A DNA stretch of 56,130 nt, filler included, from Sluysia triapertura (taxonomy: Eukaryota): NCBI GenBank assembly GCA_046118255.1. It is 4 parts of 4 records of this genome, joined end to end, with 100 filler letters (N's around TTAATTAATTAA, not from the genome) between each part and the next. Parts side by side here need not be neighbours in the genome. Positions count along the whole stretch, not along the records: positions 1 to 17,998 come from JBJNIA010183057.1; 3 more parts are not named here. One strand, given 5' to 3'. A model generated the notes under the pieces. That model was not told the DNA's origin. It saw nothing but the letters and a program-made list of their open reading frames with translations, and did not search any database. This document shows, piece by piece, positions 1-56,130 of the stretch. Each line of letters begins with the position of its first letter. Positions within the stretch are counted from its first letter, which is position 1. Made by a program: the position numbers and the translations under genes.

Positions 1-569
1 GTAATTTAAACATAAGTAATCTCCTTCTAATTTTCCACGTCACTATTATATTCTACTTTAATATCAGGCTCTACACTGTTATTAAAGGTTTCATCTATAT
101 TAATAAAATTAGTACCTTGATATGGATATTTGGGATATTCGTTATTAATTATGTTATGTTATCATTCTGGAAAATTAACATAATACTTCATTGAAACAGC
201 GATTAAATTTTCATGTTTTAATTTTAGCGTTTGAAGTAATTGGAGAAATATGAGCATTATTACTTTTCACTTCCAAATCATCAATTTTACGAGTTTTGTT
301 TTTAATACAACATTTTTTCTTTCAAGTTCTCGTTTTTTCTCTCGTTAACATTTGGCGCTGCAAAATCACTTCATCATCATACTGCAATTCAATATTTTTC
401 AATTTTTTATTATTTGTTATTCTTAAATCTTCAATTTCAGTCTTTATCAGCCAGTTCTTCCACTTTATCTTTTTGTAACCAATCATATTCGAAGGTTATT
501 ATATTCTTGTTTATAAACATCGGCATTATAGTTGGCAGAATCTATTTCATCTTGCAAATTTATTATTCT

Positions 570-945
570 TAATTCGTGGACAGTGTAATTTCTTCAAATG
601 AACAGGATGAGTTTAAATATAAATTTATAGGTCTTGGTAGCACATCCCCAAAGAGGACCAGAATTTCCAATATTGTATACATGGAAAAGAACTTATTTGC
701 ACCATAAATAATATAAGAACACGCAAGTTTACATTATACTTCAAAAAACCACCATACAATAATAAATCTTTATTATCGAAAATTTAACTTATTCATAATC
801 CATAACATGGAAACAGTCAACTTTTCATTATGCAACATTCTCAGTGCTAATTCACCAAACAATATCAATACCAGTGAAATGAAGTCATCAAAAAGAATTT
901 GCAAGACAATTACTTCAATTATTTCATTAAGAATCAAATTTAACC
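570..945 (-). mobile_element. Possible decayed CACTA/EnSpm(Mirage)-like transposase fragment
   Basis: Across frameshifts the minus strand reads LLYGGFLKYNVNL...NIGNSGPLW...SCSFE, resembling the LYGxxxxYNVHxLxHL...GPLWxxSxFxFE motif of this superfamily. Heavily decayed. Confidence 0.3.
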
Positions 946-1650
946 ATCAATCTACAACGTTGATCTTTAAACTATCATAACTATATATTATACATTAACA
1001 ACATCATACTTTCTAAATAACGTTTAAAACACCAAATTCAGTACAGTAGCAAAAAAATTGTTCACATTTCGCCAAGTAAAACTGTCGATTATTGTTTCTT
1101 CATCATTATCACTGCTAGTATCATTATCACTCGGGCGCTTTGATGCAGGAAAATTGCGAGAAGTTGATGGTGTAATCATAGTATAAAAATAACGGTAACG
1201 ACTTCTAAAAATATATAAATCCTATTGAAAGTAATGAAGCGACGAGACTAGTAAATTATTTATCCATAATCATAGTTTTGGACTTACATAATTCTAAGTA
1301 CAGAGTAGATATGATACAAACAAATCTAAAGTATCCTATCATATTGTATACAACTGATATAACCAAGCCCTAAGCGTTATTGGACTATTAAAACAAGTAA
1401 ATTCATCAGAACTCTCACTGATGCTATCAGGCTGTCGCGAAAGTTACGGAAACTCTTATTGATGTGACCCATACTTAAAGGGTTAAAAACAAAAAAATGC
1501 TAAACATACTTTATATACGCCACTCTTAACCGATGATATAAAGACGTCAATATAATGTATTACTTTTTCTAAAACTTTATTGCAGTTTTTTAAACAAATA
1601 TCAAAATTCACAAAAATCGTCTTTTTACTTTACAATTTTTTAAATTTATA

Positions 1651-2118
1651 TTACTCTTTTGCAAAAATCAAATTAAACAAATTTGAAACATATAACATAA
1701 GCTTTAACGTAAGCTTTAACAAATTGTCAAAATCAAGAATTAAGCACGAGTGACCATAATGAACTAACAACTTAACATTATCAGATACATGGTCAGCACA
1801 GTCTGTGCTGTCATTTGAATTTTCCATTAATTCAAAGTGTAATAAACCGTTCTGAAGAATTTCACTATAAAATACACCTATCCCTCGTTTTACACGGTTC
1901 AAAAATAATTTAAAATTAAATATTGAAAATTTTTTCCTTTTGATCATAGGCAGTTTATGAACCATGTAAAAGCAAAAACGAGTAAAACTAGGGATATATG
2001 TGTATAATAAGTAATTCTGATGTTTGTAATAACATCTGTGATAATTTATTTTTCCAATTCTACTAATTGTTTTATAAATTTCAAAATTGCAATCAAATGG
2101 AAATATATTCAATAACAT
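1651..2118 (-). CDS. Orphan intronless ORF (155 aa), probably TE accessory ORF inside a TRAPPC8 intron
   Basis: ORF track. The same frame continues upstream through stops to an ATG near 2337. No recognisable domain. Confidence 0.3.
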   Translation of the reverse strand: MLLNIFPFDCNFEIYKTISRIGKINYHRCYYKHQNYLLYTYIPSFTRFCFYMVHKLPMIKRKKFSIFNFKLFLNRVKRGIGVFYSEILQNGLLHFELMENSNDSTDCADHVSDNVKLLVHYGHSCLILDFDNLLKLTLKLMLYVSNLFNLIFAKE

Positions 2119-3026
2119 TTATTGTCACATTATTGAATATAATAAGTTGAAATTCTAAATCTTCTTTAAAATCTCGATAAAAAAACATCTTCGATATGTG
2201 CATAAATTTTAACACAACACTTTATCTGTGTTAAAACTGTAAATTAATCTGTCAACATAAACTTTGGAAATAGAAAAAAACAAATTACAACTTCAAGAGA
2301 AGAAGTTCCAAAAAATATTAATTAAATCAGACTCCATTTTAGATTTTTAATTATTCAAATTAATTAATGAATGAAAATTTTTTATGTAACTAATTATAGT
2401 TTTATTTTTCTGAGTTAAACACTCGAAATTAAATAAATTATTCCAAATTTAAATATTTTTCATTAAACTAATATGAAATTTTCAAATAATACTAAATAAA
2501 GCATAACACAATAATAATAATGATGATGATTTGATATGTACTATTTTAAAATATATTAAGATATATTAAAATATATGTAAAGCTACATATGTTTATATGT
2601 TATATTTATATGTTCTGCCAGGAAATAAAGAAAAAGAAATCTTAAAAAACGTAAACCTTAATTTCATAAATTTAAGTTAGACTAATAAAAAAATTTTCAC
2701 TATTAACTTGTTTAGCAAAGTTACTAAATTATTTATTATTTATTTGGTAAACGATTTTAAAAGCACATTACAGAAACAACAATTGATTTTTAATAAAACT
2801 TTAAAACATTAAAACGCCTCACAATGCATTTCAATAAAATTTCAATTTTAATAATTAATGTTAATTTGTGATACAATGTGGCCCGGCTTAGTAGACGTAT
2901 AATACAATTTTATAATTTTAAAATTAATTCATTTTCGATGATAAGAACTTTAACATTTCATGTAATTAACATTGTCATTAATTAATTGAATTAACTATAA
3001 AATATCTGAATTATGCATAATCTAAC

Positions 3027-3159
3027 ATGTGTTTGATTTTCGAATTTCAAATTCGCTAAATAAGTACATTCATTAAGACCTTTACAACGAACTAGACTTC
3101 CTTGAATAGAAAAATTCGATTTTAATTCAATTTCTGATCTGTGTCTCAGAAACCGATAC
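3027..3159 (-). CDS. TRAPPC8: TRAPPC8 internal exon
   Basis: tttag acceptor and gttaga donor, phase-compatible with the upstream exon. YRFLRHRSEIELKSNFSIQGSLVRC matches the TRAPPC8 segment RHRILRHT...SLNVRATVCRS. Confidence 0.85.
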
Positions 3160-3254
3160 CTAAATAAGAATGCAATTTTATGTATTTGTGCAACAATATT
3201 AGTATTTAATATTTCTAGACTGTTATTTAAATCCACTATCAAAAATTTTCACAA

Positions 3255-3345
3255 TTCTACTCATAAGAAACACTACATGTAATCTAAACCTGTCAAGTAC
3301 GGCATAAAGGTTTGGCATCTGTGTAATTCAATAAACAAAGCTGCA
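3255..3345 (+). mobile_element. piggyBac transposase relic
   Basis: HYM*SKPVKYGIKVWHLCNS matches the piggyBac/PGBD4 motif QYMPxKPxKYGIKxWxLCDS. Confidence 0.7.
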
Positions 3346-3966
3346 ATACGTTCACATATTTTATGACTTTTTGATGGATTTTTCCAAAAGGTTTCAAAAT
3401 CTAAAACTCATTTTACAAAATTAAATGCTACCAGATTTCCTCAAATGTAGGCCCATCTAAAAAACACATAAAACATGAAATTAAATAAATAAAATAAAAC
3501 ATAAGGCAACATATAACAATATGTTTTATTATTTGTTATATTTTTATTTGCTGAGTTCTGGATACGGGTGTCACATCATTTCGTGTAGGCTTATATTCCC
3601 GGAAATCCGGTAGTAATAATAATAGAGAAATTTCACTCTTGAACGGTACTACAAAAATGTATCTCAAACCTTTTTACATAAATAAAATATATCCAAGCAA
3701 CTGTTTAATCTGTTTAACCTATTTTAACATAGGAATTTGCCTTTAAGTCCGGTAACGTATTCTTGATAAAATGCCAAGAATTTTCAGATTTTCAAACCAA
3801 TAAAAACAATGTACATTGAATTATCAAATGTTATTTTGATCTTTTCATTAAGACAAATGTAAAGATAATTAATAACATTTTAGATATTCTAAATTAATAT
3901 TTCTTTTGTTTAGAAGATAATAAGCTTATATAAAACTTAAGAAATAATTATTAATATTATATTAAC

Positions 3967-4451
3967 TTAGCAGGATTTGTACTATTCGAATTTGATTCGT
4001 AATAAAACAGAAATCTTAAGGAAACATTGTCAGAAGCTTCTGGGCTCCGAGTTGATGTTGATTTATGACTACATCTAATCCAGAAAGGAAGAGTTATTGA
4101 ATGACCAGGTAATAACAAAGCATCATTTGATTCTTTTTGATTGTTGAGAGTTACATAATGCATTCTATAACCACCATCAGCACAATCAATGTATCCTTTA
4201 TTATCGTTATCATTATTATCTGTACAATAAATTTCACTATCAGATTTTATAATCCATGTTTTGTTTTCATTATCATTTTTATTTTCTATTACTACCTTTG
4301 CGTTACCACTATTTCCTATTATTACATAATTACACGGTTTTATCATGATGTATAAATTCCGCATAGCTTCTTTGCCGACATTTGTTATTGTCATCGTAGA
4401 TTTAAATAATTCGTCGATTGTAACAGATTTGGGTAATCCGGAAAATAAAAC
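3967..4451 (-). CDS. TRAPPC8: TRAPPC8 internal exon
   Basis: VLFSGLPKSVTIDE...ITNVGK...LLLPGHSITLPFWIR...LRFLFYYES matches TRAPPC8 LLPGASVQLPMWLRG...INFLFYYES. AG/GT boundaries. Confidence 0.9.
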
Positions 4452-4485
4452 CTTAATATTAAGTTATTTTTTTAAATAAAAATAC

Positions 4486-4755
4486 TTTCAATTTCGGCAT
4501 CGAATAAGTGACATAAAATTGTAAACGTTTATCATTATTTGGTATATTGAATTCTATTTTACCACGCAACTTGATAATAGGTAACTCAAACTGATCGGAT
4601 TCATTACCACTGTCATAAGAAAAAACAACTGCAGCAGAATTTGTATGACTATTGATGTTATTTTGTGACTGATTTTGTGAGCTTGAGTTAAGAAAGAAAC
4701 TGATTCCAATCAATTCCAAATAACCCAAATAACATGGAATTACTGATAATTCTAC
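4486..4755 (-). CDS. TRAPPC8: TRAPPC8 internal exon
   Basis: VELSVIPCYLGYLELIGI...LRGKIEF...DKRLQFYVTYSMPKLK matches LKLFPHHIGELHILGV...VRGKQDL...DRRLDPIITEEMPLLE. tttag acceptor and gtattt donor. Confidence 0.88.
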
Positions 4756-5650
4756 CTAAATTGCAAAAAGCAGTATTTTATATTTTCTTGTTAATTATAT
4801 TAATAAACTATTCAAACAAATTTTAGGAAGTTATAGTTCTGAAAATCAAAAAATATCAAAGTACATTTAACCAGTATTAATTTGTTTTCAGTGTTTTATA
4901 TAACAGGTGACTCTAACCTTTCACAGCATTTAAAACCACGATATACAATGTATAAGTGCTTTCTGTGAAGAAAACTTTATCATTTCATCCATATGATTTC
5001 ATATGATCTCACATAAATAAGCAGAAAAACAATTATCAACTTTCGCATAACCTACCCATTTGAAAAGGATGTGATTATATATACTACTTTCTAACAACAA
5101 TCTAAAAAGTTGAAGAAACGTTGACCATGTGAAATGATGCGCAATCATTAACATTTTTTATAGCTATTTTAACTGTGTTGAATAATACTATAGATTATTC
5201 ATGTTGTTGTGTATAAATTATTTGTGCGTAAATTATATATAAAATTATTTGTGTATAGATTATATATATTTGTGTGTAAATTATATACGTTAAAGTCCAA
5301 ATTATAGATAATGTATGTGTATTTAAATTTCAAAAATCAATAAATTTCGAAGCTATATTTGTGTTTTTAGACATTAAAATAAATCAATAAAATTCAAGTG
5401 ATTATAAATTTGTTTAATTTAATATATTTGGAATCATCTAAATTTGGATTTATTTTGGATTTATTAAGTACGATATTATTTTTAATAAATTTTATTTTTA
5501 ATAATTTTAATTTTAATAATTACATTTTATTTTTTGTAAAGGAGTAATTATAATTGCTTTAAAAATTTATATTTGTTTTAATTGTTTTAATGATCACAAG
5601 GTCATTTATTTCTATATAAATAAGTAATGTTTTTTGCCAAAAACACGACA

Positions 5651-5752
5651 ACAATTCAATATCTTCGACTTTTAAAGTGACTTAATACGATTCAATATCT
5701 TCGATCTTTAAAGCGATTTACTACAATTCAATACCTTCGATTTTTAAAGCAA
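5651..5752. repeat. Three tandem 36-bp units (ATTCAATATCTTCGAxxTTTAAAG core)
   Basis: ATTCAAT starts at 5654, 5690 and 5726. Confidence 0.9.
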
Positions 5753-6129
5753 CAAGAGCTAGGATAAAACGTTTTCGAAAAAATATTTCAAGAATTCATC
5801 AACAACTTAAGTATCTTATCGTTAGTTTTTTATATGTAAGTCATTAGCTGTTTTTCATACTGCATTATTATAATATACTCAAAATTTTGTTTAATATTAA
5901 ACAGCTACCTTTTCATGATAGCTTATTAAAATAATATCTAAAACTTCTAACTTTACAGATTATTTATTACAATAATCTTCACTAAAATTTATACTTATTT
6001 ATTTTATTGTATATTTTCTATTTTTCGTTGTACATTTATACATTTTTAATAGAAGTTAATAACGAGTTATTTTAATATCATTTTTTAAAATTTATTTTAG
6101 CATTTTAGTCTAAAATCACATAAAGAAAA

Positions 6130-6416
6130 GGTTCAGCGTAAGAACCTAATTAAAATCTCTATAATCAATAAAGGTTCGTTTTAGGAGCCTTATTAAAATC
6201 ATTAAATTAAAGGTTCAGTTTAAGAACCAAATCAAATTCTTAACAGGTTCGAAGTAAGAATTTTATCAAAATACAATTAAAGTGAATTTGGTTAGAAAAT
6301 TTAATATTGGAGCAACTTTACTTAAAGTAGTATATTAATTAACACCTCCATTTACTTTAAATTGTTTGACAGAAAAATCCAACGGCTGGCCCTAACTGAT
6401 AAGCCCAGTACGTTGG
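6130..6416 (+). other. Array of four GGTTC-N7-GA(A/G)CC-type hairpins followed by a CCAACG/CGTTGG-CTGG/CCAG stem-loop
   Basis: Hairpins start at 6130, 6173, 6212 and 6246, each trailed by an AAAATC-like motif. The stem-loop spans 6379-6416. Confidence 0.75.
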
Positions 6417-6521
6417 TGAACTCACGTTAATCTTGATCTATTTATTCTGACACTCACACTTTTACATAACAATTGCACGAAAAAAATAACACTATCCTAT
6501 GATATACAGTATCATGAAATA

Positions 6522-7166
6522 ATGAACTTGCAAAAGGAATGGATTGTAAAGTCACATGAAAACAGTTCGGTTAATGATTTCAATTTTTATAAATTTTTGT
6601 CATGTTGGTGTCAATGTTTTCAGTCTAGAGAATCGAGACAAGTTAGTCCGTTCGTAAAATTAATGTCTACAGAATTAGAAAACCTTTTATGTATTTTTAT
6701 AATAAAACATACCAAAGATCCTTGTAAAGTGGTTCAAGATAAGAGCATACAATGTAAAAAATCAAATTTAGAAATATTTTTGTTTTCTTTAGTTTATAAA
6801 TTACTGTTAGAATTTTCAATTAATTTAGAAAGTTTCAATTATTCAGCTTTAATTATTATAGGGATAAATCCAACCGCAACTGAAGTAGAATTTTCTTTAC
6901 GTGTAACTTGCAAAGAATTTCTTCCAAAATTTTACCTTTTCAAACAGATGTCAAATATTAACTATGTTGCAAGAGTTGTTAATCCTGTGGTTATAGATAG
7001 ATATGCAATAAGTATGTTTCCAGAATATAAAAGTAATAAGAAAAATTTATGTCTTGTTATTCGAAATCATATGTCATTTCTATGTGTATCTAATCCTAAG
7101 ACTCTAAAGTCTAACCAAGATGTCGACCAAAAATTAAATGAAAAGTTGGAGTTGGACATGAAATAG
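6522..7166 (+). CDS. Orphan 214-aa accessory ORF of the LTR-type element
   Basis: Uninterrupted ORF. A decayed homologue lies at 50305-50554 (KTTLKLFLPQFFLLQ vs RVTCKEFLPKFYLFK) in the same motif context. Confidence 0.6.
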   Translation: MNLQKEWIVKSHENSSVNDFNFYKFLSCWCQCFQSRESRQVSPFVKLMSTELENLLCIFIIKHTKDPCKVVQDKSIQCKKSNLEIFLFSLVYKLLLEFSINLESFNYSALIIIGINPTATEVEFSLRVTCKEFLPKFYLFKQMSNINYVARVVNPVVIDRYAISMFPEYKSNKKNLCLVIRNHMSFLCVSNPKTLKSNQDVDQKLNEKLELDMK

Positions 7167-9187
7167 TATTTTCTAAAATGGTGACGATAAAATGGCGATT
7201 TTCATTGTATTGATGCTAGTTTATGTACTAGATATCATCCAATGAAAGTCGATGAAATGTTCTAGAATATTATAGAACATTCTAGAAGCTTCTATTCTAT
7301 TTTTAGAAGCTAATTTTCTTTTTTGGAAGCTAATTTTCTTTTTTGGAAAAATAATTTCTTTTGTGGAAAATAATTGTTTTCAAGTAATTTTAACGATTAA
7401 TAAATTGTTTTAAATTACTTCATATAATTTTGATTAATTTTTTGATGGTTTTAAATAGTTTAAATAATTTTAAAGTGTCATTATGACATTTTTGAATTAT
7501 TTTGTAGGATTGTGATGACAACCTAACATGTGGTTTCTTTAATTCAAATGAATGTTAAGAGCTCATTTGGATTTGCTGTTTTCTAATGCCTTTATTTCTT
7601 AAAGTTTTGACAATAAGTTCTTCCTATAAACCCTTTCCTTGTTTTTTGGTTTTATATAATAGTTTAGTTTAATACTTACCTAAGTGTTGTAAACTTTCAA
7701 AGATAAACGTGTCTTTATAGACAGTTATTTTGTGATTGTAGAAAATAAAATTGCGCATATTGGATATTTATACAATTGAATTAATAATATGATTATGATA
7801 ATAATAGTCAGTAATTCAATTTATATAATAGTATTAATTTACAATAATAGTCAGTAAATTTAGCAATGACAATACTATATAATAAACAGTAATAGTCAGT
7901 AATAATAAAATAATAAGCGGTAATACTAATTGTTTGTCTGGATAACTTATTTCTTTGTTATTAAATTTTGATTACATATAATTTATATTCATTCTTATTT
8001 TAAGATGGTTTTTGTCTATTATAATGCTTTTAATTTTAACATCACATTATTCTCTCTGTTTTGCCAAATCTTTAATTTAAGTTAATTTTGATCAAGAATA
8101 ATGTTACTAATTTCTAATTACATACAAGTTTTATCCAATCTCAATTTGAAATAATTTTAACTTACGTACGAAAATGATTTTTATTGGACTTTATGCTCTT
8201 AAAGTTTGATTTTGCATTTTCTTTATAGAATCTCAATTTAAAATGACTATTCATTTAATTTCAATTTAAAATCGGTTATTTCTGTTATTAAATTTCGAAT
8301 TTTTATTAACTCTATTAAATCTCATTCTGATATTAATATAAAGCAATTTTACTTTAATTTTTTGATAAATTTTAGATTAAATTGATTTTTATATCTGAAA
8401 AATTGAGAATTTAAAAAATTAATGAATATTATGTTACATTTTTATAAATGGATTTTTAATTGATTTCGACTAAAGTAATAGCATTCGAATATAAATAGAG
8501 TCAAAATTTTTAGAAAGACACAAAAAGAATTCGATAATTTTAATAAAACGAGATCATAATTCCTGCACACTCAGTTTAAATCTACAGATGTAGTCTGAAA
8601 TTTTATTTATAATTCATTTTATTAAGTAGTAAGTTTATTTTTCTTAAGATCTCTCTCGATTTCTCGGAGTTACAAAATCAACGCTAAAAGTTGGTCAACG
8701 AGCAGTTTCAAGATCTTGTCAAAATCTGATATATTAAGTGAATTAAGCCTTTTCGACTATTATTGTTTAATTATTATTATCATTGTTCATATATAAATTA
8801 GTATTTTTTATAATTTGATTAAATTGACCAGTTTGTAATTATTGTAATTATTGTAATTGTTAATTGTAATTATTAATTGTAATTATTGATTTTACTTAAT
8901 TTGATTGATTTAACATAGACGTAATCATTGATTTTTGCTTAATTTATCTTGTTATCAAGTTGTTAATTTATCTTGACTTAATTGTAATTAATTGTACTCA
9001 GTTAATTAACTTTAGTTGTAAAGTGAGTTATTTTTGAAGAATTAATTAAAGTAAGCAAACGGATTCTACAAGAATCGAAATTAATACGAAGACATAGATA
9101 TAGATAGATATAAGAAAGACCCTAATTTTTGAGCAGTTCAGCTACGTTGATTTTTCTATAAGCACGCCTCGATAAGTCGTGTCTACA

Positions 9188-12100
9188 GACGAACCCATTA
9201 TAGAAAAAAATTATTTTGCAAAACTCAAAAATATGTAAAGATTTTGGTGTTTATTGTATTAATAATTAATTTTATTTTATTCAATTTGTTTTTGAGTTTA
9301 ATTAAAACTTATTCTAAATATTTGAATCTGTACGCGTTTCTGTTCCTAAAAGTGGAAATGTCAATTTCCTAATTTTGGATATAATCATTGAATATAATTT
9401 TTCAATATCCAAATCAATAAAAGTTAAAATATAAGGACTTTCTTATCAGTTTATAATAATAAAAGACGTATTCTCATGTAATTTCTTTCGAGGAGGAATT
9501 TCCTTAATTCTTTATCAAAATTATTTTCTAATAATCTTTAACTAGAATTTTATCAATTATATTACACGCACAACAAACCAAATTTTAATTCAACTCACAA
9601 ACATTTAAACAGTTCGACACATAAAATCTTTAACATGATTTTAACATCTTTAACATGACACACAAAATAGCTACTTTCATACTTGGAAGTTTTTCTTGCT
9701 CCGTGGTGTCCATAAGGATGCAGTTAAAAATAGTATTTGGAATAATTTCGTCCAAATGGAATATTTCACATATTTTCTATTCCTTGGCACGATACACTTA
9801 TTCTTAATTCTGGGCATTGTTTTCCTTATTAGCAATTGAAGATTAAGGGATGACGGTTCTCCATTCGCAAGTCGTTGAGCCTGATTTCCGTTTAGTGTTC
9901 CTTTTTCCATTGCATCTAGGATCTTAGACTTTACCAGAAATTTTCATGATTTTTATAAAATTCAAATTTACTTTTTCATCTATATTTGTTAATCTAGACA
10001 GAGTCGACTCAATTATTCTACTTTCCTGGCTTATAGATAATTTCTAAATCAAATTCTGATAATTTGGTAAACCATCTATTTAACATGCTCATCTCATCTA
10101 TATGGTTATACAAATAAGTTAGCGGCTTATGGTTAGTATGCAAATAAATTTGTTGTTCTAGTAAATAATGTCTAAATAGTTTACTTGCATTCTCTTTCTA
10201 TCGTAGAATAATTTATTTATGCTTTATTTAATCTGCGGCTTACATTTGTTATGACTCCTAATTTATTATTCGGAAAAATTAATATAGTTGCAATTGTAAT
10301 TCTTTCTTTTTGATATGTAAATGTCTTAGATTGTTTATTCGTCCATTCAAATTCTACATCTTTCTTTGTTAATTTTTGTCGTAGTTGTGCGATTTTAGCG
10401 AAATCCTAAAAAGCTTTGAGCTTTCTTCACATTTTCTGGTTATGGAAATTTAACCACTTTTCTATGTTTCTTGGGTTTGGTTTAATATTATTTCTTGATA
10501 AAATATGTCCCAAAAATTCAACTTCTTCTTCTACCTTTTGTGGGCTTTATATTTAATTTAGTTGCCTCAATTCTCTTTAGAATATTATCACTATCTTTAG
10601 AAAAATATTATAACATTTTAATAAGACAAAATTCATGCGTCATTGAGAAGTTGCTGGTGCTCCGATTAAACCAAACAGCATTATTTCGCATTCGTACAAC
10701 TCATCTCCGCATGTAAATGCTTTTGTATGTTTATCTTTCTCTGAAATTTCGATTTTCCAATAACTGTTTCGTAAATCAAGTGTTGTGAAATATGTAGCAT
10801 TCCCTAATTTATGCAACATTTTATTAATTTTTGGCAACGGAAAACATCCTTTTCATTTTGTTTAATTCCCTAAAGTCTATGCAAAAACTCATAAAATCCC
10901 ATCATTTTTCTTAAATAATATTACTGATGACGAGAATTCAGAAAAACTAAATCTTATTACTCTAGCATTTTTCATCGTGTCTATCTTGCATTTCTTTTTG
11001 ATTACACATTGGAATTCTATATGGTTACTTGCGAATAACTTTATCTTCGGTTAATGGTATTTCATGTTTAATTATATTAAAATTACATATATTTCATTCT
11101 TGCAGTTACTTTCGGATATCGATGAATAATTGCTATTTTTCTTTCCTTGATAATTCTTCGTTGTAATTTAAATATTTCTATAATCCTTATCATTTATTTC
11201 TTTAGATTTATTTAAGATTGTATTATAAATTACAACTATTCATAATTTAATATCAGTTTGTCATTATTATTGTGATTATATGAGAATAGAATGTCAATTC
11301 TCATAATCATATCTTCTGGCAATATCGCATTACTTTTAATTTAACGTTAAATTCGCAATGAGCTTTCTTACACCAACAATATGTATCGCGTCCCCTGTAA
11401 CTCCTGCTAAATGAGATAAATGGTTTGTAAGTCTTTTCAATTCATCATCAGTAAGAAAAGTTTCGTTTATTAATGAAGCCACCGCTCCAGTTTCTATTAG
11501 TGCTGTTATTACTCTCCCGTTTATTCTTATAATTATAATTATTGTTAGCGCAGATCATAAATATTACGTTTTTGAGGTGGTGATGTCGGAGGGGCTGGCT
11601 ATAATCGTTCTTCCTTCTCATCCATTGTATTCTTAATTTGATTTGGTTGTCTAGTTTGTAATGCTATATTTTTGGTCTTCTGTCTTTCCGTCTTCAAAGC
11701 ACTTATTTTCGAATTTGCATGATTATGCAACAAATGTTTCGCTTTGAAATGGAAACAATCGATTATCAGTTTCCAAGTAAACCCTGAAATTTCATAAATT
11801 TCTACAACTGAGAACACTTGAGGTATTATCAATGCAATTATTATTATATAAATACCTATCAATCCCAAGAAACTATCGAGAAACTATCGATCAAGAAACT
11901 ATCCCAAATGTGTTTTAATATGTTTTGTGCTGCCTTTTTAAAATGATCTGGCTTCATAATAATTAAAAATTAATTGCTTCACCTTTCTTATTGTAATCTT
12001 ATCTACTATATCTTTTAACACCTTCACTTTCTTTGTAGGAAATAAGATTTCTTGTCATGCATCTTGTACATCTTCCTTCATATGAATACCTGAGTTTGGA

Positions 12101-14372
12101 ATATTTTTTGATGCTAAAAATATTAACTTTCCTTTAACTTTCCTTTAACTTTCCTTTAACTTTCCATTCCTAACCTGACCTCTATGAGAAAGTGATATTC
12201 AAAAAGTGTCATCAATTTTATATTCTGAAGTAATAACTTTCAAGCAATGCATAGGTTTTGGTTTTATCTTATTACTTGGAAATAGTATTCTGGTTACTAG
12301 TCCTAAGTATATTTGAATCTCTCCTTATAATACTTGAAGTTCATTTGTACAGCATCATAAATTCATTAATTGTTTCATAAAAGAATGTGGAGTGTTATCC
12401 AAATCAACATTATCATCAAATATGTTTGAAACCACAACTGCATTAATAGCAGAAGCTTTTAATGCTTCATTATGGTTTCCTAAAGGATAACGGTAATCAT
12501 TCAAAAATTCCTATTATTGATGCGTCATTTGATTTAATTATATCGATGACTTCTTCCACTAATACAATTACTGGTAGTTCCATGAAAACATTAATTGATT
12601 AATTAATGTTATTATTATTTCGTCATTATTTCGTCCTTATTCTTATTCATTCTTTTTTCTTTGTTCTTAGTTGATTTTACGTTACTATTATTTTTATATT
12701 TATTTCGTCCACTTTCCTTCTTTCTTTTTCTATTTCTTGTAGATCTCTTTACTTCTTTCTGTTGTTCAATTACTTCTGTCTCTTTGTTCTTCTTTTATTC
12801 CTTTTTCCTACTAAAGTTTAGGAAATTTTCGCAAAGATAATTTATAAAAAAATTTCTTGTTTTCTTCTTGAACTACTCTTTCTTTCTTACAGTCATCATA
12901 GTCCAGTTTTATTCTGTAAAATTATAGTAATACTTGTGCTTTTTCATCTGTTAGACTGCCTCGTAGTCTTCCAGTCTTATACTTTCCTTTTTATTATAAT
13001 TATATTTTATATTTATAATTATTTTACTAATATTATATTTTACTATTTTTATCATTTTTCTTATCAAACCTTACCTTTCTTATGGAACCCTGCATCCTTA
13101 ATGGTTGGTACAATTTCGTGCGTAACGACCTTGTCTACCGCAATTATGACAAATTACTTCCCTTCTACGTTAGTCTGTGTTAGCTTCATCATTGTAATTA
13201 TAATTATTGGTTCTGCTGGGACTCTTGCTTCTACACGCCACATTACTGTTTTGATTATCTGTTCAAGTGCTCGCTGACTAATGTTACTCTGATAATTTCC
13301 TTCACATTCTATTGTGTTTGTTTTTCTTGGGTTATAATAATTATTTCCTTTCAAATTATTTGTTTCTTCTGTAACTGTTTCCTTGAAAATAATTTTCAAT
13401 CGATCACTATTATTTAACGAATTCCTATACTTACATTATCCAACAATTTTATTAGTTACTTACATAACTTATATTATCCTTTTCTTCAATTCGGAACCTT
13501 TTGATACCTCTTAATTTTTTAACTATTTCCTTAAAAGACCGGCTGTCTATTAAACTTACATAAATTCTTAATTCGGAACATAACCCACTTTTAAATTTAT
13601 CTACCAAAATCATTTCTTTCTTATCTTCAGGAATTTTTGCCACGAAACTCTTAAGCGCGCAAGCAAATTCATATACAGTTTCAAGTGGATTTTGCTTTCT
13701 AATACCTAACATTTTCTCATAATATTTTCCTGTCATCAAAAGCAACTTCCTTTGTGAATGCGTAAACGAAAGAATTACAGTTTTGCTTTTTTGAATGATC
13801 CTTGTAAGTTTGAATTGCTATTTCTGTTAAATAATTTTGATTTTAATTTTTTCTATCTCCATCCGGCCTATAGCTTCTGCTCTGCTGTCATATTAAAACA
13901 GGAAATTACAAAGCTCTTCTTCGGCTCCACTTAACTTATGTATTCCTGGAAGTAAAACTACGGGTTTTGAGGCATGAACAAGTTTCGTCATATAATCGTT
14001 GGATTCGTTGATAGGTATGGCCATTCTTCTATCGAATTATGACGAGGTTCAGATCTAGGAATTCTAGAGTTTTCTTTATACTCTTTATCTAAAACTTATA
14101 TATATATATATGTTTTATTTCAAGGTTTATTTATAACTTATATAATTTCAACGAAATGTCGATTAATATATCCTTAAATTAATATCTTTCGCTTATTTAT
14201 ATAACTACTTTGATTATAAATGAAAGTTAATTATTGTTTTTTTTATTTATTTGTATAGTTAAATATCGTATCAATTTAAGCAGTTGATATATTATGAGCA
14301 CTACATATGTATTCTTAATTTATTTTTACTTATGTTAATTTGTAATTATGTGTTGTCCCAATTCCGGTGCCA
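9188..14372 (-). mobile_element. Decayed Ty3/Gypsy LTR retrotransposon, internal region (gag-zinc knuckle-extra domain-PR-RT-RH-IN)
   Basis: gag ATG at 14024. Knuckle CHNCGRQGRYARNC at ~13110-13150. Protease VITALIETGAVASLI at ~11470-11515. RT YFTTLDLRNSYWKI...KTAF-like...MLFGLIGAPAT at 10640-10837. RH and IN remnants at 9400-10270. Many stops and frameshifts. Confidence 0.92.
14355..14372 (-). promoter_or_regulatory. Primer-binding site, tRNA-Lys3-like
   Basis: TGGCACCGGAATTGGGAC is 14/18 identical to the Lys3 PBS TGGCGCCCGAACAGGGAC. It lies 5 nt after a ...TGCA end and upstream of gag. Confidence 0.75.
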
Positions 14373-15504
14373 AATTTTGCATATCTTTTTTCTAAACCTT
14401 ACAAAATGAATATGAATGGTTTGCTTCAGTCTACGGTTAAACTGGTAATTCAGTGACGTATTTCTAAGAATTTTTCAAGTATTAATTATTAATCTAGTCA
14501 TTTACCTATATCTTTATTATACTACAAATTTTAAACTAATAATCTTTTATTGGTTATTTGGTGGCTTCCTAAACTTTATAGTTATTCTTATTCTTGTAAT
14601 TATCTCGATTAACCTATTATTCAAGAGTTATTTCAAAAATTCCTTCAACCTTGATTTCTTTTATTATTATATTAAATAACAAAGTCTACTGTTCTTTATT
14701 CACAAAATAATAAAGTAGTGTTGTATAGTGCAAACAACAATAATAATAATTTGTAACAGTAGAAGACTCCTTTTTTGGACTTCTTTTGCTTTAAAATATT
14801 GAATTTAATAAGATTTTATTACTAGCTGAAGGTAGGATTGTGAGTAAGATTTTGATATTTCCGTTAAGCTTAAACTTAACAAAACTAAACTTACATAAAC
14901 GAATCGAAATAACTGGATCAAATAAATTCTCGAATGGATATACACCTATACCAAAATCACAACATATACATTTTAAGATTCCAATTACAAATTTTATTTT
15001 TTTATAGAATGTTGTGTTTTGCTCTTAGAATTTTTTAATTTTTATATATTTAATTTTTTCAGCTGCTTTTATTTAAGAATAATTCCAAATTATAAAATTT
15101 TATGGTATGGCAAATCGGAGCTTCGATTTCTTGAAGGATATTATCAGAGTACTGAAGACAGGAAGAAAAAACAAAATATTAAAATTATAAAATATTAAAT
15201 TATAAAATATTAAAATATTATAAAATAAAATATTAAATTATAAAGCTGTTGCAGCTGTTCTTAAATTATTAAATTTTGTTTTTTCTAACTTTATTACAAT
15301 TTAAAACATTTTCATTAATTTTATTATTTTTCTTTTAAATTAATTTAAATTAATAGTTTAATTATTTAAATTTTCTGATGGTGAATTTTGCAAATACCTT
15401 ACACAAGTGTATTTGCTTAAAATTAAAATTAAAAATTAAAAAATTTACTTTATTATATTTACCTTTATTCTTTTGGAAATTATATAAAGTACTGATAAAG
15501 TAAT

Positions 15505-16035
15505 AAAATGTAACCTCCTCACTGAGCGACATCAGATTATGCACAAAAACAAGTCGTTTGCACCGATCAATCGCTTTGAACCAGAGTGTGCTTGTGAAAG
15601 TATACGGATTTCGGACGAAGCAAGGTTTTCATTGCGACCGCCTTTGAATACACAAAATGATCGCATTTACCGAGAATTACGTGTAAAAACTGACATACCT
15701 GAGGAAGATCTGACATCTGTTCTTTGTTATGCTGCAGTTTCATGGTATGGCAAATCGGAGCTTCGATTTCTTGAAGGATATTATCAGAGTACTGAAGACA
15801 GGAAGAAAAAACAATAAACCAACAAGTTTATTGTGAAAGGATATTCCGCGATATGTGAAATGTAATGGACGACCAAATATGGACAGGGCGAATGATGGTT
15901 CCAGTGCTCATCAGCAAAGGCTTCAGTTTCTTCAGCAATCTACTTCTGATTTCATTCAACCGGAAGATTGGCCCTCCAAAAGTCCAGACTTAAATGTCAT
16001 GGATTACTGCGTTTGGAGCTTGTTATTGTCACAAG
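15505..16035 (+). mobile_element. Tc1/mariner (DD37D/maT-like) transposase pseudogene
   Basis: ISDEARF...LNTQNDRIY, CYAAVSWYGKSELRF, DGSSAH and WPSKSPDLNVMDYCVW, with frameshifts. Confidence 0.9.
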
Positions 16036-17721
16036 CTCGATATTGGAGCTTCATATTGTTACATTAACTCTGTAAATGATGTAATTATGTAAATTGTTTT
16101 GAATTCATTTTTCATATTTTGTATAAGTACTTTAATATTTTAGTTTTTGAAAATAATTTAAGTTTAAATTTTACTTTTAAATGTTTATATAAAACATTCA
16201 ATTTTTTAAAAATTAATGTGAATAATATATTTAATTAAGTGGAAATATTATTAGTATTAGAGATATTATCATAGAAGTCAATATTTTTGTTTATACAGTA
16301 AAACCAAATGTTTTTCTGGTAGTTATTATCGAATAATATTATCAAAAAATTTTTATCTAATAATTTTTATAAAAATATTTGTTGGTATATTAAAAAAGAA
16401 TTTATATTTTTATCAAAAAATACTAATTATCAAATTTTTATATTTTTTCGGTTAAATGCAAATAAACAAATTTTAAATATTGTCGGCGGATTAAAAGTCT
16501 ATAGAACTATAGAACAGAAAGCTAAAAACTCACAATAAAAAGACGTTACTGAGAGACTTAAAGTTGGTCAACAAATTGTGAATTTTTCTAAACAAGATTT
16601 GTCAACCAGATTCGAGTGAATACTATTTTGAAATCGATAATTAAGTTTAATTCGATACTGATACTTGGATATTCGTTGGAAAAAACGACGAAGAAATTTT
16701 AATTCGACATTGATATTTGGATATTCGTTAGAGGAAACCAAAATTATTGGATATTTACTGAAATCATATTCTTTAAAAATTCTATTACCTGTATCCATGA
16801 ATAAGTTAGCAACTTTTTATGAAGTTTTTAGCTTTCATTAAGTTAGCTTTAAAATCAACTTAAAATCAAACAAAATATCATCCAAGCATTCGCCTGGATT
16901 AAAATCTGTTTAAACTTTCATATTTTATTAAAAGGAGAAATTCCTTTACGGTCGTTATAATAATTATTATTATTATTATTATTTTTCTGAACTGTGTTTG
17001 TTAAATTTTCTTTGATAATATATTTTCTTGTTCGACACGTTATAATTTGAATTTACTATAAAGTCTAGTATAAATTTGTACGTCAAAGGGTAAATAAAAT
17101 AAAATAAAAAGTATTTAATTCAATGATAAGTTAAGCTATTAAGAAGATATACGCAATAGCAAAAAATCTTGAGCTCTAAAGTTATTAAGGACATTTTACG
17201 TAGATTTTCGACATTTGACATCCTGTGAGTACGTCTTCCTTGAGATACAAACCGCATATCACAGACGAACCCGAAAACTAATATCATAATTGTTACTACC
17301 GAATCAATAAAAGTAGAACAACTCTATTGAAGATTTGAAAACGAGCTTTGGAAGAGCTTGGAACGATATATCACAAGTAACCCTTCTAAACACTACATGA
17401 GCATGGATTTGTAGATTAAGACGCTACTCTCAAGTGCACGGACGACATTTTGAGTATCTTAACCGGGGTTCGTGGCTTAGTATAAATAATATAATATATT
17501 ATAATATAAATATAAATATAATATAAATATAAATATAAAACGCTAATTAGCGCCAATAGTATGTTTTTTTATTTCTTAGCATTCCTTTATGTAACAAAAC
17601 AATCTGAAAAATTTTTATTACTTCTCGAGGTAAAAAGGTTGAGAAACGCTGATATAACACATGCCTTTAAAAACCTTTGTAAAAATAAATAGCTGTTTGA
17701 CAAATTTTCTGCTTTTCTAGT

Positions 17722-17866
17722 GACTTCATAAAATGGGCTGGCCGGGAATCGAACCCGGGACCTCCCGCTTCACAGACGAGCAGTTCGATGCCCGTCTAAC
17801 AATTTTATTTTATTATAGTCAATTATATTATCATTATTTATGGCACGTTAAGCCTTTACCCCAAGA
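17722..17866 (-). mobile_element. tRNA-containing mini-LTR, copy A (D-arm deleted, one end eroded)
   Basis: Homologous to 23792-23963 and 52136-52291. Box B GGTTCGATTCC is present. Confidence 0.8.
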
Positions 17867-17909
17867 ATTTTACATAATAATAATAAATTTAAATTATTGT
17901 TATCCTTTG

Positions 17910-17925
17910 GTTTATTATTATTATC

Positions 17926-17998
<73 letters not shown>
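17910..17998. repeat. (ATT)n microsatellite running into the gap
   Basis: Direct reading. Confidence 0.97.
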
Positions 17999-18098
17999 NN
18001 NNNNNNNNNNNNNNNNNNNNNNNNNNNNNNNNNNNNNNNNNNTTAATTAATTAANNNNNNNNNNNNNNNNNNNNNNNNNNNNNNNNNNNNNNNNNNNN
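17999..18098. other. Artificial contig linker N44-TTAATTAATTAA-N44 (six-frame stop)
   Basis: The same 100-nt block occurs three times. Confidence 0.97.
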
Positions 18099-18141
18099 TA
18101 TTTTCATCAGTTATTTTAATCTCGAAAATCACAGTAAAATT

Positions 18142-18173
18142 GAAATGGGACTCTTATTTTCGGACAGAGGGAG
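18142..18173 (-). mobile_element. Right TIR of a Stowaway-like Tc1/mariner element, followed by TA
   Basis: Exact reverse complement of 43958-43989. Confidence 0.85.
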
Positions 18174-18399
18174 TAATTAAATTAAAAAAACATAAAAGAT
18201 GCTAAATTTATTTATTAAGTCTAAAATAAAATTTAAATATGGCAAAATTGTTAATTTTCGGATATACCAGGTACCAATTTTACTAAATAGATAAAATAAT
18301 TCTGTTAAATTTAAATTGGATAAATAGTAAACAAAATTTACTTTTACATCGTCTGATATCAGGAAATGATAAACTTTTAGGTACAATTCAGCAGCAAAA

Positions 18400-19298
18400 T
18401 TAACTTGTACGTAACATGATTTGACAGGATTTCTGTTTGGTCTTGGTTTTTGGTTGAGCATTCTCGGATCCGAACGGGAAGTTTAACACTAATTTTACTG
18501 GATTCTTAATTTCATACATCAGAATCATCTCTAATAAAGGCTAAATTGTTAAGTATATATGTCTTGTCGATATCGTGCATTAATGTTTCACATTATTTTA
18601 AGAGTGACTATGTCTTCACTATTATGTGACAAAGTCCAGACATTAAGTTTCCACTGTGTTGGAAAATTATTTTTAACTGAGATATCAAGAAGTTGTAAAT
18701 TATTAAACAGGATCTGATAATCCGTTTCAACATCATCATGACGTGTTGCTGGATGGAATTGCATTCGTTTAAACATCTTTTTATTTCCTTTACATAATTT
18801 ATTACATGATTTCAGTAGTATTTTGAGAACTCTTTGGATCTTTTCCTCTAATTTATAACACATCATTTGATCTACCTCCTCAATTACCAAATATCGTAAA
18901 GAATAAAAAAAATTTCTTTAATTTGATTTGTATGATAAAGGATCATTGAAATTCGAGCAGTGGACGCTACTAAAATGTGCACATCTAAAATCATATGTAT
19001 CTCTCCAGTTGTATCCTTTGTTCATCCTTATTAATCGGACATAATTTTGCATTACTAATTGAACAGTTGGAATAAAAATCATTATATAAATAAATGGTCG
19101 ATCTTTGACCAAACATTGTTGAATAAATGGAATACCGTAGCGAACAATCTTCTTACTTCCGGTTTTAGTTAAACTAATATCGTCTTTGAGCATCAATAAT
19201 AAAGGCATAGCATGTTGTTGTATATGAGCCGGTTTTGAATATTTCAATTTTGAAACATGATCTAAAATTGCAGATATTTTGGTTACAGTTGTTATCAT
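18400..19298 (-). pseudogene. Intronless decayed DEAD-box RNA helicase (cargo)
   Basis: Q-motif YSKPAHIQQHAMP, Walker A-like TKTGSKK, motif Ia IPTVQLVMQ, DEAD-like LVIEEVDQM and SAT-like FHPAT, all in the correct order, with frameshifts. Confidence 0.85.
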
Positions 19299-19529
19299 TT
19301 TCTTACCAAAGATAATTCTAATGTACCAAATATTTTTGAAAAATCAAAATTATTTATTTTTAAAATTTTCTGTTTTTTATTTAGTAACTTTTTGATTGAA
19401 TTGTGAGTTAGATAACCACATAGGCATGATTAATTAATTTTTGCTCTTAAATTTTTATTGGTTACTCACTACAATGCTATTATTCCTCATAAAATTCTTA
19501 TCATAATGTGATTAATGACAAACAATGTA

Positions 19530-20572
19530 GGATAGTCTGAAAATGATTGGACGTCCAATTAGGTATGAGAAAAATACAAAGCAGAAAGAAATCAATTGGA
19601 CACTCAATCAACCGAAATAATCGAGTTAGTAACTGTCACCAGTTATAGTGATTTATTTTAATGTAGTGTCACTAGTGACGAACGGTCTAAATAGACTAAC
19701 CTACAAAAAGTAATACAATGTTGCTGGTTAAAAGTATGGAATGACAATAATTAAATAGCAACACTATTAATAATAACATTAACAACAATAAAAATGGCTC
19801 AAATGACAATAATAATATAGAGACAAATCTTTTTAAAAAAATGGTCTAACATGATCTTTCTGTTATTTTAATTTTAGTTTTCTGAACATAAATAGGTTTC
19901 TTTTAATTTAATCTTTTTAACTAAAGTATTTTAAATACAATGTGTAAAAATAGCTTAAAAATGCTAAGTTAGAGTTTTCGGTGATATTCATTACTGGATG
20001 TTGAAAGTTTGTGAGTTTGTGATGTTTTGGTTTGATTTTAAGATTTATAATGTAATTCTGTAGTTATGAGATTGTGAATAAAATGTTTTAGTTAAAGTTT
20101 ATTGTACATTAGTGATTTTGAATGTAGAAGTGATTTTGATATTGTAACTTTATAAATAAGAAATGTTTGAGATGAACTTGAATTGTAGGTTAATAATGAA
20201 TGTAATTATGAATAAAATATTTTTAATGGCTTTTTAATGTATGTTGTAAATTCTGAAAGAGAATGTAATTTTAATATTATGATTTATGATATAGCGATGT
20301 TTTGAGGTTATTATACAGTTTTAGTGAAGGTAGAAAAAACTAAAATATAAAGAGTTTTGCTGTAGGAATGGTTAAAATGTTATAGAGTGTGATTTTATGC
20401 GTTAATTTTGCAGTGTTTTGGATTAACCTTTTTTAGTATTAAATGTGAATTTGATGTTATGCAATTGTATATTTCGAATATTTGGAAATATTTTGAATTA
20501 TGAAATGTTGTGAAAGGTGGTTTGTTTATTTTTTTCTTTATAAAATTCTGAGATATTGGGTTGGTCACTACA
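19530..20572 (-). mobile_element. 5' module of family Z (TGTAGTGACCAAC start, C/A-skewed tract, GTCAC and CCAAT inverted repeats)
   Basis: Collinear similarity to 53288-54300, e.g. TTCATCTCAAACA and CATTAAxAAxCCATTAA. Confidence 0.65.
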
Positions 20573-20807
20573 ATAGGTTTGAATTACGTTACTATGTTAA
20601 ATCATGATATATTTACATTGATGTAGATATATACTGTTATAGTTATCCCAAACTCTCTTAGAGTTTCAAATTCTTTTTCACTCAATAATTATTGCCGCAG
20701 CTGTTTTCAGTAGTATGATTTCATTACCTGGCCAATTTTGTTCTATATTTAAGTATGTGCATACAATCTTAATCTGTAATTTTGTGATTACATGGCAAAT
20801 TTTTATA

Positions 20808-21309
20808 CAGTGGTTGCCAAAATATTAGCTTAAAGACTATTTTTGTTAATATTTTTCAAGGATACTCTGAAACTATTTATCAAAAGTGTATAAATACATG
20901 ACATTTACCGACACGGAAAATGTAAAATGTTGGAAAAAATAGTAATTTCTCGAAAAAATTCTGGTGAAAGTAAAATAATAGATAAAAATATACATAAAAT
21001 TTATATATTATTCATGTAGAATGATAACATAATTTGCTACAAATCAAATATTTACAAACTGTTGTATCACTACTTTGTTTTTCCTCCTTTGTTAGCCAGT
21101 AATTTCCTGATCCTTAAAAGCACGCCACGGATGAACTTGGGGCACAAGTCTTTTATCAGGGTTTCAATAAGTTCCGTCCTGGTAGTTGACAATCTCACAA
21201 ATTTTCTATGTGATTCATGTCATGTGATTCCAGGCCAGGGTAGCAAACATTAAGAAAAATCAAAGAAAAACATTTTTCCTGTTTTAGTCTGATAGTTTGG
21301 TCACTACTG
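20808..21309 (-). mobile_element. Internally deleted Tc1-like element with TA TSD
   Basis: TA-CAGTGGTTGCCAAA...TTTGGTCACTACTG-TA. The internal minus strand reads RIRKLLANKGGKTK*, the Tc1 C-terminus. Confidence 0.85.
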
Positions 21310-21887
21310 TACATGTAACTTTGACCATATAATTTATTTAATTATATTGGCTTGTTTGTTTGCATTGATTTCTGTAGGTATTTTGTATTCTTAAGGTATT
21401 TTGTTCACTCATTAACTTTTTCTCTTTGCTAATTAAGTATGGTAAGTTCCATTTACATTTTCTTCATTCGTGTTATTTTTAGTTATTCTTTCTTACATTA
21501 GTATAATTTAAATTTATAATGCATTTTTGTGACTTATGCCAAATTTACAACTTACACCTATCTTTATATTTGGAACAGATGGCATAAATCTAAGAGTAAC
21601 TAAAATGCAAGATTAAAGTAAAATAAAATCTAATGCTGAAAAATATTATAATAAAGTAATAATAAATATATATTTTTTACTTTATAATATATTTAGAAAA
21701 GCACAAATCACAAATAACAAAACAAATAATCGAAGCCAAAAAGCATTTTATACTTCGAATGATACCACTGCTAATAAGCATTTATTTACAAAATTATCGA
21801 AGTACTTTTAGGTATGTAGTTTTTGTTTTCATTTCAATGCACATTGGTCAGACACAGTGAACAATTATTTACAAATTGACATTTTAA

Positions 21888-22083
21888 CACGTTCACGGAC
21901 AGAGACGGCTATAGCCGTCTTTCTCGTTATTCATGCTGTGACAAGAAGGTTATATGACATGAAGGTTATAGTCACATGCTAATTAGTTCAGATAATTACA
22001 TTAAAATACTACAACTATTATAATTAGCATTACTAAAGTAAAACCGATATTAATCAATCAACATTTTTTGTGACGTGAACGTG
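21888..22083. mobile_element. piggyBac-type MITE with TTAA TSD
   Basis: TTAA-CACGTTCACG...CGTGAACGTG-TTAA. Confidence 0.85.
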
Positions 22084-22929
22084 TTAAAAGAAAATTAAAA
22101 TTATATAAAATTTTAAGCAAGTGGCAACAAATTTTACATAAAATATGAAAAAAACATATACCGTTTTGGAAAAAAATAATTTTATTCAAATAATTTAATC
22201 GCATTCGAAATAGTCTTTTGTCGACAATGTAACGTGAAAAATTCTTCACAGCCATTTTTTTGGAATCATTGTTATCGAATTATTGTTTTCTTGTTACACG
22301 ATCACAAATATAATGAATGTGCTATTAAGAACAATTTCTTAGCACGTTACCTCAAAGTGCGGCTATAGTCGCCAATTTATGTCAACTTGAAAGCAAATGA
22401 CGGCTGTAGCAGATACATATATTTCCATTAATAAAAATGGACCCTAATAAACACAACGTTTACTAGTGCATCAACAAAAAAATATAACATTCTACTTAAC
22501 AGCTAATTACATTTTCTATACGAATATTAATGTCTTGAACAAATCAGAACATGTCATGATAAGCCGTCAAGAGTTTTCCTCAAAAAACTTTGAAAATGTG
22601 TGCTACATTTAGTTTTTAGACATGCAAATTATGTCTAAATAATTTTAAAAAGTGCATTTTTTGGGCCAAGCTGAGGAAACAAAAGTATGCTTCAAAGTGT
22701 TAACAAAAACAATCGATAATTATTTTTAATATATCTTTAAGAAAGACCACTTACAACAAGCCCTAATTATCATTTCATCAGTTCTTTATATAAGTCTAAT
22801 TATTATTATTATTGTAATAAAATTAAATTTATATAATCTTACAATTTAATATAATATTTTTAGATTATATATTTTGGAATTGCTGCATAAAATATTCAAA
22901 TCTTTTAACAACGATGACCACGATGTCTT

Positions 22930-23345
22930 TTTGAATGAATATCATAACAATTATCATCTGTTGCATCATTTATCGAAAATGATATATCGAGTTTTATTAC
23001 AAGTATGATTGTTATTTTTATTACAATGTTGAGGAAAAAGTTCAGGCGCCTTGTTAAAATAATGAATCTTCACCTTCATCGAAGGACTCAAACAAGTGAC
23101 CTTTCATAATGTGTTTCAATGATCCTAAGACACTAGTCAGATGGAGCAACATCTGGGTTATAGGCTGAACGTGGTAGAATTGTTACACCTTCAAATTCTT
23201 CAATTTTCTTATCGTTCTTTCTGGTTGTATGAGGTTTTGCATTATCTTGTCGATACAAGACTTGATACAAACAAAGTTCGGCAGTAATGGAACGACCATC
23301 CGTTCCACAAAAACGGAAATCATGATCTTCTTTCCAAATTGATTT
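22930..23345 (-). mobile_element. mariner (DD34D) transposase relic
   Basis: QDNAKPHT...VTILPRSAYNPDVAPSD matches HDNAxPH...HPPYSPDLAPSD. Confidence 0.85.
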
Positions 23346-23791
23346 TGGTTTGTGTCAAGTCATAAATTTAAAGCTAAATCTAAATACTAAATCTGTAAAA
23401 AATAGTAGTAATAAATAATAAATCCGATAATGAAATTATAATATTTTTTTCACGATAATAATAAATTTCACTAATAAAAATAGTATTTCGATTTGCGGGC
23501 CATATAGCGTAACGCTCAATTTTATGTTTATAAAGAGTCAATAACAAATTACAGATAAGAATAAAAAATTTAAGGTGACAAAACTTACGAATTTAACTTG
23601 CGACACTTTACGTAGAAATGTCTTTTGGTCCCGGGGATTCCTGATCAATTTCAGTCAAGATAGCTGAAGTGATAACCGAATTATACTACATTGTTCGCAT
23701 CACGTCACTGTCAAGACTTTCACTTCAAATAGATAGTGTTTTGTTTTAAGTATTTATAAAATTTACGAATAATTTTAAAGTGGATAAGAAT

Positions 23792-23963
23792 TGTTGGACT
23801 TTAATAAATGGAATGACCAGAAATCGAATCCAGAACATCTCGCTTCTCAGCTATGCATTTCGATACTCTGACCACTGAGCTATCAGCCCGACTAACAATT
23901 TTGTTTCACTATAGTCAAATATACTCTCATTATTCTGTGGCACTTTGGGCCTGTATCCCAACA
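23792..23963 (-). mobile_element. tRNA-containing solo mini-LTR, copy B, 4-bp TSD GAAT
   Basis: GAAT-TGTTGGAC...CCCAACA-GAAT. Internal box A TAGCTCAGTGG and a decayed box B. Confidence 0.88.
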
Positions 23964-24128
23964 GAATCATTGATTATTAATAAGCATAAATTAAAAAATA
24001 AATTCTAGTTTTAAATAATCTAATTTAAATAAATTTTTCGAATTTGATGTAAATAATGTGAAATAATTTAGAAACAATTTAATTTATATTGCCCTAATAT
24101 CTACTGCATAATAAGTACTCAAAAGTGC

Positions 24129-25000
24129 TTAAAATAAATCCGAAAGAACTTTGCCTTTTTTTAATATTTCATAATCTTTCATTAATTTAAGATTCTCTGT
24201 AATTTTTGAAACATAAGTGGTACATAACCTACAATCTAGCTTATTATCACTGTGGATTCTGCATAAATTATTATATCTTATTGATGCATTCATTTTGTTT
24301 TCAGAATTTTTTATTATTTCCAAGAGATATTCAGGACCTCCATAACATAACCAATGTAATTCTTTAAGATAAGGTGTTATACGTGATCTCCATCTTACTT
24401 GGAAAATTAGTTTTGTTGATTGATTCATTATTGATTGTAATCTTTGTATTTAATTTTATTTAGGATACTGGAGAAAATGTTTTAGAATGTTTAAGATTTT
24501 GTAAAACACTTGTTAATTCTAAACGAGGAAACATCTATTCAATATTCTTTTATAGAATGGGAATAAGAAATTTACTAAATAATATGGATCTATTTGTTAA
24601 ACAAGGTATTAATTCTGCAATGATTAACGACGACATTTATATGGTTAGTAGTGTAGATTAATTTTTTGTATTATTTCCATTTATATAGACTCATAATATT
24701 GTAACATATTTTTATCTTTTAAAAAATTAGAAGAGATAATTTATCCAAATTTAAAGCCCAAGAACTTATATTTGGAAATTATGCATGACATTAAATTTAT
24801 ATTATGATTCAAAATATAACACAATACCTCATGAAGATCCATATATATACAAACAAAAATCCGCCACCATTTGTTCATTAAATGTTCTTTAGTGTCACTT
24901 TTTTCAGAGTCTGCATCTGAATCTCTCTTTGTGTTTATCGGTAAGGTTTGTGTTTGGATCAAATACAAATGCTTAACAATGTTTTATTTTGCTGTTCTAT
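24129..25000 (-). mobile_element. L2/CR1-clade LINE relic (endonuclease remnant to ORF2 C-terminus)
   Basis: RITPYLKELHWL (L2 C-terminal HITPxLxxLHWL motif). NGGGFLFVYI APE motif near 24845-24872. Confidence 0.75.
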
Positions 25001-26472
25001 AAAGAATATTTTGTGAAATTCTTATGCAATTCAATTACTAATCCAATTGCGTGAGATCATCTTCTATACTCCACTTGCACTTATCACACTTAAGACTTTC
25101 CATTGCGTATTTCATAACTTTATTCGTATTCCTTGAATAAGCAACTAGAGGTACTTCAAAGTAACACACAAACTATTGACAAACTATTGATAAATACCCA
25201 ATTTTATGTAAGACCAAATCAAGAATATTTTGATCAAACAAAATCAAAATTCTAAATAAGAATATGTATTAGATGAATATATTTTTGAGAACTCAGTTAA
25301 AGTTTTGATGTCATGGAATGTTATTAGTTCAGATTGTAGAAATTTTAAATTGTAGAAATAAATAAAGCAAAATTTTTATCAACCAATTTCATGTTAGAGG
25401 TAAGTTCCTCTTTGTAAGGTGATACTAATTTTGATTAAAAAAATTAGTATCTTAAAATACACGTAAATTTCATTTTTTAATGAAAATTAAGTGTCCCAGA
25501 TATATTGAGGAGTAAAATACAGAGTAAACTAAATTATTAATAAAAAGTTAAAGGCTAAAAATAGCTATAACTGTAATATTAAAAAACGATTTTATCTTTT
25601 CTTTCATTTTTATTTTATAATTTGACGATTTTGTATATCATTGGATTTATAATTTTTATTTCATCGTTAATTGTATTAAGATAATTACTGTTTATAAAAA
25701 ATATTGTGTAATAAGCATCAAATTGATTAGCCGCTTTGAAGTTTTACGATTACGACTAAAGTATTTATTAACTTATTAAGTTACTGGAACGCCCGCTATA
25801 GGTTGTAAGACGCTTAGTGTAATCGGACACTTCTAAAAATACTTACCGTGTTAGAAAAACCACAACAAAATTATCAACATCATATAATAACTTGTTTGTT
25901 GTTTGTGACATGTAAAACCTTATTTCTCTTGACTAATTTTAGTGTAAACTTTTTCCATACACTTGTAAAGATGTAAAAATTTTAATTTTATTTTTTATGT
26001 TTTATGTATTTACAAAAGGTTGTAAAATTATAATATTATAAAAAGTATTATTTAAATTATATTAAGATTAAAATTATTATTCAATTATTTTAAGATATTA
26101 CAAAAAAGAAACAAACAAAATTGTTTATTTAAATTAAAATTTAAAAGGTCTTTATGTATATATAAAGACATACAAAAATAAAGAAGACACAATTAATCAC
26201 ACAAAGAAATCTGAACAAAATCTAAATTCGCCATTTTGGTTTCGCAAAGAAAACGAAGTCATCACGAACCATTTTGTCATCGATATTATCCGGCTCAACA
26301 ACATCAATTCATCTTCCAAGTTATAGTGTAAATCCCGCACATTCGATTAGAGGGATAGCACTCTCCAAATATCAGAAGCTCAAATCCATTAAGTCAAAAA
26401 CTTGAACAATATTTCTAGAGGCCAATTAACAATATTATTGATTAATTCGTAAGTTTGTTTCACATAGTTGTA

Positions 26473-26636
26473 AACTCACATTGAGTTAAAATCTAAACGT
26501 AAACTATTTTTTTTCACGGTTGGTCCTTAAGGCCAATCACAAAATCAATTTAAAATATAAATTCACTACTCTTTAGTTGGTCCTTAATGTGAATTATAAA
26601 ATCATTATTACAAGGTAGAGTCCAACGGCTAGACCT
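26473..26636 (+). other. Third copy of the hairpin+AAAATC array and TCCAACGGCTAG motif
   Basis: AACTCA-CAT-TGAGTT-AAAATC, then TTGGTC-CTTAA-GGCCAA..AAAATC, then TCCAACGGCTAG at 26621. Confidence 0.6.
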
Positions 26637-27700
26637 TTATTATAACTTAATTTTTATCATTGTAGTTTTATTATTCATAAACTTTGGTTATTAATAATTA
26701 TTTTTGGATTTTTATAAATTAACATTATTTTATTCTAATTTTCATTTGGTTACATAATAAAATTTGAATTTTGTTATATATTAGTGTTTCTTTTATAATT
26801 TTAATCATGAATCATTAACATCATTTTAACTTATTTCAGCAATCAATTTTTTTTAAAACTATTATAAGTCTTATTCTGATTATAGTGTAAGTTTGCTAAT
26901 TTCTTAGAACACCACAAAAAAGGCTAACGATTAGTATAATTAGATTTTACTTTTAAAAGAGTAAAGAATAAGAGAATAATACACTTGTTAACTTTGTTCA
27001 CATAAACTTAATTATCATGCATGCCAGTGTTGGTCACAATTGTTTTTTTAGGTTATTCAGCAACAAACGATTTTGCCCAGTACTGTTAAGACAATGAGTA
27101 TTTTTATACAGACTAATTCTTAATAATTGTTTTCACGTAATTTTTACAGGTACGCCATTAGTAAGTCATACACTGTAAACGAACTCAGAATGGTAAATTA
27201 TTTTGCTGCAAGTTAGATTCTTTTATTAAGAAAAAACCCAGCACTAATAATTACATATTTCAATACGACTAAAATTATAATAATAATATCTATAGTTCAT
27301 GACAATTATATACAATGATTATGTTAGTTTTTTGAATGAGTCAAGTAATTTGTTTAATGTTCTATGTATAAGATGTTTTTGTGTGATGAATTTTATATAA
27401 TTTCCCTACAATAAAACATTATTCTTTGTAAAAACAGAAATACAAATAATAAATATGAATCATATTTATTTTCAATGAAATACGTTAAAAATACAAAAAA
27501 AATAATAAATTAATTTGATCGTAATATGCTTTTTTCGTTACCAAACAAAAAAAATAAAAACATGATCAATATAGAACTGAAATTGTTAAAGGAATTCGTA
27601 TCTTTCTTTCGTTTTCATAAAACACGGTGGTTCGACAGTTTATCTTTCTTTGATACATCAAAAATAATCCATAATTAAAAATTAAATCATTGAATTAGTA

Positions 27701-29473
27701 TCACTTTTCATTTACTGATTCCAAATTGATATCATCGTTTCGATGAATGAAAATCTTGGTGAAAATGATTTTCGAAGTAAACACTTCAAACCATTCAACA
27801 ATCAAATTAGTCAAATTATCAAAAAAGGTATTGAAATTACACATTTCAGAATTTGAATTGTATTGGCAATTGAAGTTGGGTAGATAACGTTTTAATAAAC
27901 GATTTTGTATAACAATGTACAATTCATTGAGAAATTTAATTTGTTTAATTATCAAATATCGATTTAAACTTAAGGTACAATTGCAAAATGATAATTGAAT
28001 AATACTGCTTTTATTTAATGTTACTTTAGTGTTCAATAAATAATTTGAAATTATTTCAAAAGAATAATTATGACTATCATCACTTTCACTCGATACTAAA
28101 TGATTTTTTAGACATGGCATTGTGAAATGTGTATTTTCGTAATTGAAACTAATGCTTTTACAAATTAATCCACATTTAAATATGATATTTCGTCTTGACA
28201 AATAATAATATAAATATTTTGGATAATCTTGAAATACAGAATTATGTAAATAATTTATAAGTTTTTCTAAATTATCTGTATTGCTAACAAATATAGTTTC
28301 ATATTCGACTTCACAAATATAGGCTTGATTTAAAAATTGATTATCAATAACGATAGCAACGATTTCGTTATGACATTTCATTGACTGTGTCTGTTCGATT
28401 TTAACAATCATATTTTGTTTATTAAAACATTGACTTGATATTGTATCCATTTGATAAAATAAATTCGAATATGACGAACTAAAATAAGAAATGGCTTCTT
28501 CGATAAATAAATCCGTTTTATGATTTAAATTAATTTGTGAATAAAATGAAATCGAAATTGAATAATTTTCAAACTTAAAATTGTGTAACAAATTTAAGTA
28601 TCTATTACTGAAATTTAATATCTCACAATGTTCGTATAATTTCAAATCTATTTGAATGTTTACAATATTTTTACAATCATTAAAAAATGAATTAAAACAA
28701 AAAATTTCATTAATATATAAATTGCTTTTATAATATAAATTAATTTTGTAAATTGAAATTGAAATTGAATATTGTTTAATATCAGAAAAAGATAAAATAT
28801 CTAATTCAACATTTTTGTAACTGATCATTTTAAATTGATGAAATAAATTCAATTTATTTTCAATTTTTTCTCTGTGATAAAATTTATTAAAATAAGACAA
28901 ACTTACGAAAAAAACATTTTCTTGATTAAATAAATCTATTTTGTTATAAAACTGTTCATTGAAAACAATGGGAATTAAAATTAAATTATTATTTGATTCT
29001 GTAACGTATGAAAAATTTCTGGCAATTTTTGAAAATTTTATAATTTCACAATTATCATAAAATTTAAATTTCACTATTTGATTTAAATTATTTACATATA
29101 AATTAGAAGATATGCCAGCTTCTTTGACATGTAAATCAATTTTGTAATAAAAACTGTGAAATACCACTGAAATTGAATTATCTTCAAAATTATCATCGTA
29201 TTCTAAATTTAATATTAACTTTGGACAACTAAATATTTCACAATGTTGAAATAGTTTCAGCTTGGTTTGCAATTTTGCCGACATTAACAAAAAAGAATTT
29301 GCTAGATCCATTTTTGATAAATCTAACTTGCCTAATTTTAATAATTTGTTTTCTAAGCGTTGTATTTTTGTTTTAATAAATGGATCATTAGCAATTTTTG
29401 ACATTCGTTTTAACTGGAAAAATATTTCTTTGGTTGATTGTTTAATTGATTTATAATATTTCATTTGAGCCAT
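27701..29473 (-). CDS. Intronless 590-aa orphan protein with four ~65-aa internal repeats
   Basis: 1.77-kb open frame in very AT-rich DNA, with an AAAATGG start context. Repeats start KLFQHCEIF / KFYDNCEII / NLFHQFKMI / KLYEHCEIL, each followed by a KIDL/KSNL/KTDL motif. Confidence 0.7.
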   Translation of the reverse strand: MAQMKYYKSIKQSTKEIFFQLKRMSKIANDPFIKTKIQRLENKLLKLGKLDLSKMDLANSFLLMSAKLQTKLKLFQHCEIFSCPKLILNLEYDDNFEDNSISVVFHSFYYKIDLHVKEAGISSNLYVNNLNQIVKFKFYDNCEIIKFSKIARNFSYVTESNNNLILIPIVFNEQFYNKIDLFNQENVFFVSLSYFNKFYHREKIENKLNLFHQFKMISYKNVELDILSFSDIKQYSISISIYKINLYYKSNLYINEIFCFNSFFNDCKNIVNIQIDLKLYEHCEILNFSNRYLNLLHNFKFENYSISISFYSQINLNHKTDLFIEEAISYFSSSYSNLFYQMDTISSQCFNKQNMIVKIEQTQSMKCHNEIVAIVIDNQFLNQAYICEVEYETIFVSNTDNLEKLINYLHNSVFQDYPKYLYYYLSRRNIIFKCGLICKSISFNYENTHFTMPCLKNHLVSSESDDSHNYSFEIISNYLLNTKVTLNKSSIIQLSFCNCTLSLNRYLIIKQIKFLNELYIVIQNRLLKRYLPNFNCQYNSNSEMCNFNTFFDNLTNLIVEWFEVFTSKIIFTKIFIHRNDDINLESVNEK

Positions 29474-29739
29474 TTTTTGGATTGTACTTATTGTTATGAT
29501 TAACTTTTTTGTAATATTTTACATTGATTTTTAATTAAAAATGTATTTTATAGTAAAATATTTTATTTTTGTGATAAAGAGTTATCAAATTTTGTTTATT
29601 TGATATTCAAAAGTTTGGAATTGGCTTTTGATTTTAAATTATTAATCATAACTTTAGATGATATGAAACATTTATTTTTAATTATCTGAAAATTATTCCA
29701 ATTCAAACTACGCGTATAAATTTTGTTTTAGAACAATAT

Positions 29740-29900
29740 TATTAGGTTGTCATCAGAACCCATTAAAATCACAAAATCAATTAAAATGCTTTATAAATAT
29801 GTAAAATCATTCAAAAAATAATTATTTTCCAAAAAAGAAAATAAAATTTCTTGAAAGAAAATTAGCTTCTAAAAATTGAATCCGATTTTCATTGGCTGAT
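29740..29900 (-). mobile_element. Inverted copy of the LTR-like terminus seen at 7180-7528
   Basis: TATTAGGTTGTCATCAGAACCC...GAAAATTAGCTTCTAAAAA. Confidence 0.65.
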
Positions 29901-30749
29901 TTTAAGAGTTAACTTGTGGACAATATACGAATTCAATACAAATTCTATGTCAAAAGTAATTTATTTTTATTAAGACGATATTAATTTTGTATAATGAAAT
30001 TAATAACAACTTTCACTTAAAATCCAAATCCTTTTGGTAAAGTGCAAGGTTTCCCTGATATACTGAGGGTTAAAGTAGAGGAAAAATGTCAATTATTTAA
30101 AAGTTAAATACTAAATATAAGTATTTCTATAACTCATATTTTTGCCTTTAAAATAATTTGAAATTTTCTCAATACTTATTTTAGGTATAAAATAATGGTA
30201 ATAGTAATAAATTACGTAAGTTTCCATGTCTAAATGAAATTAAATATTCATAACGTAGATAAGTAACACCCGTTCCCGGAGCAATTCATCTAAAATCATA
30301 AAATATACTCAAATTAATTTAAGAAATTTTCAAAACCCCGATTTAGTGAGGAGAAAATATAATAATAATATATATAAAATATAAAATAATATATGTTAAA
30401 TCAAAGATCTATAAGATTTTGATTTTAAATTAATAGCTTTATATATAGTTTTTTATACATTGATTGGATTGATTGTTAATCACATTGATTAAGAAGATTC
30501 TCATCTTATTTCAAGCTTTTACATTATAATTAATTTAAACGCCATTTTTAAGACATAGGACGTTTACACTAACTGGACCCTTCTCAATTTTGTTTTGCCG
30601 TAGTGTTGGGATTGCCAAAATGTAGATCAGAGATGAGTGAGAAACATATAGAATTATTAGATGAAAAAAAACTGATACAAAGTGATGGATTGAACATGGT
30701 AAACATTGTTGGAATAAGAATCATGAAAGTAAAAACATCTATAATAATG

Positions 30750-30849
30750 NNNNNNNNNNNNNNNNNNNNNNNNNNNNNNNNNNNNNNNNNNNNTTAATTA
30801 ATTAANNNNNNNNNNNNNNNNNNNNNNNNNNNNNNNNNNNNNNNNNNNN
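30750..30849. other. Artificial contig linker
   Basis: N44-TTAATTAATTAA-N44. Confidence 0.97.
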
Positions 30850-33034
30850 GTAATTTTTGAAAGTATTTTCATAAAAATATAAATAAAAAGCAAAAAGAAA
30901 AATAACTTGATTTGTTTAATCACTTTCTGAATTGCACATTATTTTAAAAATATAATTTTTTTCAATCAGTTCAATCAGTTCATATTTAATCTTGTTCGTT
31001 GTGATAAAACAAACATACAAAGAATTAAATATCATCAAGACATGTTTAATTGCTTATAAGTTAACAAATTTTTCATAAAACGATTCTTCATTATAATACA
31101 AAATTTATGCTTTATTTATTTAGAATTTTAATCAATTTAAAATGTTAAAAATCAATGATTGAAATAGCTCAAAAAGTTTTTAAAGATTCGATCAATATTT
31201 CATTATCTATGAAACACGTGGTTACCTATATGCTTTTCTTTTGTTGTATAAATAATTGATATATTATAATTTTAATACTAAAATTGTTTTGCAATTATTT
31301 AATAATTGTTTTTAAAAATTCATATCTAAGGTAAGATCAATAAGTATATGTTTTAAGTATTAATAAAAAGGTTTGTTTTAAAATAAGTCAATTTGTTTTA
31401 AGATGCAGAATGTCAAAAAGAATTAAAAATTAAAAAGTAATTCACATCTATATAATTTAAACTTGAAATTAATTTATGCGTAAGATGTACTTAGTTTATG
31501 AAGTATATGTATATATTTTAACTGAATTATGCGAATAAGACATTATTTAATTTTCTAAAAGATCTCTAAAATGTTCGAGGAAGACATTATAGATTTGTTT
31601 TATATTCGAAACGTTAGAAAGGATAATAAATCTTTACAGTGAATATAATTAACTGTTACCTTTCACAAACCATTATAAAGCAATTCATTTTCTGAAAAAA
31701 TAAGGTCGACGATTAATTAAAAACTAAGTCAGAAAAATGATTGAAAAAAATCAGAAAGAGTTGTCATAAATTAGAAAATTAACTTTGCGCAAATTTGATC
31801 TCGTGGTGAAATCAAAATAGTTGTACAAAATATGATTAATAAATGGATCAAACAAAATTATTGACTAAATTATCACTTGAGTCCTTTGTCTAGTAATTGA
31901 TAATTTTCTTTGTTAAAAGATTTTAAAAATTTCTAATCATTAATTTACGGTGCAATTGTATATACGAAGTAGCAGCCAATCAAAAGCACATCGAATTCTA
32001 GAATTTTCTAGAAAATTCTTTTATTTTCGTTTTTTGAAAATAATTTCCTTTTCCCGAAAATTAACTTTAATCATATATTATATTTTTTTAAAGATTTCAA
32101 ATGACTGTGATCAAACAAAATAAAGCAATTACGTGGTGTCACAATTTTCACTAAAAATCAATTTCAAATTTTAAACCATGTTTGCAATTATTTTATAAAT
32201 TTCCGCTACACTTACATCTACATCATTTATAACATATTCGTGATATCTTTTGTTGTAAGAGTCATATTTTTATATAATGGTGTCAGTAAAAACTTAAAAT
32301 TAAATGTAATATCAAACATAATCTTACTTTTGATTTCAATAATACTTAAGTTATATCACAACTATAATCATTGGTTGTATTTGCATCATTTATTATCAAA
32401 TGTACATGCACATCACTTGGTATATAATTTAGAATATTTGATTATTTAAAATGATGTGAAATAAATGGTCTACATTAGAATTTATAAATAAAACTTTATT
32501 TTAAGTCAATGTGATTATTAAATAAAAAGGATTAAAGTAATATTTTGTTATTTTCTTCAATTAACAAAAGATTTTAATAGTTAACTTCTTTAATAGATAA
32601 ACAGATTTGTTAAACTAAAACAATCCGTTTTTTTCGAAACAATGATGATTAATCCGGAAAATTAACTATTAAAATCTTTTGTTAAACTTTTTTGTAGTTA
32701 CTTAAATTTTATTTATATTTAAGAAGAATGATTCTACATTTATGTAAGAAAAGTTTAAAAAGAAAATTAAGACTAATTCTTATTGATCGGGTTTGACATA
32801 TACCATTTTATATTTTGTCTTAACTGGAATCATGATATATCCTAATTTATTCTCGTAATTTTGAATTATTCATTTCTTTTGATAATTTGCGACTGTGGCA
32901 TGTCATACAAAATTCACAGTCTCGCAACTATTTATATTGGCTAGTAAAATATTTATTTATTTTGATTATTATTATTATTTTTATTGCAACTACTATTATC
33001 TCTTATAATTAGAAATAATTTATTTTTAATGTAG

Positions 33035-34298
33035 AACATCAAGACACAATTACAAGGAACTTAGTCATCAACAATCGCTACCAATAACCAATCAGATGCA
33101 AGAATCCACTCATGCTTCGGCTCAGTATCCATATTATGTAGCTGATTCTTCCCATTTCTCTAGAGTTGCTGAATGGGTACGCTCAGTATCTGAAGAGGTC
33201 AATAGACCACATAGTCTGTCACCAAAACGCAACAGTATTGTTACTTCAATTTACCCACCCAGTTTTCATTATCCACAAAATCAATATTCATTTACAGCTT
33301 ACAATCAAAATAACTTAGCAACTGATATTAACTATACCGACAATCAAATACCTCAATTACCTAGTAACCTTACAGCTACCCAGCATAAGCACCAAAAATC
33401 ATATCATTGTCATCATCATCACCATCATAATCATCATCAACAGAAAATATTTGACAATAATCAAAGATATTCCGCAGAAAAAATATATCGTTCGTTAGAA
33501 CGAACTAGTAAAGCTCCTATTTCAGGGATTATAGCACCAATTACTACAACCTCAACAACTCAAATAATAAACACCATAACTACTCAGAAAAATCGCTCAA
33601 AAAGATGTCACAATCATCAAGTAGCAGAAAAATCATTAACAGTAACGACTGCATCCACATCAACTACGGTTACCATACCAGCAACAGGAAATATAAGTAA
33701 AGGAGCACCTGTTGTTTCCAAAACAGATCAAAATTTAAATGACCATAATTCTGCAACCCGACAATCTAGAAAACAAAACACACAATTATCATCCAGTAAT
33801 ACTTCTACTAATTCTACAACAATAACAGGAATTATAAATTCTGCAAATAAATCACTACTCTTTACAAAGTCAAACAAAATGTCTTCCAATAAATTATCAA
33901 ACGAACTTGATTGTTCTAACTCAAATAATAATACTAATAATAATAATAATAACGTTGTTTATTCCTTACCAAACTCTCCATTTCGAGCTACAACAACAAC
34001 ATCTATAACAACAACAACAACTGTAAATACATTTACTAACGCAACTCAGAAAACATCGGATTTTGTTCCTCTAGTAACGAATACTGGTGGTTATCATTAC
34101 GTTGTGATGACATCGAGTGTTAGTACACCAGCCAAGCAAGCAATAATGGAAGAATCTAGTACTCGTAAAAAGCGCTCTTCAAGTACATCACCGGGTAAAA
34201 GTTCGGAATCAAGTAGAGAAAAGAAAATAACAAATGGAAAAGAAAAGAATTCGCATAAATGTTATAAAGAAAACAAAGCACAATCAAGAATTAAAAAG
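33035..34298 (+). CDS. KIF26: KIF26-family kinesin, large low-complexity tail exon
   Basis: aatgtag acceptor, open frame and AAG|gtttgt donor, in phase with the exon at 40788. Contains SRVAEWV. Confidence 0.75.
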
Positions 34299-34999
34299 GT
34301 TTGTTTTTTTGAAAGAACTTTTTTTTACAAAAAAACATAGATAATTAGTAAAAAAGAAAAAGATTAAAAACACAGTAAATAAAATGATGGCTATAAAAAC
34401 AAAATCATGCAAAATAAATTAAACTAGCAACATTTCGTTCACTCCTTGTAGTTTTTCATAATATAAACTCTTTCTTTGAAGTTAAATAAGTAGATCTGAT
34501 TTCTGAATTTAAAAAGGATGTGCTAATGATAAAAAATTAAGAAATTATTAATTTTTTGTGAAGTGTTGTTAATAAAATATATGCTTTGTTTCTATATTTT
34601 ATTTTATTTATGGAAAATTTTCAATAATATAAATAAAATTGATGATTATCGATAAAATTTTTCTGTACTAAGAAGCGAAAAAAAATATTCAAGTAATTAA
34701 GTATTAACTGATTGACTAAAGAATTTAAAAAAAGAAAATTTCGCATTTTGGTAAACCGATTGAAACTTGTGATCAATAAGAATAAAAACTAAACAAACTT
34801 ATAATAGAAAATCGTCGAATATGAGATACATCAAATAATTTATATTATTTTTAGTACTAATAAAACAACACAAAAAGAATGCCAATCATTCTTTTAAATT
34901 AGACAAAAAGGTGTAATTCGTCATTGGTATCCTGTAATAATCCTGAGGGTAATTTACCCATAATTTGTGCGATTGACTTTTTCTTATAAGGCTAAAAAT

Positions 35000-35185
35000 A
35001 AGGACGGTATTAATGATAATGGTGACGATAATATAAATACTAATATAAATAATAACAATGATAATAGTAATGATGAAAATAATGACAATAACGGTGATAA
35101 TAACGACAATTATAATATTAATAATGGTAATAATCGTAATAATAATAATAATAATAATTATAATAATAATAATATTAATATTAAT
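35000..35185. repeat. Degenerate (AAT/GAT)n microsatellite
   Basis: Direct reading. It explains the overlapping poly-N/poly-I ORFs. Confidence 0.9.
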
Positions 35186-35549
35186 ACACTCATTTTCATG
35201 TCGCAAAACAATATTACATTATGACAACAGAGTGCATAACTACAAACACCTGCAAAATCAATTATTGTTACTTTTATGCTTCAAAAGCATTTGTAAATAC
35301 AAAGCCCAAACATAAAACAAAACTCATACAAAGCCAAACTCTCCTCGCTCATTTCCATTATGTTCCATTATGTCGTCCCCTTCACGACAATGGGTGGTCA
35401 GTGTCCAAAAACAATACAACTCTAATTCACGTATGTATCAAAATATCCAATATCCTGTGCTTCAGCACTCAAAGACATTTTCAGTAAAACTCACATTCTT
35501 ACAAGGAAACATAATAAACAACCAGTTACACATAATCACGGAATCACAT

Positions 35550-36900
35550 ATGGGTTTAATGCACCATTCTCGGTACGTTCCCACTCAAATAAGGTATAAA
35601 CTGTCCCAAAATCGAAGAAATCACCATAAAACAAATCCGAAAAAATCTTCTGCACAATCAGGCTTACAGAAACAACATCAAACCACAACAACCCAAGAAT
35701 ACATCAAATAATCCACCAACAAATCAACAAATTATCTTTAACATAATAATGTCGTTTGAATGTGATAAATCAAAAAAGTTAGCCCAAAACAAAGAGCAGT
35801 ACCTTGCTTAAATTCTCTCAAAATAAGACATGGTTTATGCATGCATCATAATCCTTGAGAACCAACGGGATAACAAACGGCACAACAATAAAAATGCAAT
35901 ACCAACTCCGTGGATGCAATTATACATCGACAAAATTCATTGCAAGTCAAGATGACACAGCAGACTCAATCAAAATAAACTCAGCAACTACATTTTTTCA
36001 AATTCACTTTTTTCTAGATAGTAATGGAACTTCCAACATACGCTTCCTAGTGTCAGAGGCAAATATGAAGTCACGCCATACCTTAACACTAAACACAAAA
36101 TTTTGCTAGAGTCTTTGCACGATTACCACAAGATCTGGTGATAAAAATTAGTTCCAAAATCTCCTCATATTTATCCTTAGATCAACATTACCAATAACTC
36201 AAAGATTTAATTCTACAGCCATACTGCCAAATGTGAATCATGTTTTCCAAGACTACTTCAACAACCAATCCTTTGTTGCATTGTTAAAGAACATTACGAC
36301 GTTCTGAAACAATGCCTCCAGTAATCAAACCTGTGTTATCTGGTAGCACAATAGATAAGACAGAGGACCTTGTCAACCTGGTCGGCGAAGTAATACTGCA
36401 TATTGGGAAATGTTGATTATTGGAATGTAAATTCCAATAAACCGCTTGGAGGGTTGTGTGCACTTCACTAATTTTAAAGCTTCACCAGTTGTAGCGGCTA
36501 AACCGAACCAAGTGGCCTCTCAATCAATATGCACTATGCCACTCACCTTTGACAACTTTATTTAACCTTCTGGACACTGGCACTGTTGTTTCCGTTATCC
36601 CGAACAAATTATTCAAATATGCAATATATCAAACACTGATTTTAACAGAAGCAAATGATTCCTCGTTACCTTGTTAAGGGACTCAACAAAAGAAATTCTA
36701 TCTCCTCCAATTCAAGACAATATTTGAGTGGAATTTCATCATCGCTACAGTACCGGGAGCCCATTTCTTTCAATACAACGAACTCCTGATAGACTTCAGA
36801 AACAAAACTTTAATGCATCTTAAGGGCAAATACCCCACATAAGTGTAAACCAAAATGTTATGAATTCACCTTTGATATTCAACATAAAATGTGATCGTTC
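35550..36900 (-). mobile_element. Possible very decayed Helitron/PIF1 helicase relic in the KIF26 intron
   Basis: Higher-GC block. The minus strand gives SGIVHID, LAATTGEALKL (cf. VASSGIAA) and LGQFIPYLS (cf. HGQLYVALS) in the expected order. Confidence 0.3.
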
Positions 36901-39279
36901 ACTCTTTATCAAGGGTTAGAATAAGCAACACTGAATTTCAACCCATGTTCACAATAGAAGATCTTAAAGATGATCCTCTCGTAGAATATAAACCTCATTT
37001 CGGTACCTCTCCTATCCTGTGAGAAGGTATCTTTATTTTGATCATCAACTTCTCTAATCTCGATACGGTGCCACTTCACAATAATTTCTGACTGGTTTAT
37101 ACTTCCAAAGGAATGAATGATAGCAAATATGTTTGGCTCATACTGAAAAATTCAAGTTTCTTACAGTCACAATAATCTGATCTTCACAAAGTAAAATAAA
37201 CCCAGAATATTTGAGCAAAATCAAACCAGAAACGATCATTGTAAATAATCAAGAAGCTAATTCATACCCTACTGTCAATTTAGTATGTTTTTCTGCAGTA
37301 GCTATAATACAAAAATTCACATATTCAAAGTAAATCCTCACCCTCTTTATTACGCACCGCATCTCACAGATCGTTATTTTGAAAAATAGTTGTTGCATAA
37401 AGTGTTGCACAAAAAATCATTATTTTAAATGGCACTGTTATTGTACAATAACAGTTCAATAATAAGATAATAACAACGATAATAAATATAATTTAAAATA
37501 ATAAATTACAGGAATAATTATAATAATAATAATTATTATTCTTTTATTATAAATGGCGTGATATCATGTGATATCAAGTCTATAAAATAAATAATTGATA
37601 TAAACAAACTGAATTTATTTCACCATGAATCACAAAGAAAATAATTTTGAATTAGTCATAGAAATTTTATTTTAAGAATATTCTGGCAGAATAATTTCTG
37701 CGCAGAAGTTTATCGCACAAATAAAGGCGCAATAATTTTAAACGGTACATTAGAATGCAAGCCAGAAGTTTTATAGAAAACTTACAAAACAACAATAATA
37801 TTTAATGTTAATTCTGTTAGCAGGAGAATTTGAATTTAATAGTTGGAAATGGAAGATTAATTTAACTACCGACACTATTTTTCGATATTTTGAATACTTA
37901 CGTTAGTTTGAATTTCAATAAGATTTTTCTTTGGTTATTTTAAATAGATTTTAACATAAATAAACATATTTGAAATGTTAACATTAAATATTCTGATTTT
38001 TTAAAACCTTAGCCATTAAAATGTTAAGTCTTTAATATAATCTTTTCAGTAATTTTCATTCTTTGCACATATTTATTTATTTAAATTAACTTTTTAAGAG
38101 ATTTAGATCTTCGTCAATATAAAAATGCGTTATAAGTCTTTTATTCGTGTTCGTAGATTAAGCTTTAAATGAAACTATTAAGTATGGAGTACATGGAATA
38201 CAATCCGAATGATTCACAGTTCAGCTACCTAAATATTTATCATAAGATTAAATTTTGCAATTATTTGTGGTTTTTATTAATTTATTTAATGCCTAAAAGC
38301 GATTTAATTTCAAAGAAAGTTTAAAAATTTATAATATTATCAATGAATAACTTTAATAATAATAATAATTTCAATAATATTAACATTTACTTATTAAGCT
38401 AATCATTACTATGTACCAAAAAAATTCAAAATTCAATCACGTAAAAGCAGAAGTCATTGTTTTACATGAATTAAGCAATTCAAGCAAATATATTTCCTTG
38501 GAAATGTCCAAATCAATCTACAATAAGAACTGCGAATTACATAATTTGGCGATTGAATTTTCACTTATTTTTATTGTGTTTTACTTTGTTGATATATTAA
38601 TAAAATTATTGATTTTTAAAATTTCTAGACACGCATACATAAAAAGTGTACAATATATATAACACACAGTTTTTACTATTATAGTGGAAAATTAATTCAG
38701 TAGGTTTTAAATAATTTTTAATAATTTTAAACATTACCTTAATCCAACGTAATTTATTTTTTTGAAGACGTTGACGCATACATTTTAGCCACACTCTGTG
38801 TATTAAAATCCTTTATAGCAAACACGATTAAAAACACAAAAGCCATGGAATTCAAAAATTAAAACAATGAATACATTTTAGGGTTGAAAATTATTATTAA
38901 TGTAACTTATCAAGATTTCGATAAGAAATATAAACAATAAATAATTTCGAGAAACATTAAAGAAAAAAATTAAAATAAAATAAACTAAAACAAAAACTTA
39001 AATTAAAATAAAAAAATTATTAAAATAGATGCAACAAGAAACAATTATATATTTTTTACTCAAATAAACACTAACAATACGTTTTTTTCTTGCCTAGATT
39101 AGGATAAATATTATATTATATATTAAGGTAAATGTATTTATTCCTTCTTAGACAATCAAAACTATATATAATCAGAAACTTAGAATAAAATATTAAAATT
39201 GCCGCGGTTTTTTAACGCGTAACCTATGGCATTTTTTTGAACATAGTCCGGTTAGGGTATGTCGCAAAAAGGGTGTTCA

Positions 39280-40534
39280 TGTAACTACATGAGCTAATAA
39301 TTTAACATAACTTTAATAATTTACCGATGCAACTTATTGAGTTATCTACTAAATGCTAACTTTTATAACTTGATTTATTCTACGTATTTCCTTAATTCTT
39401 CCTTAATATTTTAACCTTTCTGAACAAAACATTAATTACACAAATGTATTCAAAGTTTTTACAAAATTATTGTTGATATAAGGATCAAAACCTTAAATAA
39501 ATAAGACGTGCGAAGAATTTTCTGAACTTATAACGCAAAATATAACGCGAGTCCACTTAATAGATACGGCTTATATCTGACCGAAGGCGGTCTATTAGGA
39601 TTTTCAATATGCTTAGAAAGCTGAACTTATTAAGTAAGAACGTTATCTTACACCTAGTGAATACGTCGTACCACTAAATTAAACTAGCCGACTTATAGTC
39701 TAGTTGTGTAATCAATTAAGCTAGCCTGATATGGTCTAGCGTATCTAATAAAAGATTTTTATATATTTCAGACGTTAAACTAGCCTTAGTAAGGTCTAAC
39801 GAATCTTTTAACTGATTTTAAATACAAATATAATAACACCTTGTACACTCAAAGATTTATTCAACAAACGTACAAACAAATCTTTATTATGAATATAACA
39901 AAAGCTTGATATAGAATTATAATATGGATAATGATTTTATTTGATTACTTAGTAAATCTTAGTAAATCTTTAATGATTTTTAAAAATAAATGAAGCAAGC
40001 CTATTTATGGTCTTGCAAGTTTATTACGAAATTTAAGTGATAATTTAAACTTTCCTATATAAAAGGTAAAGTCAAAATTGCTATATAAAACGAATTACTT
40101 GTTGCACGAAATAATCTGAATAAAGTCTTTGTCTCAATATTTTTGTCCCAAAAATTGAGTTCCAAAATTTATATTCCAAAAATTTTGTTCCAACAATTGT
40201 ATCCCAAAATTTGTGTAATTGTTTATTAAAGATTTTATTATTATTAAATTTTCGCCTAAATGAATGAAGGAGATGATGACAAAAATATAGGATGCTAATC
40301 GAATTTGAACTAAATTACCAAAACCAAAACGTTGAGATAGCTACTAAAAAATGGTCACTACTATTGAACTGATGCCAGTTTATATACTAGACATCATCTA
40401 ATAAGAATCTATGGAATGTTCTAGAATGTTATTCTATTTTTAGAAAATAAGTTTTCGTTTTTAGAAAAGTAATTTCTTTTTTTGGAAAATAAGATTTTTA
40501 AATGATTTTAGAGGGTTGTGATGGCAACTTAATA
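39280..40534 (+). mobile_element. Probable ~1.25-kb LTR (TGTAA...TAA(C/T)A) with structured motifs
   Basis: Preceded by AAAAAGGG. Internal motifs are shared with 51100-51620 and 44790-44830. The end is shared with 7180-7528. Confidence 0.5.
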
Positions 40535-40787
40535 AAATTGATAATTAAAATTTTTTACCTTAGCCTACCTAAACGAATAGATAGTGTATCTGCTATAGTA
40601 TTACTTATTCTGCCTACTGATTCTTTAAACTATATTTTCATTTTAGCAATGATAAACATGACATATATAAAAGAATAAATAAAATATATAAAGCAATGTA
40701 AAATTTATCATTAAAATGTGCCTTTAAATAGATTTGTTTTGAATTAAAATAGAAGAAGCTTTAAACAATAATTTTAAATAATTTCAG

Positions 40788-41712
40788 GAATCCAAAAGCA
40801 AACTCAGTTTTTTGACAAGTCCATTGTTCGGAAAAAAGAAAGATAAAGATAAACTATCATCTAATAATCAATACCAATTAATGATTCAAGCTAAGAAAAA
40901 AGCCACCTGTTCAAATTTATCTAGTAAAAATTCTAAACATAACATTGAAATACCCATTGTTTCTACAAACTCGAAAGCACTTATAAATACTACCACTACA
41001 ACTACTACTAATAATAATCACAGTCCTTATTCCACTATGACTACTGCTAAGCAGCAACATTCAACTCATTCGAGTAGTGGCCACGGTAGTGATTGTTCAA
41101 GTCTCTACGGTAATCAGAAGCAACCTCACCATCCTTTACCACCTGATGTACCACCAAGTCAATACATTACTGCAATAAAATTGGCATCAGGTCAACAGCC
41201 TCTTCACGCACATGGAGCCCAGTTGTCCATAGAAATCGGTTATCCTCCCGGTAATCGAGCTGACTTGCCATTAATGCCCGGTGAACAGCAACAGTACATG
41301 AGACGATGTCAACGTCGTGTCGGTGGTCACACCAGTAGCGGATATGAAAGCATTTTAAGAGATAGTGAAGCATCATCTCAGAACGATTCTACCAGTGAGA
41401 GTAGTGCAGGAGCAGGAACTGGAGGTATTTGTAATTCCAGTTTGCCAACCAGTACTGTAATTGGACATCATGTAAGTGGAATAGGAGCCATTTCTACTGG
41501 CAACAGTAATGTTATTTCTGGTACAAATAATGTGTCAGGTCAAACTAATGGATTAGTAATAACAAGTTCCGCTGCATCGCACGGTCATTGTGGATATAAT
41601 TCTACTGTTGCGATTTCCAATTCGTCCGATCCATCATCAACTTCTGAAGTGATTAATCACCAATCACAAAATAATAGGCGAGAATCAACACCGGAAAAAC
41701 ATCAGTCACAAT
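40788..41712 (+). CDS. KIF26: KIF26-family kinesin tail exon
   Basis: SPYS...SSGHGSDCSS...SSGYESILRDSEASSQNDSTSE matches the conserved KIF26A/B tail SPYS...SSGHGSDNSS...SSGYESVMRDSE...QDSTSE. tttcag acceptor and gtaatc donor. Confidence 0.92.
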
Positions 41713-42084
41713 GTAATCGAAATTATTTAATTTTATATTACTTTTAAGCAAAAATAAATAAAATAAAATTAAATCTAAAACTGATAATTAAGGTTGTATT
41801 AAAACGCTAGCGGACACATGTACTTACAATCTCTTAAACCAAGTCTAGAATGAAACAATCGTTTTGGACACTTCTGTTACTCCTGTTGCCGCCTTGTATC
41901 AAACATGTAACCGTTTCTTTAGAGGTGATTTCTTTTAGGAGCTGTTGTTACCATAGCTCAAAAAGTGCAAAATAGTGAAAATTACTTCCAGATGTTAAAT
42001 TAATTCATTGTATCACGCCAAAATAAAAAATTAGAAAAAATCTAGTTATGTTAAATAAATTTATATATATTTATCCAAATAAAG

Positions 42085-42353
42085 GTAGCTTAAATAATTC
42101 TTTAGCCTCATCTTCGTCATCAAAACAAAGTCGATCAGCACCGAATAAGTCTGAAGAAACTTCAGAAGATACACAAAGTCCAGTCAGTGTTCGTAAAGTA
42201 TCTCCAAAAAGTCATCACAACCAAAATAGTTTATTAAGCAAACAGCAAATAGGAGAAAAAGAAAGCAAAGTTAGTAATAATAATAACAACAACAATAATA
42301 ATAATAATGATAATAATAATAATAATAAATCATTCATAATATTTATGAGATAA
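42085..42353 (+). CDS. KIF26: KIF26 downstream exon (ends at stop 42353 or at the gttagt donor 42270)
   Basis: The acceptor AG at 42083-84 is phase-compatible with the previous exon. Ser-rich frame. Confidence 0.65.
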
Positions 42354-43957
42354 AAATAACTTTGTCTTCCAAATACTTCTTAATCTTCAAGTGATTTAAC
42401 ATTATCTGATTATATATTTTTGAAACATAAACTGGATATAATCTATCACTTATTTTATTATCACTATATTATGTATAAATTCTTGTCTTAACAACATTTT
42501 AGTTTCCATCTTTATTATTATATCCAAATGATATTCAGGATATACTACTGCCATTATTTTGAAATTTATTCTTGCTTTTATTGGTAAACAGTATAATTCT
42601 TTACACTATATTTTCTACATGAAATTGAGTGAAATCTGTATTATCTGTTATCAATGAATGAAGAATTAGTTTTGTCGTATTTTTATTAATAAATATTTTA
42701 ATATTTCCTAAAAAATTTAGTCAAAACAATGAACGTTTTAAAATTTTGTCGGCTATACATTATTTTTACATTAACCAAGTTTCTCCAGTATGCTTAAATA
42801 AAAGTATTCTTTAAAAAATAAAACAGAAATTTGACTAATTAAAATTTTATTTATTAATTAAACATTTATTCTTGAGTACCATTATTATTTAACCGTACAA
42901 TACGCAATTTAATTTAAAATAGGAACAAACACTAGTAACACTACGCTGCAAAAATATTATTGTCATTTTATTGTCGCTGTTTTATAATAAATTATGATTG
43001 ATGAATTAGATTAAATGTCAGGCATATCTTTGCATTTAATACTAGTTAGTTTTTATTTGCTATGCATTATGCATTGATAAATAAAGTCTATCATTTCATT
43101 AGCTTTCATTGACTTAAAATTGAGCTAAATTTTCTTTTTTTATCGACTATATTCGCAATTATCAACTCTTATATTCATACCTCGTATATATGACTAGTTT
43201 ATTTCATGTACACTCATCTTTACTCTATTCTGGTAGCATTATTTGAAATTATATTTATAGAACATTATTAAATAGATTATTAGTAATAAGTTCACATAAA
43301 TTTCAATGTTTATATTTATCTTTATTATATTGAAATATTGATTTTTATATTAAGATTTATTTTGTTCTATTTTATCAGAATAATAATTTCATAAAATAAT
43401 TAATTAATCAAATTTTGTAGTATAGAACATTCTTTCAATAAAATTCATATTTAATTAATCAATTTGAATGACAAAGACGGTTTTGAAAAATAGTTTTATT
43501 AAATCAAAATCAAATCTCTTCACAGCTAACAATAGGGTTGATTTAAATTTCTTTGTTAACTATCAAACATTGAAAACACCAGAAAACAAACAATTATTTT
43601 TCCTAACTGCATAATCACTTAACATAATCATTTAAACAATTTTCTCATTTTTATTCTTATGAATCATACGTCAACTTATTTTGTACGTAGATTTGTAGGT
43701 AGATTCGGAAAGTTTATGACATTATCATTCTTGTCGATTATCATCAACATCAATTAGTTCCTGATTTTTGATATTCGATTTTTAACAAATAGCCGCCATG
43801 TGCTTTTAATCAGGACCGATACGGCAAGAAGTATACATGAAAAAGAATCTTTAAACAATTTAATTTTATATTAATTTGTTTTATTTGTATAAAATCAATA
43901 ATAAGTTAAATAATTTAGTAGATCACAAATAATGTATAAAGTATAAGCTAATTAATA

Positions 43958-44029
43958 CTCCCTCTGTCCGAAAATAAGAGTCCCATTTCTAAATATTAGG
44001 TTTTTTTATTGATTTAAATGGTATGAAGG
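43958..44029 (+). mobile_element. Left end of a Stowaway-like Tc1/mariner element, truncated by the gap
   Basis: TA-CTCCCTCTGTCCGAAAATAAGAGTCCCATTTC. Confidence 0.85.
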
Positions 44030-44129
44030 NNNNNNNNNNNNNNNNNNNNNNNNNNNNNNNNNNNNNNNNNNNNTTAATTAATTAANNNNNNNNNNNNNNN
44101 NNNNNNNNNNNNNNNNNNNNNNNNNNNNN
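44030..44129. other. Artificial contig linker
   Basis: N44-TTAATTAATTAA-N44. Confidence 0.97.
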
Positions 44130-44205
44130 TCTTGCTTTTATTGGCAACCAATGTAATTCTTTGAGATAGGGTGTTATATGAGATCTTCTTCCAACTTGGA
44201 GAATT
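44130..44205 (-). mobile_element. L2 LINE ORF2 C-terminal fragment
   Basis: QVGRRSHITPYLKELHWLPIKAR. A similar piece lies at 42530-42605. Confidence 0.85.
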
Positions 44206-45135
44206 ATATATAATAATTTTTATTTATAATAAAAATAAATTTTCTTTATTCAGTAAGCTCCGACTATTTTTAAAAGTCAAGCATAATATAATTTAACCTT
44301 TAAACAGAATATCAAATAAAAGAAATTGATAATTATACTACTACTGTTATTACAGTTGATTCTAACTTCCTTTTTTATATTTAATATACCTCGAGCGATG
44401 AAAACTTAATTGGTATAATCGGTTTTTAGAACTCAAATTTTATTAGCATTATTTGCATCAATTTAAGTATATATTTTGCAATATTTATTAATAAAAGTTT
44501 GGTCAGTATAATTATTTTTTTCCTAGAGTAAAATTGCCATAACGTCATTGAATATTTGTAATTTTAAAAACGTATGATCCTTTCAGATCAGTAAATTTAT
44601 ATATTTTCAAAATCCAGTGTAGTTGTAAAATCCACTATTACATAGTATAATAATTATCAACAAATATTAACATGACTCTCAAAAATTTCTGATCCTGTTT
44701 AAATAGGTTCATATGTAATAGGGGATTTTAATTGCAATATATATCGACTTTATTCGGAGTAGTAAATTCTAAATTGGCCTCCATTCGTTCTTTATGCTGA
44801 CACTTACGAATTGGCCCTTAATTGAGTAAGTCCAATATCGTAAGGAACTCACATAAATCAGCAAAACCAAAAAGGAAGATCCCAACATAATAAACCATTA
44901 TTAATGTTTTATAAACGACGTCTATAATGATAATTTTATTACATTTAACTTTTATTCATTATTCGATGCATTCATTACTTGTGCTGATGTTTATTTTATA
45001 AATCATATCAATTTGAACATATCGAGCATTTTGTCTCATCATATCCCTTTCAAATCCCTAATAATAGTATAATAATAATAAATATTTATAATTATTAATA
45101 ATATCATAAGAATATATATATATATATATATATAA

Positions 45136-45235
45136 GGTACAGGCCTAAAGTGCCATAGAATAATGATAGGATAATTGAGTATAATAAAATTGTTAGACGG
45201 GGTTAGGGAATCGAGCTACACAGTTACGAAGCAAG
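45136..45235 (+). mobile_element. tRNA-containing mini-LTR, copy C (truncated, beside a (TA)n run)
   Basis: GGTACAGGCCTAAAGTGCCATAGAATAATGA...AAAATTGTTAGACGGGG is shared with the other copies. Confidence 0.75.
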
Positions 45236-46623
45236 AAACAAATTAGAATTTACTTTCATTACGTTTTGTTTGCATATTTGAAAATCAAATTTCATATTGT
45301 AAAGTATTTGTAAAAAATAAAATTAAATAAAATTGCGTTTGTACATTTTTATTTTGTAAATACTTTTTAATTTTATTTGTAATTTGTAATTTTATTTATA
45401 AATTTGTAAAAATTTATTTTCAATTTTTAATAAAATCTTTTAAATTTAATTTCATAAATAATTTTAATAAGAACTTTCATTTTTTAAAAGAATTCTAATT
45501 TTATGGATACATAAAAAATAATAATTAAATGATAATTAAATTCTTCTTTCTTCAAATAATTATCATATATAAAGAGACCATTTTCGTGAAGACTTAATAA
45601 CAAACGACATTAGTGGAAATTAATCGCAAGGAAAGTCTTGTCAGAACCCGATCACTAAATATTGGTTTAAAGTTATTACAAGAAGAACTTCGTTGGAAAT
45701 TTCTCGGAACAAATTTGATCGTGGATTATTGATTTAAAGTTATTAGTGCGAAGATTAATTGGTATTTTAATAATCCAAAGATTCTCATTTTGGTGTTATA
45801 AATCGAATAATTCGTTTATCTATTAAAAAATCGAAACTTGGATAAATCGAATCACGAGTCACGTAAGTTGATAATTATTAAGTTTTCACATTAATAAGTA
45901 TTGTGTTAAACTCATACATAAAATTCCATAAATCTATTCCAAGTATCATATCTGGCTCAATTAAATTTTTAAACTTTAAAAGTCAAATAAGGCTCAAAAA
46001 TCTTTATTTTTAAAGTAATATTATTATTATATTATATATCAATTTGTATATTTTTGTTGAATTATTATTCGTTTTGCATAATAAAAATTGGTATTTTGAA
46101 GTTTTTTCTTTGTAACTTAAAGAGGTCTAAAATTAACAAGGAGGATTAGTATTAAGATTTAGCGTGTAAATTTTTGTATTAAGTATATTAAAAAGTTAGA
46201 TAAAGCTGTTAATTTTAGTAAGTAATAGTCAGTAGTAAATTTTGAATACGTTGAAGTAATATTCAATAAAAACCAAGTTAATTGTGAATTTTAAAGATCA
46301 TAAAGAAATAAAAGGTGATTTAACAAATTCTTTTTGATTGTACATTCTGACCCTCGATGTCCTTTTGATTTTTTAAGGTACGTTAACTTATTGTTATACT
46401 TTATCTGTAGTTGCGTCCTCGTCAGACGTAAAGCGCAATACACAGACGAACCCATTCATTCAAAAGATCATAATTGTTAGTTTTTATTTTGAAAGATCTA
46501 ACAATATTAATCAATGATTATTTAATTGTATTATTAATGCTATTAATATTTATAAAACAATAATAATTGAAGATGGTTATTCCAGATCGACTTTGTAATT
46601 GTTCTAGATAGTTATTAACTAAC

Positions 46624-46714
46624 GCTGGTGTGAATTTATTCATGGTCAAAATTCCATTTATAAATACAATAATACCCATGACAGAGGCCGGTAACAGCCA
46701 ACTTGTGTACATTC
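46624..46714 (-). CDS. Anoctamin/TMEM16 exon (TM1)
   Basis: (G)MYTSWLLPASVMGIIVFING. tttcag acceptor and gttagt donor. Confidence 0.9.
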
Positions 46715-47003
46715 CTGAAATATAAAAATAGTATTAATGTATCTGTATATCGATATTAGGAACATTTGAAGCTATCTCATTATAATGCGCGACAGAAAAA
46801 TTAATCGACTTGAAGAATGACCAATGGAAAGGAAAAAATAGTTCGAAATTTGATATATACAAATAAGCATAACTTAAAAAAGAGAATATGATCAAATAAA
46901 TGATAATATTTTGTTGCAGTTAAAATCGAGTCTAAATTTAATCAAAGTATAATAAACAAATAATTTGAAGCAATATAATAATCATTAAATTAAACTTACG
47001 CAC

Positions 47004-47172
47004 CTAACCAAGCAAAATACAGAGCTATTTTCTCACCATAATATTCTCTAATATTATCCAATGGTTGATATTTGAATATGTTGGACCATTTAGCCCAATA
47101 ATAATAAAGAATTTGACGTCTATTGTATTTACTAAGGTCTTCAGACATACTTGACGGTACTTTGTGTGGTCC
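47004..47172 (-). CDS. Anoctamin/TMEM16 exon
   Basis: RQILYYYWAKWSNIFKYQPLDNIREYYGEKIALYFAWLG is the anoctamin signature. It splices in phase to 46714. Confidence 0.95.
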
Positions 47173-47539
47173 CTAAATATTAAATTAATTACTTTTTTTG
47201 TTAATTATGATTAAATTTAATTAAAATAATAAATTAAATACCAAAAATAAAGTATTAACAGGCTGCGCCAAATTATAATATTGTTGTATGATAATAATGA
47301 GGTTATAAATGTAATTAAATCAAGGATTATAGAGCGTGAAACGTAAAAATTATAAATTGAAAATTACCAATCACAGAGAATCATTTTCGTATTTAGACAA
47401 TAATTATAAATCGATTAAAGTTTTGGCTCCAGTTAGCATGCAGAATTCATTAAACAATGTGATAAAATAATTCAAATTTTGTATAAACGTCATACGAGAA
47501 CACAGTGAAATTAATTCAGTAGAGAAAGCAAATAAATCA

Positions 47540-49200
47540 GTACAAAGAACAGCATTTTGAATTTGGATAACAAATCGACAGATAATTTAATGATAGAATT
47601 GTGCGACTATGAAGAATATTAACGCAAAAAAATCGAATTTAAGTGAACAAATGAAGAAACCACAGATGCAAATTATTACGAAATTTGAGCTATGTCCAAA
47701 ACATAAGGGTAATTTACAGCTTGCGTATGTAAAATACTGAACAAGACAAAATTAACTGTAGGAGAATATTTCGCTAGGGTATATGCATTATTTCATTATT
47801 TGTTATGACATCAAGTTTATTTATTCATATATAATAAGCTATTGACTTCTTTTGTAATAATAGAGATAAAGTAAGTAGACTAAATAGATGGTTCACAAAA
47901 TTGTGAGAATTTGATTTGAAATAATTTATAAATCCGGATCATTGAATAATGGATCTGATTGTACGTCTAGATTGACTAATGTAGATGAAAAAGGAAATAT
48001 AAACTTTATAAAAATTATGAGTACTTCAGGAAACTGTGACGCAAAAGAAGATATCTCTTTTGTTACCGATGTTATGACCAAAAAAATTTAAAATGAAAAT
48101 TAAACTAAAAATGATTAATAGTAGATAAACTCTGACCCGATGCTTTCGGTTTCTTTCTTCAGTCTTTAAAACGTAATGCCCCATCTGTTATTAATAACTT
48201 TCTAGTTTGATTTCCTTTGGCTGCAGCTTCAATAATAAGTTAAATAAATAAATCATTAATTACTCTTTTATTAATACAACTTCATCATTGGCAACTAGAA
48301 GGACATTTATCAACTAGGAAAACATTAAGTAGAATTAAGAATAAATACTACTGGGATACTGTTGATGATATTAAGAAAACCAGGAGTAAAAGCAAAAGTG
48401 CCAATACCATTATTACTAATGGAATTTACTGCGATTGATATAATAGGTTTGCTTCCAGAGACAATTACTTAGAATAAATATATTGTTTTTGGATATTATT
48501 TAATTATCCAATGCCAAAAAACGGAAATGATTGCTCAAGTTTTAGTTGAAAAAATTGTATACAAAAAAAACTTTATGTAAAAGTAATATAATTATGATTA
48601 TTGTTGTGATTATATAATTATAATTATTGTGAAAAAATTTGAAATTATCATTAAATAAAATAATATTATTATATAATAAAGTACTTATTATAAAATATAA
48701 AATACTTTTATATTAAATATTTAAATTTATTATAAAAAAAATAAAATACTTTTATATTTAAGTTTTATTTTAAAATTTTAAAATTTATTAGTATTAAAAC
48801 AAATAAAGTTTATTAATATGTTACCATAACAACTACAAACAAAGAAATATATAAGTATGTTATGAATTTTACTCAAAAAACAAATAAGAATTTTTTAGAT
48901 AAATTTTTAGAATAGTGATGATTATAGTTTGAAGATTAAAATTAAAATTAAAGTGAAACAGTTTTAAACGAAGATTCTAACTGGAAGATTAAAAACAAAT
49001 TACATTGGAAAACGAAGATTAATATTTGACCTTGCTTTCTTGCTTAGAGAAGTTTATTATACCCGGCTACTCATTTTACTTGAATGTGCCTGTAGATTTA
49101 GATTGGGTTCCAGAAATGTCTCAATATTTAGAAGCACGAGATAAAATTTACAGAATGACTGGAAATTAGCAGTACTTCACATAAGATACTCACATAAATC
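47540..49200 (+). mobile_element. Decayed Gypsy pol (RNase H and integrase), upstream of the anoctamin exons (probably intronic)
   Basis: RWFTKL*EFD (RH), HHWQLEGHLSTRKTLSRIKNKYYW (HHCC), AIDIIGLLP..NKYIV (core) and GYSFYLNVPVDL. Confidence 0.85.
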
Positions 49201-49636
49201 ATGTAAAAAGTAGACAAAGTTTTAATTGTATATATTCATGTAAGTAAACATAAATATATAAAATTTATCAAATTTAAATATCTGTTATTATTATTTACTA
49301 AAATTATTGTTGTTTTAATTTATATATTGTTATAAAGTTTCTATAGTAATATAATACAAGTTTGTATATAAGTTTATATAATAAATTTAAATATCGATTT
49401 ATAAGTTTATATGCAATTGTTAATATGTAAGAATATAATATTTATTGTTTTTTATTGATTTTTTAATTCATTTAAATAAACTTAATTTTTTTAACCGTTA
49501 AAGTAAGTAAATTATTTTTAATTATTTTTAAAATTATTTTTATATATAATAATATAGTAAAATAATTTGATATTTTTTTGGGAATACAAGAATTTAAAAT
49601 CGCTTTTTATCTTTTATTTTTGTTTAAAATAGCTAC

Positions 49637-50554
49637 TGACCTTCAAGGTCATATTTCTAGTATTTAAGAAGAAGTAATATGTTAAAAAAATTTTTCATAA
49701 CGATTTCATTGGCATCAAGTATCAAAAACTAATAATCGTTCAAAAACTCTTCTGAAACTCAAAAGATTAATTAATTAAGATACTTTGCAATTTTTAACAT
49801 TGCTTGTTTTAAAATTCTGTTTCAAGATCTTCTGAATTAATAGAGTTACTCTTTACTAAATAGTTGATTAAAATATTTTTAAAGATATTACACTAAGATT
49901 ATTTTTTAATTATCTTTATAAATTTGTATTTATTTATTTTTTTATTGTTGGAACTCCATTTTATTATTTAATGTCTTCATATTGATTTAATATATTATTA
50001 TTAACAATTAAATTTGAACTTGCCTTGAGGTTCATTTTAGGATCTAATTAAAATCTCGATTTAAATTTTTGTGGTTCACTTTTAAGAACCATATTAAAAT
50101 CATTTATAAGACCATTGACTTAATTCCAATCATAAAATCATTAGAGAAGTTTTAGTGAAGAAGATAAAGAAACAAATTAACCTCAATAAGTATTAAGATT
50201 TTAAGAATCCAACGGCTAGCCCTAATAGGTAAGACTAGTACTCACTACAATTATTTTTATTCTCAAGCTAAGGAAAAATCTAGCAATATTATATTATTAA
50301 AATTATGATTAGCAAAATAAAAACAACTATAAATAGCGATTTAATTTTGAACTAAAAACACATTTTTTGCACAGTTATCGATTGAAATATTCAAAGTTAT
50401 AATTTCATTTTCATTAATTCGAATTTACGACAAAGGACCTTATTAAATTTATTGGAGACTACAAGACGACATTGAAGCTATTCTTACCACAATTTTTCTT
50501 ATTGCAGATATTCGTTAGTTTCGATTTAATTATTAAATATTACGTTTCGTTTTA
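49637..50554 (+). mobile_element. Second copy of the promoter/hairpin-array/accessory ORF module, directly downstream of the Gypsy integrase
   Basis: TGACCTTCAAGGTCA palindrome and TATTTAA, GGTTC hairpins at 50029 and 50073, TCCAACGGCTAG at 50208, and a decayed ORF from 50305. Confidence 0.65.
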
Positions 50555-52135
50555 ACTGAAGTAATAACATAATATTTAATTTTGTTTATTTAATTTATAG
50601 TAATTTTTATACATTACGACATAATTATAAAGAAAATAAATTATAATCAATCTTTATCTTTTAGATAATAGACAAATTAATAAATGTAATTGTATTTAAA
50701 TTTTTATAATATCCACATAATAAGTGTAAGATAATATACCAAAAATTTCATTAAATAATATTGTTGTATTGACGGTTTTATATATTCTACATTAATTAGT
50801 GCCATTTAATTTTCTGATATTAATAAAACTTATAAAGGAGTTTGGATTTATTTACATCTCGAAATCGTAAGTAATATATACCTTTACGTTCTAATTTAAT
50901 TTATACAATTACAAACTCTTTCAAATCCTGAATAATAATAGCGACAATTATAAACCAGAATAAATTAAACTTAATATCGCTAGATCTTTTTATATCGGAT
51001 CATATATAAAATTTTTATTATTCATTAATCTCGCTACAACAGCGGAACCACAAGTCAGTATCATTAACAAATCTTTATTTGACCTCCAAGCTCTTGCATT
51101 TACTTTTCGCTGATACTTACGAGTTGGCCCTTAACTGTGCAAATGTTTTATCTATGAAAACTTAAAACCTACACTTACAAAATAATTCTGGAGGTTAGTT
51201 CGTCTAATAGATACGACCATATCTGAGCGAAGGCGTTCTACTAGGATTTTATAAATTATTACTAAATAGTTGCTTGTGAGAGCTTAATTGTTTTAACAAC
51301 TTGCAAATTTATTATAAACGTTGAGTTTTGAAGGTAATTATGTCACTTACAAATCATGGCTTAGGAAACATTGATGCTTTATCAATTAGGTTAAGCCAGC
51401 CTGTTACGATCTGATTAATGTGTCAAAAATTCAAAGAAATTAATGCTTAATAATGAAATAAAAAATTATTAATTATATGTATTCGGTATGAACAAATAAA
51501 AACTTAATTACTTCAATACAGCAAATTATTATATAACAATAATGAGTTTAATGAGTACTTAAGGGACTTAGTGCTTAAAAGTTAAAGGTTTTAACCTAGC
51601 CTTTAACGGTCTAGGAAAATTAAATAAATTTAAGTGGATTTTATTTTCTCTTACTTACAATCAGAAAAGTATAAAACCTATTTTAAATAATATTACTTGT
51701 TTTTGGCATCATCATCATTAATTCGAATAATGTTAATTATTTCTTATGTCCCTACTAAAAATTCCTCTAGATAATTCTGTGTAATTTACTAAAATTCTTC
51801 TTTTATTTATATAAATTTTACGGCATCCATCTTAACTGATTATAAATTATTTTAAAAACAAACAAAAATTTACTTTTTGTTCTTTATCTTAATAATTTTA
51901 AAATAAAATTATAATTTTCTTATTTATCTAAAGTAAGTTATTCTTATCCTTTTAAATATTAAAAATTTTATAATTTTAATTTTGATTTACAAATTTATGA
52001 TTTTAAAAGTTTATGATTTATATTCTGATTTTAATTTTTACATTTAATATTTTAATTCTTATTATTTATTTAATATAGCAAATATAAGGATTATTTCTGC
52101 AAGTTTCTCAGGCTTAAGCAGGTCATGTTACATCT

Positions 52136-52291
52136 TGTTGGATAAAAGGCCTAAAAGTGCCATATGGTAAAATTGAATTTAATAAAAATAAAATTGTTAG
52201 ACGGGGCTGATAGCCCAATGGTAGAGCATCGACTGTGCAGACGATGGTCCCGGGTTCGATCCCCGGTCAGTCCATTTTACGAAGTCTAACA
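52136..52291 (+). mobile_element. tRNA-containing solo mini-LTR, copy D, TSD ATCT/ATAT
   Basis: TGTTGG...GTCTAACA termini. Removing the element plus one TSD restores the L2 HIYADD frame. Confidence 0.88.
52204..52274 (+). ncRNA. tRNA-like (Cys-related) Pol III cassette inside the mini-LTR; not a canonical tRNA gene
   Basis: Acceptor GGGCTGA/TCAGTCC-A, box A TAGCCCAATGG, T-arm CCGGG-TTCGATC-CCCGG, then TTTT. The anticodon arm is irregular. Confidence 0.7.
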
Positions 52292-53287
52292 ATATATATG
52301 CTGATGACATTCAAATATATACTGAATTTGAAATAAACAACATAGAAAATACTGTTCAACGAATGTTTTGGAAATAAATACTTGAAAATCAATGAAGAAA
52401 AGTCAGAATTTATAAAAACAGCGAAAATACCAAAATAAATGAAACAAAGTTAATTGTAGGTGGTAAGACACTATAAGTGAAGCAAAAAGTTCGAAATATA
52501 GGCTGTTATATTGATTCAAAAATGAACATGGTTTATTGTACTCAATTTCATATAAAAAAGTGAAAAAATTATAATTAATAATTAATCTTGCAGCAAGACT
52601 ATTTCTCCAAGTTGGAAGAAGATCTTGTTGGGATTGTCCAGTTAGTGCATATAAAATAGGTTACAATGTAAGAGAATTTAAAATATGTATAAGAAACGTG
52701 ATACAAAATATAATCATAATTAAATATTTCTGGAGCAAGAATAATTAACAGTAAAATATTTATAATCATTTTGAAACCGAAGAATGCTTTGGAGTTCTAA
52801 AGACCTTTGTAAGGTATTGAGACCCTTGTGAAGACTTAAGTAAGATTTGGAAAGATGTTTTGAGGTATGAAGATATCTTTGAACTTCTGAACCTTCGAGT
52901 AATCTAGTAAAATGTTTAGGACCTTTAAAATTATGGAATTTTGAATTTTTTATACTTAGAATGATGCAAATACAATGAATTAAATATGATATGATTGCTA
53001 TGGAAGAGAAAAATTTAGAAGTGAATTTGAAATGTTTTTAGAGTGGTTTGTTTGAGAATAAGAAGCTTAAACATTTTCCATAAGAAAATTCGGTGTGAAA
53101 AGCCAAAAATCAATTAAATTCTGAAAACTATAATTAATTTCATTATTTTTATGTATGTTAACAATAATAATGATTTTATTTTTGTGTAAGAATTAATCTA
53201 AGTAAAAGTAGAATGAGTAGAATAAAGCAAAAAAACAGATAATCGTAAATCAAGTTTTTGTGTTTTGTATCTAATAAAGTTTGACAG

Positions 53288-54300
53288 TGTGGTGGCCAAC
53301 ATAATAACCTTAACAAATTTTACTAAAATTTCACTTTTAAAACATCAAAATTCTACAAATATTTAAAATATACATTACACATTTTTTTATAAATCTTGTA
53401 AAAACCAATACATCATAACTAAAATGATACCCTTTAACAATATACCACAACCTTATAAAATTCATCACAATTATTTTTATATTTTATTTCTTTTCAAATC
53501 TACAAAAACAGATTTTCACTTTTCAAAACACTTTTCTTAACAAACTATACCATCAATTCACATTAAGAAATCCATTAAGAACATTTATCAAAGTACACTA
53601 AACAGTCATTCAAAATATTTTTATTTTTACATCCTTTCATCTCAAACAATTTAATCACATCCATATTCATAATCAATCAACAAATAAATTTAAACACCAT
53701 AAACCTACATCTTATATTATTTAATCTTAATAAGTGTTTGGTTCAGAAGTATATATATCTTAATAACATTTTAGCTAAAAACATTATCTCAATCAAAACA
53801 TCAGACACAATCATACAATATTACTTAAAACAGTAAAAAAAATCACGTAAAATCACAAAGAAAAGCTTTATCGCTATAAATTCACAAAGCCGAAAGTTCT
53901 CTTCATTTCTACAATTTAGACATGTCGAGAAAGATAAAGAAAAGTAAAGAAAACTCGTGTTATCAAGGAAACACAAGATATTCATGAATTTTTCGATTAA
54001 TAATAATAACACTTCCTTATAATTATCATTATTTTAAACATAATTTAATTAAATTTAATATAAATCAATGCAGCTTATAATCAACTGTGTTACTGTCATC
54101 ATCGGCAGTGACATTTTCCTTTGCATATACAATTCTATGTCACTGTCGATGATGGTAATTATTTAATATCAATTATTATTTAATATCAGTAATTATTTAA
54201 TATCAATTATTAAAAATTAAACTTACCGATTATTGGCTGTCCAACCAAATCTGTAGTTATGTTTATAAATCTAAAAATCATTATGGTTGGATAGCCAATC
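53288..54300 (+). mobile_element. 5' module of family Z, second copy
   Basis: TGTGGTGGCCAAC start, C/A-skewed tract, 18-bp IR CATCATCGGCAGTGACAT/ATGTCACTGTCGATGATG and 16-bp IR ATTGGCTGTCCAACCA/TGGTTGGATAGCCAAT. Confidence 0.65.
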
Positions 54301-54411
54301 GTGATACGAAAGATTTGGCAATGCATTAAAAATTTTCACAATAATAATTTCACAATTGGTGATAAAAACAGTAGCAATATTTTAGTACAATTAAATATTG
54401 CTTTTCTTATA

Positions 54412-55497
54412 ATGCTATATCACAAGGCTCTGTACTTTGGTAACTATGTTTATGAGGATGTAGTTTGCGTTAAACACTGTTATAAAAACAACAAGGATCG
54501 TAAAGATTATATTCGCAAAGTCATCACTTACAATATTTATTATTATGAAATTGAAGATGTTAACCTCTACGTTAAATGTCACTTTGACAGTTTTAAATTT
54601 TGTAACAACAATGACGAGTTTTCTTTTAGTTCTAAAGACGATCACAACTATTTCAAGTTCCTTAAAGATAGAATTAATAGCAACCATTACAAACATCAGG
54701 TAAGTAATGACGAAACTGTTAACAGTTATTTAGTCATTAAAAATCATGAATATATAAATGATGGCTATTCTTTCGACCATTTCAAAAATGATAATAATTG
54801 AGTAAGCTATTTCGAAGGGAGTAATGATTTCATTCAGAACCATTTAGTTAAAAGATATGATAACGATGATTATAGATACTTTGATTTTTTAGTTAAATGA
54901 TATGATAACGTTGATTATAAATACTTTCATTCTTTAGTTAAAAGATATGATAACGATTATTACAAATACATTAGTTTTAAAGTTAAAAACTATGTCAACT
55001 GTGATGATTACTATCAAGACGACAAATATAAAGTTAAACATGGTCACAACTATCCCAAACATGTGGATGACTATGGCGAACATGATAAAGACAATGATTA
55101 TGATGACAACACCAAAGAGTAATAATGTCAAAAATTTTCTTAAACAATACAATGAGTATCATCACAACTTCACACAATATCCTGACGAGGAAGATTATAA
55201 AATCCAACATAACTTCCATGATCTCAGAGAAACGGATTCTATTATAAAGGAAAATTATTCGGGTAAAGCCATTGCCTTCTGCCCATTTTCTGCGATGACC
55301 AAGGATGTTGTCTAATGAATGGCGTAAAGTGCCGATATGCACACAAGTTGAACGATTCCGAAATCAAACAACTGTTTCAGAATGTAAAGTCATGGTTAAC
55401 TACACATGTCCAAAGCAATATCCTATCTAAGATTAACAAAGTAATTACCATTTTTCATTATAGTAATGTTGCGTCTTTAAAACTTATTAAATATTAA
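54412..55497 (+). pseudogene. Disrupted cargo ORF with D/Y/F-rich repeats and a CCCH-like zinc finger
   Basis: Repeats DHNYFKFLKDR / DYRYFDFLVK / DYKYFHSLVKRY. One frameshift joins CPFSAMT to GCCLMNGVKCRYAH at 55280-55344. Confidence 0.6.
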
Positions 55498-56130
55498 ACC
55501 CACTATTTTTATGTTAATCAGTTTAAACCTTAATAATTTCAGTAGTTGGTATATCAAATATAATTTTATTATCTTCTACCTTTGTAATTATATCAAAAAC
55601 TATTATCCCAAGTTCAAGTCCTTGAAATCAAAATCAAAACTAAGTCGAAATTGTACTATAAAGTAAAATAAAATTCGTAATACAATTTATTATCAATAAA
55701 AATCTTTACTAAATGCTGATAATCACTCAAATGACAAAAAATGACAATAATGTTTATAATAAAGTTAAAAACACTAAAATCCAAACAAAACAACCAGGAG
55801 TGACGCAACAACCGAAAAGATTTGGATATCCAGAAAGTTTACAATATTAATCTTAAATAAAAATATTTTTTAAAAATACATTGGGTAGCTTGTTGTTCTC
55901 TAAAATCACTTTAAAATAGCTGAAAATCAAAAGTATTTTAAATATATAATTGTTAACAAAATTTGGGCAGAGTGGTGTTTCTAAAATTGCTTTTAAATAA
56001 CTAAAAATCAAAGATAATTTTAAATATAATTCTTAATAAAAATCGGGCAAAGTATTGTTTCTAAAATTACGCAATATTAAAATTATTCAAATTAAAATAT
56101 AATTAGTAAGTAATATTATTTTAATAAAAT

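Follow-up and report, generated by a model that had tools for sequence, protein, structure and literature searches.

Our analysis supports the presence of a structure-conserved hairpin in a mobile-element context in Sluysia triapertura, with a non-env orphan open reading frame (ORF) and with one copy lying directly after a Gypsy pol. The hairpin recurs in a 56,130-nucleotide stretch of assembly GCA_046118255.1 (four joined parts, hereafter the window). We tentatively favor the reading, at a little under an even chance, that the module is the front end of a non-autonomous mobile cassette that swaps its cargo. The long hairpin would then be a cis-acting copying signal on single-stranded RNA, and the ORF would likely be exchangeable cargo.

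The window contains six clear or partial module copies and three weak ones; the module has the order arm, short-hairpin array, long hairpin, tail and variable downstream DNA (Table 1). Copies 1 and 2 are colinear (5566-6411 and 49613-50241). Their array-to-hairpin alignment scored 88.4 against a shuffle maximum of 42.3, and the copy-2 tile ranked first of 528-532 tiles for both a 5900-6110 query and an array query. The DNA 3′ of the long hairpin is unrelated among copies 1, 2 and 3 (scores of 28 and 34, the shuffle level). A reading made from the sequence alone (the sequence-only reading) had described one order in three places, in one of them partly. This holds for copies 1 and 2, but in copy 3 the long hairpin behind the GGTTGG..GGCCAATC-type units is reduced to its 5′ arm, and the cargo is not shared. 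The minus-strand module at 39544-39810 is homologous to 51085-51752. The host is an animal with an AT-rich genome, and the window also holds other cassettes that join a palindrome module to an orphan or borrowed ORF, one with a DEAD-box fragment and one with an Unkempt-like finger.

Table 1. Positions of the module copies and associated features in the window.
Feature	Position	Strand	Remark
Possible degraded C-terminal piece of a Gypsy integrase, upstream of copy 1 (weak)	4864..5150	+	
AT-rich left part of the multicopy cassette; T-run and purine run at about 5528-5543	5300..5590	+	depth up from 17 to 145-400
Candidate promoter: imperfect AGGTCA palindrome plus TATATAAA	5591..5620	+	
Three 36-bp tandem repeats	5651..5758	+	not aligned in copy 2
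Short-hairpin array: four GGTTC-N7-GAACC-type units plus trailing AAAATC-like word	6130..6272	+	
Covarying long hairpin (stem of 12 bp with an A bulge at 6410; loop RTAAG(T); tail GAACTCAC)	6374..6425	+	
AG-free stretch ending TACAG, 12 nt before ATG; candidate 5′-UTR intron end	6426..6509	+	
Orphan 214-aa ORF, cargo of the copy-1 subfamily only	6522..7166	+	
Separate repeat of very high copy number, carrying a CCAAT box and an array of heat-shock elements	7182..7529	+	starts 16 nt past the ORF stop codon
Copy 3 (two units of GGTTGG type; 5′ arm of a long hairpin)	26518..26640	+	
Full long hairpin, different arm sequence	27139..27191	+	model not trained on this copy, E=1.8e-4
Probable diverged module (weak): three short CTAG-type hairpins, then long hairpin and tail	39544..39810	-	model E=2
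Full long hairpin, different arm sequence, upstream of Gypsy remnant	44799..44855	+	
Gypsy integrase remnant ahead of copy 2	48241..48580	+	Pfam Integrase_H2C2 E=6.7e-7 at 48241-48370
Copy 2 (palindrome TGACCT-N3-AGGTCA, perfect; short units, two; long hairpin without outer 3′ arm)	49613..50248	+	
5′ arm of a 44799-type long hairpin (51116 copy)	51078..51168	+	

The long hairpin is a stem-loop of about 50 nt (hairpin 6378-6416, tail to 6425) with a loop ending in GTAAGT; copy 1 itself reads ATAAG instead of GTAAG, with no variant listed there in the read depth. The TCCAACGG stem noticed earlier is real but had been understated, as it belongs to a 12-bp bulged hairpin with a tail and has further copies at 44799-44855, 27139-27191 and 51116. 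The word TCCAACGGCTRG is exact at 6378, 26621 and 50208, and tails across copies read GAACTCAC/GAACTCAG. The change of CTAG/CTAG to CTGG/CCAG is a true double change. Comparing two copies, we find that 6 of the 12 pairs changed on both sides; with the third full copy, which was found independently, the count rises to 9 of 12. Paired cells amount to 94% against 22-44% for slid partners, in three rows and an alignment fitted to the model. Covariation is stronger than was claimed, and it resides in the long hairpin rather than in the array. A signature built from loop and tail sequence gave five matches against 0.9 expected (maximum 4), four of which read GTAAGT.

The plus-strand RNA call of the sequence-only reading found no support, as RNA energy is lower on the opposite strand in seven of the eight long-hairpin copies. 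Shuffle z values for RNA were -1.54 (plus) and -2.13 (minus) in copy 1, and -2.78 (plus) and -2.36 (minus) in the 44799 copy. The loop is nearly the reverse complement of the tail, and words resembling a donor or a branch site therefore occur on both strands. The first AG lies 99 nt past 6409, a gap of a length seen at 3.4% of window positions, and the AG-free stretch behind the tail may be spliced. In Rfam 15 the module had no match at the gathering score; we obtained two tRNA-like matches elsewhere only, and the best in 5500-7600 had E=0.48 and fell outside the hairpins. The hairpin pattern had no match in public viral contigs. Its one match in metagenomes, inside GC-rich bacterial-type coding DNA and without the tail, was discarded as chance.

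Read depth, here the summed contig depth of one DNA run that is probably the source sample and not a copy number, reached 357k-628k over 6379-6426, against 17 for single-copy DNA and 1.6-1.9k on both flanks. The summed depth of the hairpin core is thus thousands of times single-copy, with sharp edges and with loose ends at 6373-6375 and 6425-6434. The peak and the loose ends indicate a core common to many families with other flanks. As both flanks are multicopy in this subfamily, the hairpin is internal here and not a terminus. A reading of the tail as a PBS, with an LTR end at the hairpin, was dropped, there being no depth step at that place. We looked in the window for element ends, a target-site duplication, a PBS and a helper, and identified none; around copy 1 no terminal inverted repeats or LTR-like direct repeats were convincing.

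In the reading we favor, a helper retroelement would need the long hairpin, on single-stranded RNA, to copy the cassette. Transcription would start either around the palindrome and TATA or immediately 5′ of the long hairpin, and the array would provide several binding sites for one protein, as RNA or DNA. The donor-like GTAAGT in the loop and the branch-like ACTCAC in the tail would let splicing cut the hairpin, so that the transcript would be copied when unspliced and would serve as cargo mRNA once spliced. Every spreading copy would have to keep the fold, which would account for its conservation across subfamilies with unrelated flanks, and cargo might be exchanged by template switching or recombination behind the tail. 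LTR-mediated chimeric retrocopies, in the portion of the account available (Tan et al. 2016, PMC5131818), likewise join a retroelement-derived front end to foreign coding DNA, with cargo that varies by locus; here, however, we found no flanking LTR pair or parent gene, and one hairpin is common to very many copies. The Conserved Hairpin Site of fungal GalEa Copia elements is a hairpin region with a fixed mismatch, kept across families. In the available part of its description (PMC5445492) it measures 33-62 bp, is conserved across the families of one species, is thought to be needed for transposition, and has conserved arms and a variable loop directly after the 5′ LTR. In our module conservation lies in the loop and tail and the arms covary; we saw no LTR end.

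Unlikely, though the likeliest of the rivals, is the view that the module is part of a Gypsy element. It would be either an accessory region with its own internal promoter, located between pol and the 3′ LTR, or the U3/R of a long LTR, lone copies being solo LTRs or deleted derivatives. In structure this is what the sequence-only reading proposed, minus its Rev/RRE component. It draws on the integrase remnant ahead of copy 2, whose presence had been reported from the sequence and was borne out on the same strand. Over 244 nt this remnant shares 72.5% identity with a Gypsy pol on the minus strand (9931-10170), the RT of which matches Ty3 RT (E=1.4e-16). DNA upstream of copy 1 also matches that of copy 2 weakly and at a proportional distance (4864-5150 to 49072-49218; 67.8 against a shuffle maximum of 64.7). 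However, the tile ranked second of 530 behind an unrelated one, Pfam, PDB and BLASTP gave no support, and the putative remnant is at single-copy depth while the module is multicopy. It may carry integrase-like motifs. The same-type hairpins at 44799 and 51116 bracket the Gypsy remnant and copy 2, and 44548-44859 shares sequence with 50842-51168 (133 against a shuffle maximum of 73), the second beginning just after a purine run. As a candidate LTR pair these stretches are weak outside the hairpin: the 44540-44775 arm alone ranked its partner third of 534, and the DNA on either side is unmatched. The nearest recognisable pol to copy 1 lies downstream on the opposite strand, the related minus-strand Gypsy is opposite in orientation to copy 1, no Pfam match occurs in 24400-26400 ahead of copy 3, and the ORF is unshared among copies. 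The proposed consistent linkage to Gypsy pol is not supported: pol precedes one of six clear copies, when about 14-23% adjacency is expected by chance.

Precedents for such an arrangement exist. The region between pol and the 3′ LTR of Retand elements holds orphan ORFs and tandem repeat arrays near Gypsy pol, and the giant planarian Gypsy elements named Burro carry accessory ORFs (PMC11963269, PMC6431247). According to the accessible part of the Retand account, those ORFs run antisense, with a single domain (TRP28) common to 97% of clusters, whereas here the ORF is unshared and pol linkage is inconsistent. In Burro the additional parts are located within a single huge polyprotein or upstream of it, and the corresponding part of that paper describes no hairpin-led cargo. 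Our literature searches on planarians and flatworms brought up no description of this hairpin/cassette family.

We consider it fairly improbable that the module belongs to a rolling-circle (Helitron-like) element, with the long hairpin acting as its signal on single-stranded DNA. Read-through would then capture downstream cargo, and the short units would be additional stem-loops or sites for the transposase. The covariation fits single-stranded DNA equally well, and DNA folds are strong (z of -3.5 to -3.7 in three of four strands tested). The sharp-edged core common to families with other flanks, and the shared body on one side with variable DNA on the other, also fit. Heat-shock-element arrays are present in the neighbouring repeat, and Helitrons are associated with such elements in those parts of the literature at hand. 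The non-autonomous Helentrons HINE and DINE-1 (HLE2) are comparable in their very high copy number and stem-loop, and in having families with common short signals and a diverged interior, as far as the excerpts go (PMC4067079, PMC11417382). However, the hairpin is followed by the tail GAACTCAC and not by the terminal CTRR that follows the hairpin at the right end of canonical (HLE1) Helitrons (PMC11417382). HLE2/HINE elements bear paired 11-17-nt sub-terminal inverted repeats; in the window no such partner repeat was found for either arm or the tail (for the arms, at up to 2 mismatches across the window and up to 3 near the copies), nor were T-flanked ends or a terminal position. The stem, 12 bp plus a bulge, exceeds the 5-10-bp end palindromes given for HINE in the available text (PMC4067079), and no Rep/helicase appeared among the 17 long frames scanned.

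The upstream part and the array bear on another view, which is quite improbable as a full account and compatible with the cassette reading. It takes array and palindromes as double-stranded transcription-factor sites, with a start just ahead of the long hairpin as the sole fold. Copy 1 carries the palindrome TGATCACAAGGTCA with a clean TATATAAA at 5613-5620, and this segment is homologous to 49637-49651 in copy 2 (narrowly the best of 532 tiles). A TGACCT/AGGTCA palindrome plus TATA had been named as the first part of the recurring order. Copy 2 does have the perfect palindrome and copy 1 the clean TATA, but copy 2 offers only TATTTAAG in place of a clean TATATAAA, and copy 3 has neither element above background. 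The T-run and purine run further upstream may be PPT-like. There may also be resemblances to Y RNA, Myb sites and nuclear-receptor sites.

Iterated hairpins with a trailing AAAATC-like word were confirmed in copies 1 and 2, with loops ending TAA/TAG/TTA. Units start at 6130, 6173, 6212 and 6246 in copy 1 (spacing 43/39/34) and at 50029 and 50073 in copy 2 (spacing 44). Exact GGTTC-N7/8-GAACC occurs three times against 0.02 expected, and depth is 3.8k-13k over the units against about 200 in the spacer at 6295-6330. Anchors made of loop ending and AAAATC, themselves derived from these units, have strong stems in 5 of 10 cases against 0.15 expected. A hammerhead descriptor gave seven loose matches, none in a module. 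Transcription-factor sites would fit the left arm GGTTC, which is invariant in all six units with variation confined to the right arm, and the CCAAT box (GGCCAATCA) in a copy 3 unit, a type that recurs as a mirror-image pair at 54224-54305; neighbouring modules have CCAAT and heat-shock elements as well. Against such sites, Watson-Crick pairs account for 29 of the 35 in the cores and plus-strand G-U pairs for all of the remaining six (p=0.03 before biases; the off-register 29760 row was left out), spacer length varies between units, and the long-hairpin covariation is left unexplained. The earlier argument from plus-strand G-U is weak, as the GAGCC variant occurs in this copy alone (at 6187 the entire summed depth, 7133.8 of 7133.8, has A) and four of five possible right-arm transitions yield plus-strand G-U through composition alone.

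The ORF frame is stop-free for 248 codons (shuffle maximum 117), and its depth of 1.5k-4.4k is 8-20 times that of non-coding spacer. All eight listed differences of this copy are non-synonymous and none is a stop. The ORF is multicopy and lies behind copy 1 only. The sequence-only reading had placed an ORF at the end of the recurring order and taken it for a separately promoted ORF3; a fixed ORF3 is not supported, as cargo differs in every copy, and copies 2 and 3 lack any plus-strand stop-free frame above 54 codons within 1.2 kb. The product is indeed not env-like, having no Pfam env family and no transmembrane segment (highest 19-residue hydropathy 1.43). We found no homologs at near or longer lengths, no usable Atlas match, and no match in PDB, PHROGs or NCBIfam. 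A 1950-aa repetitive match among 1.84 billion representatives was judged spurious (60 residues covered in eight stretches), and Pfam DUF7132 (E=0.03) was below the cut-off. The AlphaFold check that had been suggested returned a single-sequence model with a pLDDT of 34.5. No parent host gene of the cargo was found in collections from which host proteins may be absent.

Rev/Tat-like proteins are expected to carry an arginine-rich RNA-binding motif. It is very improbable that the 214-aa protein binds its own array, as the proposed Rev/RRE-, Tat/TAR- or coat-operator-like loop would require: iterated hairpins with similar loops do stand upstream of the ORF, but this protein has six Arg in 214 residues with at most one in the most basic 15-residue windows, lacks any family, structure or homolog match, follows one copy only, and has an ORF about 100 times less deep than the hairpin. 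A same-class precedent is CERV, the Rev-like export protein of the C. elegans Gypsy/Ty3 element Cer1, made from spliced element mRNA and conserved across Caenorhabditis in the part of the account available (PMC10309623), and nothing comparable is shown here; were the loop real, it would be the second case after CERV and not the first.

Returning to the cassette reading, its fullest form is fairly improbable in our judgment. In that form an undescribed class of gene-capturing mobile cassettes, with a large genome share, would center on a splice-site-bearing hairpin. This hairpin would mark unspliced RNA for the helper retroelement, while splicing it out would release cargo mRNA, and its shape would be kept across subfamilies that differ in promoters, arrays and cargoes. 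An element-borne RNA-binding protein, for example the Unkempt-like finger of neighbouring cassettes, would read the array loops.

Should the hairpin prove to be just a piece of a Gypsy LTR or the end of a Helitron, it would mark a well-defined new repeat family and little more. If it is a copying signal, it would serve as a simple tag to find and classify a very abundant family, and would allow a direct test of cargo pick-up by non-autonomous elements. In that case, the family would appear to generate orphan and chimeric genes on a mass scale within the genome of an animal.

Performing alignment and tile ranking, we find that copies 1 and 2 of the module are colinear from the palindrome through the long hairpin, as the sequence-only reading had proposed. 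The short hairpin units were also where it had placed them, with spacings of 43, 39, and 34 between the four of copy 1 and of 44 between the two of copy 2, and exact GGTTC-N7/8-GAACC has 3 matches in the window versus 0.02 expected. Other parts of the description needed amendment. Copy 2 alone has a perfect palindrome, and copy 1 alone a clean TATA. Copy 3, taken as a partial recurrence, has two related GGTTGG-type units, but its long hairpin is reduced to 20 nt. The TCCAACGG stem is real, but it is the start of a larger, ~50-nt hairpin that had been missed. The stem of this hairpin has 12 pairs and a bulged A, its loop ends in RTAAG(T), and its tail reads GAACTCAC.

Coordinates of the module copies and other features in the window.
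Feature	Position	Strand	Remark
Module copy 1	~5566-6425	+	
Module copy 2	49613-50248	+	
Module copy 3	26518-26640	+	
Long hairpin, copy 1	6374-6425	+	
Long hairpin, second full	44799-44855		
Long hairpin, third full	27139-27191		
Long hairpin, half copies	26621; 51116		
Long hairpin, weak copies	26434-26482; 39604-39544; 51248-51190	+; -; -	
ORF	6522-7166	+	214 aa
~57-nt units	7950-8340		four, diverged, starting TGTTA/TGCTC
GGTTGG..CCAATC mirror pair	54224-54305	+	contains CCAAT box
Decayed Gypsy pol remnant	~9.7-13.9 kb	-	RVT_1 E=4.3e-9; Ty3 RT E=1.4e-16
Decayed Gypsy pol remnant	~47.3-48.6 kb	+	Integrase_H2C2 E=6.7e-7
Anoctamin exon	46996-47172	-	Pfam E=2.9e-8
Second very-high-depth repeat	7182-7529; 29900-29740; 31950-32130; 40333-40535	+; -; +; +	CCAAT box and perfect heat-shock-element arrays
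Intronless orphan ORF	27701-29518	-	590 aa, internal repeats
Palindrome cluster, then broken DEAD-box helicase fragment	18588-19720	-	Pfam DEAD E=5e-4
tRNA-derived dispersed repeat	17722-17949; 23790-23955; 45059-45201; 52145-52293		
77-bp direct repeat	15098-15174; 15738-15814		99% identical

The second full long hairpin has different arms, and both sides differ from copy 1 in 6 of the 12 pairs. A search model built from these two gave 18 matches up to E=5 in the window; they include the third full hairpin (E=1.8e-4) and that of copy 2 (E=0.018). Across the three full hairpins (three rows, fitted alignment), 9 of 12 pairs show double-sided change and 34 of 36 cells are paired, compared with 22-44% for slid partners. 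The loop-plus-tail-only signature occurs at 5 places versus 0.9 expected, 4 of them with GTAAGT. Counting the half copies, six are clear or partial. A further three are weak, supported by a match at E ~2 or by homology to one, and the weak copy at 39.6 kb follows a separate array, made up of three short hairpins whose arms differ. Searches of the article literature turned up no description of the hairpin family.

Relics of the long hairpin also stand in tandem, up to three within 760 bp (26434-26640 and 27139-27191). The loop and tail hexamers are near reverse complements (6399-6425, 44826-44852, 27161-27188); on the minus strand they may pair with each other, or they may form inverted DNA half-sites, and no compensation was seen between them in these three. 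A second homologous pair (39450-40149 and 51085-51752; score 211 versus a shuffle maximum of 67) carries short hairpins of the CTAG type together with a minus-strand long hairpin, which at 51.1-51.25 kb faces the plus-strand hairpin relic.

We also checked sequencing depth, using one DNA run that is probably the source sample and hence not independent. Summed contig depth does not equal copy number, but the order of values is informative: ~17 for single-copy flanks, ~200 for the spacer behind the array, 1.5k-4.4k for the ORF, 3.8k-13k for the short units, and 357k-628k for the long hairpin, which is flanked by loose ends. Many more loci share the long hairpin than share the array or the ORF. 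Multicopy sequence runs from ~5300 to 8600 between single-copy contigs, and because both flanks of the hairpin remain multicopy, it is internal in the copy-1 subfamily. The very-high-depth ~57-nt units are possibly a right-hand module of the cassette.

The second repeat has 6 heat-shock-element matches in three of its four copies (0.67 expected) and precedes orphan ORFs at 29473 (-) and 32111 (+). Its 7182-7529 copy has sharp depth edges at 7189 and 7528 and reads TG...CA on the minus strand. The 590-aa ORF has no family in Pfam or PHROG. Beside the 77-bp repeat lies a frame that we take to resemble a Tc1/mariner-type transposase fragment; Pfam gave no match for it.

The ORF behind copy 1 is real and coding-type: its open frame of 248 codons exceeds a shuffle maximum of 117, and GC declines from codon position 1 to 3. 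As a standing part of the module it did not hold up. It is confined to copy 1, post-hairpin DNA does not align among copies, tblastn across the window recovered no other copy of it, and within 1.2 kb neither copy 2 nor copy 3 has a plus-strand frame >54 codons. All 8 listed differences from other copies are non-synonymous, with no stops, a pattern compatible with neutral drift of the present copy within a frame-keeping family.

The plus-strand G-U pairing noted earlier is present but carries reduced weight. Of the 35 core pairs in seven short units, 29 are Watson-Crick, and the remaining six are all plus-strand G-U (p=0.03). By depth, one of these occurs in the present copy alone; the units were found via the left arm, which biases the count; and 4 of 5 possible right-arm transitions yield plus-strand G-U regardless. 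The array folds on either strand (z -3.33 and -2.73). In 7 of 8 copies of the long hairpin the opposite strand has the lower RNA energy, shuffle-corrected scores are split between strands, and the hairpin also folds well as DNA. Its covariation establishes a single-stranded fold, indicating neither RNA versus DNA nor strand.

Our tentative first choice is a non-autonomous cassette whose long hairpin would serve, most likely in RNA form, as the cis signal that allows copying. LTR-mediated cargo capture (PMC5131818) works similarly, but the cassette does not show its defining features; the same likeness and difference apply to the GalEa elements of fungi with their Conserved Hairpin Site (PMC5445492).

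A Gypsy internal or LTR region is the next reading, and we consider it unlikely. Copy 2 follows a Gypsy integrase on the same strand, and the DNA ahead of copy 1 weakly matches that ahead of copy 2 (p ~0.01 by shuffling; rank 2 of 530 tiles). By motifs, it reads like what we take to be an integrase C-terminus; Pfam, PDB, and BLASTP gave no confirmation, and the stretch has single-copy depth. The nearest certain pol to copy 1 is downstream on the opposite strand, and the two pol remnants share 72.5% identity over 244 nt. Two long hairpins of the same type flank the plus-strand remnant and may represent an ancient LTR pair; their match is weak outside the hairpin. The anoctamin exon lies directly upstream of the recognisable remnant, so either the exon was captured or no single continuous element spans the DNA from the 44799 hairpin to the remnant. 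The window (GC ~25%; four pieces, N-linkers at 17999, 30750, and 44030) also holds a TRAPPC8 exon (Pfam E=5e-5), and both exons mark it as eukaryotic and animal-like. Given eight copies in 56 kb, chance alone would place one of them on the same strand within 1-1.7 kb of either of two pol ends in 14-23% of cases. A link to Gypsy is possible, not shown, and the proposed Gypsy ORF3 is unsupported as stated, its ORF lying behind copy 1 only and same-strand pol ahead of copy 2. In Retand, orphan ORFs and repeat arrays lie behind pol (PMC11963269), and planarian Burro has accessory ORFs (PMC6431247).

A rolling-circle (Helitron-like) DNA signal is rather improbable; the module failed the HLE1 and HLE2 end tests (PMC11417382, PMC4067079). 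Still less probable is a DNA-only promoter array; the GGTTGG..CCAATC unit recurs as a mirror pair with a CCAAT box, which makes a DNA-site reading possible for the arrays. Within 54224-55400 (+), in another cassette of the window, this pair precedes a broken ORF ending in an Unkempt-like CCCH finger that is weak and below the Pfam cut-off (E=0.0017). Unkempt recognises UAG together with a U/A-rich motif (PMC4358403); the resemblance is a lead only. A Rev/RRE-like loop is hardly credible, and that proposal lacks support as stated: the 214-aa protein has no arginine-rich stretch, and we could find no homolog, family, or fold for it. It also lacks a transmembrane segment. Rev-like export is known from Cer1 (PMC10309623).

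For the non-autonomous cassette, neither element ends nor a helper were found. The hairpin contains what we take, from splice consensus, to be donor-like and branch-like words, and copy 1 has a 99-nt AG-free stretch ending 12 nt before the ATG. Against splicing, the donor G is absent in copy 1, and the words are readable on both strands. If splicing operates, it would separate the copied form from the translated form. The hairpin would act from an internal, not terminal, position, and because the fold is kept across families with differing flanks, arrays, and cargoes, every spreading copy would need it. The module is a real repeat signal, conserved in structure and very abundant, and its cargo varies.

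What the first reader, a model, noticed from the sequence alone, without database searches (positions are those of the whole stretch)
23792..23963. tRNA-containing mini-LTR family (Helenus-like TRIM solo LTRs), four copies in 56 kb
Seen: this looks like a tRNA-SINE, but the tRNA cassette is internal. The 156-172 bp unit has TGTTGG...(C/T)AACA inverted termini, no poly-A tail and a perfect 4-bp TSD (GAAT), which are integrase signatures. Copies lie at 17722, 23792, 45136 and 52136. Established: Cassandra TRIMs carry 5S sequence in their LTRs, and Helenus TRIMs carry tRNA-like sequence with 4-bp TSDs in animals. This appears to be a very abundant, probably undescribed family of that type, a Pol III-driven parasite of Gypsy machinery.
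Basis: partly seen in the sequence, partly recalled or inferred. Interest (0 to 1): 0.8.

Follow-up and report, generated by a model that had tools for sequence, protein, structure and literature searches.

The report
tRNA-bearing mini-LTR, probably a Helenus solo LTR
A 172-base mobile insertion carries a decayed tRNA-like gene and has the ends and 4-base target duplication of a retrotransposon long terminal repeat, so it is most likely a solo LTR of the recently described Helenus type, a new family of a known kind.

Summary
Window 23792-23963 is a 172-bp unit with TGTTGG...CCAACA ends, flanked by GAAT/GAAT. It encloses a tRNA-like segment that passes Rfam's tRNA threshold and lies on the minus strand, 23889-23809.

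- **It is a real insertion.** GC is 40% against 25% in the flanks. It sits in a decayed mariner copy. A contig of a public run carries the same site without the unit and with a single GAAT.
- **It is multi-copy.** Summed contig depth is up to about 2,500 times the flank. The 74-nt leader upstream of the tRNA-like part is repeated along with it, which argues against an ordinary tRNA-SINE.
- **The layout matches published Helenus LTRs** (Kojima 2024): TG, a 74-nt leader, a tRNA-like part with A and B boxes, a 17-nt tail, CA. Length and the 4-bp duplication fit animal Helenus.
- **It matches no published Helenus sequence** by short shared words, and it lacks the T-run those LTRs carry.

The defining test could not be run. 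Paired LTRs with a primer-binding site and a polypurine tract need more of the genome, and only one copy was available. The host organism stayed unknown. Verdict: probable new family of a known kind, of moderate interest.

The parts
23788..23791 (.). left copy of the 4-bp target-site duplication (GAAT)
   Evidence: only one GAAT is present in the empty-site contig
23792..23963 (-). whole 172-bp LTR-like unit (sense strand = minus); 40% GC in 25% GC flanks
23958..23963 (-). 5' terminus in sense orientation, TGTTGG (TG end)
23890..23957 (-). rest of the 74-nt leader upstream of the tRNA-like part (U3-like); repeated together with the tRNA-like part in other copies
   Evidence: (depth 12,000-26,000 at 23891-23919 against 12 in the flank)
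23809..23889 (-). 81-nt tRNA-like segment, Cys(GCA)-like with an expanded variable arm; a pseudo-tRNA
   Evidence: Rfam 33.2 bits; ARAGORN, relaxed
23872..23882 (-). box A, TAGCTCAGTGG (fits the TRGCNNAGTGG consensus, which is given from memory)
23820..23831 (-). box B, decayed in this copy (GGATTCGATTTC); the majority of other copies read GGTTCGATTCC
   Evidence: variants at 23821, 23829, 23832 and 23837
23798..23808 (-). tail after the tRNA-like part (TTTATTAAAGT); no run of four or more T
23792..23797 (-). 3' terminus in sense orientation, CCAACA (CA end)
23964..23967 (.). right copy of the target-site duplication (GAAT)

Best explanation
The unit is a solo LTR of a small non-autonomous LTR retrotransposon of the Helenus type (TRIMp3). 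These are TRIMs whose LTRs contain a tRNA-derived RNA polymerase III promoter.

Inferred life cycle:
1. A full element (LTR, primer-binding site, short internal part, polypurine tract, LTR) is transcribed. Transcription probably starts at the tRNA-like A/B-box promoter, sense position 75 of the LTR.
2. The RNA is reverse-transcribed and integrated by the proteins of an autonomous Gypsy-type element.
3. The integrase joins the TG..CA ends and leaves a 4-bp duplication.
4. Recombination between the two LTRs later leaves one LTR flanked by the original GAAT duplication.

Shown here: the insertion, its exact ends, the duplication, the tRNA-like promoter part, its multi-copy status, and the match of its layout to published Helenus LTRs. 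Inferred: the two-LTR parent, Pol III transcription and the Gypsy helper. This copy has a decayed B box and sits in a dead mariner, so it is probably inert.
For: - **Anatomy.** TG, 74-nt leader, 81-nt tRNA-like part with box A intact, 17-nt tail, CA. 172 bp, GAAT/GAAT.
- **Published Helenus LTRs read have the same order.** Helenus-2_NGe, for example, is 163 bp with roughly 72/72/19 nt by my count. All animal families have 4-bp TSDs and LTRs of 104-323 bp.
- **Empty site.** One contig in run X1 joins 23778 to 23963 with GATA between. This reads ...TTTTAA GATAAGAAT CATTG..., which is the site without the unit, with one GAAT and a 4-nt indel.
- **Boundary.** A 204-nt contig matches 23933-23792 and then continues unlike the window.
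- **Copy number.** Depth is 12 in the flank and 13,000-31,000 in the core. At least 112 contigs cover 23907.
- **Leader belongs to the unit.** The leader upstream of tRNA +1 is as deep as the tRNA-like part, so it is part of the mobile unit. A Pol III/LINE-made SINE copy would not carry it.
- **Selection on the promoter.** The majority of other copies restore a canonical B box, as expected if the promoter is under selection in the active lineage.
Against: - No second LTR, PBS or PPT was seen. The sequence beside the unit is not PBS- or PPT-like, which is expected for a solo LTR but gives no positive support.
- Only one copy could be read.
- There is no sequence similarity to any published Helenus family.
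- No T4 run follows the tRNA-like part. Every published Helenus LTR that I read has one.
- TG..CA ends plus a 4-bp TSD arise by chance about once per piece.
- The empty-site contig has only 21 nt on its shorter side and may be a paralogous site rather than an allele.
Confidence: 0.58

Rival explanations
1. It is a solo LTR of a longer LTR retrotransposon, autonomous or a large non-autonomous derivative, that picked up a tRNA-like or SINE sequence in its LTR. On this reading it is an LTR but not a TRIM or Helenus.
For: Kojima notes that 'not a few' Repbase LTRs contain tRNA-like parts, and that only those of TRIM length and structure were named Helenus. Nothing here shows the length of the parent element.
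Against: 172 bp is short for an autonomous Gypsy LTR and sits in the middle of the animal Helenus range. The leader/tRNA/tail proportions match Helenus LTRs. No Gypsy coding remnant lies in the piece.
Confidence: 0.12
2. It is a non-autonomous cut-and-paste DNA transposon (MITE) of a superfamily with TGT..ACA ends and 4-bp TSDs, such as Ginger, whose transposase is related to Gypsy integrase (from memory). It happens to carry a tRNA-like segment.
For: A perfect 6-bp inverted repeat at the ends, a 4-bp TSD, small size, a single unit with its own TSD, and an empty site.
Against: The inverted repeat stops after 6 bp, whereas MITEs usually have 10 bp or more. The oriented layout (leader, tRNA-like part, short tail) copies that of Helenus LTRs. 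No Ginger-like ORF was seen in the piece, which is weak evidence because the piece is small.
Confidence: 0.12
3. It is an atypical tRNA-derived SINE copied by a LINE.
For: It has a tRNA-like part with A and B boxes. A very high-copy repeat that may be a LINE 3' end lies 120 bp away, so LINE machinery may be active.
Against: - A 74-nt leader upstream of tRNA +1 is part of the repeated unit.
- There is no A-rich or simple-repeat tail.
- The TSD is only 4 bp.
- The ends are TG..CA.
- The 3' end is unlike the neighbouring repeat's end.
- Depth is not highest at the sense 3' end, though this is confounded by this copy's own divergence there.
Confidence: 0.06
4. It is a free-standing single-LTR-sized retroelement that moves as the 172-bp unit itself, an integrase-dependent analogue of a SINE with no two-LTR parent.
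For: Only single units have been seen. The unit has its own promoter-like part and integrase-type ends.
Against: No known mechanism makes a full-length cDNA with both ends from a transcript that starts at position 75 without LTR-type strand transfers. The absence of pairs here rests on a sample of one.
Confidence: 0.08

Closest known systems
Helenus (TRIMp3), animal families, Kojima 2024 (PMC10886601)
   Same: The LTR begins TG and ends CA. A leader of about 70-130 nt is followed by a sense-oriented tRNA-like part with A and B boxes and a short tail. Animal LTRs are 104-323 bp and TSDs are 4 bp. The tRNA-like part is not a functional tRNA, and the elements are high-copy.
   Different: No sequence similarity to any of the published consensus sequences by k-mer look-up. 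The unit is AT-rich (40% GC), whereas the wasp families are GC-rich. It has TTTATT instead of a T4-T6 run after the tRNA-like part. The tRNA-like part resembles Cys(GCA), whereas the paper aligns the wasp families with tRNA-Lys. The two-LTR form, PBS and PPT were not seen, and the host is unknown.
Cassandra and Ajax (TRIMs with 5S rRNA-derived promoters)
   Same: The same idea: a small-RNA gene-derived Pol III promoter inside the LTR of a miniature LTR retrotransposon.
   Different: They carry a 5S promoter rather than a tRNA one and make 5-bp TSDs. Cassandra is found in plants and Ajax in nemerteans.
tRNA-derived SINEs (SINE2)
   Same: A tRNA-like head with A and B boxes, short length and high copy number. 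Kojima proposes that Helenus arose by SINE2 insertion into a TRIM LTR.
   Different: In SINEs the tRNA-like part is at the 5' end, the tail is A-rich or a simple repeat, and TSDs are variable and longer. Here there is a 74-nt leader, no tail and a 4-bp TSD.
Ginger-type DNA transposons and their MITEs (from memory, not tested)
   Same: TGT..ACA-type termini and 4-bp TSDs made by a Gypsy-integrase-like transposase.
   Different: They have long terminal inverted repeats and no tRNA-like part is known in them. Here the inverted repeat is only 6 bp.

Membership tests
Helenus (TRIMp3) | The LTR contains a tRNA-derived sequence with conserved A and B boxes | tested here: met
   Rfam tRNA 33.2 bits against a gathering score of 29. 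Box A is intact. Box B is decayed in this copy and canonical in the majority of other copies.
Helenus (TRIMp3) | LTR termini TG...CA with a short inverted repeat | tested here: met
   TGTTGG...CCAACA. The boundaries are backed by the empty-site contig and by a contig match ending at 23792.
Helenus (TRIMp3) | 4-bp target-site duplication (animal families) | tested here: met
   GAAT/GAAT for this one copy. No tally across copies was possible.
Helenus (TRIMp3) | Two LTRs flanking a tRNA-complementary PBS and a PPT | not testable with these tools
   Only one solitary copy lies in the piece. Scans of the other collections found no copy. The single reads call (15) listed no informative loose ends at the unit's borders.
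Helenus (TRIMp3) | Miniature full length (311-1263 bp) with no coding capacity | not testable with these tools
   No full-length copy was available.
Helenus (TRIMp3) | Sequence relationship to a described Helenus family | tested here: not met
   Eleven 8-15-mers from this copy and from the majority version were looked up in the paper's DataS1. Only a generic B-box word (3 hits) and the terminal TGTTGGGA/TGTTGGGAT word (4 hits for the 8-mer in DataS1; the two shown are fungal LTR ends) matched. The wasp LTRs read show no similarity. Helenus is defined by structure and is thought to have arisen several times, so this does not exclude membership.
tRNA-SINE (SINE2) | tRNA-like promoter at the 5' end, A-rich or repeat tail, variable TSD | tested here: not met
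   A 74-nt co-repeated leader, no tail and a 4-bp TSD.
MITE / Ginger-like DNA transposon | Terminal inverted repeats of 10 bp or more and a matching autonomous transposase element | tested here: not met
   The inverted repeat is only 6 bp. A partner element could not be searched for.

The most novel reading that the evidence does not exclude
The family has no two-LTR form at all. On this reading a 172-bp unit with integrase-type TG..CA ends, its own tRNA-derived Pol III promoter and a 4-bp TSD is mobilised as a single unit. That would be an integrase-dependent counterpart of a SINE, and a new class of non-autonomous element.
Probability: 0.08. Interest if true: 0.75.

Novelty: new member of a known kind. 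Interest (0 to 1): 0.33.

Why it matters
Helenus/TRIMp3 elements were described only in 2024 and from a patchy set of hosts. A further abundant family in a very AT-rich genome, unrelated in sequence, would support the idea that tRNA-promoter TRIMs arise repeatedly.

Such units are also a practical nuisance. They inflate tRNA and SINE predictions and scatter Pol III promoter boxes through a genome.

The lack of a T-run after the tRNA-like part could bear on how a Pol III transcript reads from the 5' LTR into the 3' LTR, if the active copies also lack it. For the locus itself the insertion is inconsequential, because it lies in a dead mariner.

Tried and rejected
**Searches for more copies**
- A second copy in the piece: none (repeat finder, blastn word 7, Rfam).
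- Pattern scans with a conserved A-box word: metagenome contigs, viral contigs and GTDB genomes gave no hits.
- A B-box/acceptor word in metagenomes gave one hit, L001. It is an unrelated cluster of ordinary tRNA genes and was rejected.
- The open frame through the unit was used as a peptide query to fish predicted ORFs on public contigs: no candidates.

**Attempts to identify the organism**
- The 590-aa ORF gave nothing in the word search, exact look-up, ESM Atlas or full HMMER search.
- The ORF in the neighbouring repeat gave nothing.
- Run and organism names are coded.

**Other checks**
- A literature search for the sequence word gave nothing, and no later Helenus/TRIMp3 surveys were found.
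- PBS or PPT beside this copy: the flanks are not PBS- or PPT-like, as expected for a solo unit.
- Chance was considered as an explanation. The end motifs alone are not significant, but the combined evidence rejects it.
- I did not align the unit with published Helenus consensus sequences. They exist here only as paper text, and I did not type long sequences.

Full report
**What is there**

The piece (18099-30749) is very AT-rich, 16-31% GC in 500-bp windows. At 23792-23963 lies a 172-bp unit that begins TGTTGG and ends CCAACA. GAAT lies directly on each side, at 23788-91 and 23964-67.

Rfam's tRNA model matches 23889..23809 on the minus strand at 33.2 bits (gathering score 29, E 8.6e-4). This is the only RNA-family hit in the piece. 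ARAGORN misses it at default settings. With relaxed settings it draws a Cys(GCA)-like cloverleaf with an over-long variable arm at sense positions 75-155. It is therefore a pseudo-tRNA.

Read on the minus strand, the unit is laid out as follows:
- TG end.
- A 74-nt leader.
- An 81-nt tRNA-like part, with box A (TAGCTCAGTGG) at 23882-23872 and a decayed box B (GGATTCGATTTC) at 23831-23820.
- A 17-nt tail beginning TTTATT.
- CA end.

There is no A-tail and no run of four T on the sense strand.

**Is it more than chance?**

The end motifs alone are not. TG plus a 6-bp inverted repeat plus a 4-bp duplication, 100-400 bp apart, turns up about 1.2 times per shuffled piece, and three times in the real one. 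Four other facts carry the case.

1. These ends frame the only tRNA-like hit in 12.65 kb. My rough estimate for that happening by chance is about 0.02.
2. The unit is 40% GC and the 500-bp flanks are 25% GC.
3. In the contigs of public run X1, one contig joins 23778 to 23963 with GATA between. Written out, this is the site without the unit, with a single GAAT and a 4-nt indel upstream. It is a precise empty site. The contig has only 21 nt on its shorter side, and the flanks are themselves mildly repetitive. It may therefore be a paralogous site in another copy of the host repeat rather than an allele. Either way it fixes the borders.
4. A 204-nt contig matches 23933-23792 and then runs on for 61 nt unlike the window. 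This is most simply read as another copy with a different flank starting exactly at 23792.

**Copy number and extent of the repeated unit**

Summed contig depth is about 12 in the unique flank (23604-23705). Inside the unit it is 13,000-31,000 at 23842-23943, and at least 112 distinct contigs cover 23907. The tool warns that this is not a copy number, but the family is clearly abundant.

The depth is as high 20-30 nt upstream of tRNA +1 (23891-23909) as in the tRNA-like part. The leader therefore belongs to the mobile unit. Depth falls towards both ends. This copy differs from the majority at 13 listed positions (7.6%), five of them within 17 nt near the sense 3' end. That is enough to clip local matches, so I draw no conclusion from the shape of the profile. 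Applying the majority letters restores a canonical B box, GGTTCGATTCC.

**Context**

The insertion sits in a decayed mariner. ORF 23133-23270 (minus) aligns to Mos1 transposase residues 242-284 (E 2.6e-4). Frame fragments upstream of it resemble the rest of the transposase. By position, the insertion site falls in the N-terminal part of that dead gene. No Gypsy-like coding sequence lies in the piece.

**Comparison with what is known**

Helenus exists in the literature (Kojima 2024, PMC10886601). Its members are TRIMs whose LTRs hold a tRNA-like sequence with conserved A and B boxes. They have a PBS and a PPT between two LTRs. Animal families make 4-bp TSDs and are thought to use Gypsy machinery. 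Fungal families make 5-bp TSDs and are thought to use Copia. Solo LTRs with TSDs are common. Animal LTRs are 104-323 bp.

The consensus LTRs I could read in the paper's data file all share one order: TG, a leader of about 70-130 nt, a sense tRNA-like part, a T-run, a short tail, CA. Helenus-2_NGe, for example, is 163 bp with about 72/72/19 nt by my count. The unit here has 74/81/17.

There are two differences.
- No 11-15-mer from this copy or its majority version occurs in the published set. Only a generic B-box word and the terminal TGTTGGGA(T) word match. The wasp LTRs are GC-rich and visibly unrelated.
- The tail has TTTATT instead of the T4-T6 run seen in every published LTR I read.

**Best reading**

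The unit is a solo LTR of a Helenus-type TRIM (confidence 0.58). About 0.7 goes to a solo LTR of some LTR retroelement, counting the rival in which the parent is longer than a TRIM.

- Shown: the insertion, its borders, the TSD, the promoter-like part, the abundance, and the agreement of layout.
- Inferred: the two-LTR parent, Pol III initiation at sense position 75, the Gypsy helper, and LTR-LTR recombination.

**Rivals**

- A MITE of a superfamily with 4-bp TSDs and TGT..ACA ends. The 6-bp inverted repeat is too short, and the oriented layout argues against it.
- An atypical SINE. The leader, the missing tail and the 4-bp TSD argue against it. The unit's 3' end is also unlike that of the neighbouring high-copy repeat.
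- A single-unit, integrase-dependent element. This is not excluded, but no mechanism for it is known.

**Limits**

- I had one copy.
- The single reads call listed loose ends only for the neighbouring repeat, which is far more abundant. No PBS- or PPT-bearing neighbours could be read.
- Pattern scans of metagenome, viral and prokaryote collections found no copy. One search gave only an unrelated tRNA cluster.
- The host could not be named, so I cannot say whether it lies outside the taxa already known to hold Helenus.
- Repbase and Dfam were not available.

**Verdict**

This is probably a new family of a known, recently described kind. Interest is moderate (0.33).

Noticed in passing
window 24080 to at least 24400 (the laid stretch ended there): A far more abundant repeat. 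Summed contig depth is 35,000-350,000 against about 12 in unique flank. It carries a 99-aa minus-strand ORF (24129-24428) with the motif ITPYLKELHWL, which from memory resembles the C-terminal tail of some LINE ORF2 proteins. There is no Pfam hit beyond a weak chance match and no homologue in the word search.
   Followed up: partly
window about 22950-23650, minus strand: A decayed mariner copy. ORF 23133-23270 aligns to Mos1 transposase residues 242-284 (E 2.6e-4), and frame-shifted fragments of the rest were seen by eye. The tRNA-bearing unit is probably nested in its N-terminal part.
   Followed up: partly
window 27701-29473, minus strand: A 590-aa open frame in about 22% GC DNA, far too long to stay open by chance. 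By eye it has internal repeats (motifs such as SISISxY). It has no relative in the word search, the full HMMER search of 1.84 billion representatives, Pfam or the ESM Atlas. It is an orphan gene or an unknown element.
   Followed up: partly
window 18588-19298, minus strand: Two adjacent ORFs resemble a DEAD-box helicase (weak Pfam DEAD hit, 20.6 bits, below the cut-off). By eye the catalytic motifs are spoiled: TGSKKI in place of the Walker A TGSGKT, and EEVD in place of DEAD. It is probably an intronless pseudogene.
   Followed up: no
window 20099-20598: A strongly strand-asymmetric stretch, with GC skew +0.63 and almost no C on the + strand. It looks like a C-depleted, possibly hypermutated, sequence. 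It is unexplained.
   Followed up: no
window 23846-23927 (seen in a run X1 contig): One contig carries a variant of the unit in which the central 80 nt, including box A, are replaced by 34 unrelated AT-rich letters (table 5c). It is a deletion or replacement derivative of the family.
   Followed up: no
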